This document shows, in pieces, positions 1 to 64,000 of a stretch of 64,000 nucleotides of DNA. A program made the translations under genes and the position numbers. The notes under the pieces are model-generated. The model saw only the letters and a program-made list of their open reading frames with translations. It did not search any database and was not told where the DNA came from. How positions within the stretch are numbered: the first letter of the stretch is position 1; the number at the start of each line of letters is the position of its first letter. This DNA is from Botryllus schlosseri (taxonomy: Eukaryota): contig CM119373.1 of assembly GCA_051294905.1 (NCBI GenBank), positions 3,412,001 to 3,476,000 of the forward strand, in the 5' to 3' direction.

Positions 1-265
1 TTATTCAAATTAAAAAAAATTTACTGCAATAACTCTGCTTCTCCTGGTTGGAATTGAGCAAAATTGGGTGTGCAATGTGCATCATCTCTACCGACGGCCT
101 AACAATTTTATGGGGTCGGCATATAAAATTTGAAATTTTATTTTTGATATGAGAATTTTAAAATTTGTACTGCAAGAATCTCGCTTCTACTGGTTGGATT
201 TGAGCCAAATTTGGTGTGCAGTGTTGTTTTAGCCTACATAATAATTTTATCACGTAGCCAGTAGA
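1..265. repeat. Dispersed repeat with internal ~145-bp duplication (GGTTGGA.TTGAGC.AAATT.GGTGTGCA); inverted relative at ~12110-12390
   Basis: Units at ~25-80 and ~170-222; reverse-complement similarity near 12120-12200 and 12310-12350. Confidence 0.55.
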
Positions 266-3200
266 ATTTGAAAGAAAAAAGAACTGCCCTAACGTACAGT
301 ATGTTGTGATTCGACCAATCGTGGTTTACGGCCTCCCACAGTGGAAAATATGATCAATGCTATAAGACTTGTTGCTAAATTAACACTCAGATCTCTGTGG
401 CAAGGAACGTATAATTTGTTTACTCCAAAATATTATTCCTCACTGCTCATACGAATTATCAGAATTCACCCTCAAGTACTCAAAATCATTGTGTCCAGCC
501 CTAATTATTACGTGTCAGTCACATTCTGTTACTCTGTTACATAACAAAAGCTCTGCTAATAGTCTCAATTATGTTTTCTTGAATTTTTAACGGGTATTAG
601 TTGCTATTCTTTTCTTGTTACATCTTAGGAATTTTATTACTGTAAACATGCCGGGGTGTAGAGCAAATGTCGCCTACCTTTTAGCCTGATTTTAGCCCAA
701 TATCTTATCCATAACGTATTGCCATCTTGTCCCTAAGTTACACAGACCGTCACCAGCGGTTTTCCCTTGCCGTTACCAAGTTGAAAACATTACGAATGTG
801 TGTTATGGCATGATCAGAACGAATGTCTATTTCGCTGATAACATTATCTATAGCTTAGTTGACATTTTTGTTTAATCTGAACTGTTTCCGATGGTCTGTT
901 ACCAATTCCTAGAATGAAGGGCAAAATACTTTGAATCCTAAATGGAACATAATTTCAATACTTGGCAGTTGCGACTGAAAGTCACACAGAAATTTACTCG
1001 AAAACTTCATGCGACATTGCTTATATAGCCTTCCAGCATACCAGCACAATTTTTGCATTCCCTCCCTTCAGAAAAACCGGAATAAGTTGTGAAATTAGTA
1101 GTCCCTTCCATACATAGACCAGCCCTTGATTTGGCTATCGCGGTACAGCCCACCTTGTTTTAAATGTGCAAAATTATGATTGTAAGCTTTACAATTTACA
1201 TTTACACGTAGGCTAGGTATATTTTGTTTTGTTGGATAGCCTACCGATCGACTGCATTAAAATGAACTTCTCAGTAGCCTAGTTAATTGTGTTTCATTGA
1301 TAATTGGTAACGTTACCTTGTCCCAACCTTGATGATAGTTACTGACCTTTGTACTACTAATACTGGCTGGTTACTGATATTCACTATCGCGCTGGATATT
1401 TTAAATTTTAATACACGGGCCCGCAAACTTTCGTGGGGCTGTGAAGACCTCAAAGTGACTCCACACTCTGATTTGGCATGCATGCAATATCGTCGATAGG
1501 TAGGCTTAGGCTACATTTCATTTGACAGTTGCTGCTGATGATAGGTCTACATTATGGTTTCATTTTCTGTAAGAATAATTAATTTAATATACTCATGACA
1601 CAGTCCATCTGACTTCTGCTGTACTTGACTTTGTTTCGTTTTTAATGAGTAGGCTGCTGTCTCCAAATATCATAATTGATTGTAGGTGTGTCTATGGTAT
1701 TTGGATTTTCCCCCGCCCTAGGAGTTTCATTCCATTGAAATACCTTGCTATTATCCAGGATATATCTGGGAAACACGACATGTACCAGAGATACATCATC
1801 TGCTGTTACCAGATAGATCTATGGGTTCTGGAGTGGGTATATTTTTCTAATGTACTATTAGTGTTTGATCGATCATATTGCTGCATATCTTTTCCTGCTT
1901 ACTTAAGAAATCATGGCATCAACTTGAATCTTAGCAGATTGTTTTGGTTAACTTGAAGCGAAAACATGTTCACATCAATCATGATAACTCGGGCATGTAG
2001 AACAGTGGCAGTAGCCTTGCGACTGTTTCCAAAACTAATCATGTGTTTAGTGTGAATAATAAAACAGCTAACTTTAAGTGCATTCACTCAAGCATATTAG
2101 ATTTTACACTGAGCTGCACACTCATAAGCCCAGTACGTATATCATTTATAACCTACAAGGCGTTCTGATTTTTGTCAACACTTCTCGGGAAGCATGCATT
2201 TTATACACAACTTTGCATTGATGGTTGCGATCTTTTACACCATTCCAATCTAAGAATACTGTATTTCATTTTACACATCGTAGCCCATTGTTTGATTAGG
2301 TGCCAAAAGTGAGCCTAGCGTCTTATACGAAAAGAACCACAGTGTCACATCCATTCATATGCTATTAAGAATGTTTGAGTTGACATTCCTTTTTAATGAG
2401 TCGTTACCTGTTTTTAAGACTTGTGTTTACCTATACATTGTGCTGCCTTTAATACCTTATTCAGACATCCTGACCATAATTCCCTATCGGGTGGCTGTGT
2501 GGGGTGTTAGTCATAGACAATGCCAGATGGCTTCATCTTGTTATGGATAAAACGGGTGCCGTATCAGTGACAATATCAGCCGTGCGCTCATAATGCTGAA
2601 TGGTAAAATCTCCCATTAAATATCTCTTTTCATGTATTCCTTATACCATGACTAGTGATTTCATTAGCTGATGTCATCCACGAACTTTTTGCTGTCAAGT
2701 CTTTACACTTGTTGTGAAGTGCTCTCCATTGACAAATGCCTGTGTAGCACAGTATCTCAACGGAAACTCAATTTGAAATTTGCAATGTAGCGTGCTCTAC
2801 TGTAAAAAAAACGAGGTTTCATGATTATAAACAAGCTACAGATACTTGATCCACTTGATTTAATTAAGACACAGCTTAAGATGTATCATTTTTGTAAAAC
2901 TTCGCCTTGAGTAGGCCTATGACTGTTTCACGTACCAGGTTGTATCAATTATATTTTGTGAGTCTACATGATGTTAGCATATTTTGGTGTTGTTTTTGCA
3001 TTTTATGGGGAAGCATATGAGTTTACTACAATTATTTATATTCTGTTCGGCGGCAAAATAGCTGTAGGCCACAAAATTTTCGTTACTGTGTTCAGTTGCT
3101 CATTTAGGTGGCACTGAGGCGCATCCTCCGTAACTACACCCCTTTACCACTGAATTTTGTGACTAATGTTATATCTTTGAAAAATTAGACCATTTCTATT

Positions 3201-4172
3201 TGTACAGTGACTTACCACGAGGGCGTGCATCAAACAATGCTTTGTAGTATATATTATGTGAGACTTTTATACTCATCGCTGTTTATTGATTCCAATTTCT
3301 TAAACATTAGATATATCACTTGAGTGTGTACGAAATTTTCTGTAACTTACCTAGATCTGTAGCTGTAGCGGTATTCCAACTGTGATAAGTGTTACACAAG
3401 AAGAAATATGCGCTCTTTTGTTGACGTAAACATGTTACTACGTGGCCCGATTGCCTTTATCCCACTTAACACCCGCGTCGAAGAATGCTTTGAGTCAAAA
3501 CTCTTGTCGCGGGGTCAATGTATCTTTGACCTTGGGGGTTACCTACAGCAGACACCCTATGAATCCTATGTCATTAGTTGGTTTGTAGTTACGACTTTTA
3601 GCGTCTGTAATTGGTGCGGTTTCCTGATACGTTGAATCGGGGTGTTGCGTACGCACCGTTACAAAAACACTGTCGTGCTAAACACATGAATCAACTACTG
3701 CCTTCTAGCGAGTTTTTTGTTTTGTTTATGAAGCCTTATTTAACGTGTGTTGCTATCTCTTTCGATGTGTTTTTTAGAATTCGTGATATGTTCCTTTTCC
3801 TGGGTATTGATATCGTTATGTATGTGTCGGTTGTAGTTCAAATAAAACAGGTTATGGTTCGTGGGATGCGTGTCGCTGTTTCGTGACTTTGCCAGTTGAG
3901 GTTAATAACGTGTGTCGGGTTTTGCGAATTCGAGACCCCTGCTAGTTGGTGTATGCCTGTTTGGCTTGAAACCCGATACTTTCGTGGTTCTGCTCGTAAG
4001 CAAACGGTATATCTGTATGTCAGGCGTCTACCGTCCAGAACAGACTTACTGAAGAACTAGATAATTGTAGTATAATTAAAGCGAAAGACCGGTATTCTTG
4101 TCCGATATGTGCAATGTGTCTACGCTCCGATATTGACGCTCATCTCATTTCTTGTTTCCTGAAATGTTACAG

Positions 4173-4567
4173 TAGGGTTACCATATTTTGAAAATGTGAA
4201 AAGAGGGCAATTTTCCAAAATTTACAGACTTGCAATACCGAAGGAAAATCCTGAAAAAATGATAAAATTTTTGCACTTCGTGGTCGGTTGACTAAAAATA
4301 AAAAAGGTCAACTTTCTGGCTCAGCTCCCAAAATAGAGTTTTTCTTTCACATTATCAGCTGGTTGACTAAAAAAATAGGTCAACTTTTCAGCTCAGCTCC
4401 CGAAATAGTCGCCGGAGCGTTACTTCAGTGCTCATTTACTGTATCTCACTCGAATTTTACCCTTTATTTAAACAAAATTCTCGAAAAAGAGGACTTTTGG
4501 GCGTCCTCTGAGTACACTTTCAAAAAAGAGGACAAATCCTCTTAAAAGAGGACGTATGGTAGCCCTA
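4173..4567. mobile_element. hAT-type MITE
   Basis: TIR TAGGGTTACCATA/TATGGTAGCCCTA; 8-bp TSD TGTTACAG. Confidence 0.85.
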
Positions 4568-5007
4568 TGTTACAGGAGAACTGTATGGTGTATAGCGAAA
4601 AACGAGCTGAGCTCGGTGTACTTTGTACAGAAATTTTGCCGTTCTCTTCCTCGTGAGAATGAACTGATTTGATACCAACTGAACTTTTGTTCCTTTGCAA
4701 TTTAACTCAATTTCCAAATTTTAACGAATTCAGTAATTCCGATTCTAATCTTATTTGGAGAAGCCTAGCCATAGTTCCTACGTAATTTTGAAAATCTGAA
4801 TGTTTTCTAGTCCAAGGAGAGGAGAAGGAGAAATATTATATTTAGGGCAAGTTTTTGTTGCACTAAAAACCTGAGAAAGTTGCATTTATACAATATTTTG
4901 AAATCATGAGGGTATGAGATACTCGAAAGGTTCCAGCAGTTAAAAATTTGCATGGTGTCTGCTCGTTCCGTTTCTTCCTTCGCTATTCAATCGATCATGG
5001 TTACATT

Positions 5008-6008
5008 TAGGGATGGTGTGAACTTATGAAAGGTTCAGGTTCGTGTGAACGCGAACCTTTTTGAAAGGTTCTGTGTGAACACGAACGTGAACCTCGTGAC
5101 GTCATATTCCTAATTCCAACCCTATCTTTCAATGAAGTGATAGCCTATGCCCTATATTAATGTACACGATACCTAGCGAAGGTTCGGTCCACATAATGCC
5201 ACAATGCTGAAGTACATATCGGCGTTTTAAACGTCGCTAAATGTATCAACCGCGGTAATCAAAGGATATAATAATTGCATAAAATCAGTAGGCTACATTC
5301 CGTCGCTTTGCCAACAATTTCGACGAGGACTTACCAAGGAATATAAGCTTACGCCTTAACGGTCTTAGCGAGACCGGACAATGTGTTCGGAGTCTGAGTA
5401 TTGCTACATTGATATTGAGCAGAGTGTACAACGGGTTTCTATACTCGCTACCGATAACACAAACAAGAAGTTATGCAGCAGTAGCAAGCACCTTAATCGC
5501 ACGGATTTGGATTTAATGATAGGCTACAGTAAAGATATGAAGTCAAGATTGACCCCGTACGACCGTTCGATTTTTACATCATAAGACGATATCAATGTCA
5601 TTGATTGGTTGAATAAGCATCATTCGCTGACTACGTATATCGCTCGTGATGTTGTGTGATTGCTGGTCAAGCTCACAGCAGAGAGTCACTAAATATTCAC
5701 AAGCGGAAAGCTGGATATTTCGAGAAAATTTTTGCAACAAAGCAAGTAAAACTTTTAAGGTTGTCGAGGTGCATGGTGCATGCTCGTTTAGTGTTGATTT
5801 TTTATGCTGCCAGCACCATGTATGGAGTGGCCCGCAGTTGAAATGCAATAAATTTGAGCCAAAGATCTTATAATGGAGTGAAAATTACAATTTACCAAAA
5901 GGTTCACAGTGCAGAACCTACCAAGGTTCTGTTGTGAACGCGAAGTTCTAAATTTCCGAGGTTCACACACAGAACGCGAACGTGAACCTCACGTTAACAC
6001 CATCCCTA
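5008..6008. mobile_element. Non-autonomous hAT-type element with subterminal GTGAAC/GAACC motifs
   Basis: TIR TAGGGATGGTGT; 8-bp TSD GTTACATT. Confidence 0.88.
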
Positions 6009-9000
6009 GTTACATTTTTATTTACATAGGGTTCGCACAATTTACCAGTTAGTTCAGGGAGTTTCATGACTAACGGAATAGTGGGTATGCCGCATACCCG
6101 GAAAAATTGCTAGGTAAACACGGCATACCCAGTATACCTTCGTCCGGCGCCTATGGTGGGCCGCATTGTCACTTGAAATCCATTAATTTAGTCTTTATTA
6201 TAGTTTTATAGCATATTTTACGCAATACTTGATAAAAGTTGCAGAAAAAAGTTGCATGAAAAATGTTGGCAAAAGTTGCAACATAAAACTCCTCCAAACA
6301 GATTAAAACACCATGCTACATACATTATGAGTAGCCTACTTACGAAGCTTCCAGAAGCTGTAAAAAAAAGTTGCAAAAACTTGCCCTAATGAATCAAGGT
6401 TCCTATTACTAATATCCAGATTTGACGTTGACAAGAGCGAATGTCGTTTCGACACTCAGTGCCGTTTGTACGCAGGATTGTGCGGTAGTGCGGAGCGAAT
6501 CGACAAATTCTACTCCGATCCTGACTTTTCGCTCTGGTCCTACTCCTAGACCGGATTCTTGCTGTACAGACATTTGCTATCCTCAGGCTCGAGAGAATGA
6601 AGTATGGTTTGATCTGACCTTGGATCAATGTCCAAGTTTTCGAGACTTCTCTAATTCTTATTCTAATCAAATATGGAGAAGACTGTGTAGCTATAATTCT
6701 ATTTGCAATCTAATTTGGAGAAAAAACTTTGTAGCTAGAATTCTGAATCTAGTCTAATCTAAAAAGAAACTGTGTAGCCATATTTCTAATTTAATTCGTA
6801 CAAGTTGAAGATTTTCTAGTTGTCCAAGACTGCATATGGTTTCCACAATGGAATACGCAGGTCACTGGTAAGTAAATCCAAGAAGGTAGATTCGGGCAAT
6901 CATTGAAGCGTCGCAAACTCACCAGTTTGTCACATGTTATAATGACGTGCATGTAGACTTGCAGACTGGGTCGGTCTTGTATATATGCCTCCGTAAAATA
7001 TCGCTATCGGCCAATTCCAGCTGATATTGATCGTTATTGTCCAACAAAGACATAAGTCATACCATTGTTTCAGGAAAGTTTGTAACTTATTCTGAGAGGG
7101 GATTTGGAGGCTATGCCGTTGGGTTGATTCATGAGTACCATAAAATTGATTCAATATCTATATAGCAGGCTTGTAATCAAGTCACAAGGCTCCGAGTCAC
7201 AAGTCAGTCTCACTTTTATAGTTTTGACTCGAGTCATTTTCAATTCACCACCGAGTCAAATCAGCGAGCAGAGGGTCGAGTCCGAGTCATGGTATTATGA
7301 CTAGAGTCCAACGTCTAAGTCATTGTGTTGGCTGCTCAATGTCCAGTTAAAGTCCTCTTCACCCACTTTCATAGCTCTGTTTGATGATAACGAATCGTTC
7401 GCATTTATAATATACTAATTTTCCTCTCTTTTAGCAGTTTCTGGTCGCATTTTCAAGTACCAGTACCAATATATGATGTGGTTACTTTACCATTCTTCTT
7501 TTGTTTTGTTTTTGAGGTATTCATGGTGTTTGTCGACTACTATGGTCATTTACACCAAGCCGATGTACTTCATTTTTATTCCGTAACTGTCGACTTATAG
7601 CACGGCCTATGGCATAATTTTACAACTTGAAAAAAAAAAACAATTTTGTTTTTTTTTTAAAGGTTTTTGTTTAAAACATGTATTAAAAAAAGTGTTTTAA
7701 AACACAGTTTGTTTTAGATGCAACTCTACGTGGAAGTGTTTCTTTATAGATAACTAACCTCCGTAGGTTAGTTTACCTATAGTTTCTTGGTAAAAATCTC
7801 AACTTTTAATAGAAATACGCTGGATAGAACAAGTTAACAAGTATATTTTCATGTACTCAGATTTGCTTCGTGGGCGTGATGCAGCCCGTATGTTTAACGC
7901 CCCTGGTCTGGTATATGCGGGTTTTCAGTGAAGACGCCATAGGAAAAGCGAGGCAAGCGGAGACCACATAAAAACCCTCCGACACATAGGAAACTTACTG
8001 CAACCTAGGCGTAAAGCGCAGTATCTCATGTCAATGGAAGTGGATTTACCAACTTCACTAGCTCCTTGCCATGCAGTCACAAATATCCCCTAAGTCCAAT
8101 TCAATCCTTGTTGACGGTACTGTTTCTCATTTACACCATCACGATGATGTAATCTTACAAATTTAGCATTTGGCGTTATATCTTTTCTGCAGCCTCCATT
8201 CTCCTTTAGCTACAGACAAGTTTTCGCTGCAATTATGCTACTTACAGAATGATGTCACTTGTTGATTGTTATTAGCAAAATGTCCAATTAAAATGCTGAT
8301 TTTATAAGTGTCTATCTTATATTTACGTAACCTCAGGATATGTAAGACGTACGTACGCCGTACTACTCGTGCAGCGAAATTTATTGGACTATTCTCGCCA
8401 CTGATGAACCACTTACGGAAGCCTTGCATTCTCCCCATGCTTACTATAAACGCTTTCCAGACGATATGAATGAATAATTCGAGCTGCAAGCATACGGCCT
8501 TCTGGGCAGATTTGAACAACTATAAAATTTTCAGCTTTTCCAAATTAGATTAGAATTAGAGCTACACAGCTTTTTCCAAATTAGATTAGAATTAGAATTA
8601 TTAGAGCTACACAGTTTTTTCCAACTTGGATTAGAATTAGACTTAGAATTTCTGAATTCGCAAAAATTTGGAAATTGAATGAAATTGTGAATGAGAAATA
8701 GATATAGCAAAAATGAAGTTCAGTTCATAGAAAATCACAGCGCATTCCCATAAACATGAGAATGGTTAACGTCTGTACCCTACACCCAGCTTGGCTGGTT
8801 TTGTGCTATACCAGGGGTCACCGACACGCGGGTCTCATGCGGTTGGCGATCTGATTTGTGATTTTGGAACAAGAACGCGAAGTAAAGAATTTTGAAATGC
8901 TGAAATTCATCATCATCATCATTGGTTTATTAGCAATTTTATCAGTTCAATACACCACAAAATATGCGATACAATGAAAAGACAGGAAGATGTCGAAGCG

Positions 9001-9044
9001 ACTAGGAGTAGTCTATGGAATCTGACACCCACCTTGGCCTAGGC

Positions 9045-10369
9045 CAGGGGCGGGCAACTTCTCCAGTCGGCGGGCCGAATACAGGAAAATTAAGTACTTG
9101 GCGGGCCGGATTGCTGAATCGACACATTATTCGCCCATTTATCCACATACACAAGGAATAAATCGTATTTAATGAATGGATTTTAACGACAGTAATGTCA
9201 CTTTAAAGCCATTTCTCGCCGATAATGACGAGGATATAATGTGGATTTGAGAACAGCATTGCCATACAGGCGCCGCCATGTCTGCTTCTCTCTGATCATA
9301 GTGTCCTATATGGTGTGGACACAAGCAAATCTCACGGCTCAGTGAAATTGGTCTACGTCACACTTTCCATTTGGTCTACGTCACACTTTCCATTTGGTCA
9401 AAGGCAATTAGACGGTAGTTTTTGACCGACTTGCCGAGCATTAAATTTGATAAAACGGGGATCAATCGAAAGCTACCGCGGTGCTGGTCGCGAAAATGTA
9501 AATTCTATTCTGCTCGAGGTTCTGGAACCCCCAAAATCAGCCTTGAATGTTGCATTGTAACGGAGTTTGGTATTGTGACACAGCCATGCGGTTTACTCTG
9601 CTCCTCACCTGCTCCCAGACGGCATCGTTGCGTCACAAGACCAAACTCCGTTACAATGCAACATTCGAAGCTAATTTTGGGGGGTTCCAGGACCACGAGC
9701 AGAATAGAATTTATATTTTGGCAATTATTACCGCGGGAAAGTGAAGGGAAAGTGTGACGTAGACCTATTTCACTGAGCTGTGAGATTTGCTTGTGTACAC
9801 ACCTAATTAATATTTCAAGGTGTTCGATAAGCCCGGTACCCCAAATTTACCAATATATCAATTCATTAGGGCTGAGTAGGTGATGAGATAGCGTCGTTGT
9901 TCATCTGTGTGGCTTATTTTATCTCGATATTAAATTCATGCGGACCGCAGCATCTATACGAAATTTGAAGTGGCCCGCGACCCGTTTAGAGTTGGCGTCC
10001 CCTGGCATAAGCGGTGTCCTACAAAAGCCTACAAGTGTGCTGTGGTACAAGTCGGCGTTTACGGAATAAAAAATTAGAAATATCGGTCTGGTGTAAATGA
10101 TCCTACCAGCACCATGATTACCACAAACGATATTAGGGTTGAGTGCATCGTAAATGCCGATAATGCAAACCTTCTCGCTTCGACGAAATTACGCGCAAGC
10201 TCCACTCGCACGCTGCGCATACAAATAACATACAATCACTAAAATTTGACGTAGTAAGCAAGTAGCGGGGTATCTCGGCAGACTGTAGCCGCGGGCCACA
10301 TTATCATATAAGACGGAAAACTGTCCGCGGGCCGGATCCGGCCCGCGGGCCGTATGTTGCCCACCCCTG
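9045..10369. mobile_element. Composite hAT-type MITE (carries an internal TIR and a SINE tail) inserted in a LINE 3' UTR
   Basis: TIR CAGGGG(C/T)GGGCAAC; TSD GCCTAGGC; inverted sister copy at 55607-56937. Confidence 0.85.
9312..9803. mobile_element. Long-TIR hairpin MITE containing a second ~90-bp-arm palindrome (9500-9711)
   Basis: GGTGTGGACACAAGCAAATCTCACGGCTCAGTGAAAT... inverted at ~9747-9803; absent from the sister copy near 56670. Confidence 0.8.
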
Positions 10370-13300
10370 GCCTAGGCGATGTCAAGAGGAGGCATGCACA
10401 CTGAATGAAAGTAAAGAAGATGGTGTAGAAAAAGAAAGCGACAAGCAATAGGGCGGTAAGTCATGGGAAGCGAAATCGATAGGTCAGTCGCGGTCCGGTA
10501 ATCTTGAGGATGGACTGTATTTATTTAGTAGTAATTGCTTGTATTTCGACTTGAATGTGCACATGCTCGTCGACTGTCGGGTGGCCGGCGGGATACTGTT
10601 CCACACATCAGGTCCGGCATATTTGATAGAGCGATGATCTTTTCGGTCGATCATATGATATTTGGACGACGTGGACGCGCGTGTGTTGTACTTGTGCGCT
10701 TTTGATTTCAGTTTCCAATTATTGTAGTTGTTTCAAAATTAGCTATTCGTCTGTGCCCAACAACACTATTCCTCATTAACTGAAACGGTTTCGGCGATGG
10801 CAACAGCATTCCATTGATGAATAGTCAGCTGATATGAGCAATTGAGCATATTGCCTTGCCGAGCAATGGCCCAGGCACTGCCAAGACAGAAACGCCGAGA
10901 AAATGGCCTAGGGATTTCCCACAGGATCAATCTTTAGGAGAGAGAGAGAGAGAGAGAATCTTTATTCGCATACATTACATATCAACATTACACTACATGA
11001 ATGGGATGAAATGGTCTTTCATCTAGTATGTCTGGCTAGCCCTTATATCGATTCATTAGTCGCTGATAAGCGTGGTCATGGTCAGGTATCGTGCGCAGCT
11101 CATAGTTCAAAATAAAATGAACTTTATGATCATAATATTTCTTGTTGTATTTGTACTTCTTTGATAAAATTAGTGGTAACCATGCCCATCGCCCATATAA
11201 GTGAGCACGGCGTTGTATACTAACGAAAAGTTTTAAAAACATGATCGAAATAGATGTTTTTCACAGACTACAAACAACTATGCCAGCAATCAGCATGCTA
11301 TATTATTCGTCACAATAACTACTATGATTGCGCGGTGTAAGTAACGAGATGGCGGCTTGGCACTGGATTTCCCTGCTCTAGAGGGATATTCTTGTTAACT
11401 CGCTGCAAAATGCCGCGGACAAAGAGGCATTTTAGGAAAACAAGAAATTAGATTATAACTAAAACTAGAGCACAAAAACATTCAACAAATTAGATTAGAA
11501 TTAGATTACTGGCATTTCGCTCTAATTTAATGAAATCAGACAACTACAAAATTATCTAGTTGTCCAAGTCTGCTTCTGGGAATGATTGCAATAGCCAGAA
11601 AAGTAGACCAGCAGACAGTCTTGCTTATTTTATCCGAAGAGAGCGTTCGTTGATTAATCGGCATAACTCTAGTCAGAGCCAAAAAACATGTTCTTAGGTC
11701 AGGGTTGCCCTGGGGAGATTGATAAATTATCGAGTCAAGTGCTGAAGGTAAACCCAGCTGACGTTTAGCCTTATCACACCACAAGAAGTTCGTTGGCAGC
11801 GGTTCGTCAAGATTGCTGTCTGAGTCGCGACCGCAGATGAGCTCTACACACAATACACACGACATTGACATCGTATTGTATAATTTAATTATCTCGCGAT
11901 CACGAACGATGAACTATAGATAACTAACCTAAGTTAGTTATCTGTAGTTAAACACAAAACATCTATAAACTATTATTTCATCATATTGCTATCGATCAAT
12001 CGTGATTTGTCCTAATTTTTAGGTCACAATACCAAACCACAGAATACAGAACACACGCGAGTGAGCTAGCAATATACATATACATTAGGGCTCTTCAAAA
12101 ATGACTTTTTTCTCAAATCCTGCTGGCTACATGATAAAATTGTTAGGTTACCTAATTTAAGCCTACACACCAAATCTGGTTCAATTCCAACCACTAGCCG
12201 CATTGCTACAGGAGAAGAAAGTTTCGATTTATTATATAAAAATAAATAATAAAAAATTGAAAATTTTCTGTTCGCCCCATAAACGTGTTAGGTTGTCTAT
12301 AGGAACGATGTTCACCAAATTTGGTTCAATTTCAACCAGTGGAAGCGGAGTTATTTCCGTCGAAAAATTTTGTATTTGAATAAAATAGTATTTATGGTGA
12401 CAGATTATTTGTTTATTTATTATAATTGTGCTCACCGTATACAACAATATTCTACATAAAATTGTGGCGCGTCTAAGGTCCAATAGTTGCAATATTATAA
12501 CCCAACAGTTTTACGATGTCTATGGCTCATTAATTAAAAAAATTACGCCTGGCACGAAAACAATGTTATTCAAATATTTGAAAATGTGATTATTTTCTTC
12601 CGTGTCAAGCGTGACGATAGTAAATTACATTTCCACGATGTTTGTGGAATGCCTTTCTGCAAGGTCCCGTCAAATAAGGCCTCTATACTTAGAAGTTACA
12701 GATTGAATCCTATAATGGATGCTGCGGCCCGCGGCGTCAGCAAAAACTGGGAAATTGGCCCGCGAGCACATTTGAGTTTGAGACCTCTGTTGTAACGCAT
12801 ACACTCGCTGGTCAGATAACATTGTCTCTTCCGCGTTGCCGCATCCTATTCTAACGAAGTTCATGAAGGCTGGGAGACATGATTCTTCGGAAGATATACT
12901 CGGAAGATTTTTTAGCGTTAGCGTCCAACAAACCATTTCTCTCACAACATATAGAACTCGAATCGTTCTGATTTGCAGCCGTACAACAATACGTAAGGAT
13001 TGTTACATATATAGCCTACACCAGTGGTTCTCAACCTTTTTCACCTCGCGGACCGGTGGACTTTCAAAAATTGAAATCAACTCAGAACGTGAAGTATGCC
13101 ACCGTTTTTTGCAAGTAGGCTATATAGTGCTAGAGAGTGACATTTTGAGGGTTTTGATCGTAATTATTTATGCTCATGATGGCATCCATGTGATTTTACC
13201 GTCGTGAGTCTAATGAGTCGAGGTAAAATTGCCTTACCCAGATAAACGTGCTAGAGCCGAGGATCGTTTACAGTCTTGTGCGCCGAAGGCCATTGATTTA

Positions 13301-13737
13301 ACCGACAACGCTAACTCGACTAATATTCTTCTCTTCGACAATATCGAGAGAACAAGCGTTTTGGAGTTGAACCCAGCACCTTGTGCTACCTTGATCATTG
13401 CCCACTACCCCCAGACGTAGGCTACTCTGGCCACTATGAATACAATGCACCGCACGAAAACACCCGACAACAGCTATACCTGGCCATCCACAAAATCAGG
13501 GCCGATCGTCTGCTTACCAGCCCAAAAACGTTGGTCTTGGACCACACCGGGTGATAAACCAATTAAGTTATGGGGGGCGTCACCCCCAGACCCCACTGTT
13601 AGTTGGGTGTTTTCACCAGTACTTGTGAACACAGTCATTTTAGTCAGTGTATGCAGAAAGTTCATGCTACATGATCGCGCGAAGCGCGAAAATTTTCATT
13701 AATTCATGACTGAATTGGTCAATAATATTGGTTATTG

Positions 13738-14317
13738 CAGGGTTGTAACCAAGTCACAAGGCTCCGAGTCACAAGTCAATCTCACTTTTACAGTTTTGAC
13801 TCGAGTCAAGTCGAGTCATTTTCAACTCACGACCGAGTCAAGTCCGAGTCCAAGTCATCGAACAGAGGGTCGAGTCCGAGTCATGGTATTATGACTCGAG
13901 TCCGAGTCCAAGTCAATGTGTTGACTGCTCAGTTTCCAGTTAAAATCTTATTAAACTCACTTTTTATAACTCTGCTTGGTGGTATTGAATGGTTCGCATC
14001 CATAATATACTGATTTCCTCACTTTTAGCAGTTTCTGGTCACATTTTCAAGTACTAGTACCAATAGACGAAATCCTAATAGGGTGGTTACTTTACTATTC
14101 TTCGAAATTACAAAGAAATGTCGGTCTTGGATTTCTGAGTCTCGAATCATATGACTTGGTTCTAGTCATGTGCAATGACTCGAGTCCAAGTCGAGTCACT
14201 TCGAAGATTGACTCGAGTCGAGTCATTTCTGTATTTTGAGAAAATGACTCGAGTCAAGTTGAGTCATCAGAAAATCGTGACTCGAGTCGAGTCATGACTC
14301 GAGTCATTACAACCCTG
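13738..14317. mobile_element. GACTCGAGTC-rich MITE (family A; other copies ~7166-7500, ~42205-42710, ~57150-57300)
   Basis: TIR CAGGGTTGTAA; subterminal GACTCGAGTC palindromes; imperfect TSD. Confidence 0.8.
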
Positions 14318-14647
14318 GTAATTGCATATATTGCCGTAAATTTTTCATGTTTTCGGAATAATCAGATTTTTCGGTAGAGTTGATTGAGGGTGAGTAGATA
14401 TTGAAATCACCCAAGCGTACTAAACTAACTCCAGCACACGATTCCAAATTGGTATTTTTTCACTGGAAAATAATATTGTTCCGTGGTCGGGCATTTGTCG
14501 TATGGGGTACAGATTGCCAGAACAGCGAGATTCGGCGCCAACCATTTTGGAGCCTATGGACAAAATTAGACGTATATATAATATATATCGAAGTTTTCGG
14601 TAGGGCATTCCTTTTCGGCCAAGGTGATCTCGCTGGCGAATTCTTAG

Positions 14648-15621
14648 CAGTGTTGGGATCAAGTCACTACCTTCGAGTCACGAGTCATTTCGAGTCATTG
14701 CACATTTTGACTCGAGTCAAGTCAAGTCAATCGATTTTCAAAGGTGACTCGAGTCAAGTCAAGTCACTTGATTTTTGGAGGTGACTCGAGTCAAGTCGAG
14801 TCAAGTCAAGTCAAGTCAAGTCAAGTCACGAGTCAAGTCACATTTCAAGTCAAGTTGCCTTTTCGAAGTATGTGTGAGGCCTGATTAGCCTAACGTCATT
14901 GCAATTTGCTAGCCGTCTGAAAGACAGTTTGAGTGATGAACGAATATAGAGTTAAATATAAACGCAAGAAGGCGCTGTATCGGTAACATAGGGTAGGACT
15001 GTTGAACTACGTAATTGCACAGCCTAAGTTTAGAGTTACCAGCCAAAATAGAGAATAGCGAAACGAATTGATAAGATGCAATACATTATACATATTCACT
15101 AATAGATATGATACCATTCGAGCCTGCGCCAATGGTTGAGAACTACATAAACTATATTCGACTTCATTTTCAATAAAACAAAAGGTTTCGTTAAGGCAAG
15201 AACAGAGAACAGAGATAGACATTTTGCTATTCTGTTACTTTACTACTAGAGTTACGACAACGTAAGCTGTAAGCCTTGATCACTTCGGTCAATTTATTTG
15301 TGAGAGAACAATCGAGGCTCAGAGAAACGCAAGATCATTGATCATTAAATGATTGGTCGCTCTCACGGGTTACACAAGCGTTTCGCGAACAATCCGAACA
15401 TATGCAAGATACAGTGATTTTTATCGACACCGATTACTTGATGACTTGAAATTGACTCGTGAATTTTGCTCCGAGTCACGAGTCAATCCACATTTCTAAT
15501 ACGCCGAGTCAAGTCAAGTCAAGTCATTTTAGCAAAGTGACTCGAGTCAAGTCAAGTCACGTGGAAAAGGTGACTCGAGTCTGACTCGAGTCAAGTCATG
15601 ACTCGAGTCATCCCAACACTG
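14648..15621. mobile_element. GACTCGAGTC/AAGTC-rich hAT-type element (family B)
   Basis: TIR CAGTGTTGGGAT; TSD ATTCTTAG. Confidence 0.9.
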
Positions 15622-16230
15622 ATTCTTAGCACACTTTTTGGAGTCCTTTGTTAGCCTAAACTTCATTATGTGTTGGCTTGATAATGGTTGACGCCGAAGT
15701 ACCTATTTCTGTAAATCAATATTAATTCCTGGGAAGGACACCCAATAACATAACATATAGTGACACTAAACCGCGCCAAGAGCGAAAAAAAAATTGAAAA
15801 ATGGATGAAGTTTCAAAAAAAAAATGCTGTTGTACAGTCACGAACTAATTTTGGGCCCCCGTTCAAGCTCGACCCTGCTCAAATTGGGAGGTTTGCGGTG
15901 CGGCAATTACGGCCCTTCGCAAACTGAATGAATCAAATAGAAATGATCGCGCAAACTGTGCGTGTGCAGTTTAGCGAGTCAGCTCGTACTTGTCGCTCGT
16001 ATGACGTCAAATGACACTTCAAGTCAAATCGAACATGTTTCCAGGCCTAATGTTACTTCACGAAGTCCTGAATAAGTTTGAAATGTGTTGTTCAATTTAT
16101 TTTATCAATGGACCAGCGTTCAAAATATTGCACCTCGAAATTAAGGTACAAAATTATAATATGCCTCGCGGACCGGCAGGCAAGTCGTCGCGGACCGGCG
16201 GTTGAGAACCACTGGCCTACACAACTACAC

Positions 16231-17235
16231 CAGTGGTTCCCAACCGGTGGGGAATTTCCCACTTGCCGGGAATATAATGGTTTCTGGTGGGGAATAGACC
16301 CATTTGTTAAACACTACATACATGACAGTCTACGTATTCAAGGTGAGACATGCGCATTACCGTCACCAGTTGACTGTTCTGGAATGTATGTATCGAAAAT
16401 TATATTGGGTGCTGTTTACAATAACTAACCCGGAATAACTAATGATGGCGTCATAAACGCATCCAGCACGACCAGTATGACGTGAAATACCGCTTTCGCT
16501 ACATTTTGAGGGTTACCGGTATCGGTTCACAATTAGGGCTGGGCACAATGATTCGAGTACTCGAATCTGAATCGAGTATTAATTTTAATGATTCGAGTCG
16601 AGTTGTAAAATCAGATTTTTTCGAGTACTGAAATTATACTCTCCTCGCCACTGAAAGCTAATTTATCAATGAGAAATATAGTTTCGATACTAATTTTCAT
16701 TGCTGAAGTTTCGGAGCCTTGATTGGCGGTATCGTAGCATACGAAACATATAGTACAATGCTACGAATGTTACTAGAAATAACTTATTTCCGAAGTGATG
16801 ATCATCCCACAACTTTGTCACCAAGTGCAATAAAATCGGCATGGTCGAAAAAATACCAAAATCTCTTCAATGTGATGGATAATAGGAATTATAGTCTTTG
16901 TGGTCGCATAAAAGGTACAGATTTGAAATTCGTCATATTACATTCTGTTGTGACGTCATAATGGGTGATACTCGATTACTCGACTCGACTCGAAGCATTT
17001 CACGTGATTCAGAATCGAATCACTCAGGTACTCGATTTTGCCCAGCCCTATTCACAATACGTTTTATGTTGCATAGTTACAGGCGATATTCTTACGTGCT
17101 GTTGTGGTTGTGCGTCTTGTGTACCCGAGCAAGCAAATAGCTGCTCCGTAATGACAGAAGTTTTGGGTAGTGGGGAATGAAGGCTCGGATTAAATCTGAA
17201 GTGCGGAATGAAGACAAAAAGGTTGGGAACCACTG
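16231..17235. mobile_element. hAT-type MITE with nested element 16534-17050
   Basis: TIR CAGTGGTTCCCAACC; imperfect TSD aactacac/tcctacac. Confidence 0.75.
16534..17050. mobile_element. hAT-type MITE (family C; decayed copies ~18650-19040, ~30460-30825, ~52120-52435)
   Basis: TIR TAGGGCTGGGCA; TSD TTCACAAT. Confidence 0.88.
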
Positions 17236-19221
17236 TCCTACACAGTACAATGCAAGCACATACCCCTATCATCCAACACCATATATTATATGCCACACAC
17301 ACTTCAGAAAGTAGGTTACTGTTCGGATTGGGGCCGGGGTTAGATTTGTGATTATAAAACCCAGCTGTGAGACTTGTACAAACTACCAATCTAGTTAGCT
17401 GACGGTCGACTAACTATATCGGTTATACCTTCAGTTTTGAATTTTGAAAAGTGAGCAGGTCTAGGTCTAGTTGCACAATCTGAAAAGTGAGTATAGTTCT
17501 AGTTCTAGTTGCACATTTTGAAAAAGTGAGGAGTTCTGGTTATAGTTGTGGGTTTCTAAAACCGAGCAGTCCTAGTTCTAGTTGCGTCTGTAGTTTCTGG
17601 TATTTTGAAAATCCACTATAGTTTGTAACTGTCTGTCAGCTGTCGTCTTATGTCGTGCAGCATGCTCAAATGTCAGACAACCATACGTATATCGATTTGT
17701 AGATCATGGCATGAAACAATTTTCACAAAGGCTTTGCAAAGGCATAAACGCATTCGTAACAAAATTCCGATTCCAACCTAAAGCGACAGATCGAGAATAA
17801 ATATACGTTTAATATAAATTACGATTATCGTAGCAGTGGAGAAGTTGGGTAGCATAGAAGTCGCAGTCGAAGCCAGCTATTAACAGATTTCAGGCAGATT
17901 GCAGGGTATGCATATGCACTTTATGCAGTATGCACGCTTCATACATGTCAACTTCACTCTGGAGCACCCAACTCAGTCATAGGCGCGAGTCCAGCTGCAG
18001 GATCTAGGGACATGAAACTACCACGGGTCAAACATATATTACCACTATTATTGTCTTTGCACTGCCTATTTTTGCACACAAGATACGCGGATAGCCAGAT
18101 TATCTAAAATATGATAAGGAATAATAATAGTTGAATGCCGTGAATCCTCGAATAGTGACGAGTATATCGGCTGATTGGTTAAGACTGAGTATTGTAACAT
18201 ATACAATACACATGCAACATATGATTTTAAACAGGGGAAATGAGATGATTACATTGAAATTTGAGTATTAAATATATTTTACAGTATATATTAAGAAATA
18301 AAGTAATGTAAGTGGACAGATAGCTGGTAGCGGTTGGATATTGAATACAGTACTATAATACAGAGGTGTGCAACGGCTAAAATTTGGTCAGAAGAGAATT
18401 ATTGTGCGGCCCGCCAAGTATAGTGCCAATTTTAAATGCTGCCTGTCCCGTGAATTATGTTTCTAATTTAGCTTAAGGTCTGCTTGGTTTGAGTGAAACT
18501 CAAGTGAGCTAAGAAGGGGCAAAACATTCAAATCAAAATAATAAGCAAATGCCGATTGGTCACATATTTTTGACGAAACTCTTTCCATAGGCAGAAATTT
18601 TTTCATTCTTCGAGCGATATACCTCCAGAAATTAATACCGAGGGTTACCAGCAGGGCTAGTCAAAATCCAGTACTTGAGCGGTTCGTTTCTGTATCGAAT
18701 CACTGATAATGACGTCACAACGGTATAAATAATGCGAAAGTTCAAACATGTACCTTTTATGCGATCACTATTAATCTTTTTGACCATGTCTATTTCATTG
18801 CACTTTGTAACAATGCTGTGAATCACGACTACACAGATATGTCATTTGCACTAACGTGTTTCGTATACTGCAATACGACAAATCGAGATTTACAGCCTCC
18901 CTTAGTGGAGAATAGCATCGAAACCTTAATTCTCCTTGATAAATTAACTCTCATATGTAATTTCAGAACTAGAAAAACTCATCTCACATTATTCGATCCG
19001 AATCGTTGGAATTAGTACTCGAATCATTGTTTCCTGCCCTATAGGGGTGCACGCAGGCTTTCAGCATACCTATACTTGTGATACATACAGAAAGCCTATA
19101 GGTATACAATACATACGTGCACCCAGCGGTTTCACCATGTTATTTAGATCTGACCTATTTACGGAAAAAATTGCACACCCCTGGTGTAGTATATTACATA
19201 TAATATGAAGTACACATAGTG

Positions 19222-19434
19222 TTATATCCACGGATCGAGGCAACTTCTGTGATACAGTTGTTGTTTGCTTTCGTTGAGAGCGCGTTCGATGTGTTTCAGG
19301 GAGTAAGCGTGCGGACTGATCAGTTCCTCGTACGGGTAGTTATTCACGGTTCTCACCATGAAGTCCAGGGCTTCGTCGAGATGTCGCGGGGTGTAGTTGT
19401 GTACCCCGATGATCGTCAAGCCTTTGGAGATGAT
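19222..19434 (-). CDS. ADH gene exon 6 (IISKGLTIIGVHNYTPRHL...CLDPWI*)
   Basis: Acceptor ttttctttag, phase 0, ends in TAA. Confidence 0.92.
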   Translation of the reverse strand: MISKGLTIIGVHNYTPRHLDEALDFMVRTVNNYPYEELISPHAYSLKHIERALNESKQQLYHRSCLDPWI

Positions 19435-22400
19435 CTAAAGAAAAGTAAATGATATAACACTTGACAATCAGGGTGGCCTCTGCTGTTCCCTTTCAGATAC
19501 CAGTTCAGAAATGCGGGCTTCGCCTTGAAAAGTGTCATCGTATATTGTTCGGTCGAAACGCAACAGCGTGATACCAAACTTGCAAGACCCGTAATACCTG
19601 AGACGAGAAATTGAGCACCGACTCGGATTTAAAGATTTTGGGAGGATTTGGTTATGAGCGACTGGTAACTATGGGTTCTGGCATGGGATCGCTGACAATT
19701 ACGCATGTTTTTTCGAATGAGGACTTCGATTTTCACACTGTACGAACGGAATTCTTGAATTGGATCGAAAGAACATATGCGGGACTGGATTATGCGGACT
19801 GCCGAGTACGGAATTTCAAGACTTCTGATTCGCGGTTTACCACGGGTTGTACAAATGTATACATGAAGCCAAAATCAAGGCCTTCAACCAATTCAAAGAG
19901 TCTCAACGGGGCCTTTATTAAAACGAAAATTCCAGCAAAATGAATAATAGATTGAGTCATGCAACCGTGTGGAAGCAACGTACGCTTATCTATACTAATC
20001 TACGCCACCAAAACAGGTCTGGCACGGAAATGTTGATCAATCACCATTTTTGAACAGACTTGTACAGATTATACAATTTTCAAATTGCGAAACTGCAGCT
20101 AGAACTACTCACGTTTTTATAACTCACAACCACAACTATAAAACTAGAACTAATGAACTTTAAGAAATGCATTTGAATACAATATCGTATTGAAATGAAG
20201 CCGAATATTTTCGGCTGACACTCGTCAGGTGTAATCCTCACCGATTCTCTACTCTACTAGTTGGTGACGATTACCCCTGACGAGTGTCAGCCAAAACTAT
20301 TCGGCTTCATTTCAATACGATATTGTATTCAAATGCATTGCTTAAAGTTAGAGCTAGAGCTAGAGCTAGAAGTACTCAAAACAAAGTTAGGTGGCCTTCA
20401 CCTAACTATATTGGCAGTAGTCTCATTTTGAAGGGTAACAATAACAACACTCTGGTGGAGCCAGAGTAGGCCAGCCAGCGTACTTGTGAAGTCGGCTTTA
20501 ATACAGCTCCGAAATTTTCCCTCGACAATAGCTATATCTCAGAGATAAGCATGCTGGGTTGAAGAGATTGACCGTCTGATTTATGACCAAATTAGATTCG
20601 GACATAGGATTTTAGCCAATCATGACCTGCTAGATATCAGTGCATTTGAGTCATTGTCTGCTATGGACTTGGAATTTAAGCCTAAATCCGCAACCGGATT
20701 TCATGGCATTGAATATGGTAAATTCGTTCATTGTTGCACTATTCGCGTTATACGCAGCATGCATTGGCTGCATATTCATTAGTTAGTTACTTACTTGCTA
20801 CTCGATTGCAGGATTGGACAACTATATAGATAATTATCGGTTTTACCAAATTGGATTAGAATTAGAATTATTGCTACACATTTTTCCGAATTAGATTGGA
20901 ATTAGAATATTGAATTCGTAAAAATTGAATGAAATTCCGAATTATAATGAAATAAAACAAAAACCAAGTTCACATCATTTCAAATCAGAGAAAACGGAAA
21001 ACGTTTAGACACCAAGCTTGGCCCGTTTCGCACTATACCATTATCCTGTAGCATTTTCAGACAAACCAGAAATTAAATTCGAATTAAAACGAAAGCGTAG
21101 AAACATTTCACAAATTACATTATAATTAGATTACCGGCATTTCATTTCAATTTGTATAATTAGACAGCTAGTATTATTTATCTTTTGATTCAAGTATGCA
21201 TTGTAGCGTACGTTACGTAAGGATAGTATACAGATTTTCTTATTAATTTCGCCGATACCCACATACTACTCAATCATATTATCCCTGCGTTAACTGATGT
21301 TGTACATCATTTACAGCAAGACCAAACTTTTATTATTGGAATCTTTACATTGCGGGTCGTGGTATGTGTTGTTTAGCACTAAATAACAGGGTTAACCGGG
21401 TCGTGACGGTAGTTTCCTGTATCGCCCAGGGTCTTAACCTCGCGTTGCCTTGAAATAATGGATATTAATAAGCGTGCGGAGCCTGTATCGGTGGTATTGG
21501 CGGATATATAAATACACTATTCCGCAAAATTTGCCTCAGCTCAGGCCTCAGTTGTTCAGGTTTTGTTAATAAATATACCGGACAACACATTGTAATATTG
21601 ACATACGTGTTATGTTGAGTATACGTTGCGGAAACGGTTCATTTTCTCGCTACGATATGGCACCATGCGGCCAGGAAATGTATTTTAAGGTGGGTATTTT
21701 ATCAACACGTATGTAAATTGCTATGCCCTTTGGCAATGGCGCTATTTCGAGTGATATTTATTATTGGTGATTATCGCCATTTCATCACCCCCGCCGCACT
21801 GCGGAAACATCAAAGCGATGTTTATCGCTGATTCAAGGGTTGTTAAAAAATAACTATTCCTTGGTGAAATTGCTAATTACACTGTCGCTGTGTCTTTTTC
21901 GTTCAATAAAATTCGCTCGTTTCGAGAGAATTGGTGTCAAATTCATGGAGATTATTTGGTATCTTTTCGACCATACCTATTTTATTGCACTTTGTCACAA
22001 CGCAATTCAGCCCTATTAGTTATAAAGTACCGAAAGCCTGGAGCTTGATTGCCTGTTTGCAGAAATATTCTCAATTTCATGATTCAAAAATTTACACTCA
22101 GCATAATTCTTACTTGCTCTCCTGTGAGGCCCAGGTCCGAGTCGGGGTGAACCAAACCTACTAAAACCAGAGTGCCTCCGTGTCGCAGACTGTTGTAAGC
22201 GTGTTGAATCACATCGGCGTTGCCACAAACTTCAATCGCTGTGTCCACTTCTTCGACTGTAATGGCAGATAACTTTATCAGTGAGCTGACGTAACGTAAA
22301 AGCTACAGTGTAAATACCGCAAGCATTTTCGTTCATAAGCCCGCGTAGCATAGGCGCTGAACTCTAATTTTCCCTAGGTATGCGAGATCGATGACGTCAC

Positions 22401-25400
22401 AAAGGGATGACGTCATAGTGCGCCAGAATTGGCAAATTATCCGACTCGCAAGTGTTCAATATCACCTGGCACTTGTATATGGTGACAAAATTACGATATG
22501 ATTAAGCAGGCCGCGTAGCCAGCCGGCCGCTTGCTGAATTGATTGAATCCATTTCAAATTTACCAAGGTAGCATCAGTTTATTGTGGTTAATAACATGCA
22601 CCAATGCCGATAATACATCGATCGGATCAGTATCCTTGTGTAATATATAAGACACATCACGCTACCATAAGATTACCAACGCGTGCGACTGTGTAGTCAA
22701 TTAGCGAGCTCGCAATCTCCACAACATATTCGCCAACACACGCGCCGACAATCGGGAGATTTCAATCGCTCCGCCTCGAGAACAAACGAATACGCATCTT
22801 CGGCGACGGCTAATAAGGTTGCAGGAATTATTTTCCCAAATAGAAAGTCTGTTCTGGACTCTATTCATTAGTGACTTTGATTTCATAGGAGTTAGAAGTT
22901 TCAATATCAAGAGCCTGCAAGACATTTTCTGATCATTCTGTTTTAGTATTAACGTTAGTCAAAATCAATTACGCCGCTGTCTGTTCACGGTCAGTATGTA
23001 TTTCAATCAATTCCGTCCATGTTCATTGTTCAATGTCTGAGCCAGTCTGACATCACAATCACAGAAGAAGCGATAGTTCCGGCCGGCGCATAAGATATCA
23101 TGTTCCTTCACAGCAGGAGATGACAATCGCAACATTTCGCGCATATAGAAATTGACATCTTTAGTATCGAGTTCTCGGTCTTGTTGCCTCGCGTTGCGTC
23201 TTCTGACGACTCGCGTTTGATCAAATATTCAGGCGCATAGCCGAGTTGTTATGGAGTGTGTTCTATAATGGAATCCGCATCGATTTCAGGTGGTTCAAAC
23301 CTTTCTCAACTTTTATAACTCAAGCCTTGATTCGCATCTTCTGATGGTTATTGGTTATGCTTAAGTATTAGCGGAAATCAAGTACGCATGTACGCACAAG
23401 TCACACATTTTTGCGGACATTCGATGTCAGTAAGTTTCGTGATATCAATCTTTAATCACAACCGATAGATAGGAGCCACAGCATGCTAGGCCGGAGACGC
23501 GATAGTTAGGCCGGCATTGATATATTTCGAACCACGCAGACGCAATTGTGTAGGCCAACGATGTTATCGTGCGGAGGCCAGTGATGGTATAGTGCGCACC
23601 GGGCCTATTGCCGATGCGATTCATCAAGCCAGCGCAACTAGACCTGACGGAGACGGGATAAATCAGGCCTGCGACCTAATTTCGCAATCATCTCAGCGTC
23701 GAGATCGCGTTGCGTTACATTGTGCACAAACCATTCTCGCAAATTGGAAACGCGCTTCCGGCTAATTGGCCGTGGCCGCGCGCAACACTGATATAATACG
23801 GACAACTGAATTGTAACTGAAGGACGGAGTTTTGTTAAGCGCCTGAACGTATTGATGCCGGTTAACTTACGTGTTCAGCAGCACTACGAAACGCTTATTT
23901 CTAAATCGATCAATTCACCACCCAGTCAGTAACAGACCAAACCGAATTCTGGGTATGCCGCATACCCAAAAAAATTCCTAGGTATGCGCGGCATACCTAG
24001 CATACCTGAGTTCAGCGCCTATGCCGCGTAGTACTAGTAACAACCAAGTGTGGGTGTAGTAACTGTATTGAATTCTCTAACTACAGTGTAACTAACTACA
24101 CTGTAGTTAGAGAATTCAATATGGCGACGTGTTAAATATCAGCAATATGGCAACCGAAGATTTTGGTTGTTCGAAGGAGCGATATGATGTCACGATACCG
24201 CATAGCGACTTGAGAGACTGGTGCCTGCGATGTCACCACGGAAACGCACATATAAATAATGAGCGTGTATGATTGTGATATAAGTTGTACTACAGTATAC
24301 GCCAGTGGTCGGGAACCTATGGCTCGCGAGCCATATATGGCTCTTTAGGGTATAAGATATGGCTCTTTGCCAAATATTTATTTTTGTACTGAATTGATCA
24401 ATATTGCAGCGACTTGTTGGTAAATTTCATCACGGCCAGAATAATTTGTCTCGTGGCAGCATATAAGCATGCCTTTGAGAGGTAAAGACAATGCCGTCTT
24501 CAGGTTTAGGGGCTCGGACCACCTCTTTTCAAAATCCTCAAATTTAAATTACTGTCACGCCGACGACCAATATCACTCGCGAATTCTATGTATTAGACCT
24601 GGGGTCGCCAACTCAAAACGGGTCGCGGGCCACTTTTCAAATTTTGTAGCGGCCGCGGGCCGCATAAATTCAATATCGATATTAAGGGGGCAATCACGAT
24701 TTAAAACGCTGTTCTACCTAACATAGGCAATGGGTATAGTGACCACAATAAAGTAATATTTTATTAAAGGAATAAAAATACAACAAAGTACCACTGTCAT
24801 CAATTTCATTTTATTTTAAACTGCGAGCTTTTCACGATACCTAGAAACGCTTTTTGGGACTAGCGAAATACGTAACTAGCTGAAAGACCATCCCCACTTG
24901 AAGCTTAATCTTGTGGAAAAGCCCTAAGCCAGTGGTTCTCAAACCTTTTTTGATATGCCCCCCTATATGATACTGAAAAATTTCGCGCCCCCTTATCGTC
25001 ATATCACAAAATGCATCCATAATGCTGGCTATCCGAACGGATAGTTTGATGGTATGTGAGGTTATGAATGTTGACGAGAGAATTCGATAATATAAATTCC
25101 GGATTATACACAGAGCACTAGCTATAACTATGCATTCGAGGAAAATCGCGCCGAGCGCGAAAAATTTTTTAGTTGAACGCAGCACCACGGCCCTTCAGAT
25201 GCTTTCACGACCCCATATGGGGGACGTACCCTCAGTTTTAGAACCACTTCCCTAAGCAGTTTTCTGGCGTCTCGGTATTGGAAATGTTTGGGCCATTGCA
25301 CGTCAATTTCAGAATTTCAAAATGTTTTCTTAGCTTTCTTCCGAAATCTAAAATCATGTCGCGGGCCGCAAAATATGACCTGGCGGGCCGCATGCGGCCC

Positions 25401-28400
25401 GCGGCCCGCGTGTTGGGGACCCCTGTATTAGACTCTAAATCTTTAATTGTGCGGTACGTTGATTTAATCAAAGAGCATAGCATACATGGCGACGCCCATT
25501 TCAAAATGCAGTTTTCAAATACACATTGTCATCCTGATCTACGGCGCGAAATGAACTGTTGTGGATGTGAAATTCATAATTACAAACTCGAATTACAAAC
25601 AACGCCATAGTTATCCACGTTCTTGATTGGTAAGTAAAGCTCTGTGTAGTACTGGCGATATAATGTAGGCGTGTATAGCGCAACGTTATGTTACCACCGA
25701 ACAGACATGGGGTAATCGCGATTAGTAATCGTAATCGATTACGACGATTACAGCATTTTGAAGTAATCGTAATCGCAATCGATTACATTCGAAAAAAATC
25801 CGAAGTAATCGTAATCGTAATCGACTACTTCCCATATCTAATCGATTTTTTTGTGAAAGAACGATTACTTTTTGTTTGTACAAGGACTATGACATAAACT
25901 GAATATTCGTGAACAAGAATGAGATAATATACAACGTTAGCGATAGCACAAACGTTTGTTTTCAAACGCCACTGACTCATTATTACGTCAGAAGTATTAG
26001 CTCCGCTCGTCATTGCGTAAGAAGTATCCCATTCCACACATGGTAAACAGACATGCGATGGACATAGTAGTGTGATTGTAAGAACACCCCCGTGGTGTAT
26101 ATCAGGTTATCAATACACTACAGAAGCCCCTACCTCGCAGCAGGATATTGATCACCACTCTGCCTATAGTTTCAAATAGTAACTTATGTATTGATGTTTG
26201 GTTGTGCTTAGTTAAACGCAGTTTACCGTTGTTGCTTGGCGAGCAGGTGGCCTAAGAACGCACGTGCACCTGACGAAGATTCGGAATTTTGTACTCGTCG
26301 AATAAAACATTGCAGTTTCCACAACGAAGCATTACAAATAAACAGCTGCTGATATATATCATAACCGAGCCGTGCTTAGCCGTTTCTCGAAACAGCAGCT
26401 CGCAGTATATGTATTAAGTTGAAGGCAGAATTTTTATGTTCACTATATCTTATTCTCATATAACTACTTGAAACGGGCGTCAATCGTTATTTCACAGTTC
26501 GTTACTTGGCATTTGGACCTGCCGCCATAACCATCCGCTTATATAGCCTGACATGTTAGCGTGGGCTGTAGCTAGAATCAGCAATTCAGCCAAAACAGCA
26601 ATTCGTCCCCCTATCCAACCGTTGGTCAATTTTCAAATCTGAATTTCGTCAATAATATTGGTAATAGCATTATATTACAATTCATTTATAACCTCTCTCA
26701 GCCCCGAGTGTCAGATTTACCTGTAGAGCTGGTGCACGTAATTCATAATCATAGCATCTGGTATGTTGCTATAATTACTTTATTGTATGTTGTTAATTCG
26801 CGACCAACAGTCTGTTGTATAATCAAAAGATATTGTACTCGCCCAAACGTAGCAGACTAAAAGAATATCTTTTGTGAGACGCACACACAAATTGCCATGG
26901 CTTTATTCGTTTGTGGATGCGCCCGGTGGCATTTGCACGCGCACCCAGCGCGGCTATTGACAATGGACGAATACCCTAAGTTTCGGCCAAGGTATTTCTT
27001 TGGTATCACATCCTGTGGAGTTGCGTGTTGGCCGAAACTGCATATGTCTTTTGGTGTGTTGTGGGATCGTGGCGCGGTAATGACCGGCTCCGAAATGCCT
27101 GTTCCCATAAAACAGCCTATGCATGTTTTTTCTTGAGGGGAAGAGGTACGCATTTCAAACCCAGCTATCTACTGGAGCAGGGGTCACCAACCGTTTTGAA
27201 AGAAAAAGCTACTTCTTGTGTAGTGTGTACTGATTATTGCGACGACCGGCGGGTTGCCATTTACTCCTGCCGTTTATCCGTGTTCAGTTGGATTTCTTCA
27301 CTTAGAGTAAGACAATCAGAGCACTGGGCCGGGTTTCCGCCCCTTACCAAGAACAAAAAACGCTCACTCGCCGGGACTCACACCAGCTCCTCCGGGCTCA
27401 GTTGCGTTGATGCAGTGCGGGCCGAAGCGCCAATCTCCGCGTCGAGACTCGGGAATATTAACTATAGATTCCCGTTGAGCCGCCGCGTGGGCGTAGACAA
27501 GCAATGCCCCGAGCGACTGCGTTCGTATCTTCCTTGGGGTCGGCCGACCCATGTTCAACTGCTGCTCATATGAAACCAGCTTCAACTTTCAAATCTCTCA
27601 TTTGGATAGGCTATTTGCTACCGCGACCGCGGGCGACTCATTTGTTCCGCGTTGGCGACCCCTGTACTATAGAGACATTTGAATCGCAAAGCTCGAAGAA
27701 CATTTTCAAGAATTAATTAAATTCTCGAAAATACTCTATAATTTATGTTGGTTTACGAAATACTTTTGAGTCCCCTTCGAGCACGCTCCCCACTCTATTA
27801 AGGAATTTGGGGTGCGGCAGGTAAAGACCTGCCAATCGTTGGATGCGACAAATCATCCACTATAAAGTTGGGCAATTGGTATATTATGACGTAATAAGCA
27901 AATGACGCATGATGTATGATGACAGTTGATATCTCATTAGGCCTTTTCATCGCAATCCTTGTATTGTCTTCCAATATATCATTTAAGATTATAGTCCTAA
28001 GAAGCAAAACAAATGTAATCGTGAGTAATCGTGATTACTTTTCCAATGTAATCGTAATCGTAATCGACTACTTCCTGATTTTGCTGTAATCGTAATCGTA
28101 ATCGTAATCGCGTGATTCTGAAGTAATCGTAATCGCAATCGATTACATTCATAAAGTAATCACCCCATGTCTGCCACCGAATACTTTGAGAATTGAGAAG
28201 TCGATAAGTATTAAGATTTTCCGAATCATTGTGACAGTCACATTCGATTAATATCAGTTATAATATATTCTAAGCTACTTACGATGGATTGCGTTATCAA
28301 TGGTGAGGCTTGGCGCCCATCAGTGCCTTACCTCTCGTTTCGAGCTTTATTTTCGATCAATATATACCAGTTTTTACAGAGAAAATATGGCGCACACGAG

Positions 28401-31400
28401 GAATCCCATATAGTGAGTTCGAATAAGAGCTACCATGACGTCATGAATTTTCAATAGTGACGTAACAGTTGATTGGCATGTATGGCTCTTTGGGAGTTGA
28501 GATGGAACAAATAGGGCCAATATGGCTCTTCGGACAAAAAAGGTTTCCGACCACTGGTATACGCAGTACGCATACCCTGGTCCGTGGATATTTGAGCATC
28601 AGCATGCGACACTTCGGCATGCGACACATGAGCATGTCGCATTTGTTTCAAAAGCAAACCGAACAATCAAGATAGAGTCAGTGGTTTTTAACAGGACTGT
28701 CTTACAGAAACTTCAACAGAGCCACTGTAACACGTTTAATATCAAAAAAGAAGCATTAAATGAAGTTTCCAATATTCGCTTTGGAGCTGCATACATTGGC
28801 GGTAATTACTTGTGAGTTAATTTTGATTTTTGAAGCTACAACTTCCGTGTCTTCAAATTTTATCGACCAGCAAGCTACAAAGGTTGAGAACCATCAGCCT
28901 ATATATCGTTGGAAAGAAAACATTTCTTCCACAGGTGAACCGATATGATTTTGTCACCTTATTCGAACCCAGGCCCAAATTCAGTTGATGTCAAGTCATG
29001 ATCCCACTCCAGCAACATCATGAGTTTCGTAAAATTTCTTATGCACCTATATTTTTTATGTAATCCGAGAGCATCCAAAGTAGCATGTCCCGGCAAATCC
29101 TAATCCGGTGATGAGAACTTGATCCGAACTCGACAATAATTATCTCAATGGAAATCTGGATTATCGGCCGCAGATCACAATCCGCGGCCGTTTGCACATA
29201 TAAGCTAAGGCAGGGTCGGGCAATTAGTTTTTTCCGCGGGCCAAATGAGAAGCAGAGAATAAGTTGGCGGGCCGATTCAAAAATCTTACCTGTATTCTCT
29301 AGCGAATTAATTTTATTTCTAGGAAGAAAGATGTGAATTACACTGGTAATAGATGCTGCTCAGTGGATGAGTTGATATTAGGGAATAAGAACGTGATGGT
29401 TAATTACCAAAAAATAATATTTATTTGCCGTCCTATTTCGTAACAGTGTTAAACATGATACATTTTGAACTCTTTTTAAACCCTATCCGCGTTTTTCTAT
29501 CAAGACATTGAAATGTATCTGGGATACTACAAAGCGTATCGTCTTGGTCGCTGCCTTCCGAGCAGTGTGCAAGTGCAGCTTGGCGAAATAGATTTGTTGT
29601 TGAGCGAAGCTTGCAGTTCTTCTAAAATTAGTCCTCCCATGACGGAGTGTATGTTTTAGTGATTTTGTCATGAAACCGACTTGAATTGAACTCATCCAAC
29701 ATGGCGACCTGCTCGGCTTTAACTAATAAAAAAACGGGTTTATCCCCGACTCCAGTAAAATTTAGTGCTCCAAACCTACTTTGAATTTCAATTTTCGGCT
29801 TTCTTTTTTGACATTCATCCTTTAAGGGCGATGATGAGCCATAGTAATCACGGGCACTGATTGGCTTGTTATACGAATTAGGGATTTGGAAACATTTCAC
29901 GTAACAAATTCAAGGACAGGCCGTGTAATCCGCAATCCCGCCTTCCATGACATTCCACCCATTTTGTTGCTTGCTTTTTCTATACTATATTGCTTTACTT
30001 TTCATTTAGTGTGCATGCCTCCTCTTTACATCGCCTAGCTAGGCCAAGGTTGGCGTCTGATTCCATAGCCTCCTAGTCGCTTCGACACCTTCCTTTCTTG
30101 TCATTGTATCGCATTTTTATGGTGTATTGAACTGATGAAATTGCTAATAAACCAATGATGATGATACTGATGATGTGACAATGGCAATAAAGAAGGTTTA
30201 GTGACTTCTTTTGACTTTAATTGCTATAATTTGCTACCATGACTATATTTTGAATATGCCTGGATTGCCTGCGAGGCTGCGTAATCGCGGCATCTTAATG
30301 AACAAGCTTGAATATAAACGAATTTTGGATTCACTTTATGCCGACCATGGCTTTAGTTCATGCAGTAACATTCAAAAGTAGATTCTACGTTTTTAATTTT
30401 AAGCAACTTTTCGCGGGCCGCACTTTTCCCAGGTCGGCCCCAAGGCTTATCAGTATAAGGCCGGACAAAATCGAGTTCCTGATTGATTTGATTACGAATT
30501 GAGTACTTCGTGTCGAGTCGAGTATCCGAATATCACTTCGCATCACGTCATAACATGACGCGGGAAGTTCAAATAAATGTACCTTTTATGCGACCGTGTC
30601 AGTTCTTCAGCACATTAATTGTAATTTGGTATTTTTCGACCTATTTCATCGCACTTTGTGACAATGCCGTGGGTTGATCACGGCTTCACAGATATACCGT
30701 TTCCGCCAATGTGTGTAGCTTTGTATTACATTTTTGGTATGCTGCAATACGACCAATCGAAGTTTAAACCCTTCGACAGTGGAAAATAGTATCGACTATC
30801 GAAACTATAATTCTCGTTGATAAGTACCATTGATCATTACGCAACTCACTCGAACAGTCATTCTCCCAAAATCGCTGCGCATGAACGGGTTTCGCGCCAA
30901 ATCTCTCGGCGACTTTCAGGCGACCGCTGTCCACGTCGCTGCACCAGATTCGCTCGTAGCCCTTGTCCCTCAACACGGCGCAAGTGTAAATGCCCAGCAG
31001 GCCGGCACCGAATATCAAGGCGGACTTGTCCTGTACGCCAGTCCTATAACGAGAGCGGAGATGGTCACGGATATCGATTTAGATTTGAAATACAAAGCTT
31101 ATTCGAGTAGTCTTGCACACAAATTTAGCTAGTTGACGGTCAACAACCTACTAACTGCAAGTTTGACGATAGCACAGATAGGCTTAGGCAATTAATGATG
31201 GATGTAGATTTTTTTTTAATAAAGATTCGTTTGAATTTTCTACTAGTTGCTGACGATTATACCCCTGACGAGTGTCATACGAAAATGTATGTGTTATAAT
31301 CGTTGGGTTATATTTTTCATCTGAACAATTCACACACAATGTACAATGCGATAAGACACAATGCGATGTAATGAACAGATAGGAGGATGTCGAACGGAAC

Positions 31401-34400
31401 GCAAGCAGTTGCGATCCTTTTAATCTAACATCCACCTCGGCCTAGAGTGCCCGGTGTCGCAGTTCATTTCGATGTCGATCTTGTTGAAGCCGCGGCCCTT
31501 TCTACTAGTTCTTTCCATTCCTTGTGAGTGTATTATTCCGCCGGGTCTTTTTCTGGGCTTTTTGTCGCCGCAAGGACGGAAACGGTGGGGGAAGAGGAGC
31601 CCAGATAAACCTCCGACGGGAATCGAACCAATCTGGCGAGCGCTTATCGTTACCACTGCGCTGTCTTCATTATGAATATATTTTTAATTATATATTGAAG
31701 TTCTGTACCGCTGAGCAGACTTGGACAAGACATTTCTAATGTAATTTCTGGTTTTCCTGAGCATGTTACGGAAGAACTGTAGCCTATAGTGCGAAAGGAA
31801 CGAAGCTCGCTGTACTTGCCGTTCTCACGCTTATCAGAATCAGCTCAGATTTTATATGAACTGAATTTGATTTTTGTTGCATGTCTTTTGCAAATTCAGT
31901 GATTCTAATTCTAATCTTATTGGGAAAAATGAGTAGGTATAATTCTAACCTAATTTGGAGGAGCTGAAAGCTTTCTAGTTGCGGAACTCTGTACTGTTCA
32001 GTGCTCACCTTGGGCCAATAATAGGTCAGGTCGGGGCTTGCTATATTCGTATATATCGTAATATCGTAGGCCCCGGTCTGGTACAACCATATTAGACCAT
32101 GGTCCACCTGGATATGCCTCACCTGGCCTTCTCCGCAGCATGCATCACAGTGGCTAGAGCGCAATTGATGGGAGCTGCTACCTTGTCCGATAGCGCGTCC
32201 GATATAGGCACGATGTGATGTCCGGAACCCAGGATTATGTGAGACGCGTAACACCCGTTGAAGCCTTGGTTTACTGTTAACGGCGAGTGACCGACTTTTT
32301 CGAGATGGACGCACTTCTGAGGCATTTGCACCCTGAATTGAGAAGCTAACAAGTATCAATGGGAGTTTAAGGTGATGTAAGGCAGCTGCAAGAGCCCACC
32401 GGCATTTATTGCATTTACTACGCTAGGTAAAATCGCGGTACTCGTGTTAGAACAGACCTTGGACATTTTACGGCCCGAGGGCCAAGTCGGGCCCGCCATG
32501 CGATTCTGACCAGCCCGCGCAAAGTTACTTGGAATCAGAACATAAAACCTACTTTTTAACGTAATGCGTAGATTAAAACCATAGCATGTATAAATTGTAC
32601 GGCACATATCAACGTTTACTTTGAAGCCTGTTTATTTACGTACTATGATCACGTGACCATTGACCAATGAGCATACGTACAATCCATGGTTCAACAGAAG
32701 GTCAATATAACAAATTTTGTCGCAACAAATAAAGTCAAAAGTCTCTATTTCCTTATAGCATAGTTTAAACTTTTCACCAGAGAATATAGTTTAAACTTTT
32801 ACCTCTGCTTGCTAATATATTCTCCTAGTTCTTATTTGACTAGACGGGAAAAATAGTTGCCCACCCCTGTAAAGCTGTACAAGTAAATGCTTATGAAGTT
32901 TTGGAAATGCGGCTTCAGCTATAGATGTCTTATATTTTGAATATCGACTGAATATATCTGCTGGTTATCGGTAAAAGTGCTAGTTATCGGTGATATCCGT
33001 CGGATTTAGTCGAAACACAATGAATACCAACAGTAAAAACATGAACTGCAAGGTAATCAATAATAATTATGGTGATTTTTTTACAAAATTGTAGCGTTAG
33101 GTCAGATAACGTATAATATATCTTGGTAACGATATTTAGGAAGTAAGACCCCGATAGAACAGGTGGCGTGATCTGCTATGTGTGTCGTGTAAAATAACAA
33201 TAGGAACTAATACATGTAACATACATCGTGTACGACCTCGCAATGCTCGCATTTATGCGATATATATGTGCATGGGATACAATGTATATTCAGTTCATTC
33301 AATTGATTGATTCGATTTCGAGTCGTTGTACGTTTACAACGATACAACAAAATGCATGTCGGGAAGACAGTAATAAAATACATTGTCCGTGTCATCAATT
33401 GGACGTGGGTGGAAGACAGGCTCTGTGGTACGTTAGCCAACAAGCCGATCACTGCCGGTCTGCCCAAAGTGAACGGGCGTCGGGATCACCATATAACGCA
33501 GGGCTAATGTCTATTGTTGATGTTAAAATTGCGTAATCTGACTGCGAAGGCTACTTGTGATAATTCGCTGTGTCTATTTCACTTTCGACGGACCGGCAGT
33601 GAACGGCTTGTTGGCTAACGTACCACAGAGCCTGTCTTTCACACACGACTGCTGCTGTTGAACGTTCTTTCAGCATTCTTGGCAGGCTAAAGAGAAAGGA
33701 CAGACTCTTTCTATCCGCGAATGTAGGAAAGGGCATAGTTTATTTTTGTCCTTGATGTTTTTTGCGGCATATACACCGACTCATGATATACATACGCAGC
33801 ACACACGATCTGTGCATATGCATACCATGAGTGCATGACACGCATATGCCGCTGGACAAGGAATGTGCAGATAAGCCTTTTACGGGTTTGTAAGTCTTGC
33901 ATAACCCATCCGGCCTCCATGCTATCCCAGTAATGCATGAGCGCCAAGCGGGGAAGTCATGGATAGCAGTGTTACTCGTCAGCTATTTGGCCTGACCAGG
34001 CCGGGGATCGGACCCACGACCTTCCGGTCGATCAAGCAGCCGGACGCTTCACCATTACGCTATCTTGTCTTGTCGGAAAGTATCTTTCGTCGTACTACAA
34101 CATATTTCAATTATTTCTATGTCATAATGCGTGCTGTATAATTACTGGAATACTTCATATATAGGTCCAAATTACGCTAAAATAAAGTTTTTTTCGTGAA
34201 TAAATTCGTCAGTTTTCAAGTCAAAAAAGTTTTATCAGGCCAAACTACTTTGTAAGGACAGACAGTTCCAACCAGAGATGAAGATAAGTAGTACATTTAC
34301 AACATTATGTCCGAAAACACCTAATTTACATACATAACGGCCAAATGCTGTCAAAATATGTTTTTCGAGGTCAAAAAAGTCAAAATCTTGATTTTTAGGT

Positions 34401-37400
34401 GAAGATCCTCCGTTTTTTGTGTTAAAAAATCGCCATAATAATAATCATTAATCATAGTCTTACCTGCATCGTTCACAATTAAAACACGACGACGTAATGG
34501 AAAATGTAACGCGAGTTCCTGCCGGCAACGAATTATTTCTCTTATCAATTACTATTTCGCCCACTGCTTCGTGTCCAAGAACAACGGGGGTGATGCCGTG
34601 GCGTTTTCCTGGCAAAAATTGGCAGGGAGTTGATCTGGATGTAGAAGTGTTTTACAGGAGCAAGGGGAACTGGGCTGTGGTTGACAACATAGCAGATTAG
34701 TACGAACTACCAATCTACGTAGTATAAACCGTCAACTATAACCAGTGATTTCTGAGTTGTTCTAATTCCAGTTCTAGTTGCGCATTTAAAAGAAATATTG
34801 AATTGCTGAACAACTGGAACTGATGTTGTTGTTCTGTAGTATTCATAGTCGACTACTATGGTAATTTACACCAGACCCATTTTCTTCATTTTATTCCGTA
34901 GCTGCCGACCTGTCGCACGGCCCACCTCTAGGCTATTTATAAGTCACCGCTTACACGGATGATATGGCGAGGAGGAGCCTTGATAAACCCCCAACACTTA
35001 GGTAGCAAATCTGGAGTTGACCTTGGTCGGACTCGAAACCGCAGCCCCTTGATGTTGCAGCATTGGATTATACCACTACGCTCTCGCCACGACTGATACC
35101 GGTTGTGTGGTGTTCTTGCAGATATTGCTAGCTCAGAGTCATCACTACTAACAGTGGCGTAGCCAGAAGTGGGTTTGGGGGGGTTGAATTCCTCCCATTT
35201 CAAACTTCTACTCATGCTCATGTGGAAATCAGTTGCTTCATAATTAGTTAGCGTATAATTGAAGGAATGTCGGACTCGGAGTTCCGTGAAGAAAATATTA
35301 GGAGACGGTGTGTTTAATGTTGTCGGAATCGGTATGTTGAAATCGACAACAGCCCTCGTTCACTGTATATTCCCGGTGCCAATAAGGTAGTTGCACCGAG
35401 TCGGAAGCCACGAAGACGGACAATGTCGTACTTGCCGGCAACAAGAAACTGTTGAACATTTCCTCGTCCATTGCCACTAATATTCAAGCGAACGGGAGCA
35501 GCTGAAATGTGCTGCTCGGCCACAAGGCGTGTCATTCTCAATAGAAACACGCTGACCCATCCCGCCATGATCTACCCAGCAATCGAATTTGATTTCCTGA
35601 TCGGAAGGTACATTTAATTGAATAATGCAAAAAGGATCGACCTGGTGCGCAAGGTCATTGCGGCCGACCGCCATAATTCGATATAACAACAATAATTAGT
35701 TGCAAGACTTGATCAGATTTTGCAGATCATACGCTGGTTTCGATTGCAACCAGTGTGATATTTCTGAGTGCATAGCCAGGCCCGAGGTATTTGCAACACC
35801 GTCTGGTGAATGATATAAAACAGTGGCTCTCAACCTTTTTGACCTCGCGGACACGTAACACTTCAAAACCAATATTTCGGAGCGGTGAACCTCCAAAAAT
35901 CAAAACTAACCGTCAATTTAATTAGGTACATGCAATTCAAACGTAATATTTGGAAACTTCATTTGATGCTGCATTTTTATAATTAGATATTTTACGTGGT
36001 GACGTTGAAGTTTCTGCACGGCGAAAATCGCGAAAGCATTTTAAAGACTATAACTTGACCGTGATTGTTCACTGTCGTTTGAAAGAAATGCGACTTCGAT
36101 GTTTACCAAAACGTGTAGTATTGTACAGCCAAGTGTCGTTTGATTGCACTGCCGTAATTTAACGAAGTTTGTTTGAAAGTCTCCATGGCTTTCACGTATA
36201 ACTTGTGACTTGTCCGAAACGAGTAGTATATATGCTACTTTTAAACAGTTTCGTACACCATTCGTACCATTACACCAAAGTAAACCTTGAGCTCTCTGTT
36301 ACAACACCATGCAGAAAATACTTTCCAAACTTCTAAATCCATTGAAAATTTGATGGTTTATTTCTCGAATTATTTCTCGACTTTTAGCATTTCGGAATTG
36401 AGGTATAAAATTCTGATATGCTTGGCGGACCGGAAGAAAACCTGCCACTGACCGGTGGCTGAGAACCGCTGCTATTAAGGAATGCAGTGTGGCCTTGCGC
36501 AGTGGTTGTAGGGCAGAATTGTAATCGGGTCGTGTGCTAAGAGCCAGGTATTGCAGCCTGATGTAAAAGAGAAATAGGGGATAATATTTCCAATTCGAAT
36601 CCGAAAAGACTGACCAGACTTACATTTATACAGTACTTGAAAAATCGTCAATGACTCAAACTGCGAACGGGACATTATTGTATAAGTCCAGTTATTTTCT
36701 CGCTATTTCCGTTGTGTAACTTTTCAGAGTTCAAACACCCGAATATGCCAGGGATATTTTTGTGTAAGACAATAAAGCACGCTTGATTCACTGCTTCATT
36801 TTATGTTTTTTTTGTACCGTTACAGACATTCATGTTTAGTTGGCCGGAATAACAGGCAAATGTTCGCAAGTCCTATATCATCCAATTGTTATAGCTATAA
36901 CGACAGGTTAGTACACTTTAGACAAGAGCAAGTGTTAAGTATTGCCAGTGCAAGTTGGAACGCTTTTACTGTGGCTACATACACTGACAAAGCAGAAGGA
37001 TCATACAGCGTACAATTGCACGTTAATATCTCATTGCTAAGCTGCTACTTATGAGGTATTTTCAATGCTATTACGTCCTGTTAAGGAGAGCTTAAGGTTG
37101 ATTCATTAACGGTCGTGTGTTCTGATGGCGAGAACAGTGTTTTCTTGGGTATATCATCGCAACATATGTTAGTGTAGGTATAGCAATAAATGGTTGATGT
37201 CGCTGGTTAGATTTCTTAGAACATTCGATAACGCCCAACATAACATGTTATAAAATGCGAATAGTGAAGCTTCTCGTTGCGTTTACCTTTACGAATGATT
37301 GAATTCGCACCCGATTGAATAATGCATATCTTACCTAGTATCGTGTGCATGTCAGATCCGCAAATGGTTGCTAAACGTACGCGCAGCAGAACTTGATTAT

Positions 37401-37494
37401 CCCGAACTTTTGGACTGTCCAACACTTTATCAAACACCCAAGTCGGATCGTGGTCTAAGCCAGTGAATATAACCCTAGTTATAACCCCATCCAT
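19222..37494 (-). CDS. Six-exon gene for a Zn-dependent alcohol dehydrogenase (MDR superfamily), HpnZ/TIGR03366-like; join(37494-37335, 34608-34464, 32332-32123, 31043-30850, 22256-22114, 19434-19222); 354 aa
   Basis: All five introns are GT..AG with compatible phases (1,2,2,1,0), and exon lengths 160+145+210+194+143+213=1065 nt. The spliced protein has LATICGSDMH (catalytic Cys), LGHE, structural-Zn C-x2-C-x2-C-x7-C (CFNCERCRVQMPQKC), AAPINCALAT, Rossmann GAGLLG and C-terminal LTIIGVHNYTPRHL. Confidence 0.92.
20156..20349. mobile_element. Inverted pair of Penelope pLTR ends (~81-bp arms) with degenerate hammerhead cores
   Basis: Arms 20156-20236 and 20269-20349 are near reverse complements and match 45487-45535. 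Confidence 0.85.
22114..22256 (-). CDS. ADH gene exon 5 (EEVDTAIEVCGNADV...GGTLVLVGLVHPDSDLGLTGEQ)
   Basis: Acceptor ccattacag, donor CAA|gtaag; typical MDR 'D-x-A-I-E-x-x-G ... GG-x-LVLVG' segment. Confidence 0.92.
22349..24023. mobile_element. Non-autonomous hAT-type element in ADH intron 4
   Basis: TIR CATAGGCGCTGAACTC; TSD CCGCGTAG. Confidence 0.9.
24599..25425. mobile_element. Nested hAT-type MITE containing 24930-25249
   Basis: TSD TATTAGAC; inner element has TIR CAGTGGTTCT and TSD CCCTAAGC. Confidence 0.85.
27178..27664. mobile_element. hAT-type MITE carrying 28S rRNA-derived cargo
   Basis: TIR CAGGGGTC(A/G)CCAAC; near-TSD tactggag/tactatag. Confidence 0.8.
27261..27621 (-). pseudogene. 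Diverged 28S (LSU) rRNA fragments, two non-contiguous segments (27261-27329 and ~27338-27621)
   Basis: The plus strand matches antisense LSU motifs recalled from conserved regions: TTACTCC(T)GCCGTTTA..., TTTCTTCACTT...TCAGAGCACTGGGC, GACCCATGTTCAACTGCTG.TCA.ATG.AACC, ATTTGCTAC. Confidence 0.8.
29960..30175 (+). mobile_element. LINE 3' UTR copy (same family as 8908-10700)
   Basis: ...ttgctaataaaccaatgatgatgat tail; similarity to the reverse complement of 8908-9040 and 10370-10450. Confidence 0.75.
30850..31043 (-). CDS. ADH gene exon 4 (TGVQDKSALIFGAGLLG...AERFGAKPV...)
   Basis: Acceptor gttatag; GxGxxG NAD-binding motif; donor TCGA|gtgagt gives the phase 1 needed by exon 5. Confidence 0.88.
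31233..31307 (+). mobile_element. Solo Penelope pLTR fragment with variant hammerhead core
   Basis: tctactagttgctgacgattatacccCTGACGAgtgtcatacGAAA matches 45471-45513. Confidence 0.7.
31410..31665 (-). mobile_element. tRNA-derived SINE-like element
   Basis: Minus strand CAGCGCAGTGGTAA...GGTTCGATTCCC (A/B boxes); shares GGAGGTTTATC-.GGCTCCT with the first SINE family. Confidence 0.55.
32123..32332 (-). CDS. ADH gene exon 3 (VQMPQKC...AAPINCALATVMHAAEKA)
   Basis: Acceptor aattcag, donor AG|gtgag; phase 2/2. Confidence 0.92.
33870..34064 (-). mobile_element. tRNA-derived SINE, second family
   Basis: Minus strand GATAGCGTAATGG...GGGTCCGATCCCCGGCC head followed by a CTTCCCCGCTTGGCGCTCATGCATT core-like segment. 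Confidence 0.6.
34464..34608 (-). CDS. ADH gene exon 2 (KRHGITPVVLGHEAVGEIV...CFNCERC)
   Basis: Acceptor tttttgccag, donor AG|gtaag; GHE motif. Not reported in this frame by the ORF track. Confidence 0.92.
35821..36471. mobile_element. hAT-type MITE in ADH intron 1
   Basis: TIR CAGTGGCTCTCAACC / GGCTGAGAACCGCTG. Confidence 0.65.
37335..37494 (-). CDS. ADH gene exon 1 (MDGVITRVIF...LATICGSDMHTIL-G)
   Basis: ATG at 37494; donor CTAG|GTAAGA; phase 1. Confidence 0.9.
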
Positions 37495-38196
37495 TTTGGC
37501 TAACAAACGACCGTAAATAATATGCAATATGATTCACCGACTGGGTTCAATTATTCTGCAAAACTAATAATCTATATTTAAAATTTCGAGTATCATCATT
37601 TCCGCGATCGTAATCCACAGCAAATCCCACTTGAGCTCTGGCTACCGGGATATGATGGCACAGGCTTACTTGAAATACACCCTTGTTGAAAGTGCTCACG
37701 GCTCATGCTCATTGCTCATATCCATTCATACCGCAACGATTGATGAGTCGCGCATCAGCAATTATTTCTGATACCGACGTATACGCGACACGCGTGTACA
37801 GAATTCGAGGAGGGTTGGTGCGATGACATGCAAAATAAGGTCAAAAACATGCAAAATAAGGTCAGTCGCGACATGCAAAATAAGGTCAGTCACATGCAAA
37901 ATAAGGTCAGTCGCGACATGCAAAATAAGGTCAGTCCGCGCATAAATCCAAATCTATATTTCAATTACAAATCCAACTCTTTCTCTTATCAACAATAAAT
38001 TTAAAATATCTTTCCTGTATAGTAATTTCATGTTCGAGATTCCTTATCTATATCCTAAAGCTGAAGATGTTTCAACAAAATACAATGAGACGATTATTAC
38101 CATTACGAGGTGATTGCGTGGTCGCATCTAGAATATTAACAGTCCGTGTATAAATCCAAATATTTACTTCAAATCCAACTTTTTTCTTTGCGCCAC

Positions 38197-39330
38197 TGAC
38201 CTTATAGATTATTTTGCTAGCGACTGACCTTATTTTGTATGCGACTGACCTTATTTTGCATGCGACTGACCTTATTTTGCATGTGACTGACCTTATTTTG
38301 CATGTCGCCACTGACCTTATTTTGCATGTGACTGACCTTATTTTGCATGTGACTGACCTTATTTTGCATGTGACTGACCTTATTTTGCATGTCGCCACTG
38401 ACCTTATTTTGCATGTGACTGACCTTATTTTGCATGTGACTGACCTTATTTTGCATGTGACTGACCTTATTTTGCATGTCGCCACTGACCTTATTTTGCA
38501 TGTGACTGACCTTATTTTGCATGTTACTGACCTTATTTTGCATGTGACTGACCTTATTTTGCATGTCTCCACTGACCTTATTTTGCATGTGACTGACCTT
38601 ATTTTGCATGTCGCCACTGACCTTATTTTGCATGTGACTGACCTTATTTTGCATGTGACTGACCTTATTTTGCATGTGACTGACCTTATTTTGCATGCGA
38701 CTGACCTTATTTTGCATGTGACTGACCTTATTTTGCATGTCGCCACTGACCTTATTTTGCATGTGACTGACCTTATTTTGCATGTGACTGACCTTATTTT
38801 GCATGTCGCCACTGACCATATTTTGCATGTGACTGACCTTATTTTGCATGTGACTGACCTTATTTTGCATGTTACTGACCTTATTCTGCATGTCGCCACT
38901 GACCTTATTTTGCATGTGACTGACCTTATTTTGCATGTGACTGACCTTATTTTGCATGTCGCCACTGACCTTATTTTGCATGTCGCCACTGACCTTATTT
39001 TGCATGTGACTGACCTTATTTTGAATGTGACTGACCTTATTTTGCATGTCGCCACCGACCTTATTTTGCATGTGACTGACCTTATTTTGCATGTGACTGA
39101 CCTTATTTTGCATGTGACTGACCTTATTTTGCATGCGACTGACCTTATTTTGCATGTGACTGACCTTATTTTGCATGTCGCCACTGACCTTATTTTGCAT
39201 GTGACTGACCTTATTTTGCATGTGACTGACCTTATTTTGCATGCGACTGACCTTATTTTGCATGCGACTGACCTTATTCTGCATGTCGCCACTGACCTTA
39301 TTTTGCATGTGACTGACCTTATTCTGCGTG
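38197..39330 (-). repeat. Minisatellite array of ~50 units, 21 bp (CATGCAAAATAAGGTCAGTCA) and 24 bp (CATGCAAAATAAGGTCAGTGGCGA)
   Basis: Directly visible tandem units; a short opposite-orientation array lies at ~37826-37936. Confidence 0.97.
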
Positions 39331-40259
39331 TAGCGACTTATTGCGACCTAATTTTGCATATCACGAAGACCTATAAATTCAGGGACTGGTATATTATTAT
39401 TATTATTACAACACACAACAGTGGTGCTTATAGCCCGAATAGGGCTTTGTGCTCCATGACATCACATTTTATCACACAGATCAATGCATTTCTTCATGAG
39501 CAGTCTCTGTATCTTCAAGGCTTTCATCGGTTCTTTATCGTCAAATTATAGCTCGACCCACTGTCATATCTGGGCTTTATAAGTCACCGCAATTGCAGTG
39601 AGGTCGGCGATGAGGAGCCCGTATAACCTCTGACACATAGAAGTGGTCCGAACCGGGATTCGATCCACTGCCATTGGTGTCGTGGCGCTGGTGCTTAACC
39701 AACTACGCCACTCGCTTCCCAAGGGACTATGGTATATAATTTTTGTCATGTTTCACGCGGAATTTATGTACGGCGTGACCATTGACCAATCTGCTTCCAC
39801 TCAAGTCTAGTTCAATATATTTCAAGAAGTGGTTGTGTGATTCATGCGTGAAATTTGAGGGCACATAGTCGCTCATATAACGGTTTCGTCACAGCAAATA
39901 TAGCGCAGCAATGCGTTTTGAATTATACGATCTACCACATTTTCAGTTGCCTTCATAATGGCGTGAAGCGTCACCCACACAATTTTAGTTTCAATTTGGA
40001 TCATCCGTATTGTTTAAATAGGACAATAAACGGAGTAATTACCATGAACTGGAGGCGAATTTTTTTAGTTAACTGCAACCCTTCAGAAGCTTTCATGCCC
40101 CCAGTTAAATAACTGGTATAGAACCTTGTAACAAAGTTATTTATAACATGATGCGGACGATCGAGTTGTCAAGCTGTTTGAAATACATTTCTGCGTGGGA
40201 TGAAGTAACTAACATAAACCGAGCTCTCTGCACATTCTGCATATTTTCATCATTTTAAA

Positions 40260-40660
40260 ACTGCGATACAATGAGAAGATAGGAATAGGTGTCGAAACGA
40301 CTTGGAGTAGGCTAAGTCTTTGAAATCAGGCACCCGCCTTAACCTAGGCGAAGTAGAGAAGAGGCATATGCACACTAAATGAAAAGTAAAAGAAGATGAT
40401 ATAGAAAAATGCGGTGGCATGTGGCGGCTGGCAAGATCGATATGTTAGTTCGTGGTCCGGTAATCCTGAAGTCTGACTAATAGTAGGCCTATTCATCTAG
40501 AAGAAATTGCTTGTATTTCGACTTGAATGCGGACATGCTCGGCGAATGTCGGATAGCCGGGAGATGCTGTTCCACCACTACAGGTCTGGCAACTTGATAG
40601 CGCTATGCGTTTTCTTGTATTCCGCCCTGATCATGTGGTAGTTGTTCTTCGTTTACGCAT
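40260..40660 (-). mobile_element. LINE 3' end copy (same family)
   Basis: ttgcttgtatttcgacttgaatg... matches 10535-10630; 3' UTR matches 8965-9040. Confidence 0.75.
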
Positions 40661-43057
40661 GTTAGTTTCCAGGTTTTGGCGGGCAACGAAAGCACAATTA
40701 TAACTGCTTTTTAAAACTGCTTACTTGAGTAGATTTCAGAGTCACCTAATTCGACTTAAGGATGTTTTTGGCTGCTTCGAAAAGAACTTCTACTCGTACT
40801 TAAGAAGAATTATACGTCGCTACTTCTACTTGAGTAACCTTCTTGACTACATTGACCACCTCTTACGGTTCGCAGTTATCAGAGGTCACTACCTTCGAAA
40901 CTGCTGCAACATGCATCTTCGTAGCTAATTCAAAATTACTATGACATTACAAGTAGCTGACATGTTCGAAAATATGTTCTTAACGTATAATTCGGAGCCT
41001 ATTTCACGCAGTGTGCTGGTGACAATTTCACTGATGAAAGTGATGCAAATTCATCACAAAACAACTTTTCAAAATTGAAAAGTTAATTTGTTTTTCCGAA
41101 AAACTGTCCATGTAGAAGTGGTCTAAAACAGTGGTTCTCAACCGCCAGTCCGTGGACCGGTGCCGGTCCGCGACGTCTTTGCTGCCGGTTCGCAGAGTAT
41201 ATTCAAATTTTATACCTTAATTTCAAGATGCAAGATGCGCGTGATGTTGAAGGCTTGTCAATTGAATAAATTAATAAAACATCAAATTTTGAAGTGATTC
41301 AGAACTTTGTGAGGTAACATTAAGCCAGGAAACATGTTCGATTTGACTTTCAGCTCAAGCCGTCTATGGAGACGACATTGCAGCGACAAACGCGAGCAGA
41401 CTTGCTAATCCACTCAGTTTTTACGATCACTCGTTTTCGATTCATTTATTTTGGGAATAACCCTGTGTCGCTGTTGTCAGTTGTTTTCGTGCGGCGCATT
41501 TTATTCGTAGTACGTCTGTCGATAGTGGAAAATGAGAAAGGTAACACGACAAGGTGCTTGGTCCAACTCCAAAACACCTCTTCTCTCGATGATGTTGTCG
41601 AAGAGAATAATATTATTCAAATTGTCGTGGTCAGTTTATCCACGGCTTTCGGCAGGAAACGCTGTAATCGAATCCCGACGGCCGCACGTTTATCTGGGCC
41701 AGGCAATTTTATCTAGTCTAAGCAGAGTTGATAGCCTAAAATTATATGGAGCCCATAATGAACATATTTGATTACGAACTAAAACCTCAAAATGTCACTC
41801 TAGGACGGGGGTGGGCAATTATTTTTCTCTGCGGGTCAAATGAGAAGCAGAAAATACGTTGGCGTACGAGTCAAAATTTTAGCTATATTTTCAATCGTTT
41901 GAATTTTATTTCTAAATGGAAGCAGTGAATGCCATTGTTCAGTGGATGTGTCGATATTAGGGAATGAGAATGTGACAGGTAATGTATTTGCCAGCATATG
42001 TCGAGTGTCGACACAATGTTAAACATGATACATTTTGAACTGTCTTTAAACCCCTATCCGCGATTTTCGACAAAGACATTAAAATGTATTCGGGATACTA
42101 CAAAGGTTGTTTGCCGCCTTGCGAGCAGTGAGCGAAGCTTGCAATTCTTCTAAATTCACCCTTCCTTGATCGAGTGAATGTCTTCGTCCATAAGACCATG
42201 CAGCTGGGTTGTAACCAAGTCACAAGGTTCCGAGTCACATGTCAATCTCACTTTTATAGTTTTGACTCGAGACAAGTCGAGTCATTTTCAATTCATCACT
42301 GAGTCAAGTCCGAGTCCAAGTCAAGGAGTCGAGTGTTGAGTCCGAGTCATGGTGTTTGACTTAAGTCCGATTCCAAGTCAGTGTGTTTACTGTTCAGTTC
42401 CGATTTAATGTCATATGAAACCCACTTTTTACAACTCTGCTCGGTGATATCGAATGCTTTTCATTCATAATATACTAATTTTCCTCACTTTTAACAGTTT
42501 CTGGCAGCATTCTCAACCTACTGATAGACGAAATAATAATAGCGTGATGACTTTGCTTATTCTTCGAAATTACAATGAAACGCCTGTCTTGGTGGACCCA
42601 GTCTCGAGTCATTTGACTTGGTCCGAGTCATGCTAAATGACTCGAGTACAATGCACAAATTGACTCGATGAGTCACCAAAATATCGCGACTCGAGTCGCG
42701 TTACAACCTTGCATAAGACCGACTTCAATTATACATATTAAACGCGGCAACCCGCTTGGCACTAACTACAAACCTTCTTTGAATTTAAACTTTGGGCTTC
42801 CTATTTATGACATGCCCGTTCGTCCTTTATGGGTGATGATGACACATAGTATTCACGCCATTGATTGACTTCATTTATGAGTATTAAGCACAGACCGTGT
42901 AATTCGGGATATGAGAATGTTGATAAGGAAGGTTTGGTGACTTCTGGTGACAATAATTGTTACGGCTTAATTTGTTACATTGACATTATTTTGAATCTGG
43001 ATTACGCATGCGAGGTATGTAGGCTGCGTAATCGCTGCATATTAATCAACAGGCTTC

Positions 43058-43348
43058 GTTTGTTTGTTTGTTTTCGAGGTATTCATGGTGTGTGTCGACT
43101 ACTATGGTCATTTACACCATGCCAATTTTCATCGGTTTTATTCCGTAGCTGCCGACTTGAAGCACCGCCCACTTCTAGGTTTTGATAAGACGTAGGCTAC
43201 ACCGCTTACACAGATGATAGGGCGAGGAGGAGCCTAGATAAACCTCCAACACTTGAGTACGAATTCTGGAGTCGACCTCGGTCGGACTCGAACCCACAAT
43301 CCATTGGTGTTGCAGCCATGGATTATACCACTACGCTATCTCGCCACG
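43058..43348 (-). mobile_element. tRNA-derived SINE (related copies ~34840-35091, ~39575-39715; tails at ~7500-7610, ~10030-10130, ~56328-56445)
   Basis: Minus strand: A box TAGCGTAGTGG, B box GGTTCGAGTCC, (AAAC)n tail. Confidence 0.8.
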
Positions 43349-44970
43349 ATGAGCAGGCGCGAAAGTAAACGAATTGTCGGTTCAGTGTGCACAGCCTTTG
43401 GTGTTAGTGCACGCAGTAACAGTAAAAAGTAGGTTTTATGTTTTGAATTCCAATCAACTTTTCGCGGGCCGCACTTCGCTCAGGCCTCTCTAAGACCATA
43501 CTTGCAAATAAACGGTTGCATAGTTTATAAAATTTTGGTTGATTTCAATTTTTGAAAGTCCACTGGTCCGCCAGCTATTTTTTGAAATTTCACCGGTCCG
43601 CGAGGTGAAAAAGGTTGAGAACCAGTGGTCTAAAACACCTCCGAGCAATGTTCCCTGTGAGCCACTGGTCCTCAAACTTTTTTCGATGCGCCCTCTTTTA
43701 TGACAGTCAAAACTTTCGCGCCCTCCCTATCGTGATATCAAAAATGATAAGGAGAGCAAGATAGAACGTATGGTCCCTGACTTACCGTGTCTCAATCAAT
43801 CAATCATGTCTGACCCGCGAGTGCTCTGCAGGTTGGAAACCAGCCCGTGACATGAGTCGAGTTTGACACCCCTGATGTAGGCAAAATCTACCTAGGCACT
43901 CCAAAACAGCAGTATCTCGTTACTGACCATTGACCAACTCTACAGGTCAAGCTATATGAGCCAGATAGACCCCTTCGACAAGATATGTAAAAACTGAGAA
44001 ACTTCTTCAAGAAGAGAAAGACTTGAACAACTGATTTGTTCTCCTATATTGTCCGATAGCAATGTACTTTCTAAAGCTTCGACCTACTAGGTTATTGTAG
44101 ACTATCGACTCAAGAAGCAAGGCTTTCTTTGAAATTTCAATGAAACAAAAAGACAAAAACAACGAATGAAGAAAAGTAATTTCCAGTAGGTACAGTAACA
44201 AAAAATGAATTCAATAATTCAATGTCACAGCACCTGATAACACTCTGAAGGTTATGAATCACAGAAATTGCAGATTGGCAAGATTTTCCTAAATATTTCA
44301 CGAAACAAATTCAGAAACAATGGAATAAAGAATAGTTATTTACAGTAGATACAGGTACAGAAATACATGGATTTCAGGTTGCAGCAAATGACAAGACTCC
44401 TAAGATTGGGACACACTTGAAACATTCCAGATTAGCAAATTTTTCCCAAAAATTTCAACGAAACCAAGTTAGCAACAAAGGATGAAGTATAGTTATTTAC
44501 AGTGGGAAGGAACAAAAATGCATGAATTTTATGACTTAAAACATTGCAGGTTACAACAAACAAATGAGACAAAGAGCAATATGATTTTTACGAAATATAA
44601 GAGACGTAATATGCCGAGTACAGTGTGATGCTCCGATTGCAATGACACCAGTATATTAACTTCGAAAACACATATCGCCCTGAATCACGCAAGAGTGGAG
44701 AAAATTGTCACAAAACTTTTGGAGTTGATTGGTAATTGCATGCTGACCGTCAAAAACGGACGCTAATTGAATTACGTGTCGAAATTCGCAACATTACATA
44801 ATGCTTCAGCCGCAGGTCTGTCACCTCTTAAATAGCCGCAACTATTGTGCCTGAACAAACTCGCAAGGCGCGTACCCGGCCAGATCGTATTATGCAGCCC
44901 GAGGTATTTTTTTAATCTCTCGTACTTTTTTGAATGAGCTGGACTCATATTCGTGGAACCCGAATGGTGA

Positions 44971-45388
44971 TTTAACACGCAAAGACGTGCTTCCTGCACT
45001 TCAACAAAGTAATGTAGTGTACGAATATAGGTGCCACTGTGATTGTGGCTACGTGGGAAGAACGTCAAGACGTCTGCAGGACCGCATAAACCAACATGTC
45101 CCCAGATTTATCAGAACACGTGCGTCACGCGATGTGAAAAGCTCACCCTTAACTCATCCACTTAAGATTGATGCTGATCGATCAAAGGCAATTAATTCTG
45201 CCATCGGCAAACATTTGTTGGATAATCCGATTTGTGCGAATAATTATCGAGACGACCGATTTCGAATCGTAGGTCGAGGCCGTTCACAATTCCATTTGTG
45301 TGCCTTGGAATCAACTTTTATCAAAATACACCAACCAAAACTCTGTCAACAAAAGGAGTTCGTGTATCACCTAAAAATAGTACATTGA
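44971..45388 (+). pseudogene. GIY-YIG endonuclease domain of a Penelope-like element (RT portion missing)
   Basis: VVY...YVG motif, catalytic R (RINQH) and E (LES); open frame to TGA but no RT or genuine start. Confidence 0.88.
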
Positions 45389-45489
45389 ACGCTCTCTCAT
45401 TCGAAATTTCATGCTGGTGACGTCATATTTTGTGATACGATTGTTGATATACAATGTTCTTTCCAATTCTCTACTAGTTGCTGACGATT

Positions 45490-45523
45490 ACCCCTGACGA
45501 GTGTCAGCCGAAAATATTCGGGT
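45490..45523 (+). ncRNA. Minimal type I hammerhead ribozyme in the Penelope pLTR
   Basis: accc-CTGACGA-g(tgtcagc)c-GAAA-atat-TC-gggt: stem I accc/gggt, 1-bp stem II, palindromic stem III AATATT, cleavage predicted after C45519. Confidence 0.8.
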
Positions 45524-45980
45524 TCATTTCAATATGAATATACTATTTAATTGATTTAATATTAATGAACCAAATTGAAAGATGAGTCCACAAAGGGAGC
45601 ATATACAAAGTCGCTCGAGGCTATCCTCGAGATCTTCCGGTTATTTCCCACCAACTGTTTTAGTGGCTCATCACTGAGTTCGAAGCGGCCAATTGTGAGT
45701 TAGAAACTTTGCAGTTGAGACGCTTTTAAAGCTCGTAAGTACACGGAGGTATCAGAAAAATGGGCTGATAATAGGAACGAGAGTGTTGAAGGTTTGTCGA
45801 AACACAATTTTGTCTTTTCCTTATAACAGCCGACGATCTATATAATACAGACTTTTTCAGAATTCAATTGTACATTTTGTATGATCAATATCAAAAAATG
45901 TCCTCTGGAATGTGTCCTATAAGCTGCTTAGGGATATCTAGATATCCCTGGATTTGCTAAATTTAATTTAAAGAAGATAT

Positions 45981-46874
45981 CAGTGTTGGGATGACTCGAG
46001 TCATGACTTGACTCGAGTCAACTTTTTCGTATGACTTGACTTGACTCGGCGCTTCAGAAATGTGTATTGACTCGTGACTCGGAGCAAAATTTACGAGTCA
46101 ATTTCAAGTCATCAAGTAAACGGTGTCGGTTAAATCTCTGTATCTTTTTTATGTTCGGATTATTCGCGATACGCATGTGTCACTTGTGAGAGCAACCAGT
46201 CATTCACTGATTGTACCTTTCAGTGGCCCCCTTACATCACAAATAAATTGACCGAAAACGAAATGATCACAGCTTACGTTTATGTGAAATCAGAAGTATA
46301 ATCTAATAACAAACGTATCTCTGTTTCTTAGACGGCTTACATCGCGCAGTGCCCACCTTAGCCGACCTCCTTGTATGAATTGAATGGAACGAATGTATAG
46401 TTTATGCGTTTATATTCTCACGGATGTGTAGATGGGTAGTGTATTATGCCATATCAATAATGTTTCAACTTCTCGACGCTTCGTATTCGATCCTATATTT
46501 TGCCTCAAGTATTTTATTAGCTGCTCTACGTCTGCGTGAGCGATACAACGCCCTTTGGCATGTATATTTGACTTTATACTCGTTATTAATGGAAGATATA
46601 TGACCAATTCATCTGTCTGTCACAAATCTAGCAAAATGTAATGACTTTGAATCATCACTCATACTTCGAAAAACCAATTTGACTTGAATTGTGACTTGAC
46701 TCGTGACTTGACTTGAATTCACTCGACTTGACTCGAGTCACCTCCAAATCACGAGTGACTTGACATGACTCGAGTCACCTTCGAAAATCGATTGACTTGA
46801 CTCGACTCGAGTCAAAATGTGGAATGACTCGAAATGACTCCTGACTCGAAGGTAGTGACTTGATCCCAACACTG
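45981..46874. mobile_element. Family B element, inverted relative to 14648-15621
   Basis: TIR CAGTGTTGGGAT; TSD GAAGATAT. Confidence 0.9.
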
Positions 46875-47121
46875 GAAGATATACGCATACGCTACTCGTT
46901 TAACGCAATTCACGCAAAAAGATAAGCTAATTGCAAAGTTCAATTCGTACAACGTGTCGTTCCGAGAAATATCCGACTTTAATTAAATATATAATGTTAT
47001 AGTAGGCCTATGGCTAAATTATTATAGAAGTACTTGAAGTCAATGCCATTTCGGGGAATCTAGTCTGGCCATTATTGTTTATTATTGCCAATAAGGTAGA
47101 CTACAGCGATAACGTAATAAT

Positions 47122-47948
47122 TAAGGCTATTTAAAGTCATTAAAATCATATTTTTTCTATGCATCAGTAAGTCGTGAAATCAATTTTAACGCAAAAACTG
47201 CATCCCTGTGAGGTATATTGAAAGTTATAAAGTAATATTTTCCTGGTTGGGTCATAAATCCGTTTCTTCAGTTATATAGTCATATTTTTGAGTTATAAAT
47301 TCATATCGTTATATACTTTAAATAAAAAATTCCAATTTGAGCGATGAAGCAATTGAGCACTAAGAAAGTAAGGCAGTTACTCGTTGGGATAGCTGGTTGA
47401 ATGCTGCTCAATATGATGACAGAAGACTTCCACAAGTTCAAGACATATACTCAATGGGAAGTTAACAGAAATATGCCTCCACTACAACAATATTTCAAAA
47501 TTTATACTCTAAATGGAAAGTTGTACGTACATCATCAAAGAGGCTCATGCCGATCTAAATACCCTTGATTTCGGAAAAGATCTGCTTGAGCTCAGAAATT
47601 ACATGAAGAAGCGATTGGACAAAAACGATGTGAAACAAATTATGGAGCTACAACGACAAGACATTTCGCCAGCGCTGTATGCAAAACTGCAGAAGTGTCA
47701 ACCTCATCAGCGTCAGTGAAGTCATTTTACGTCCAAATCGTAACTTCAAAGACTCTAACATTCCACACTACATGAAACTGTACTACAACAGTGGCTTAAA
47801 ATAAAAATGGATGTGTATTACTGTTATGTTGCGTATGTTTTACTCCGTAATTCCGTGAGTAAAAATACGCGATTTTCACATAAAGTCATATTTTCCAAAA
47901 ATTAAAGTCATATTATTGATTTTTTAAAGTCATATAAAAATGGCCCTA
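47122..47948 (+). mobile_element. Internally deleted hAT transposon with decayed transposase fragments
   Basis: 8-bp TSD GTAATAAT (47114-47121/47949-47956); imperfect TIRs TAAGGCTATTT/TAGGGCCATTT; motifs AVTRWDSWLNAAQY (47373-47414), CQP..SASVKSF (dimerisation motif, frameshifted) and RNFKDSNIPHYMKLYYN. Confidence 0.8.
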
Positions 47949-48956
47949 GTAATAATGAATGACTTTTTGATTTTTCAAGTGGGATATGATCTCTTTTGAC
48001 ATTAATCGTATCTCCGTGTCATTGCCAAGGCCCAAGGTCCTGTGCAACTTACGAATCGCTACCCCGACCTTTAAACTCGTTTGCAATGAGAGAAACGAGT
48101 TTTAACTAGTTATTTATTTATAATATGTATTAGTTTATACTGAGATCGTCATCGTGTATTTTTCATTTTTATATCCTTTGATATAAATTTCGAGCCTAAT
48201 AAATTTATTTTCATCCGCTCAAGACACACAATGCAGTATGCAATACATATGGCACATCCGATATAATGAACGGATAGAAGATTGCTGAAACCCGAAACGA
48301 TATGCCCTGGCCTAATGCCTGATTTAATAATGTTCGCTATATATCTTTTGACGCTTCTCCTTGCTCTCTTTATTCACTTTATATTTTGTATTACTTTGTA
48401 TTCGTCATTCACCAGGTCTTTTTTGAAAAGACGCTGTATATGAACACTGACGTATCATCATGTATGCGACGAGGAGCCCGGACATCAATATACATCACGT
48501 GATTATACAATGCCCGTCCGGCCGAAGATGATAGCGGTCTCAAACCACCTCTTTCAACTTCCAATCCAAACATAAGAAGCAAACAATTCAGATTTTCTGG
48601 CGCCGGCAGTAAAGACATAATGACGTGACGATTTACATCCTGGATCAAGCATTTTTTTCGTAACGGCTGGAAGAGCCCACCGCTGAAACTTTGCTCCCGG
48701 TCTTCCCCTATATTTGGATATGAAATTTAAATCATAATGTAGGCATGCAATTTGCAGACAAGCAAAATAGGATTTGGATTTTAAAATGGCCAAAGGAAAC
48801 AAATTGAACGTTTCAATTTTCCCGAGGACATATACCTGAATTTTCATTCGAATTTTGCAATTTCAATGTTGAAAGTATAGGGTAGGTAGCAAAATATATA
48901 TTTTGATTTCAAGAAGAAAAAAGTTGGATTTGAAATTATGATTTATGCGCGGACTA

Positions 48957-50240
48957 CATGCAGAATAAGGTCAGTCACATGCAAAATAAGGTCAGTCGCA
49001 TGCAAAATAAGGTCAGTCACATGCAAAATAAGGTCAGTGGCGACATGCAAAATAAGGTCAGTCACATGCAAAATAAGGTCAGTCACATGCAAAATAAGGT
49101 CAGTGGCGACATGCAAAATAAGGTCAGTCACATGCAAAATAAGGTCAGTCACATGCAAAATAAGGTCAGTGGCGACATGCAAAATAAGGTCAGTCACATG
49201 CAAAATAAGGTCAGTCGCATGCAAAATAAGGTCAGTCGCTAGCAAAATAAGGTCAGTCACATGCAAAATAAGGTCAGTCACATGCAAAATAAGGTCAGTG
49301 GCGACATGCAAAATAAGGTCAGTCACATGCAAAATAAGGTCAGTCACATGCAAAATAAGGTCAGTGGCGACATGCAAAATAAGGTCAGTGGCGACATGCA
49401 AAATAAGGTCAGTAACATGCAAAATAAGGTCAGTCACATGCAAAATAAGGTCAGTGGCGACATGCAAAATAAGGTCAGTCGCATGCAAAATAAGGTCAGT
49501 CACATGCAAAATAAGGTCAGTCACATGCAAAATAAGGTCAGTCACATGCAAAATAAAGTCAGTCACATGCAAAATAAGGTCAGTCACATGCAAAATAAGG
49601 TCAGTGGCGACATGCAAAATAAGGTCAGTCACATGCAAAATAAGGTCAGTCACATGCAAAATAAGGTCAGTCGCTAGCAAAATAAGGTCAGTCACATGCA
49701 GAATAAGGTCAGTCACATGCAAAATAAGGTCAGTGGCGACATGCAAAATAAGGTCAGTCACATGCAAAATAAGGTCAGTCGCTAGCAAAATAAGGTCAGT
49801 CACATGCAACATAAGGTCAGTCACATGCAAAATAAGGTCAGTGGCGACATGCAAAATAAGGTCAGTCACATGCAAAATAAGGTCAGTCACATGCAAAATA
49901 AGGTCAGTGGCGACATGCAAAATAAGGTCAGTCACATGCAAAATAAGGTCAGTCACATGCAAAATAAGGTCAGTGGCGACATGCAAAATAAGGTCAGTCG
50001 CATGCAAAATAAGGTCAGTCACATGCAAAATAAGGTCAGTCACATGCAAAATAAGGTCAGTCACATGCAAAATAAGGTCAGTCACATGCAAAATAAGGTC
50101 AGTCACATGCAAAATAAGGTCAGTGGCGACATGCAAAATAAGGTCAGTCACATGCAAAATAAGGTCAGTCACATGCAAAATAAGGTCAGTCGCTAGCAAA
50201 ATAAGGTCAGTCGCTAGCAAAATAATCTATAAGGTCAGTG
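48957..50240 (+). repeat. Minisatellite array of ~55-60 units, same 21/24-bp family, inverted relative to 38197-39330
   Basis: Directly visible; a short opposite-orientation array lies at ~50706-50815. Confidence 0.97.
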
Positions 50241-52592
50241 GCGCAAAGAAAAAAGTTGGATTTGAAGTAAATATTTGGATTTATACACGGACTGTTAATA
50301 TTCTAGATGCGACCAATCACCTCGTAATGGTAATAATCGTCTCATTGTATTTTGTTGAAACATCTTCAGCTTTAGGATATAGATAAGGAATCTCGAACAT
50401 GAAATTACTATATAGGAAAGATATTTTAAATTTATTGTTGATAAGAGAAAGAGTTGGATTTGTAATTGAAATATGGATTTGGATTTATGCGCGGACTGAT
50501 AATAATATTCTTCATGCGACTGACTTTCATAATCAAGATAATCATGATTATCTTTTGATTGAAACATCTTAAGACTTAGGATATAGATAAGGAATTTTAC
50601 TGTTGAAAGTAGGCTACTATATACAGGAAAGATATTTCGAATTTCGTTTTCATAAGAAAAAGAGTTGGATTTGGAATTGAAGTATAGATTTGGATTTATG
50701 CGCGGACTGACCTTATTTTGCATGTCGCGACTGACCTTATTTTGCATGTGACTGACCTTATTTTGCATGTCGCGACTGACCTTATTTTGCATGTTTTTGA
50801 CCTTATTTTGCATGTCATCGCACCAACCCTGTAGCAGAATTCGGCTACCAGGTATTCTATAGGAAACAGCGTTTGCGAAATATGCCAAACATTTTCAGAC
50901 TTAACGGAGTGCCGCTGTCATTGTGTATATGCACGGATTTTACCAATCCTTCGCAATAACAATAACGCAACACACGGAAATTGGTAGGGTATATGCTGTT
51001 ATCACAGGTCTGTCCTTAGGCAACTGTCTAACAACGTTCGATGCTGCTGCAACTTGACGCTATACTCACTGCATTGATTCACGTACCGTGTAATCGTGTG
51101 CTATTGTTGAATTACGCATCGGCGGCTGCACCGTAGCCCTAGTCTGTACCAACCTGCTAATTGCTGACGCTTGATGACGCATATTTGTCATACACACTGG
51201 AATTGTGGTCTCGCGGGCTGCAGCCAAAGGTTTTCACGATTTAGTAGGGATTTCGATTTCAATGTGGAATAATGAACAAGCCGGGAATGGAACTATTGTC
51301 ATTCGAGACGTATTAGGTATAGTAAAGGGCAATTTAGCCTGTGAAACGACGCGTATCCGTACGGATGACGGTAATTCGTAAATCATCAATTCACAAATAA
51401 CTAACTATTCTGCAAATAGTCCCTCGGGTTGAATTGACGGTAGGACCGAGGGTAAGTTAGGCTAACCTAAAGCACTCCACAATCGATTATAATTGGTAGT
51501 CAAGAAACAGCTCCGAAACTTGCATCGATCCCAAATATATTACCTAATTGAGGCTTTCTGGTCCGTCAATCAATAGTCGCCGTCAGACATCGTAAAGAAA
51601 TGGCTATAGGCACCCAGTCACGCGATATTGATTTAGGCTCGGGAATCGGTGCAGGATTGGTACCGCACTATAGCTTATTCTCTTTCAAGCTACGAAGACG
51701 GTATACTAGGGTTAGGTAATGTTGTGGTTAATCGCATGCCATTGGCGCGGGGATAGGCAACCTTTCGTATGCAGCGTGCCAAAATGTAAAAAATGTCAAA
51801 ATATTACCAACTGGATGGCTTGCCAAACATTGTTAATTTTGTCATTTTTAGTGTTTCAAGCTAGGAATCCCACCAACCGCTAATCTGCAGCTATAGCAAC
51901 GAAATCGAATACGCCAGTTATAAGTAATATGCCCCAAAATACCCTATTTTATGTTGATTTACGAAATAATTGTGGTTTGTCTTCTAGCTTTATAATCTTG
52001 AAAACTTACGTTACACGTTTTGCAACAAACATGGTTATGATGTGTCGTACACGTCAAATCATTTGGCGAGCCATGAAAAATCATCTCGCGTGCCCTGCGT
52101 TAACAAATTTCACTGTAGCCTAGGAATGGGCACAATGATTCGAGTAGGAGCAATGATCTTTTCGAGTACTAAAATTTTACGCTCCTTGCCACTGTAAATT
52201 GAAAAGTAAATTCATCAACGACAATTACAGTTTCGGTACTATTTTCCACTGCGGGAGCCTTGAATACCAGACTTTCTTTATTGTGATGTAGAACCGGCTG
52301 TATATTCTTTGTAATCGCATACAAAGGGACATATATATGCGAACTTTTCACAATGCCGCACTGTTGTGACGTCATAATGAGTCATACTCGAATATTCGAC
52401 TCGAATCACTCAGGAACTCGATTTTTCCCAGCCTAGTTAATAAGTTATTTCTCTAAAACAAGCTACGGCCCTAGAAACCGTATTCTATTATGACGTCACA
52501 AGAGCCGCCAGTGTTGGAAGAATAGATTTCAGCAAAATGCAGTGAAACATCCATTCTTCGAGACGCCGAGGCCTAAAACATCGCTCACTATT

Positions 52593-52840
52593 ATGTCTGG
52601 TTTCTTCTCGGGTAGCGCGCCAGTAAATTCATACACCGCGGAGGAGAACGTGTGTGTTGGCGTTGTGGAATGTCTCGCGGAATCGCTCAGAAAATTTCTG
52701 GGAACTCTGGAAGAGGTCGACCAAAAAGAGATTTTCGAAGAGCTGTTTTACGATCCTATCATCTCCAATGCCTTGCTGCTCATAGAAGTGACAGCGGTCT
52801 GTGTGTTCGCTCGCCATGGAATCTCAAAAGTCGTTCAGAA
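52593..52840 (+). CDS. Exon 1 of an uncharacterised spliced gene (MSGFFSGSAPVNSY...VFARHGISKVVQ), possibly RUN-domain-like
   Basis: ATG at 52593, coding-like composition, donor AA|gtaagt (phase 2). Confidence 0.75.
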
Positions 52841-53701
52841 GTAAGTTTACTTGACTTTACAACAGATGGACTTGAACTTATACCAATAATCTAGTTATGT
52901 GACGATCAGTTTACTGCTGCATTTATTGAGTAGTTCTAGTTGCTTATTTTGTAAAGTGATTAGTTAAACTTTAGTACAAGCTGCTAGCTTTGAGAAGTGA
53001 GTAGTTCTAATTCTAGTTGAGCATTTTGAAAGTACAGATGTCGTACAAGTCTCCCTGAAAACTGACACAGTACGGTACCGACCGATATAGTACAAACTCA
53101 ACTGACGTGTATGCTGTTCGACGTAATCACGCTAATACGAACCATTGTAGTAGAATATTGATTGAATTTATCTCCCGTATATCTTTGTATTGTATGATTC
53201 CGATCATTAGCGACAGATGGCTTCCAGCAGAAACACCGATTATGAATTACGGTACCCCAGTACGGCCCGTAGGTCAGTAATCACACAGGCACTTGGGTCT
53301 TGCGTCTTGGTAATTTGAACTATGCGGAAGCAGACGTAAATATTGCACCAACGACATCTGGCGGATTACCTGTACACTATCTATTTTTAATAAAAGCATC
53401 GGATTTCACTCGCTCGATGTTGCTTCTCTGGACCTCTGGTAGTCCTTAGTTGAATATTTTTGAATGCAGTATGGTGTATTATTATTTTTACTCTGACTAT
53501 CATTCTCCAATTAATGTATTACTAATTTCTATGATGTACCGGTATTAGCACAAATTAGCACACTTCTAAAAGCCCTCAAGATTACCGGTTCACGATCTAA
53601 GATATCGGCCTCGCCTGCCTAGTGCCGTTAAATTCCAATTTCATTATCATCGCTTGTCCCTTTATGTTTTCTTATACATAAAACACCTTGTTTTTGTATA
53701 G

Positions 53702-53768
53702 GTTTTGGGATGTCATTGGCAGATATGCGCCTTTCAGAGCGATGGAGTCACAGATCAGCAACACAAAG
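53702..53768 (+). CDS. Exon 2 of the same gene (K-FWDVIGRYAPFRAMESQISNTK)
   Basis: Acceptor tttttgtatag, donor AAG|gtaag; phase 2 in and phase 0 out, both compatible. Confidence 0.75.
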
Positions 53769-53955
53769 GTAAGATTATACGTGATTATACTATATTAAAC
53801 TGCTTAACATGCTGAATGCACGCTTCCACTTGCAGAAAGGCGATTTCAACGTACTATGTACCTCAATGAGTAGAATGACAGACGACATGACGGTATATAC
53901 TTTGACATTGTACACCGTCCGATTCAGCTATAGTTCAGCCACCTTATTTTTACAG

Positions 53956-54129
53956 GTTATGCAGAAGGACATCAAAGCTATCGAAGCCGCGTTGAACGGC
54001 AGGCTGGAACAGCAACAGCAAATTGTCGACGTCACCAGGCGGTGGATAAGGGCTATGGAATTTACGGGAAATAAAGCTATGGTGGATCCGAAAAAGGTGG
54101 GTTCTGATACTGGGCTCCTGGTACTGACG
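53956..54129 (+). CDS. Exon 3 of the same gene (VMQKDIKAIEAALNG...VTRRWIRAMEF...); 3' end is 54096 or 54129; later exons not identified
   Basis: Acceptor tttttacag, phase 0; two in-phase candidate donors, AAG|gtgggt and ACG|gtatgc. Confidence 0.7.
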
Positions 54130-55606
54130 GTATGCGTATGCACAAATCGTGTGTATGTATATCATGGTCATTGTATATGCCGCAAAATATGTAAGGTTAT
54201 ATACTAGGCCTATACGTTCTATATCAACCAGAAGTTGTTATCGACAGTAGAGGCGGAAGTGATGTGTCAATTTTAACTCAAGTACACGTAGAAGTAGCGA
54301 ATCATAAGTAAGTAAAAAGTAATCATTCTAGGCCTAGTTTTGCCTAAAAATCTAAAAACTGCCAAGTAGAAGTAGAAGTCTAAAATGATGACGACCTGAG
54401 GAAGTAATGCGAGTACGCAAAATATACTTGAGTACTTCGAAAAGTAGAAGTACTTCGTTCCCGGCCACCTCTAAAATTGCTACGCTATAGCCTTGACGAA
54501 ATTTCTCTCTATGTAAATACCTTGCTTACTTCAGTATGTGATAGAACAAGTTGAATTGCTTTTATTGTGGGCGATTTTTTTTACTTAAAAAACGGAAGAT
54601 TTTGACCTAAAAATCAAAGTTTTGACATTTTGTGACATTAAAAAATCATAATTTTGACCAAATTTGACCTGAAAAACTTTATTTTTACGAAATCTGGCCC
54701 TGAAGAATTCCAGTAGTTACATTACGCATTACGGTAAAAATAAATGCAATTTTTTGCAATACAACGAAAGATACTTTCCTACATTTTCGGGTAGAAAGTG
54801 TCTGTCCTCACTAAGTAGGTGCCAAGAATGGAGTAAGAACGTTCAACAGCAGCAGTTGTTGGCTGACAACACTGAAGTTGTGCGTACACTGCTGGTGACG
54901 AACCGTGTTGCTTCATTCTGGCAATGGTATCTACATCACATTTTTTCATCATGCGCTTCTTGATATAAGATTAAGGACCATGCAATGCCCACGCAGTCTT
55001 GCTTCAGTTGGGATATTACGATATGTTGAGCATAACACCATGTCAACCTATTTGTTTCATTCGAATGTTTATGAATCGCAATGAGCGGACAATGGGCCGT
55101 CTACAACGGGAGGCCTATAATGTAGGCTACAAGCTGTAAAATGTCAAATGATAAGTTTACAGACAGTGCAAAATCTACGATACAAACGAAATGAAGGTTG
55201 GAAAAAAGCTGTAACTTTGTAAAACATTTTGACATTTTGACCTAATTTTGACTTTTTTGACATGTAAAAAAAATCGCCCTACATATAATCCTGAAACTTG
55301 CGTTCTTATCATTGAAAGGTCACGGAAGGTTCGACAGTTGTCAGCACGAAAACCAGCCAGACACACGGAGTCGGGAAGCGCCAGTCGGAAAGTCGTATCC
55401 CACGCATGAAAGACTCGCCTAGGCCTATTAGTGCTAATCGCGGTGAAAAATGAGATCTGTTCGGTACTATGTCTCGTGTCATTCGTTTTGTAGGACGGGT
55501 TTACGGTGAGGGTTGGGCAGAATTGCCGAATGGGATCAAATTACAAATTGGAATGAAATGTAACATACAGCAAATCTTACTTCAATTTCGTACGCACCAT
55601 ATAGAA

Positions 55607-56937
55607 CAGGGGCGGGCAACATACGGCCCGCGGACAGTTTTCCGTCTTACATGATAATGTGACCCGCGGCCCGGGTCTGCCGAGATTCGCAACTACTTGC
55701 TTACTACGTCAAATTTTAGTGACTGTATGTTATTACATACGCGTGCGAGAGTGGAGCTTGCGCGTAAGTTCGTTGAAGCGAGAAGACTTGCATTATCGGC
55801 ATTTACGATGTAGGCCCACTCAATCCTCATTTCGTTTGTGGTAATCATCAGAGATGAGCATGGATTAGGATTAGGTTTTGAAAAAACAGGATTTGTGAAA
55901 TTTTTTCGGATTTGGATTGGATTAGAATAAGAGATTTTTTTTCTGAACGGATTAGGATTGGATTGGATTTACCGATTTTTTGGGAGATTAATATGTCGTG
56001 TGGCGAATGGCGACAAACTTTATTAAGATCAGTTATTGATGTATTTATAGTACACTACACTATGGTTCACTCGGTGCGAATGAACATGAGAGGTGCAGCC
56101 CTATGCTAAGTTATCTTAATTCAAGAGAATCGTTGGTTGTGAAAGTAAATTTTCCAATCCCTCCCTTGCATAAATATGCATTTTTTCTGAATTTTAAGTT
56201 GGAATCGGATTAGGATTGGACATGGACTTTTATATGAAAAAGTTATGGATTAGGTTTTGGATTTGGATTCGTAGTTTCGGATTTGGATTGGATTAGGACA
56301 TAGAAATTCCAAATCCGCTCATCTCTGGTAATCATGGTGTTTGTCGACTACAATGGTCATTTACACCAGGCTGATATTTCTTATTTTTGATTCCGTGACC
56401 GCCGACTTGTAGCACGGCCCACGTCTAGGCTTTTGTAAGACACCACTTATGCCAGAGGTCGTCAACTCAAAACGGTCGCGGGCCACTTTTCAAATTTCAT
56501 AGAGGAAAACGCGGGCCGCATGAATTCAATATCGAGATTAATTAGGCCACACAGTTGAACAATGAACAACGACGCTATCTCGTCACCTACTCAACCCTAA
56601 TGAATTGATATCTTTGTAAATTTGGGGTACCGGGCTTATCGAACGTCTTGAAATCTTAATTAAGGATTGCACCGTGTGTTGATTGATCAGATAGAATCAG
56701 ACATGGCGGCGCCTGTGTATGACAATGCTATTCTCAAATCCACATTGTCTTCGTCATTATCGGCGAGAAATGGCTTTGAAATGACATTGCTGTCGTTAAA
56801 AGACATTCATTAAGTACGATTTATTCCTTGTACATGTGGATAAATGGGCGAATTATCTATCGATTCAGCAATCCGGCCCGCCAAGTACTTGATTTTCCTA
56901 TATCCAGCCCGCCGACTGGAGAAGTTGCCCGCCCCTG
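55607..56937. mobile_element. Composite hAT-type MITE (sister of 9045-10369)
   Basis: TIR CAGGGGCGGGCAAC; TSD ATATAGAA. Confidence 0.88.
55849..56327. mobile_element. Nested hAT-type MITE with (GGATT)n subterminal repeats
   Basis: TIR CAGAGATGAGC; TSD GTAATCAT. Confidence 0.88.
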
Positions 56938-58254
56938 ATATAGAATGATGAATGTATACGCCGAGCGTGGCTCGTTTCGCACTGTAGCCTACAGATCTCT
57001 TGAAGCATTTGCAGGTAAACCATGAATTTGATTAGAGTTCAAATAAGAGCGTAGAGACATTTCACAGATTAGATTACCTGCGCTTGGCTCCAATTGGTCT
57101 AATTTCAAAATCCCAAGTGTAAATTGTCAGTATGGTTTTGCCTATAATCCACAGGGTTGTAATGTGACCAAGGCACAAGTCAATCTCACTTTTATAGTTT
57201 TGACTCGAGCCAAGTCGAGTCATTTTCAAATCACCACTGGGTCAAGTCCAAGTCGGTGAGTAGGATCGGGTCCGAGCCGTATAGTGCTGTGACTCGCCAC
57301 CCAAGAAGCTAGAAGTGGTTCGTTTCACAGCTGCATCATTAGTTCCGGGATAAGTATTGCAGGTTATTCTTTACGGCCAAGCTTTATACTTATGATATCG
57401 CGCGAGTTCCCAAGTTATATGATATGCACGCGACATCAAGTATCCCTGCCTTGAGGACAACGCCTCTTGAGTGTGGTCGTATATCGCTGTAATTGATATT
57501 AGAGTGCCAACTTGCTTTGAACCAGGGATAGCATATGCCAGTGGGTCCCAACATGGACGGTATCACCCCCAGTGGGCGGTTTTGAGAAGCAAGTGGTCGA
57601 AAATGTCAAATGGGGCGACTGGAGGTCGTTTGGTAGTGAAAATGTTAGAAGGTCCAGTCAGATATATTAAATAAAAACGGTCAAAAAAGCACGTGAAGAC
57701 GGCTCATTCTGCATATGAGTCGATGACGCGAAAAAAGGGCCAACTCAACGGAAAGTAGACGCGGAAGCCGGTTCTCCGAGCACCTATCACCTATCACCAG
57801 CGATCAGATTTAGGTGAATAACTTCCCGATTACATCTATTTATTTTTTTGGATCCATAAATATGGGGGACGAAAATTTACGTCGAGTTTGATAAGGGGGC
57901 GATGAGTCGAAAAAGGTTGGGAACCGCTTTCAGGAGGATTTGTCCTCTTTTTTCAATAAAACCAAAGTGCCCTGCGAGTACGCCCAAATGTTATCTTTTT
58001 TCGTATGTTGACCTGTTTTTTGCTTTGAATTTGATATTTAGTAGATTTTATACAGCGAAGATTAGAAGAACGCCAACCATAGGTACAATCTACTGTGGAT
58101 ACCGTGCTTTCCGGCCTCTCCACGATGTGATGACTAAAAAAATAGGTCAGCTCTCCCGCAATTCGAACTATGTGTATGTACGAACTCCCCGTTTTTATGT
58201 GTGTTATTGTAACTTTTTGGCTTGTAACTATACCAGACTTGTCGCCAAAACAAA

Positions 58255-58628
58255 ACCAGAGAAAAACATTACCGAGAATGGAAATCACCGGGAATAACAT
58301 TGCCGAGAATGAAAATTACCGAGAATGGACACGACCGAGAATAGACATTACCGAGAATGGCTAATGCCAAGAATGTAACTTACTGAGAAGGCGTTGTCGA
58401 GAAATTTATATCTGAGATTCGACACCGAATGTGGCAAAGCCGTCATGCACAATTGCACATACACACGACCTGTGCATACGCATAACATGCCTGCATTGCA
58501 TACACTGCATTCTCGGAAATGTCCATTCTCGGCGGTGTCGATTCTCGGTAATGTCCATTCTCGGTGGCGTCAATTCTCGGTAATAGCATTCTCGGTAATG
58601 TTTTTTTTTTCGGTATTGTCCGGATACC
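58255..58628. repeat. Foldback MITE-like repeat with inverted arrays of (TTACCGAGAATGG)-like units
   Basis: CCGAGAATG units at 58265-58400 are mirrored by CATTCTCGG units at 58505-58615. Confidence 0.7.
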
Positions 58629-59099
58629 GATCAGACGAGTTGACCTCTAATAGGACGTATCGATCATTCCTATCTGATGCCGAATACTATACATGCGTAT
58701 TTTCTGTACCACCAGTATTGCTGCCTGTTTGTTTCGTATTTCGGCTGAATGAAAATAAAGACTCTTTCTCTCCCGAGCATCTCGATACGTAGCCGCAGTG
58801 AAAATTTCATGGTAATGGGGATAGCCGCCCGCAAGGTAGCGCTGTTCACCTGTCAACCTGCTTAATCTGTTTTAAAGCGTCCTCGCGAGGAAGCGCGTAA
58901 ACAAACACAGTCGAAAGATCAAATCGTATGCTACTAAAGGCTACATGTCGGGCATCACTTAGCCGTGCTATGGGTAGAGGTTTCGAATCAAGATAACGCG
59001 CACGATATGCATGTTCGTTTCGATATCCTGTCTGTTTTATTGCATCACATTGTACATTGCTAAAGAACTGAACGCACGAAACAGAGTCGTATAACTACA

Positions 59100-59539
59100 C
59101 AAATTTTAGCTTTTCCAAATTAGATAAGAATTAGAATTATAGCTACTCAAGTCTTTCCAAATTAGACTAGAATTCGAATTTCAGCGACACAGTTTTTCCT
59201 AGTTAGATAAAAATTAGAATTACCGAGTTAGAAAAAATCTTGTAAATGTAACCAAGTTCCGTTCATATCAAATCATTCTCGTAAGCACGAAATTGGCAAA
59301 TGCATGTACTGTACACATTTCACAGCAAGATTGGCTGGTTTCTCATTATACAGTTTTCCTGTAGCCCTCTCAAGAAACCAGAAATAAGATTACAATTATA
59401 ATTAAAGCATAGAAACAATTCCTAAATTGAATTTGAAATCAAATTGCAGCAAATAAACACCTCGCAAATTAGATTAGAATTAGATCACCGCCATTTCGCA
59501 CTAATAAGACAGCTACTATTATCTAGTTGTCCAAGTCTG
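59100..59539. repeat. Member of a dispersed (TTAGAA/TTAGAT)-rich DNA element family with terminus CAGACTTGGACAACTAGA (others ~4570-4810, 6640-6832, 8530-8800, 11440-11572, 20808-21175, 31716-31985, 63853-64000)
   Basis: Recurrent terminus TCTAGTTGTCCAAGTCTG and AAATTAGATTAGAATTAGA motifs. Confidence 0.7.
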
Positions 59540-60794
59540 CCGTGAAAAGAGCATAATGCAACACCTTTAGTCGACCTAGTCAATCGTGAATGGCTGGTTT
59601 ACAGTCATTCCAAAGCGGAGTAATATATACGATTGAATATTACGGTGCTTTTCACCCTGCGGGACGATACGCACTTGTGCGGATGGAAAAAATCGCATTG
59701 CGGATGAGTGGGGATGAAAATCGTACATAATTGTTGCTTTTACTGATGTGGAACAGTTCAAATAAACTTATTAGGAAATTCAAGTGCAGTGGCTCCCTAA
59801 CTTTCGTCGTTCTGACGCAATCGTAAAAACTTGTTTGACTTACGACACACCACTAATCGCAGCTTTTATAATAACTTTGCTCACCAGCCGTGGTGAAATA
59901 ATATTTGTGCGTAATCATAAAAAGTCAGGTTCTCTGAACAGTCATCACATTTTCGTAATAACGGTTCGATTAGCACGGGACACGAAGATAGTAGTAAATT
60001 ATATCATTACAGACTCACATTTGCAAGATACTGTAACGCAAATGATTCCCTGTTTCTTAAAGTGAGTCACGAAGGATATAATTTTGGGTCGCCATTGCAC
60101 CGGAACGATCTGTTAATATGTATGGGATATTTATGTAATATCTTGCAAAAAATTCTTCGCGCCTGGCGCGATATTGCGTGGATAATGTGGGCGTATACGA
60201 AGTCACTGTGCTGCGTGCTATAGCCAATAAGTGAGACACACAGAAAATATGGCTTGGTAATGAAAATGTGCCAACCTTTGTAATACACAACTTGTTTTGA
60301 ATTTATTAATATTTGTCCGATTGGCTTACACTGGAGAACGCCGTCGAAGACTGTCGTGATCAGGGATTTCTGGTCGTGATGCTTTAGTGTAGGGGTGTGC
60401 AGCGGACGGGTACGGTCCTGTACGAGACACATTCCTTTCGGGCCAAACCCTGCAGCATTGGGAAGAAGCTTGGACCAATATACCGCTGCGAAGGTGCGGT
60501 GCCAAAACATTGGCGGCGACAAAACCTTGGCTAAAAATGACCGTCGTCGCTTGTTGGCCAAAACTTTCGATATTGATATGTTCGGTCTTCGAAATCGTCC
60601 GCAGTCGGCACCGAATAGTCCCGTGTTTGCAATCTGAGTAGACAGTGGTAGAAATGCAGGGAAAATTAATTCACCCCGGCTAAAAATCGCGTGCTGGGCG
60701 TTCTTTTTGTTTAACGAACTTCGGTTGGTATGTGCGGATGTAATTGTTTTTGCAAAAAACGTGCGGATGAGGCTCAAAAAGGTCGAAAAACACT

Positions 60795-61023
60795 GGAATA
60801 GTATATTCATATTGAAGCGAGCCAGAATATTTTCGGCTGACACTCGTTAGGTGTATCAACAATCGCATCATTAAATATGGCGTCATCAGCATAAAATTTG
60901 TGATACGGTAGTTCATATACAATGTTCTTTCCAGTTGATTCTCTGGTAGTTCCTGAGATTACCTCTGACGAGTGCCAGCCAAAAATATCCTGGTTCATTT
61001 CAATAAGAATATACTATTTAATT
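60795..61023. mobile_element. Second inverted pair of Penelope pLTR fragments
   Basis: Minus-strand copy ~60795-60898 and plus-strand copy ~60897-61023, both similar to 45405-45553. Confidence 0.8.
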
Positions 61024-62544
61024 GTGCATTGTATGGATACTGAACCCCCGAGAAGCGCTTCAGGAGCCGAAGAATTCATCGCGGTTTTACATAAGAATTT
61101 GTTATTCCTCCGAGACAGCGTCGCGCCGAGCTGTGGTATTGTAATTGAAGAGCTCCTCGGATGAACAAAACTTCAGCATACAATTGGATATCACATTGAA
61201 ATAAACCAGCACTGGTAATGCTACGCCAGATTATCTGCTGATTGCGAACGCCGTTTGCGTTATCTCGCAAGCGCGCCTTCTTTATCGTCATGACAAGTAT
61301 TAACCTGATTATCGATCAAAGAACAGTCGTTAAACCAAGATGACACGAAGCAGACAGGAGATGAAACCAAACATTGCAATCCGCAAGGGATTTCCGTCGC
61401 AATGAAGAATGTAAACTACCATCCGCTTTCGATAACTATAGTCAAACGTAGTGTTGGTGATGGGAGATTTTCTTTCGCTGTGAAGCAGACTTGCACAAGC
61501 TATCAATCTAGTTCATTGACGGCCAACTAACCATCGGCTTTTGAGTATTTCTAGTTCTAGTTCTTCTTGCGCATTTTCAGAATCCAGTAGTTTGCACAAG
61601 ATGATGTTTAACTACGAGGCCGACAGGCCGACATACTCTGTTCGCTAATTTGAACGGATAGGTAATAAGGAAATTAGGGCGTAATTGAACCCGAAATCGA
61701 TCGTACATTATATGGTTATCAGAAGATTGCAGAATAATTATGGAAAATGCATGCTGATCGATCTAAAGATGCGTTATTATCGAGCTGTGAGAACGTCGTT
61801 AATTAATGTAGCATCCAGGACACAAGTATACGATTCCAATCGCAGAGACGCGAGGCTTGTGTCGCAAGCAGACGCAGATGCAGCCGAGAGACAGGGCAGG
61901 GCACATAATTATGTATTGAGTTTACGTCATTCTGGGATGGATGAGAAGCGTGAAAGTGTAGTAAATTCAAAATTACGCCTCTGGTGCGCCGCGCTACGCT
62001 CATTATGTTTATTACGACTTACTATGGGCAGTTGAGCAATCTGAGCATATTCTAGCTCCTCTGCGACGTTTTCGTTCATATGTAGCAACATAATGCTGGG
62101 TGATGTTTAGAACTATCACAATTTAACAACCGCGGGTGCAAGGTACAGGTACAGGTAAATGTTATTTCGCGAATACACAGTATCATTAATCTTCTGCAAC
62201 GTCCTCTCGATATTTGTCGTCTTGCGTGACTTGTATCTGGACTCTGAAGTCGTGCGTTGCCATTGGTCATCACTTACATCGGTTTACTGAAATTCCTAGC
62301 GTTACAGCAGCAGCACAGGAATGACTGAAGATTAAAATATATCAGCATAGTGTCCTACTGTAGTACGCTATATAATATCAGTCTCTACTCACGGGTTAGG
62401 GCTTCCGACACGACAAAAAGGGTTCAAGATGAATAATTGAATATATACGCATCTCTGTTAAAGAACTAGTTCGTAATTGATCGCCATATTAATCGTATAG
62501 TCCTTGTGAATGTGCAATTGTGCATTGTGCATTGTAGTACAATA

Positions 62545-62665
62545 CACGATTGTTCGTATGCAACAATCTTTCCAATTCTGTACTAGTTGCTTAACGATTA
62601 ACCCTGGCGATTGTCAGCCGAAAGTACTCGTATTTTTATCAAAATGAATATAATGTTCAATTGTA
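62545..62665 (+). mobile_element. Degenerate solo Penelope pLTR
   Basis: ctttccaattctgtactagttgc...ccctggcgattgtcagccgaaa is similar to 45459-45513. Confidence 0.65.
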
Positions 62666-63240
62666 TATTGTGCATAGCGCAAGTTCAACTTGCAAGAAAA
62701 TAACTATGCGTCTTTTCAGAATTTTAGACCGTATGTAGCGTACGTCTGCGTTCACAACGCTGAACTGCAGTAAATCTACTGTCAGCTCTCGTATGCTATA
62801 ACGGTGAAGACTGTAATAGCTTTCAGCGACTAAAGCATTTAACGGGTGAGCGACATGGTGTGGAAACTATTTATTACTAGCACTCCTATAAATTATAAAT
62901 GAGTGCGTTTGAAGGGGTTGCGGAGATGTGACGAAATGATTATATTATTACTGCCGGTATATGCCTAAAGTCTACGCTTGATCAATGCTCTCTGGCGATA
63001 CTTGACAATTACTACGCTTTGGTCATACTCATACTGATTTGCGTGGGTTGTATACTGAGTGTAATCAAGTTCAATCAGCGGCATGTGAAGCAAATCACCA
63101 GGATTTCACCCTTTCCATGTCTGGAGGAGTGGGTGTCGAGCATCGAGTCGCTTTTCTACCAACATCCATCGATTATAAATTGAACTTTGCGAGAAGCCAA
63201 ACAGTTAATGAGAGAAATATCATTGAATTAGCCGTCTAGC

Positions 63241-63722
63241 AGAGTGTTTCTCAACCGGGGGTCCGCGAAACCTCCAAATTTGCAAAATGGTTAACAACCG
63301 TATCCATATTTTTTAATTAGAGAGATCACATGGCAGTTTCGCTTCATGCCTGCTTAAACTTCGGGACTCACATTAACAGAATGCTGGCCGTCTGAGAAGA
63401 AATGTTCTACTGAGCAAACTTTTTCAGCAAACTTTTTCAGGATGAGCTGCTAGATAGAAATGACGAGACGTTTAATGTTCTGTTTTTCTCATTTTTTGCC
63501 ATATATATCTTACCCAAAGGTGTTGTCTGAAGACATACGCGTAATTATTACATTCTCCAACACCTTTCTTTATGAAAATAGATTTTCCGCACTTGATCAC
63601 TAGCCTATACATCTAATATTTGCATGATGGTTGCACGATAATTGAGCTAAATTTGAGCCAAAACTTCGGGTTCCGTGACGGTCCAAAGGGGTTCGTGGGG
63701 ACAAAAAGGTTGAGAACCATTG
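63241..63722. mobile_element. hAT-type MITE
   Basis: GTGTTTCTCAACC ... GGTTGAGAACCATTG termini. Confidence 0.6.
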
Positions 63723-64000
63723 ATCTAGTCATTTCACCCCCTGTCTCTCAAAATCGCTTGAGTAAGGGTCAGTATCGTTCATTTAGGAAACACTGATCAA
63801 ACTATTGATGCAGTTGTGCGTAAAGCGCATATTACCCTGATCAGCGTATAAGCAGACTTGGACAACTAGATAATTATAGCTGTCCAATAATACTAATTAG
63901 AGCGAACTACCGGTCATCAAATTCTAATCTAATTTCAGAAATGTTTGTTGGCTCTAATTTCAATTCTGATCAAATTTGTGAAATGTTTCTATGGTCTAAT

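What the first reader, a model, noticed from the sequence alone, without database searches (positions are those of the whole stretch)
19222..37494. Intact, intron-containing animal gene resembling the bacterial phosphonate-catabolism alcohol dehydrogenase (HpnZ/TIGR03366)
Seen: six phase-compatible exons give a 354-aa Zn-MDR with no stops. Recalled knowledge: the combination RLATICGSD-H-T, PQKC-x2-L-x-K-x-GH, G-x-YASH, AAP-x-NCA-x-AT and LTI-x-GVHNY-x-PRHL fits the HpnZ-type family rather than animal ADH3, sorbitol or threonine dehydrogenases. That family sits beside phosphonatase-like genes in bacteria, and many marine invertebrates are rich in aminoethylphosphonate. Inference: this may be a host-encoded step of phosphonate turnover (e.g. 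hydroxyethylphosphonate <-> phosphonoacetaldehyde), inherited anciently or acquired horizontally and then intronised. The substrate is unknown.
Basis: partly seen in the sequence, partly recalled or inferred. Interest (0 to 1): 0.7.

Follow-up and report, generated by a model that had tools for sequence, protein, structure and literature searches.

The report
Animal version of bacterial phosphonate dehydrogenase
This sea-squirt gene, shared by many invertebrates but labelled in databases as a threonine or sorbitol dehydrogenase, looks like the animal form of a newly described bacterial enzyme that breaks down a natural carbon-phosphorus compound, which suggests that animals may process such compounds themselves.

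Summary
The gene is real. Six minus-strand exons with GT-AG introns give 354 aa without stops, 76% identical without gaps to an independent database protein. Each exon scores best against TIGR03366. It is not a recent transfer: it groups with ascidians inside a clade of sponge, cnidarian, spiralian, arthropod and deuterostome proteins, and three protists also carry homologues; a separate tunicate transfer is rejected (p-AU 0.019). The bacterial family was characterised in September 2026 as PbfG, a Zn/NAD 2-hydroxyethylphosphonate (HEP) dehydrogenase (PMC13576164), with no mention of eukaryotes. Two PbfGs listed there are among the 80 bacterial loci retrieved; 29 of those 80 carry both PhnY and PhnA. 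The window protein keeps all 7 modelled PbfG active-site residues; 0 of 8 sister-family proteins do. Against: the second-subunit arginine is serine, the lineage has drifted, RNA support is thin, and the host's partner enzymes could not be searched. Verdict: probable HEP/phosphonoacetaldehyde oxidoreductase (about 0.68), a new eukaryotic branch of a known enzyme.

The parts
37335..37494 (-). Exon 1 (coding part): start codon; catalytic-Zn ligand Cys45 and Ser47
   Evidence: a contig of run X1 covers 37386-37641, so a 5' UTR may reach at least 37641 if that run is RNA
34464..34608 (-). Exon 2: Arg56, Zn ligand His66, structural-Zn Cys95/98/101
32123..32332 (-). Exon 3: structural-Zn Cys109, His117 (= PbfG His124), Zn ligand Cys159
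   Evidence: X1 contig leaves the genome at this donor
30850..31043 (-). Exon 4: glycine-rich NAD-binding motif (184-189) and Asp208
22114..22256 (-). Exon 5: rest of the NAD-binding domain
19222..19434 (-). Exon 6: Ser287 (PbfG Arg288 position), Asn297 (= PbfG Asn298), stop codon
   Evidence: X1 contig begins matching exactly at 19434
19014..19221 (-). Probable 3' UTR (minimum extent)
   Evidence: X1 contig runs 19434 to 19014; no AATAAA or ATTAAA within 1 kb downstream

Best explanation
An ascidian member of an old eukaryotic branch of PbfG, the Zn/NAD 2-hydroxyethylphosphonate (HEP) dehydrogenase. Mechanism, inferred from the bacterial enzyme: a catalytic Zn held by Cys45, His66 and Cys159 binds the alcohol oxygen of HEP; Ser47, Arg56, His117 and Asn297 hold the phosphonate end; hydride passes to NAD+ (Asp208 suggests NAD preference), giving phosphonoacetaldehyde (PAA). 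A second Zn on Cys95/98/101/109 is structural. The equilibrium favours HEP, so net oxidation needs a PAA sink such as PhnX. The likeliest role is salvage of phosphorus and carbon from dietary HEP in a filter feeder. Shown here: gene structure, family placement, residue conservation, bacterial gene context, ancient origin. Inferred: substrate, direction, dimer, and the host's partner enzyme. The HEP/PAA chemistry in either direction is put at about 0.68; the confidence given is for the catabolic direction.
For: TIGR03366 best for 6 of 6 exons. Local profiles score the joined protein at 389.5 bits (19 bacterial proteins with PhnA+PhnY), 299.0 (6 actinobacterial) and 166.0 (8 sister-family). Brevifollis gellanilyticus and Verrucomicrobium BvORR106, listed as PbfG in Table S2, are loci L039 and L049, about 42% and 41% identical to the window protein, and share a 100/98 clade with it that excludes the actinobacterial PbfGs. 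A bacteria-only PbfG clade is rejected (p-AU 0.009). All 7 modelled residues are kept in the window, in 81 of 81 bacterial rows, 6 of 6 actinobacterial rows, 34 of 44 other eukaryote rows and 0 of 8 sister-family rows. The column mapping is cross-checked: L081 reproduces the paper's numbering 45/47/56/66/124/166/288/298 exactly. Context in the 80 loci: PhnA 37, PhnY 34, both 29, and 24 of those 29 lack PhnW and HpnW within the locus, the layout the paper reads as HEP-specific. PbfG kcat/KM is 88,500 per M per s for HEP against about 7 for isethionate. PhnX and PhnW are reported in coral genomes and bdelloid transcripts.
Against: No animal protein of this group was assayed in the papers I found. 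The Arg288 equivalent is Ser in the window and P0001 (Arg in 27 of 32 eukaryote rows and 72 of 81 bacterial rows). Nine otherwise conserved positions differ, including F113E and Y115V next to His117, on long stolidobranch branches. Ten of 44 eukaryote rows miss one or more core residues. The active-site residues come from an AlphaFold3 model, not a crystal structure or mutants. 27 of 80 bacterial loci show none of eight phosphonate genes, though many are short contigs (35 of 46 loci of 10 kb or more do show one). One locus, L021, has a SauS-like sulfoacetaldehyde dehydrogenase next door (488 bits, cut-off 600). No partner gene lies in the window (best E 0.21) and no host genome is held. P0001 is below the TIGR03366 cut-off (305 against 328). 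Expression looks low and the exon 1-2 and 2-3 joints were not seen.
Confidence: 0.5

Rival explanations
1. Same chemistry, opposite direction: a PAA reductase that makes HEP for host glycans or lipids, or removes reactive PAA formed by AEP transamination.
For: PbfG is faster as a reductase (kcat/KM 290,000 against 88,500) and the equilibrium favours HEP. Biosynthetic pbfG genes exist in Actinoplanes. [quoted passage not shown]
Against: Bacterial pbfG is almost always in degradative clusters. None of the recurring neighbour clusters I annotated in the 80 loci was a PEP mutase or decarboxylase (not every ORF was scanned). I found no report of phosphonate synthesis in ascidians (listings; passages).
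Confidence: 0.18
2. PbfG by descent, but the substrate has drifted in this ascidian lineage (or in animals generally) to another small anionic or polar alcohol, for example isethionate/sulfoacetaldehyde in taurine turnover.
For: Loss of the Arg288 equivalent and F113E/Y115V beside His117; long branches (0.26 + 0.34) to the window lineage. Trace isethionate activity in PbfG. SauS-like neighbour in L021. His124 is replaced in hemichordates, several arthropods and one Lingula paralogue.
Against: All 7 core residues are intact. Val at 115 is also the state in 4 of 6 actinobacterial proteins. The paper says only that Arg288 'may' form a long-range contact. The SauS neighbour was seen in 1 locus against 34 with PhnY.
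Confidence: 0.24
3. An ordinary threonine or sorbitol dehydrogenase, as the database names of its orthologues say.
For: NCBI names such as 'L-threonine 3-dehydrogenase-like', 'sorbitol dehydrogenase-like' and 'SORD'.
Against: 305 against 118 bits. Solved threonine and sorbitol dehydrogenases are distant (120 bits or less against the animal profile, 22% identity; the best PDB match is TM0436/1vj0 at 159 bits and 24%). PbfG showed no appreciable activity on threonine.
Confidence: 0.03
4. An intact-looking but silent or decaying gene, perhaps cut off from its promoter by the foldback-like element inserted about 310 bp upstream of the start codon.
For: Zero depth in the exon 1 bin in 3 of 3 raw-read runs (3-13% of each run read); one contig starts within intron 2. 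Element at about 37808-50834.
Against: Open frame, canonical splice sites, all core residues kept, and a terminal branch no longer than P0001's (0.15 against 0.13). X1 contigs cover exon 1 and the 3' exons.
Confidence: 0.05
5. On origin (a separate question): a recent, tunicate-specific transfer from a bacterium, later intronised.
For: Bacterial proteins are 32-47% identical, overlapping the 40-76% range of the animal set.
Against: Tunicates group with other animals; forcing them with bacteria costs 31.6 log-likelihood units (p-AU 0.019). Internal branching follows known groups: tunicates 100/96, Ambulacraria 96/80, cnidarians 95/91.
Confidence: 0.03

Closest known systems
PbfG, 2-hydroxyethylphosphonate dehydrogenase (Cellulosimicrobium protaetiae WP_154797266; PMC13576164)
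   Same: PF08240/PF00107 MDR; catalytic Zn Cys/His/Cys; four-Cys structural Zn; Ser47, Arg56, His124 and Asn298 equivalents; nests among proteins the paper lists as PbfG.
   Different: Eukaryotic, five introns, no operon; Arg288 equivalent is Ser; 35-42% identity to actinobacterial members and 41-42% to the two listed verrucomicrobial members; not assayed. The characterised protein itself was not retrieved, so its residues were mapped through L081.
TIGR03366 HpnZ_proposed (NCBIfam)
   Same: Best model for all six exons and for P0001.
   Different: P0001 scores 305.4 against a cut-off of 328.1. Paper-listed PbfGs also fall short (307.5 and 312.1), so the model is narrower than the functional family; the 6 over-cut-off matches I found were in the actinobacterial sample.
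TM0436 of Thermotoga maritima (PDB 1vj0)
   Same: Closest solved structure by profile (159 bits) and by fold of the P0001 model (TM-score 0.88).
   Different: 24% identity; in the profile alignment the His124 and Asn298 columns read Ile and Val; I saw no substrate for it.
PhpC/FomC-type PAA reductases (PF00465)
   Same: Same reaction, per PMC13576164.
   Different: Unrelated fold; not this gene.
Zn-dependent L-threonine 3-dehydrogenase and sorbitol dehydrogenase
   Same: Same MDR superfamily; source of the database names.
   Different: Far lower scores (118 bits or less for the threonine models); the third Zn ligand here is Cys159, where these enzymes use an acidic residue (recalled).

Membership tests
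PbfG (HEP dehydrogenase) | PF00107-type Zn-binding dehydrogenase | tested here: met
   P0001 hits PF08240 and PF00107 above their cut-offs; model pLDDT 89.7, MDR fold
PbfG (HEP dehydrogenase) | Catalytic Zn ligands Cys45, His66, Cys166 | tested here: met
   Cys45, His66, Cys159
PbfG (HEP dehydrogenase) | Modelled substrate residues Ser47, Arg56, His124, Asn298 | tested here: met
   Ser47, Arg56, His117, Asn297; the Arg/His/Asn set is absent in 8 of 8 sister-family rows
PbfG (HEP dehydrogenase) | Arg288 of the other subunit (possible long-range contact; not invariant in bacteria, 72 of 81) | tested here: not met
   Ser287, with Lys288 beside it. Treated as accessory, not defining
PbfG (HEP dehydrogenase) | Four-Cys structural Zn site | tested here: met
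   Cys95, 98, 101, 109
PbfG (HEP dehydrogenase) | Falls within the PbfG clade | tested here: met
   100/98 clade with L039 and L049; bacteria-only PbfG clade rejected, p-AU 0.009 (LG+G4, 47 rows)
PbfG (HEP dehydrogenase) | Gene clustered with phnX or phnY-phnA | tested here: inconclusive
   No partner in the 64 kb window, which says little for an animal gene; host genome not held; met by 45 of 80 nearest bacterial loci
PbfG (HEP dehydrogenase) | NAD-dependent oxidation of HEP to PAA; dimer; electropositive cleft | not testable with these tools
TIGR03366 HpnZ_proposed | Whole-protein score of 328.1 bits or more | tested here: not met
   Tested on the proxy P0001 (76% identical): 305.4. The window's own joined protein was not scored against this model
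L-threonine 3-dehydrogenase / sorbitol dehydrogenase | Family model score above cut-off | tested here: not met
   P0001: 118 against 380 (NF003808) and 101 against 458 (TIGR00692); no sorbitol model among the 17 families listed

The most novel reading that the evidence does not exclude
Animals inherited from their unicellular ancestors a host-encoded route that mineralises 2-hydroxyethylphosphonate (PbfG plus PhnX). Sponges, corals, ascidians, echinoderms and other invertebrates would then be direct consumers of a major phosphonate of marine dissolved organic matter, with vertebrates having lost the step.
Probability: 0.3. Interest if true: 0.78.

Novelty: new member of a known kind. Interest (0 to 1): 0.55.

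Why it matters
A 2023 review calls phosphonates 'even more cryptic in eukaryotes' (PMC10574752, passage). This finding gives a precise, assayable hypothesis for a gene family found across about ten invertebrate phyla and misnamed as threonine or sorbitol dehydrogenase. The bacterial activity was published only in September 2026, in a paper that does not mention eukaryotes. [quoted passage not shown] The gene is not special to this genome and the chemistry is known, which caps the score.

Tried and rejected
Host genome: none held, so PepM, Ppd, PhnW, PhnX, PhnA, PhnY and PhnZ could not be searched beyond the window; in the window, tblastn with 10 partner proteins gave nothing better than E 0.21. 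Run search: no RNA holder listed. Read laying was swamped by intronic repeats (97-99% of laid reads in two bulk runs ran on into unlike sequence), and the joint table showed none of this gene's introns among 15 rows shown. The IQ-TREE mixture-model search on 79 rows did not finish in two tries; only its quick tree is used, and the bootstrap tree and AU tests use LG+G4 on 47 rows. One clade of all eukaryotes is neither shown nor rejected (59/69); one clade of all animals is not rejected (p-AU 0.29). The ESM Atlas gave only generic bacterial Zn-dehydrogenase clusters. Rfam: 0 matches in the window. Earlier scan findings: none in 3 look-ups. A residue table had positions off by one for several catalytic residues and was redone. 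A 53-aa exon-like frame at 53929-54087 had no PDB hit, and a longer frame around it no Pfam hit. No complex prediction was run.
Full report
OBSERVATION. Six minus-strand exons (37494-37335, 34608-34464, 32332-32123, 31043-30850, 22256-22114, 19434-19222) join to 1065 nt, 354 aa plus stop, with no internal stop; all five introns are GT-AG. Exon GC is 45-58% against 40.5% for the window. Each exon alone scores best against TIGR03366 and the six tile the profile in order. The product aligns without gaps to an unnamed Logan protein, P0001 (76.3% over 354 aa), and to Styela clava P0005 (58.0% over 352 aa). There is no second copy in the window.

EXPRESSION. The evidence is indirect. Laying four runs on 17900-37750 was dominated by intronic repeats. 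In run X1 (assembled contigs, RNA status a guess), a 704-nt contig matches 32489-32122 and then leaves the genome at the exon 3 donor; its remaining 336 letters equal exon 4 + exon 5 minus one shared base. A second contig begins matching exactly at the exon 6 acceptor after 30 unmatched letters and runs to 19014. A third covers 37386-37641. This fits splicing of exons 3-6, but the joints were not among the 15 of 223 shown. Against: the first contig starts 157 nt inside intron 2, and the bin with exon 1 has zero depth in all three raw-read runs (3-13% of each read). Exon 1-2 and 2-3 joints are unconfirmed.

DISTRIBUTION AND ORIGIN. Named homologues come from tunicates (Styela, Ciona, Clavelina), amphioxus, echinoderms, hemichordates, cnidarians, a sponge (Sycon), Lingula, annelids, rotifers, Seison, acanthocephalans and five arthropod genera, mostly labelled threonine- or sorbitol-dehydrogenase-like or left unnamed. 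Three protists also have one: Pigoraptor, Arcella and Diplonema. No vertebrate, insect, nematode or mollusc name appeared, but only the best 120 of 1117 and 120 of 1074 hits were listed and 28 of 150 representatives were looked up, so absence is not shown. The window protein groups with P0001 and Styela (100/99) inside tunicates (100/96), so the host is inferred to be a stolidobranch ascidian. In that 47-row LG+G4 tree, 22 animals with Pigoraptor and Diplonema form a 98/94 clade. In the 79-row quick mixture tree, 32 animals, Pigoraptor and one unnamed row group at SH-aLRT 86, with Diplonema elsewhere. A separate tunicate transfer is rejected (p-AU 0.019); animal monophyly is not rejected (0.29); one eukaryote clade is unresolved (59/69). 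The gene therefore predates the split of the sampled animal phyla and may be older; the bacterial donor and date are not resolved.

BACTERIAL CONTEXT. PhnA lies in 37 of 80 (two tested, both above the TIGR02335 cut-off). A PhnY-like gene lies in 34 (28 tested; all best on TIGR03250, all below its cut-off of 635.65, range 501-633). Both occur in 29, and 24 of these have neither PhnW nor HpnW in the fetched stretch. PhnZ-like 8, HpnW 7, PhnW 3, a GlpT-like transporter 22, DUF5690 29. In all, 53 of 80 have one of eight phosphonate genes (35 of 46 loci of 10 kb or more) and 27 have none. L021 has a SauS-like neighbour instead.

WHAT IS KNOWN. Piazza et al. 2026 (PMC13576164; I read parts 1-5 of 8 of the text and parts 1-2 of 3 of the supplement, word-searched both, and saw no figures) name this family PbfG and show that the Cellulosimicrobium enzyme oxidises HEP to PAA with NAD+ (kcat/KM 88,500; reverse 290,000). 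Isethionate gives about 7, AEP inhibits, and the equilibrium favours HEP unless PhnX removes PAA. Their Table S2 lists Brevifollis gellanilyticus and Verrucomicrobium BvORR106, my L039 and L049. These score 307.5 and 312.1 on TIGR03366, below the 328.1 cut-off, as P0001 does at 305.4, so missing the cut-off does not exclude PbfG function. The eukaryotic proteins share a 100/98 clade with them that excludes the actinobacterial members, and a bacteria-only PbfG clade is rejected (p-AU 0.009). The words eukaryot-, metazoa and invertebrate do not occur in the paper or its supplement; 'animal' occurs once, in a reference title.

ACTIVE SITE. The paper's AlphaFold3 model names Cys45, His66 and Cys166 (Zn), Ser47, Arg56, His124 and Asn298 (substrate), and possibly Arg288 of the other subunit. 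I could not retrieve that protein, but actinobacterial L081 reproduces all eight numbers exactly, which fixes the columns. The window has Cys45, Ser47, Arg56, His66, His117, Cys159 and Asn297. All seven are kept in 81 of 81 bacterial rows, 6 of 6 over-cut-off actinobacterial rows, 34 of 44 other eukaryote rows, and 0 of 8 rows of the next-nearest family. The Arg288 position is Ser in the window. Nine positions conserved in at least 90% of bacteria and 75% of other eukaryotes differ in the window, among them F113E and Y115V beside His117; Val115 also occurs in 4 of 6 actinobacterial rows. The P0001 model (pLDDT 89.7) has the MDR fold, closest to TM0436 (1vj0; TM-score 0.88, 24% identity).

HOW IT MOST LIKELY WORKS. 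Zn-activated hydride transfer from the C2 alcohol of HEP to NAD+, giving PAA, pulled forward by a C-P hydrolase. The chemistry is inferred from descent, residues and context (about 0.68). The direction depends on the host. PhnX and PhnW are reported in corals (10.64898/2026.05.06.723128, section 7 read, supplement not seen; PMC4878875, one table row) and bdelloids (PMC3499245, passages), and the AEP biosynthetic genes in Acropora (PMC3640398, passages). For ascidians I found nothing (listings; PMC8708635 passages), and the host genome could not be searched. I put catabolic salvage at 0.50, PAA reduction at 0.18, substrate drift at 0.24, a silent gene at 0.05 and ordinary threonine/sorbitol dehydrogenase at 0.03.

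NOVELTY. Nine paper searches listed no report of a eukaryotic PbfG/HpnZ; I read only the top listings of the larger result sets, and the library lacks most subscription journals. HpnWXZ was earlier only a proposed pathway (10.1101/2020.11.04.368217, passages). The orthologues are already in databases under other names. It works like PbfG and passes the sequence tests for membership, apart from one accessory residue; activity is untested. Verdict: new member of a known kind, marking an unrecognised eukaryotic branch; interest 0.55.

Noticed in passing
window 37808-50834: A foldback-like element of about 13 kb, about 310 bp upstream of the start codon: mirror-image arms built of 21/24-bp tandem arrays (37825-37936 and 38209-39331; 48956-50225 and 50705-50816), inverted ends at 37811 and 50830, and an identical 9-mer at 37799 and 50835, its only two plus-strand sites in the window, which looks like a target-site duplication. 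No transposase-like frame recognised inside.
   Followed up: partly
window 44855-45385 (+): A 177-aa open frame inside that element that resembles the GIY-YIG endonuclease of Penelope-like retroelements (recalled resemblance; no Pfam hit at 1e-3).
   Followed up: partly
window about 31140-31801 and 33788-34449: Intronic repeats that draw very high RNA depth (up to 1700 per strand against about 1 in exon bins), from reads that run on into other sequence: abundant transcribed repeats; no Rfam match.
   Followed up: no
window about 53950-54095 (+): An exon-like frame flanked by AG and GT, probably from a neighbouring gene; no Pfam or PDB hit.
   Followed up: partly
L021:1321-2706: A Latescibacterota PbfG-like gene with all 7 core residues lies next to a SauS-like acylating sulfoacetaldehyde dehydrogenase (488 bits, cut-off 600), hinting at recruitment to isethionate or at a new acylating fate for PAA.
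   Followed up: no
29 of loci L001-L080, e.g. L052:7091-8335: DUF5690 (an MFS-like membrane protein) is a frequent neighbour, often the next gene, including in loci with no other phosphonate gene: a candidate HEP transporter. A GlpT-like MFS fills that place in 22 loci.
   Followed up: partly
P0015, P0037, P0033, P0172, P0174, P0181, P0186, P0262, P0176: Hemichordate, crinoid, several arthropod, one annelid and one Lingula paralogue lack one or more of the core residues: candidates for changed substrate or faulty gene models.
   Followed up: no
P0028, P0029, P0054, P0087, P0093, P0131, P0166, P0022: Rotifer, Seison and Stylophora orthologues have Gly at the NAD-specificity Asp208 column, which may mean a shift towards NADP (reading of the column is recalled).
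   Followed up: no
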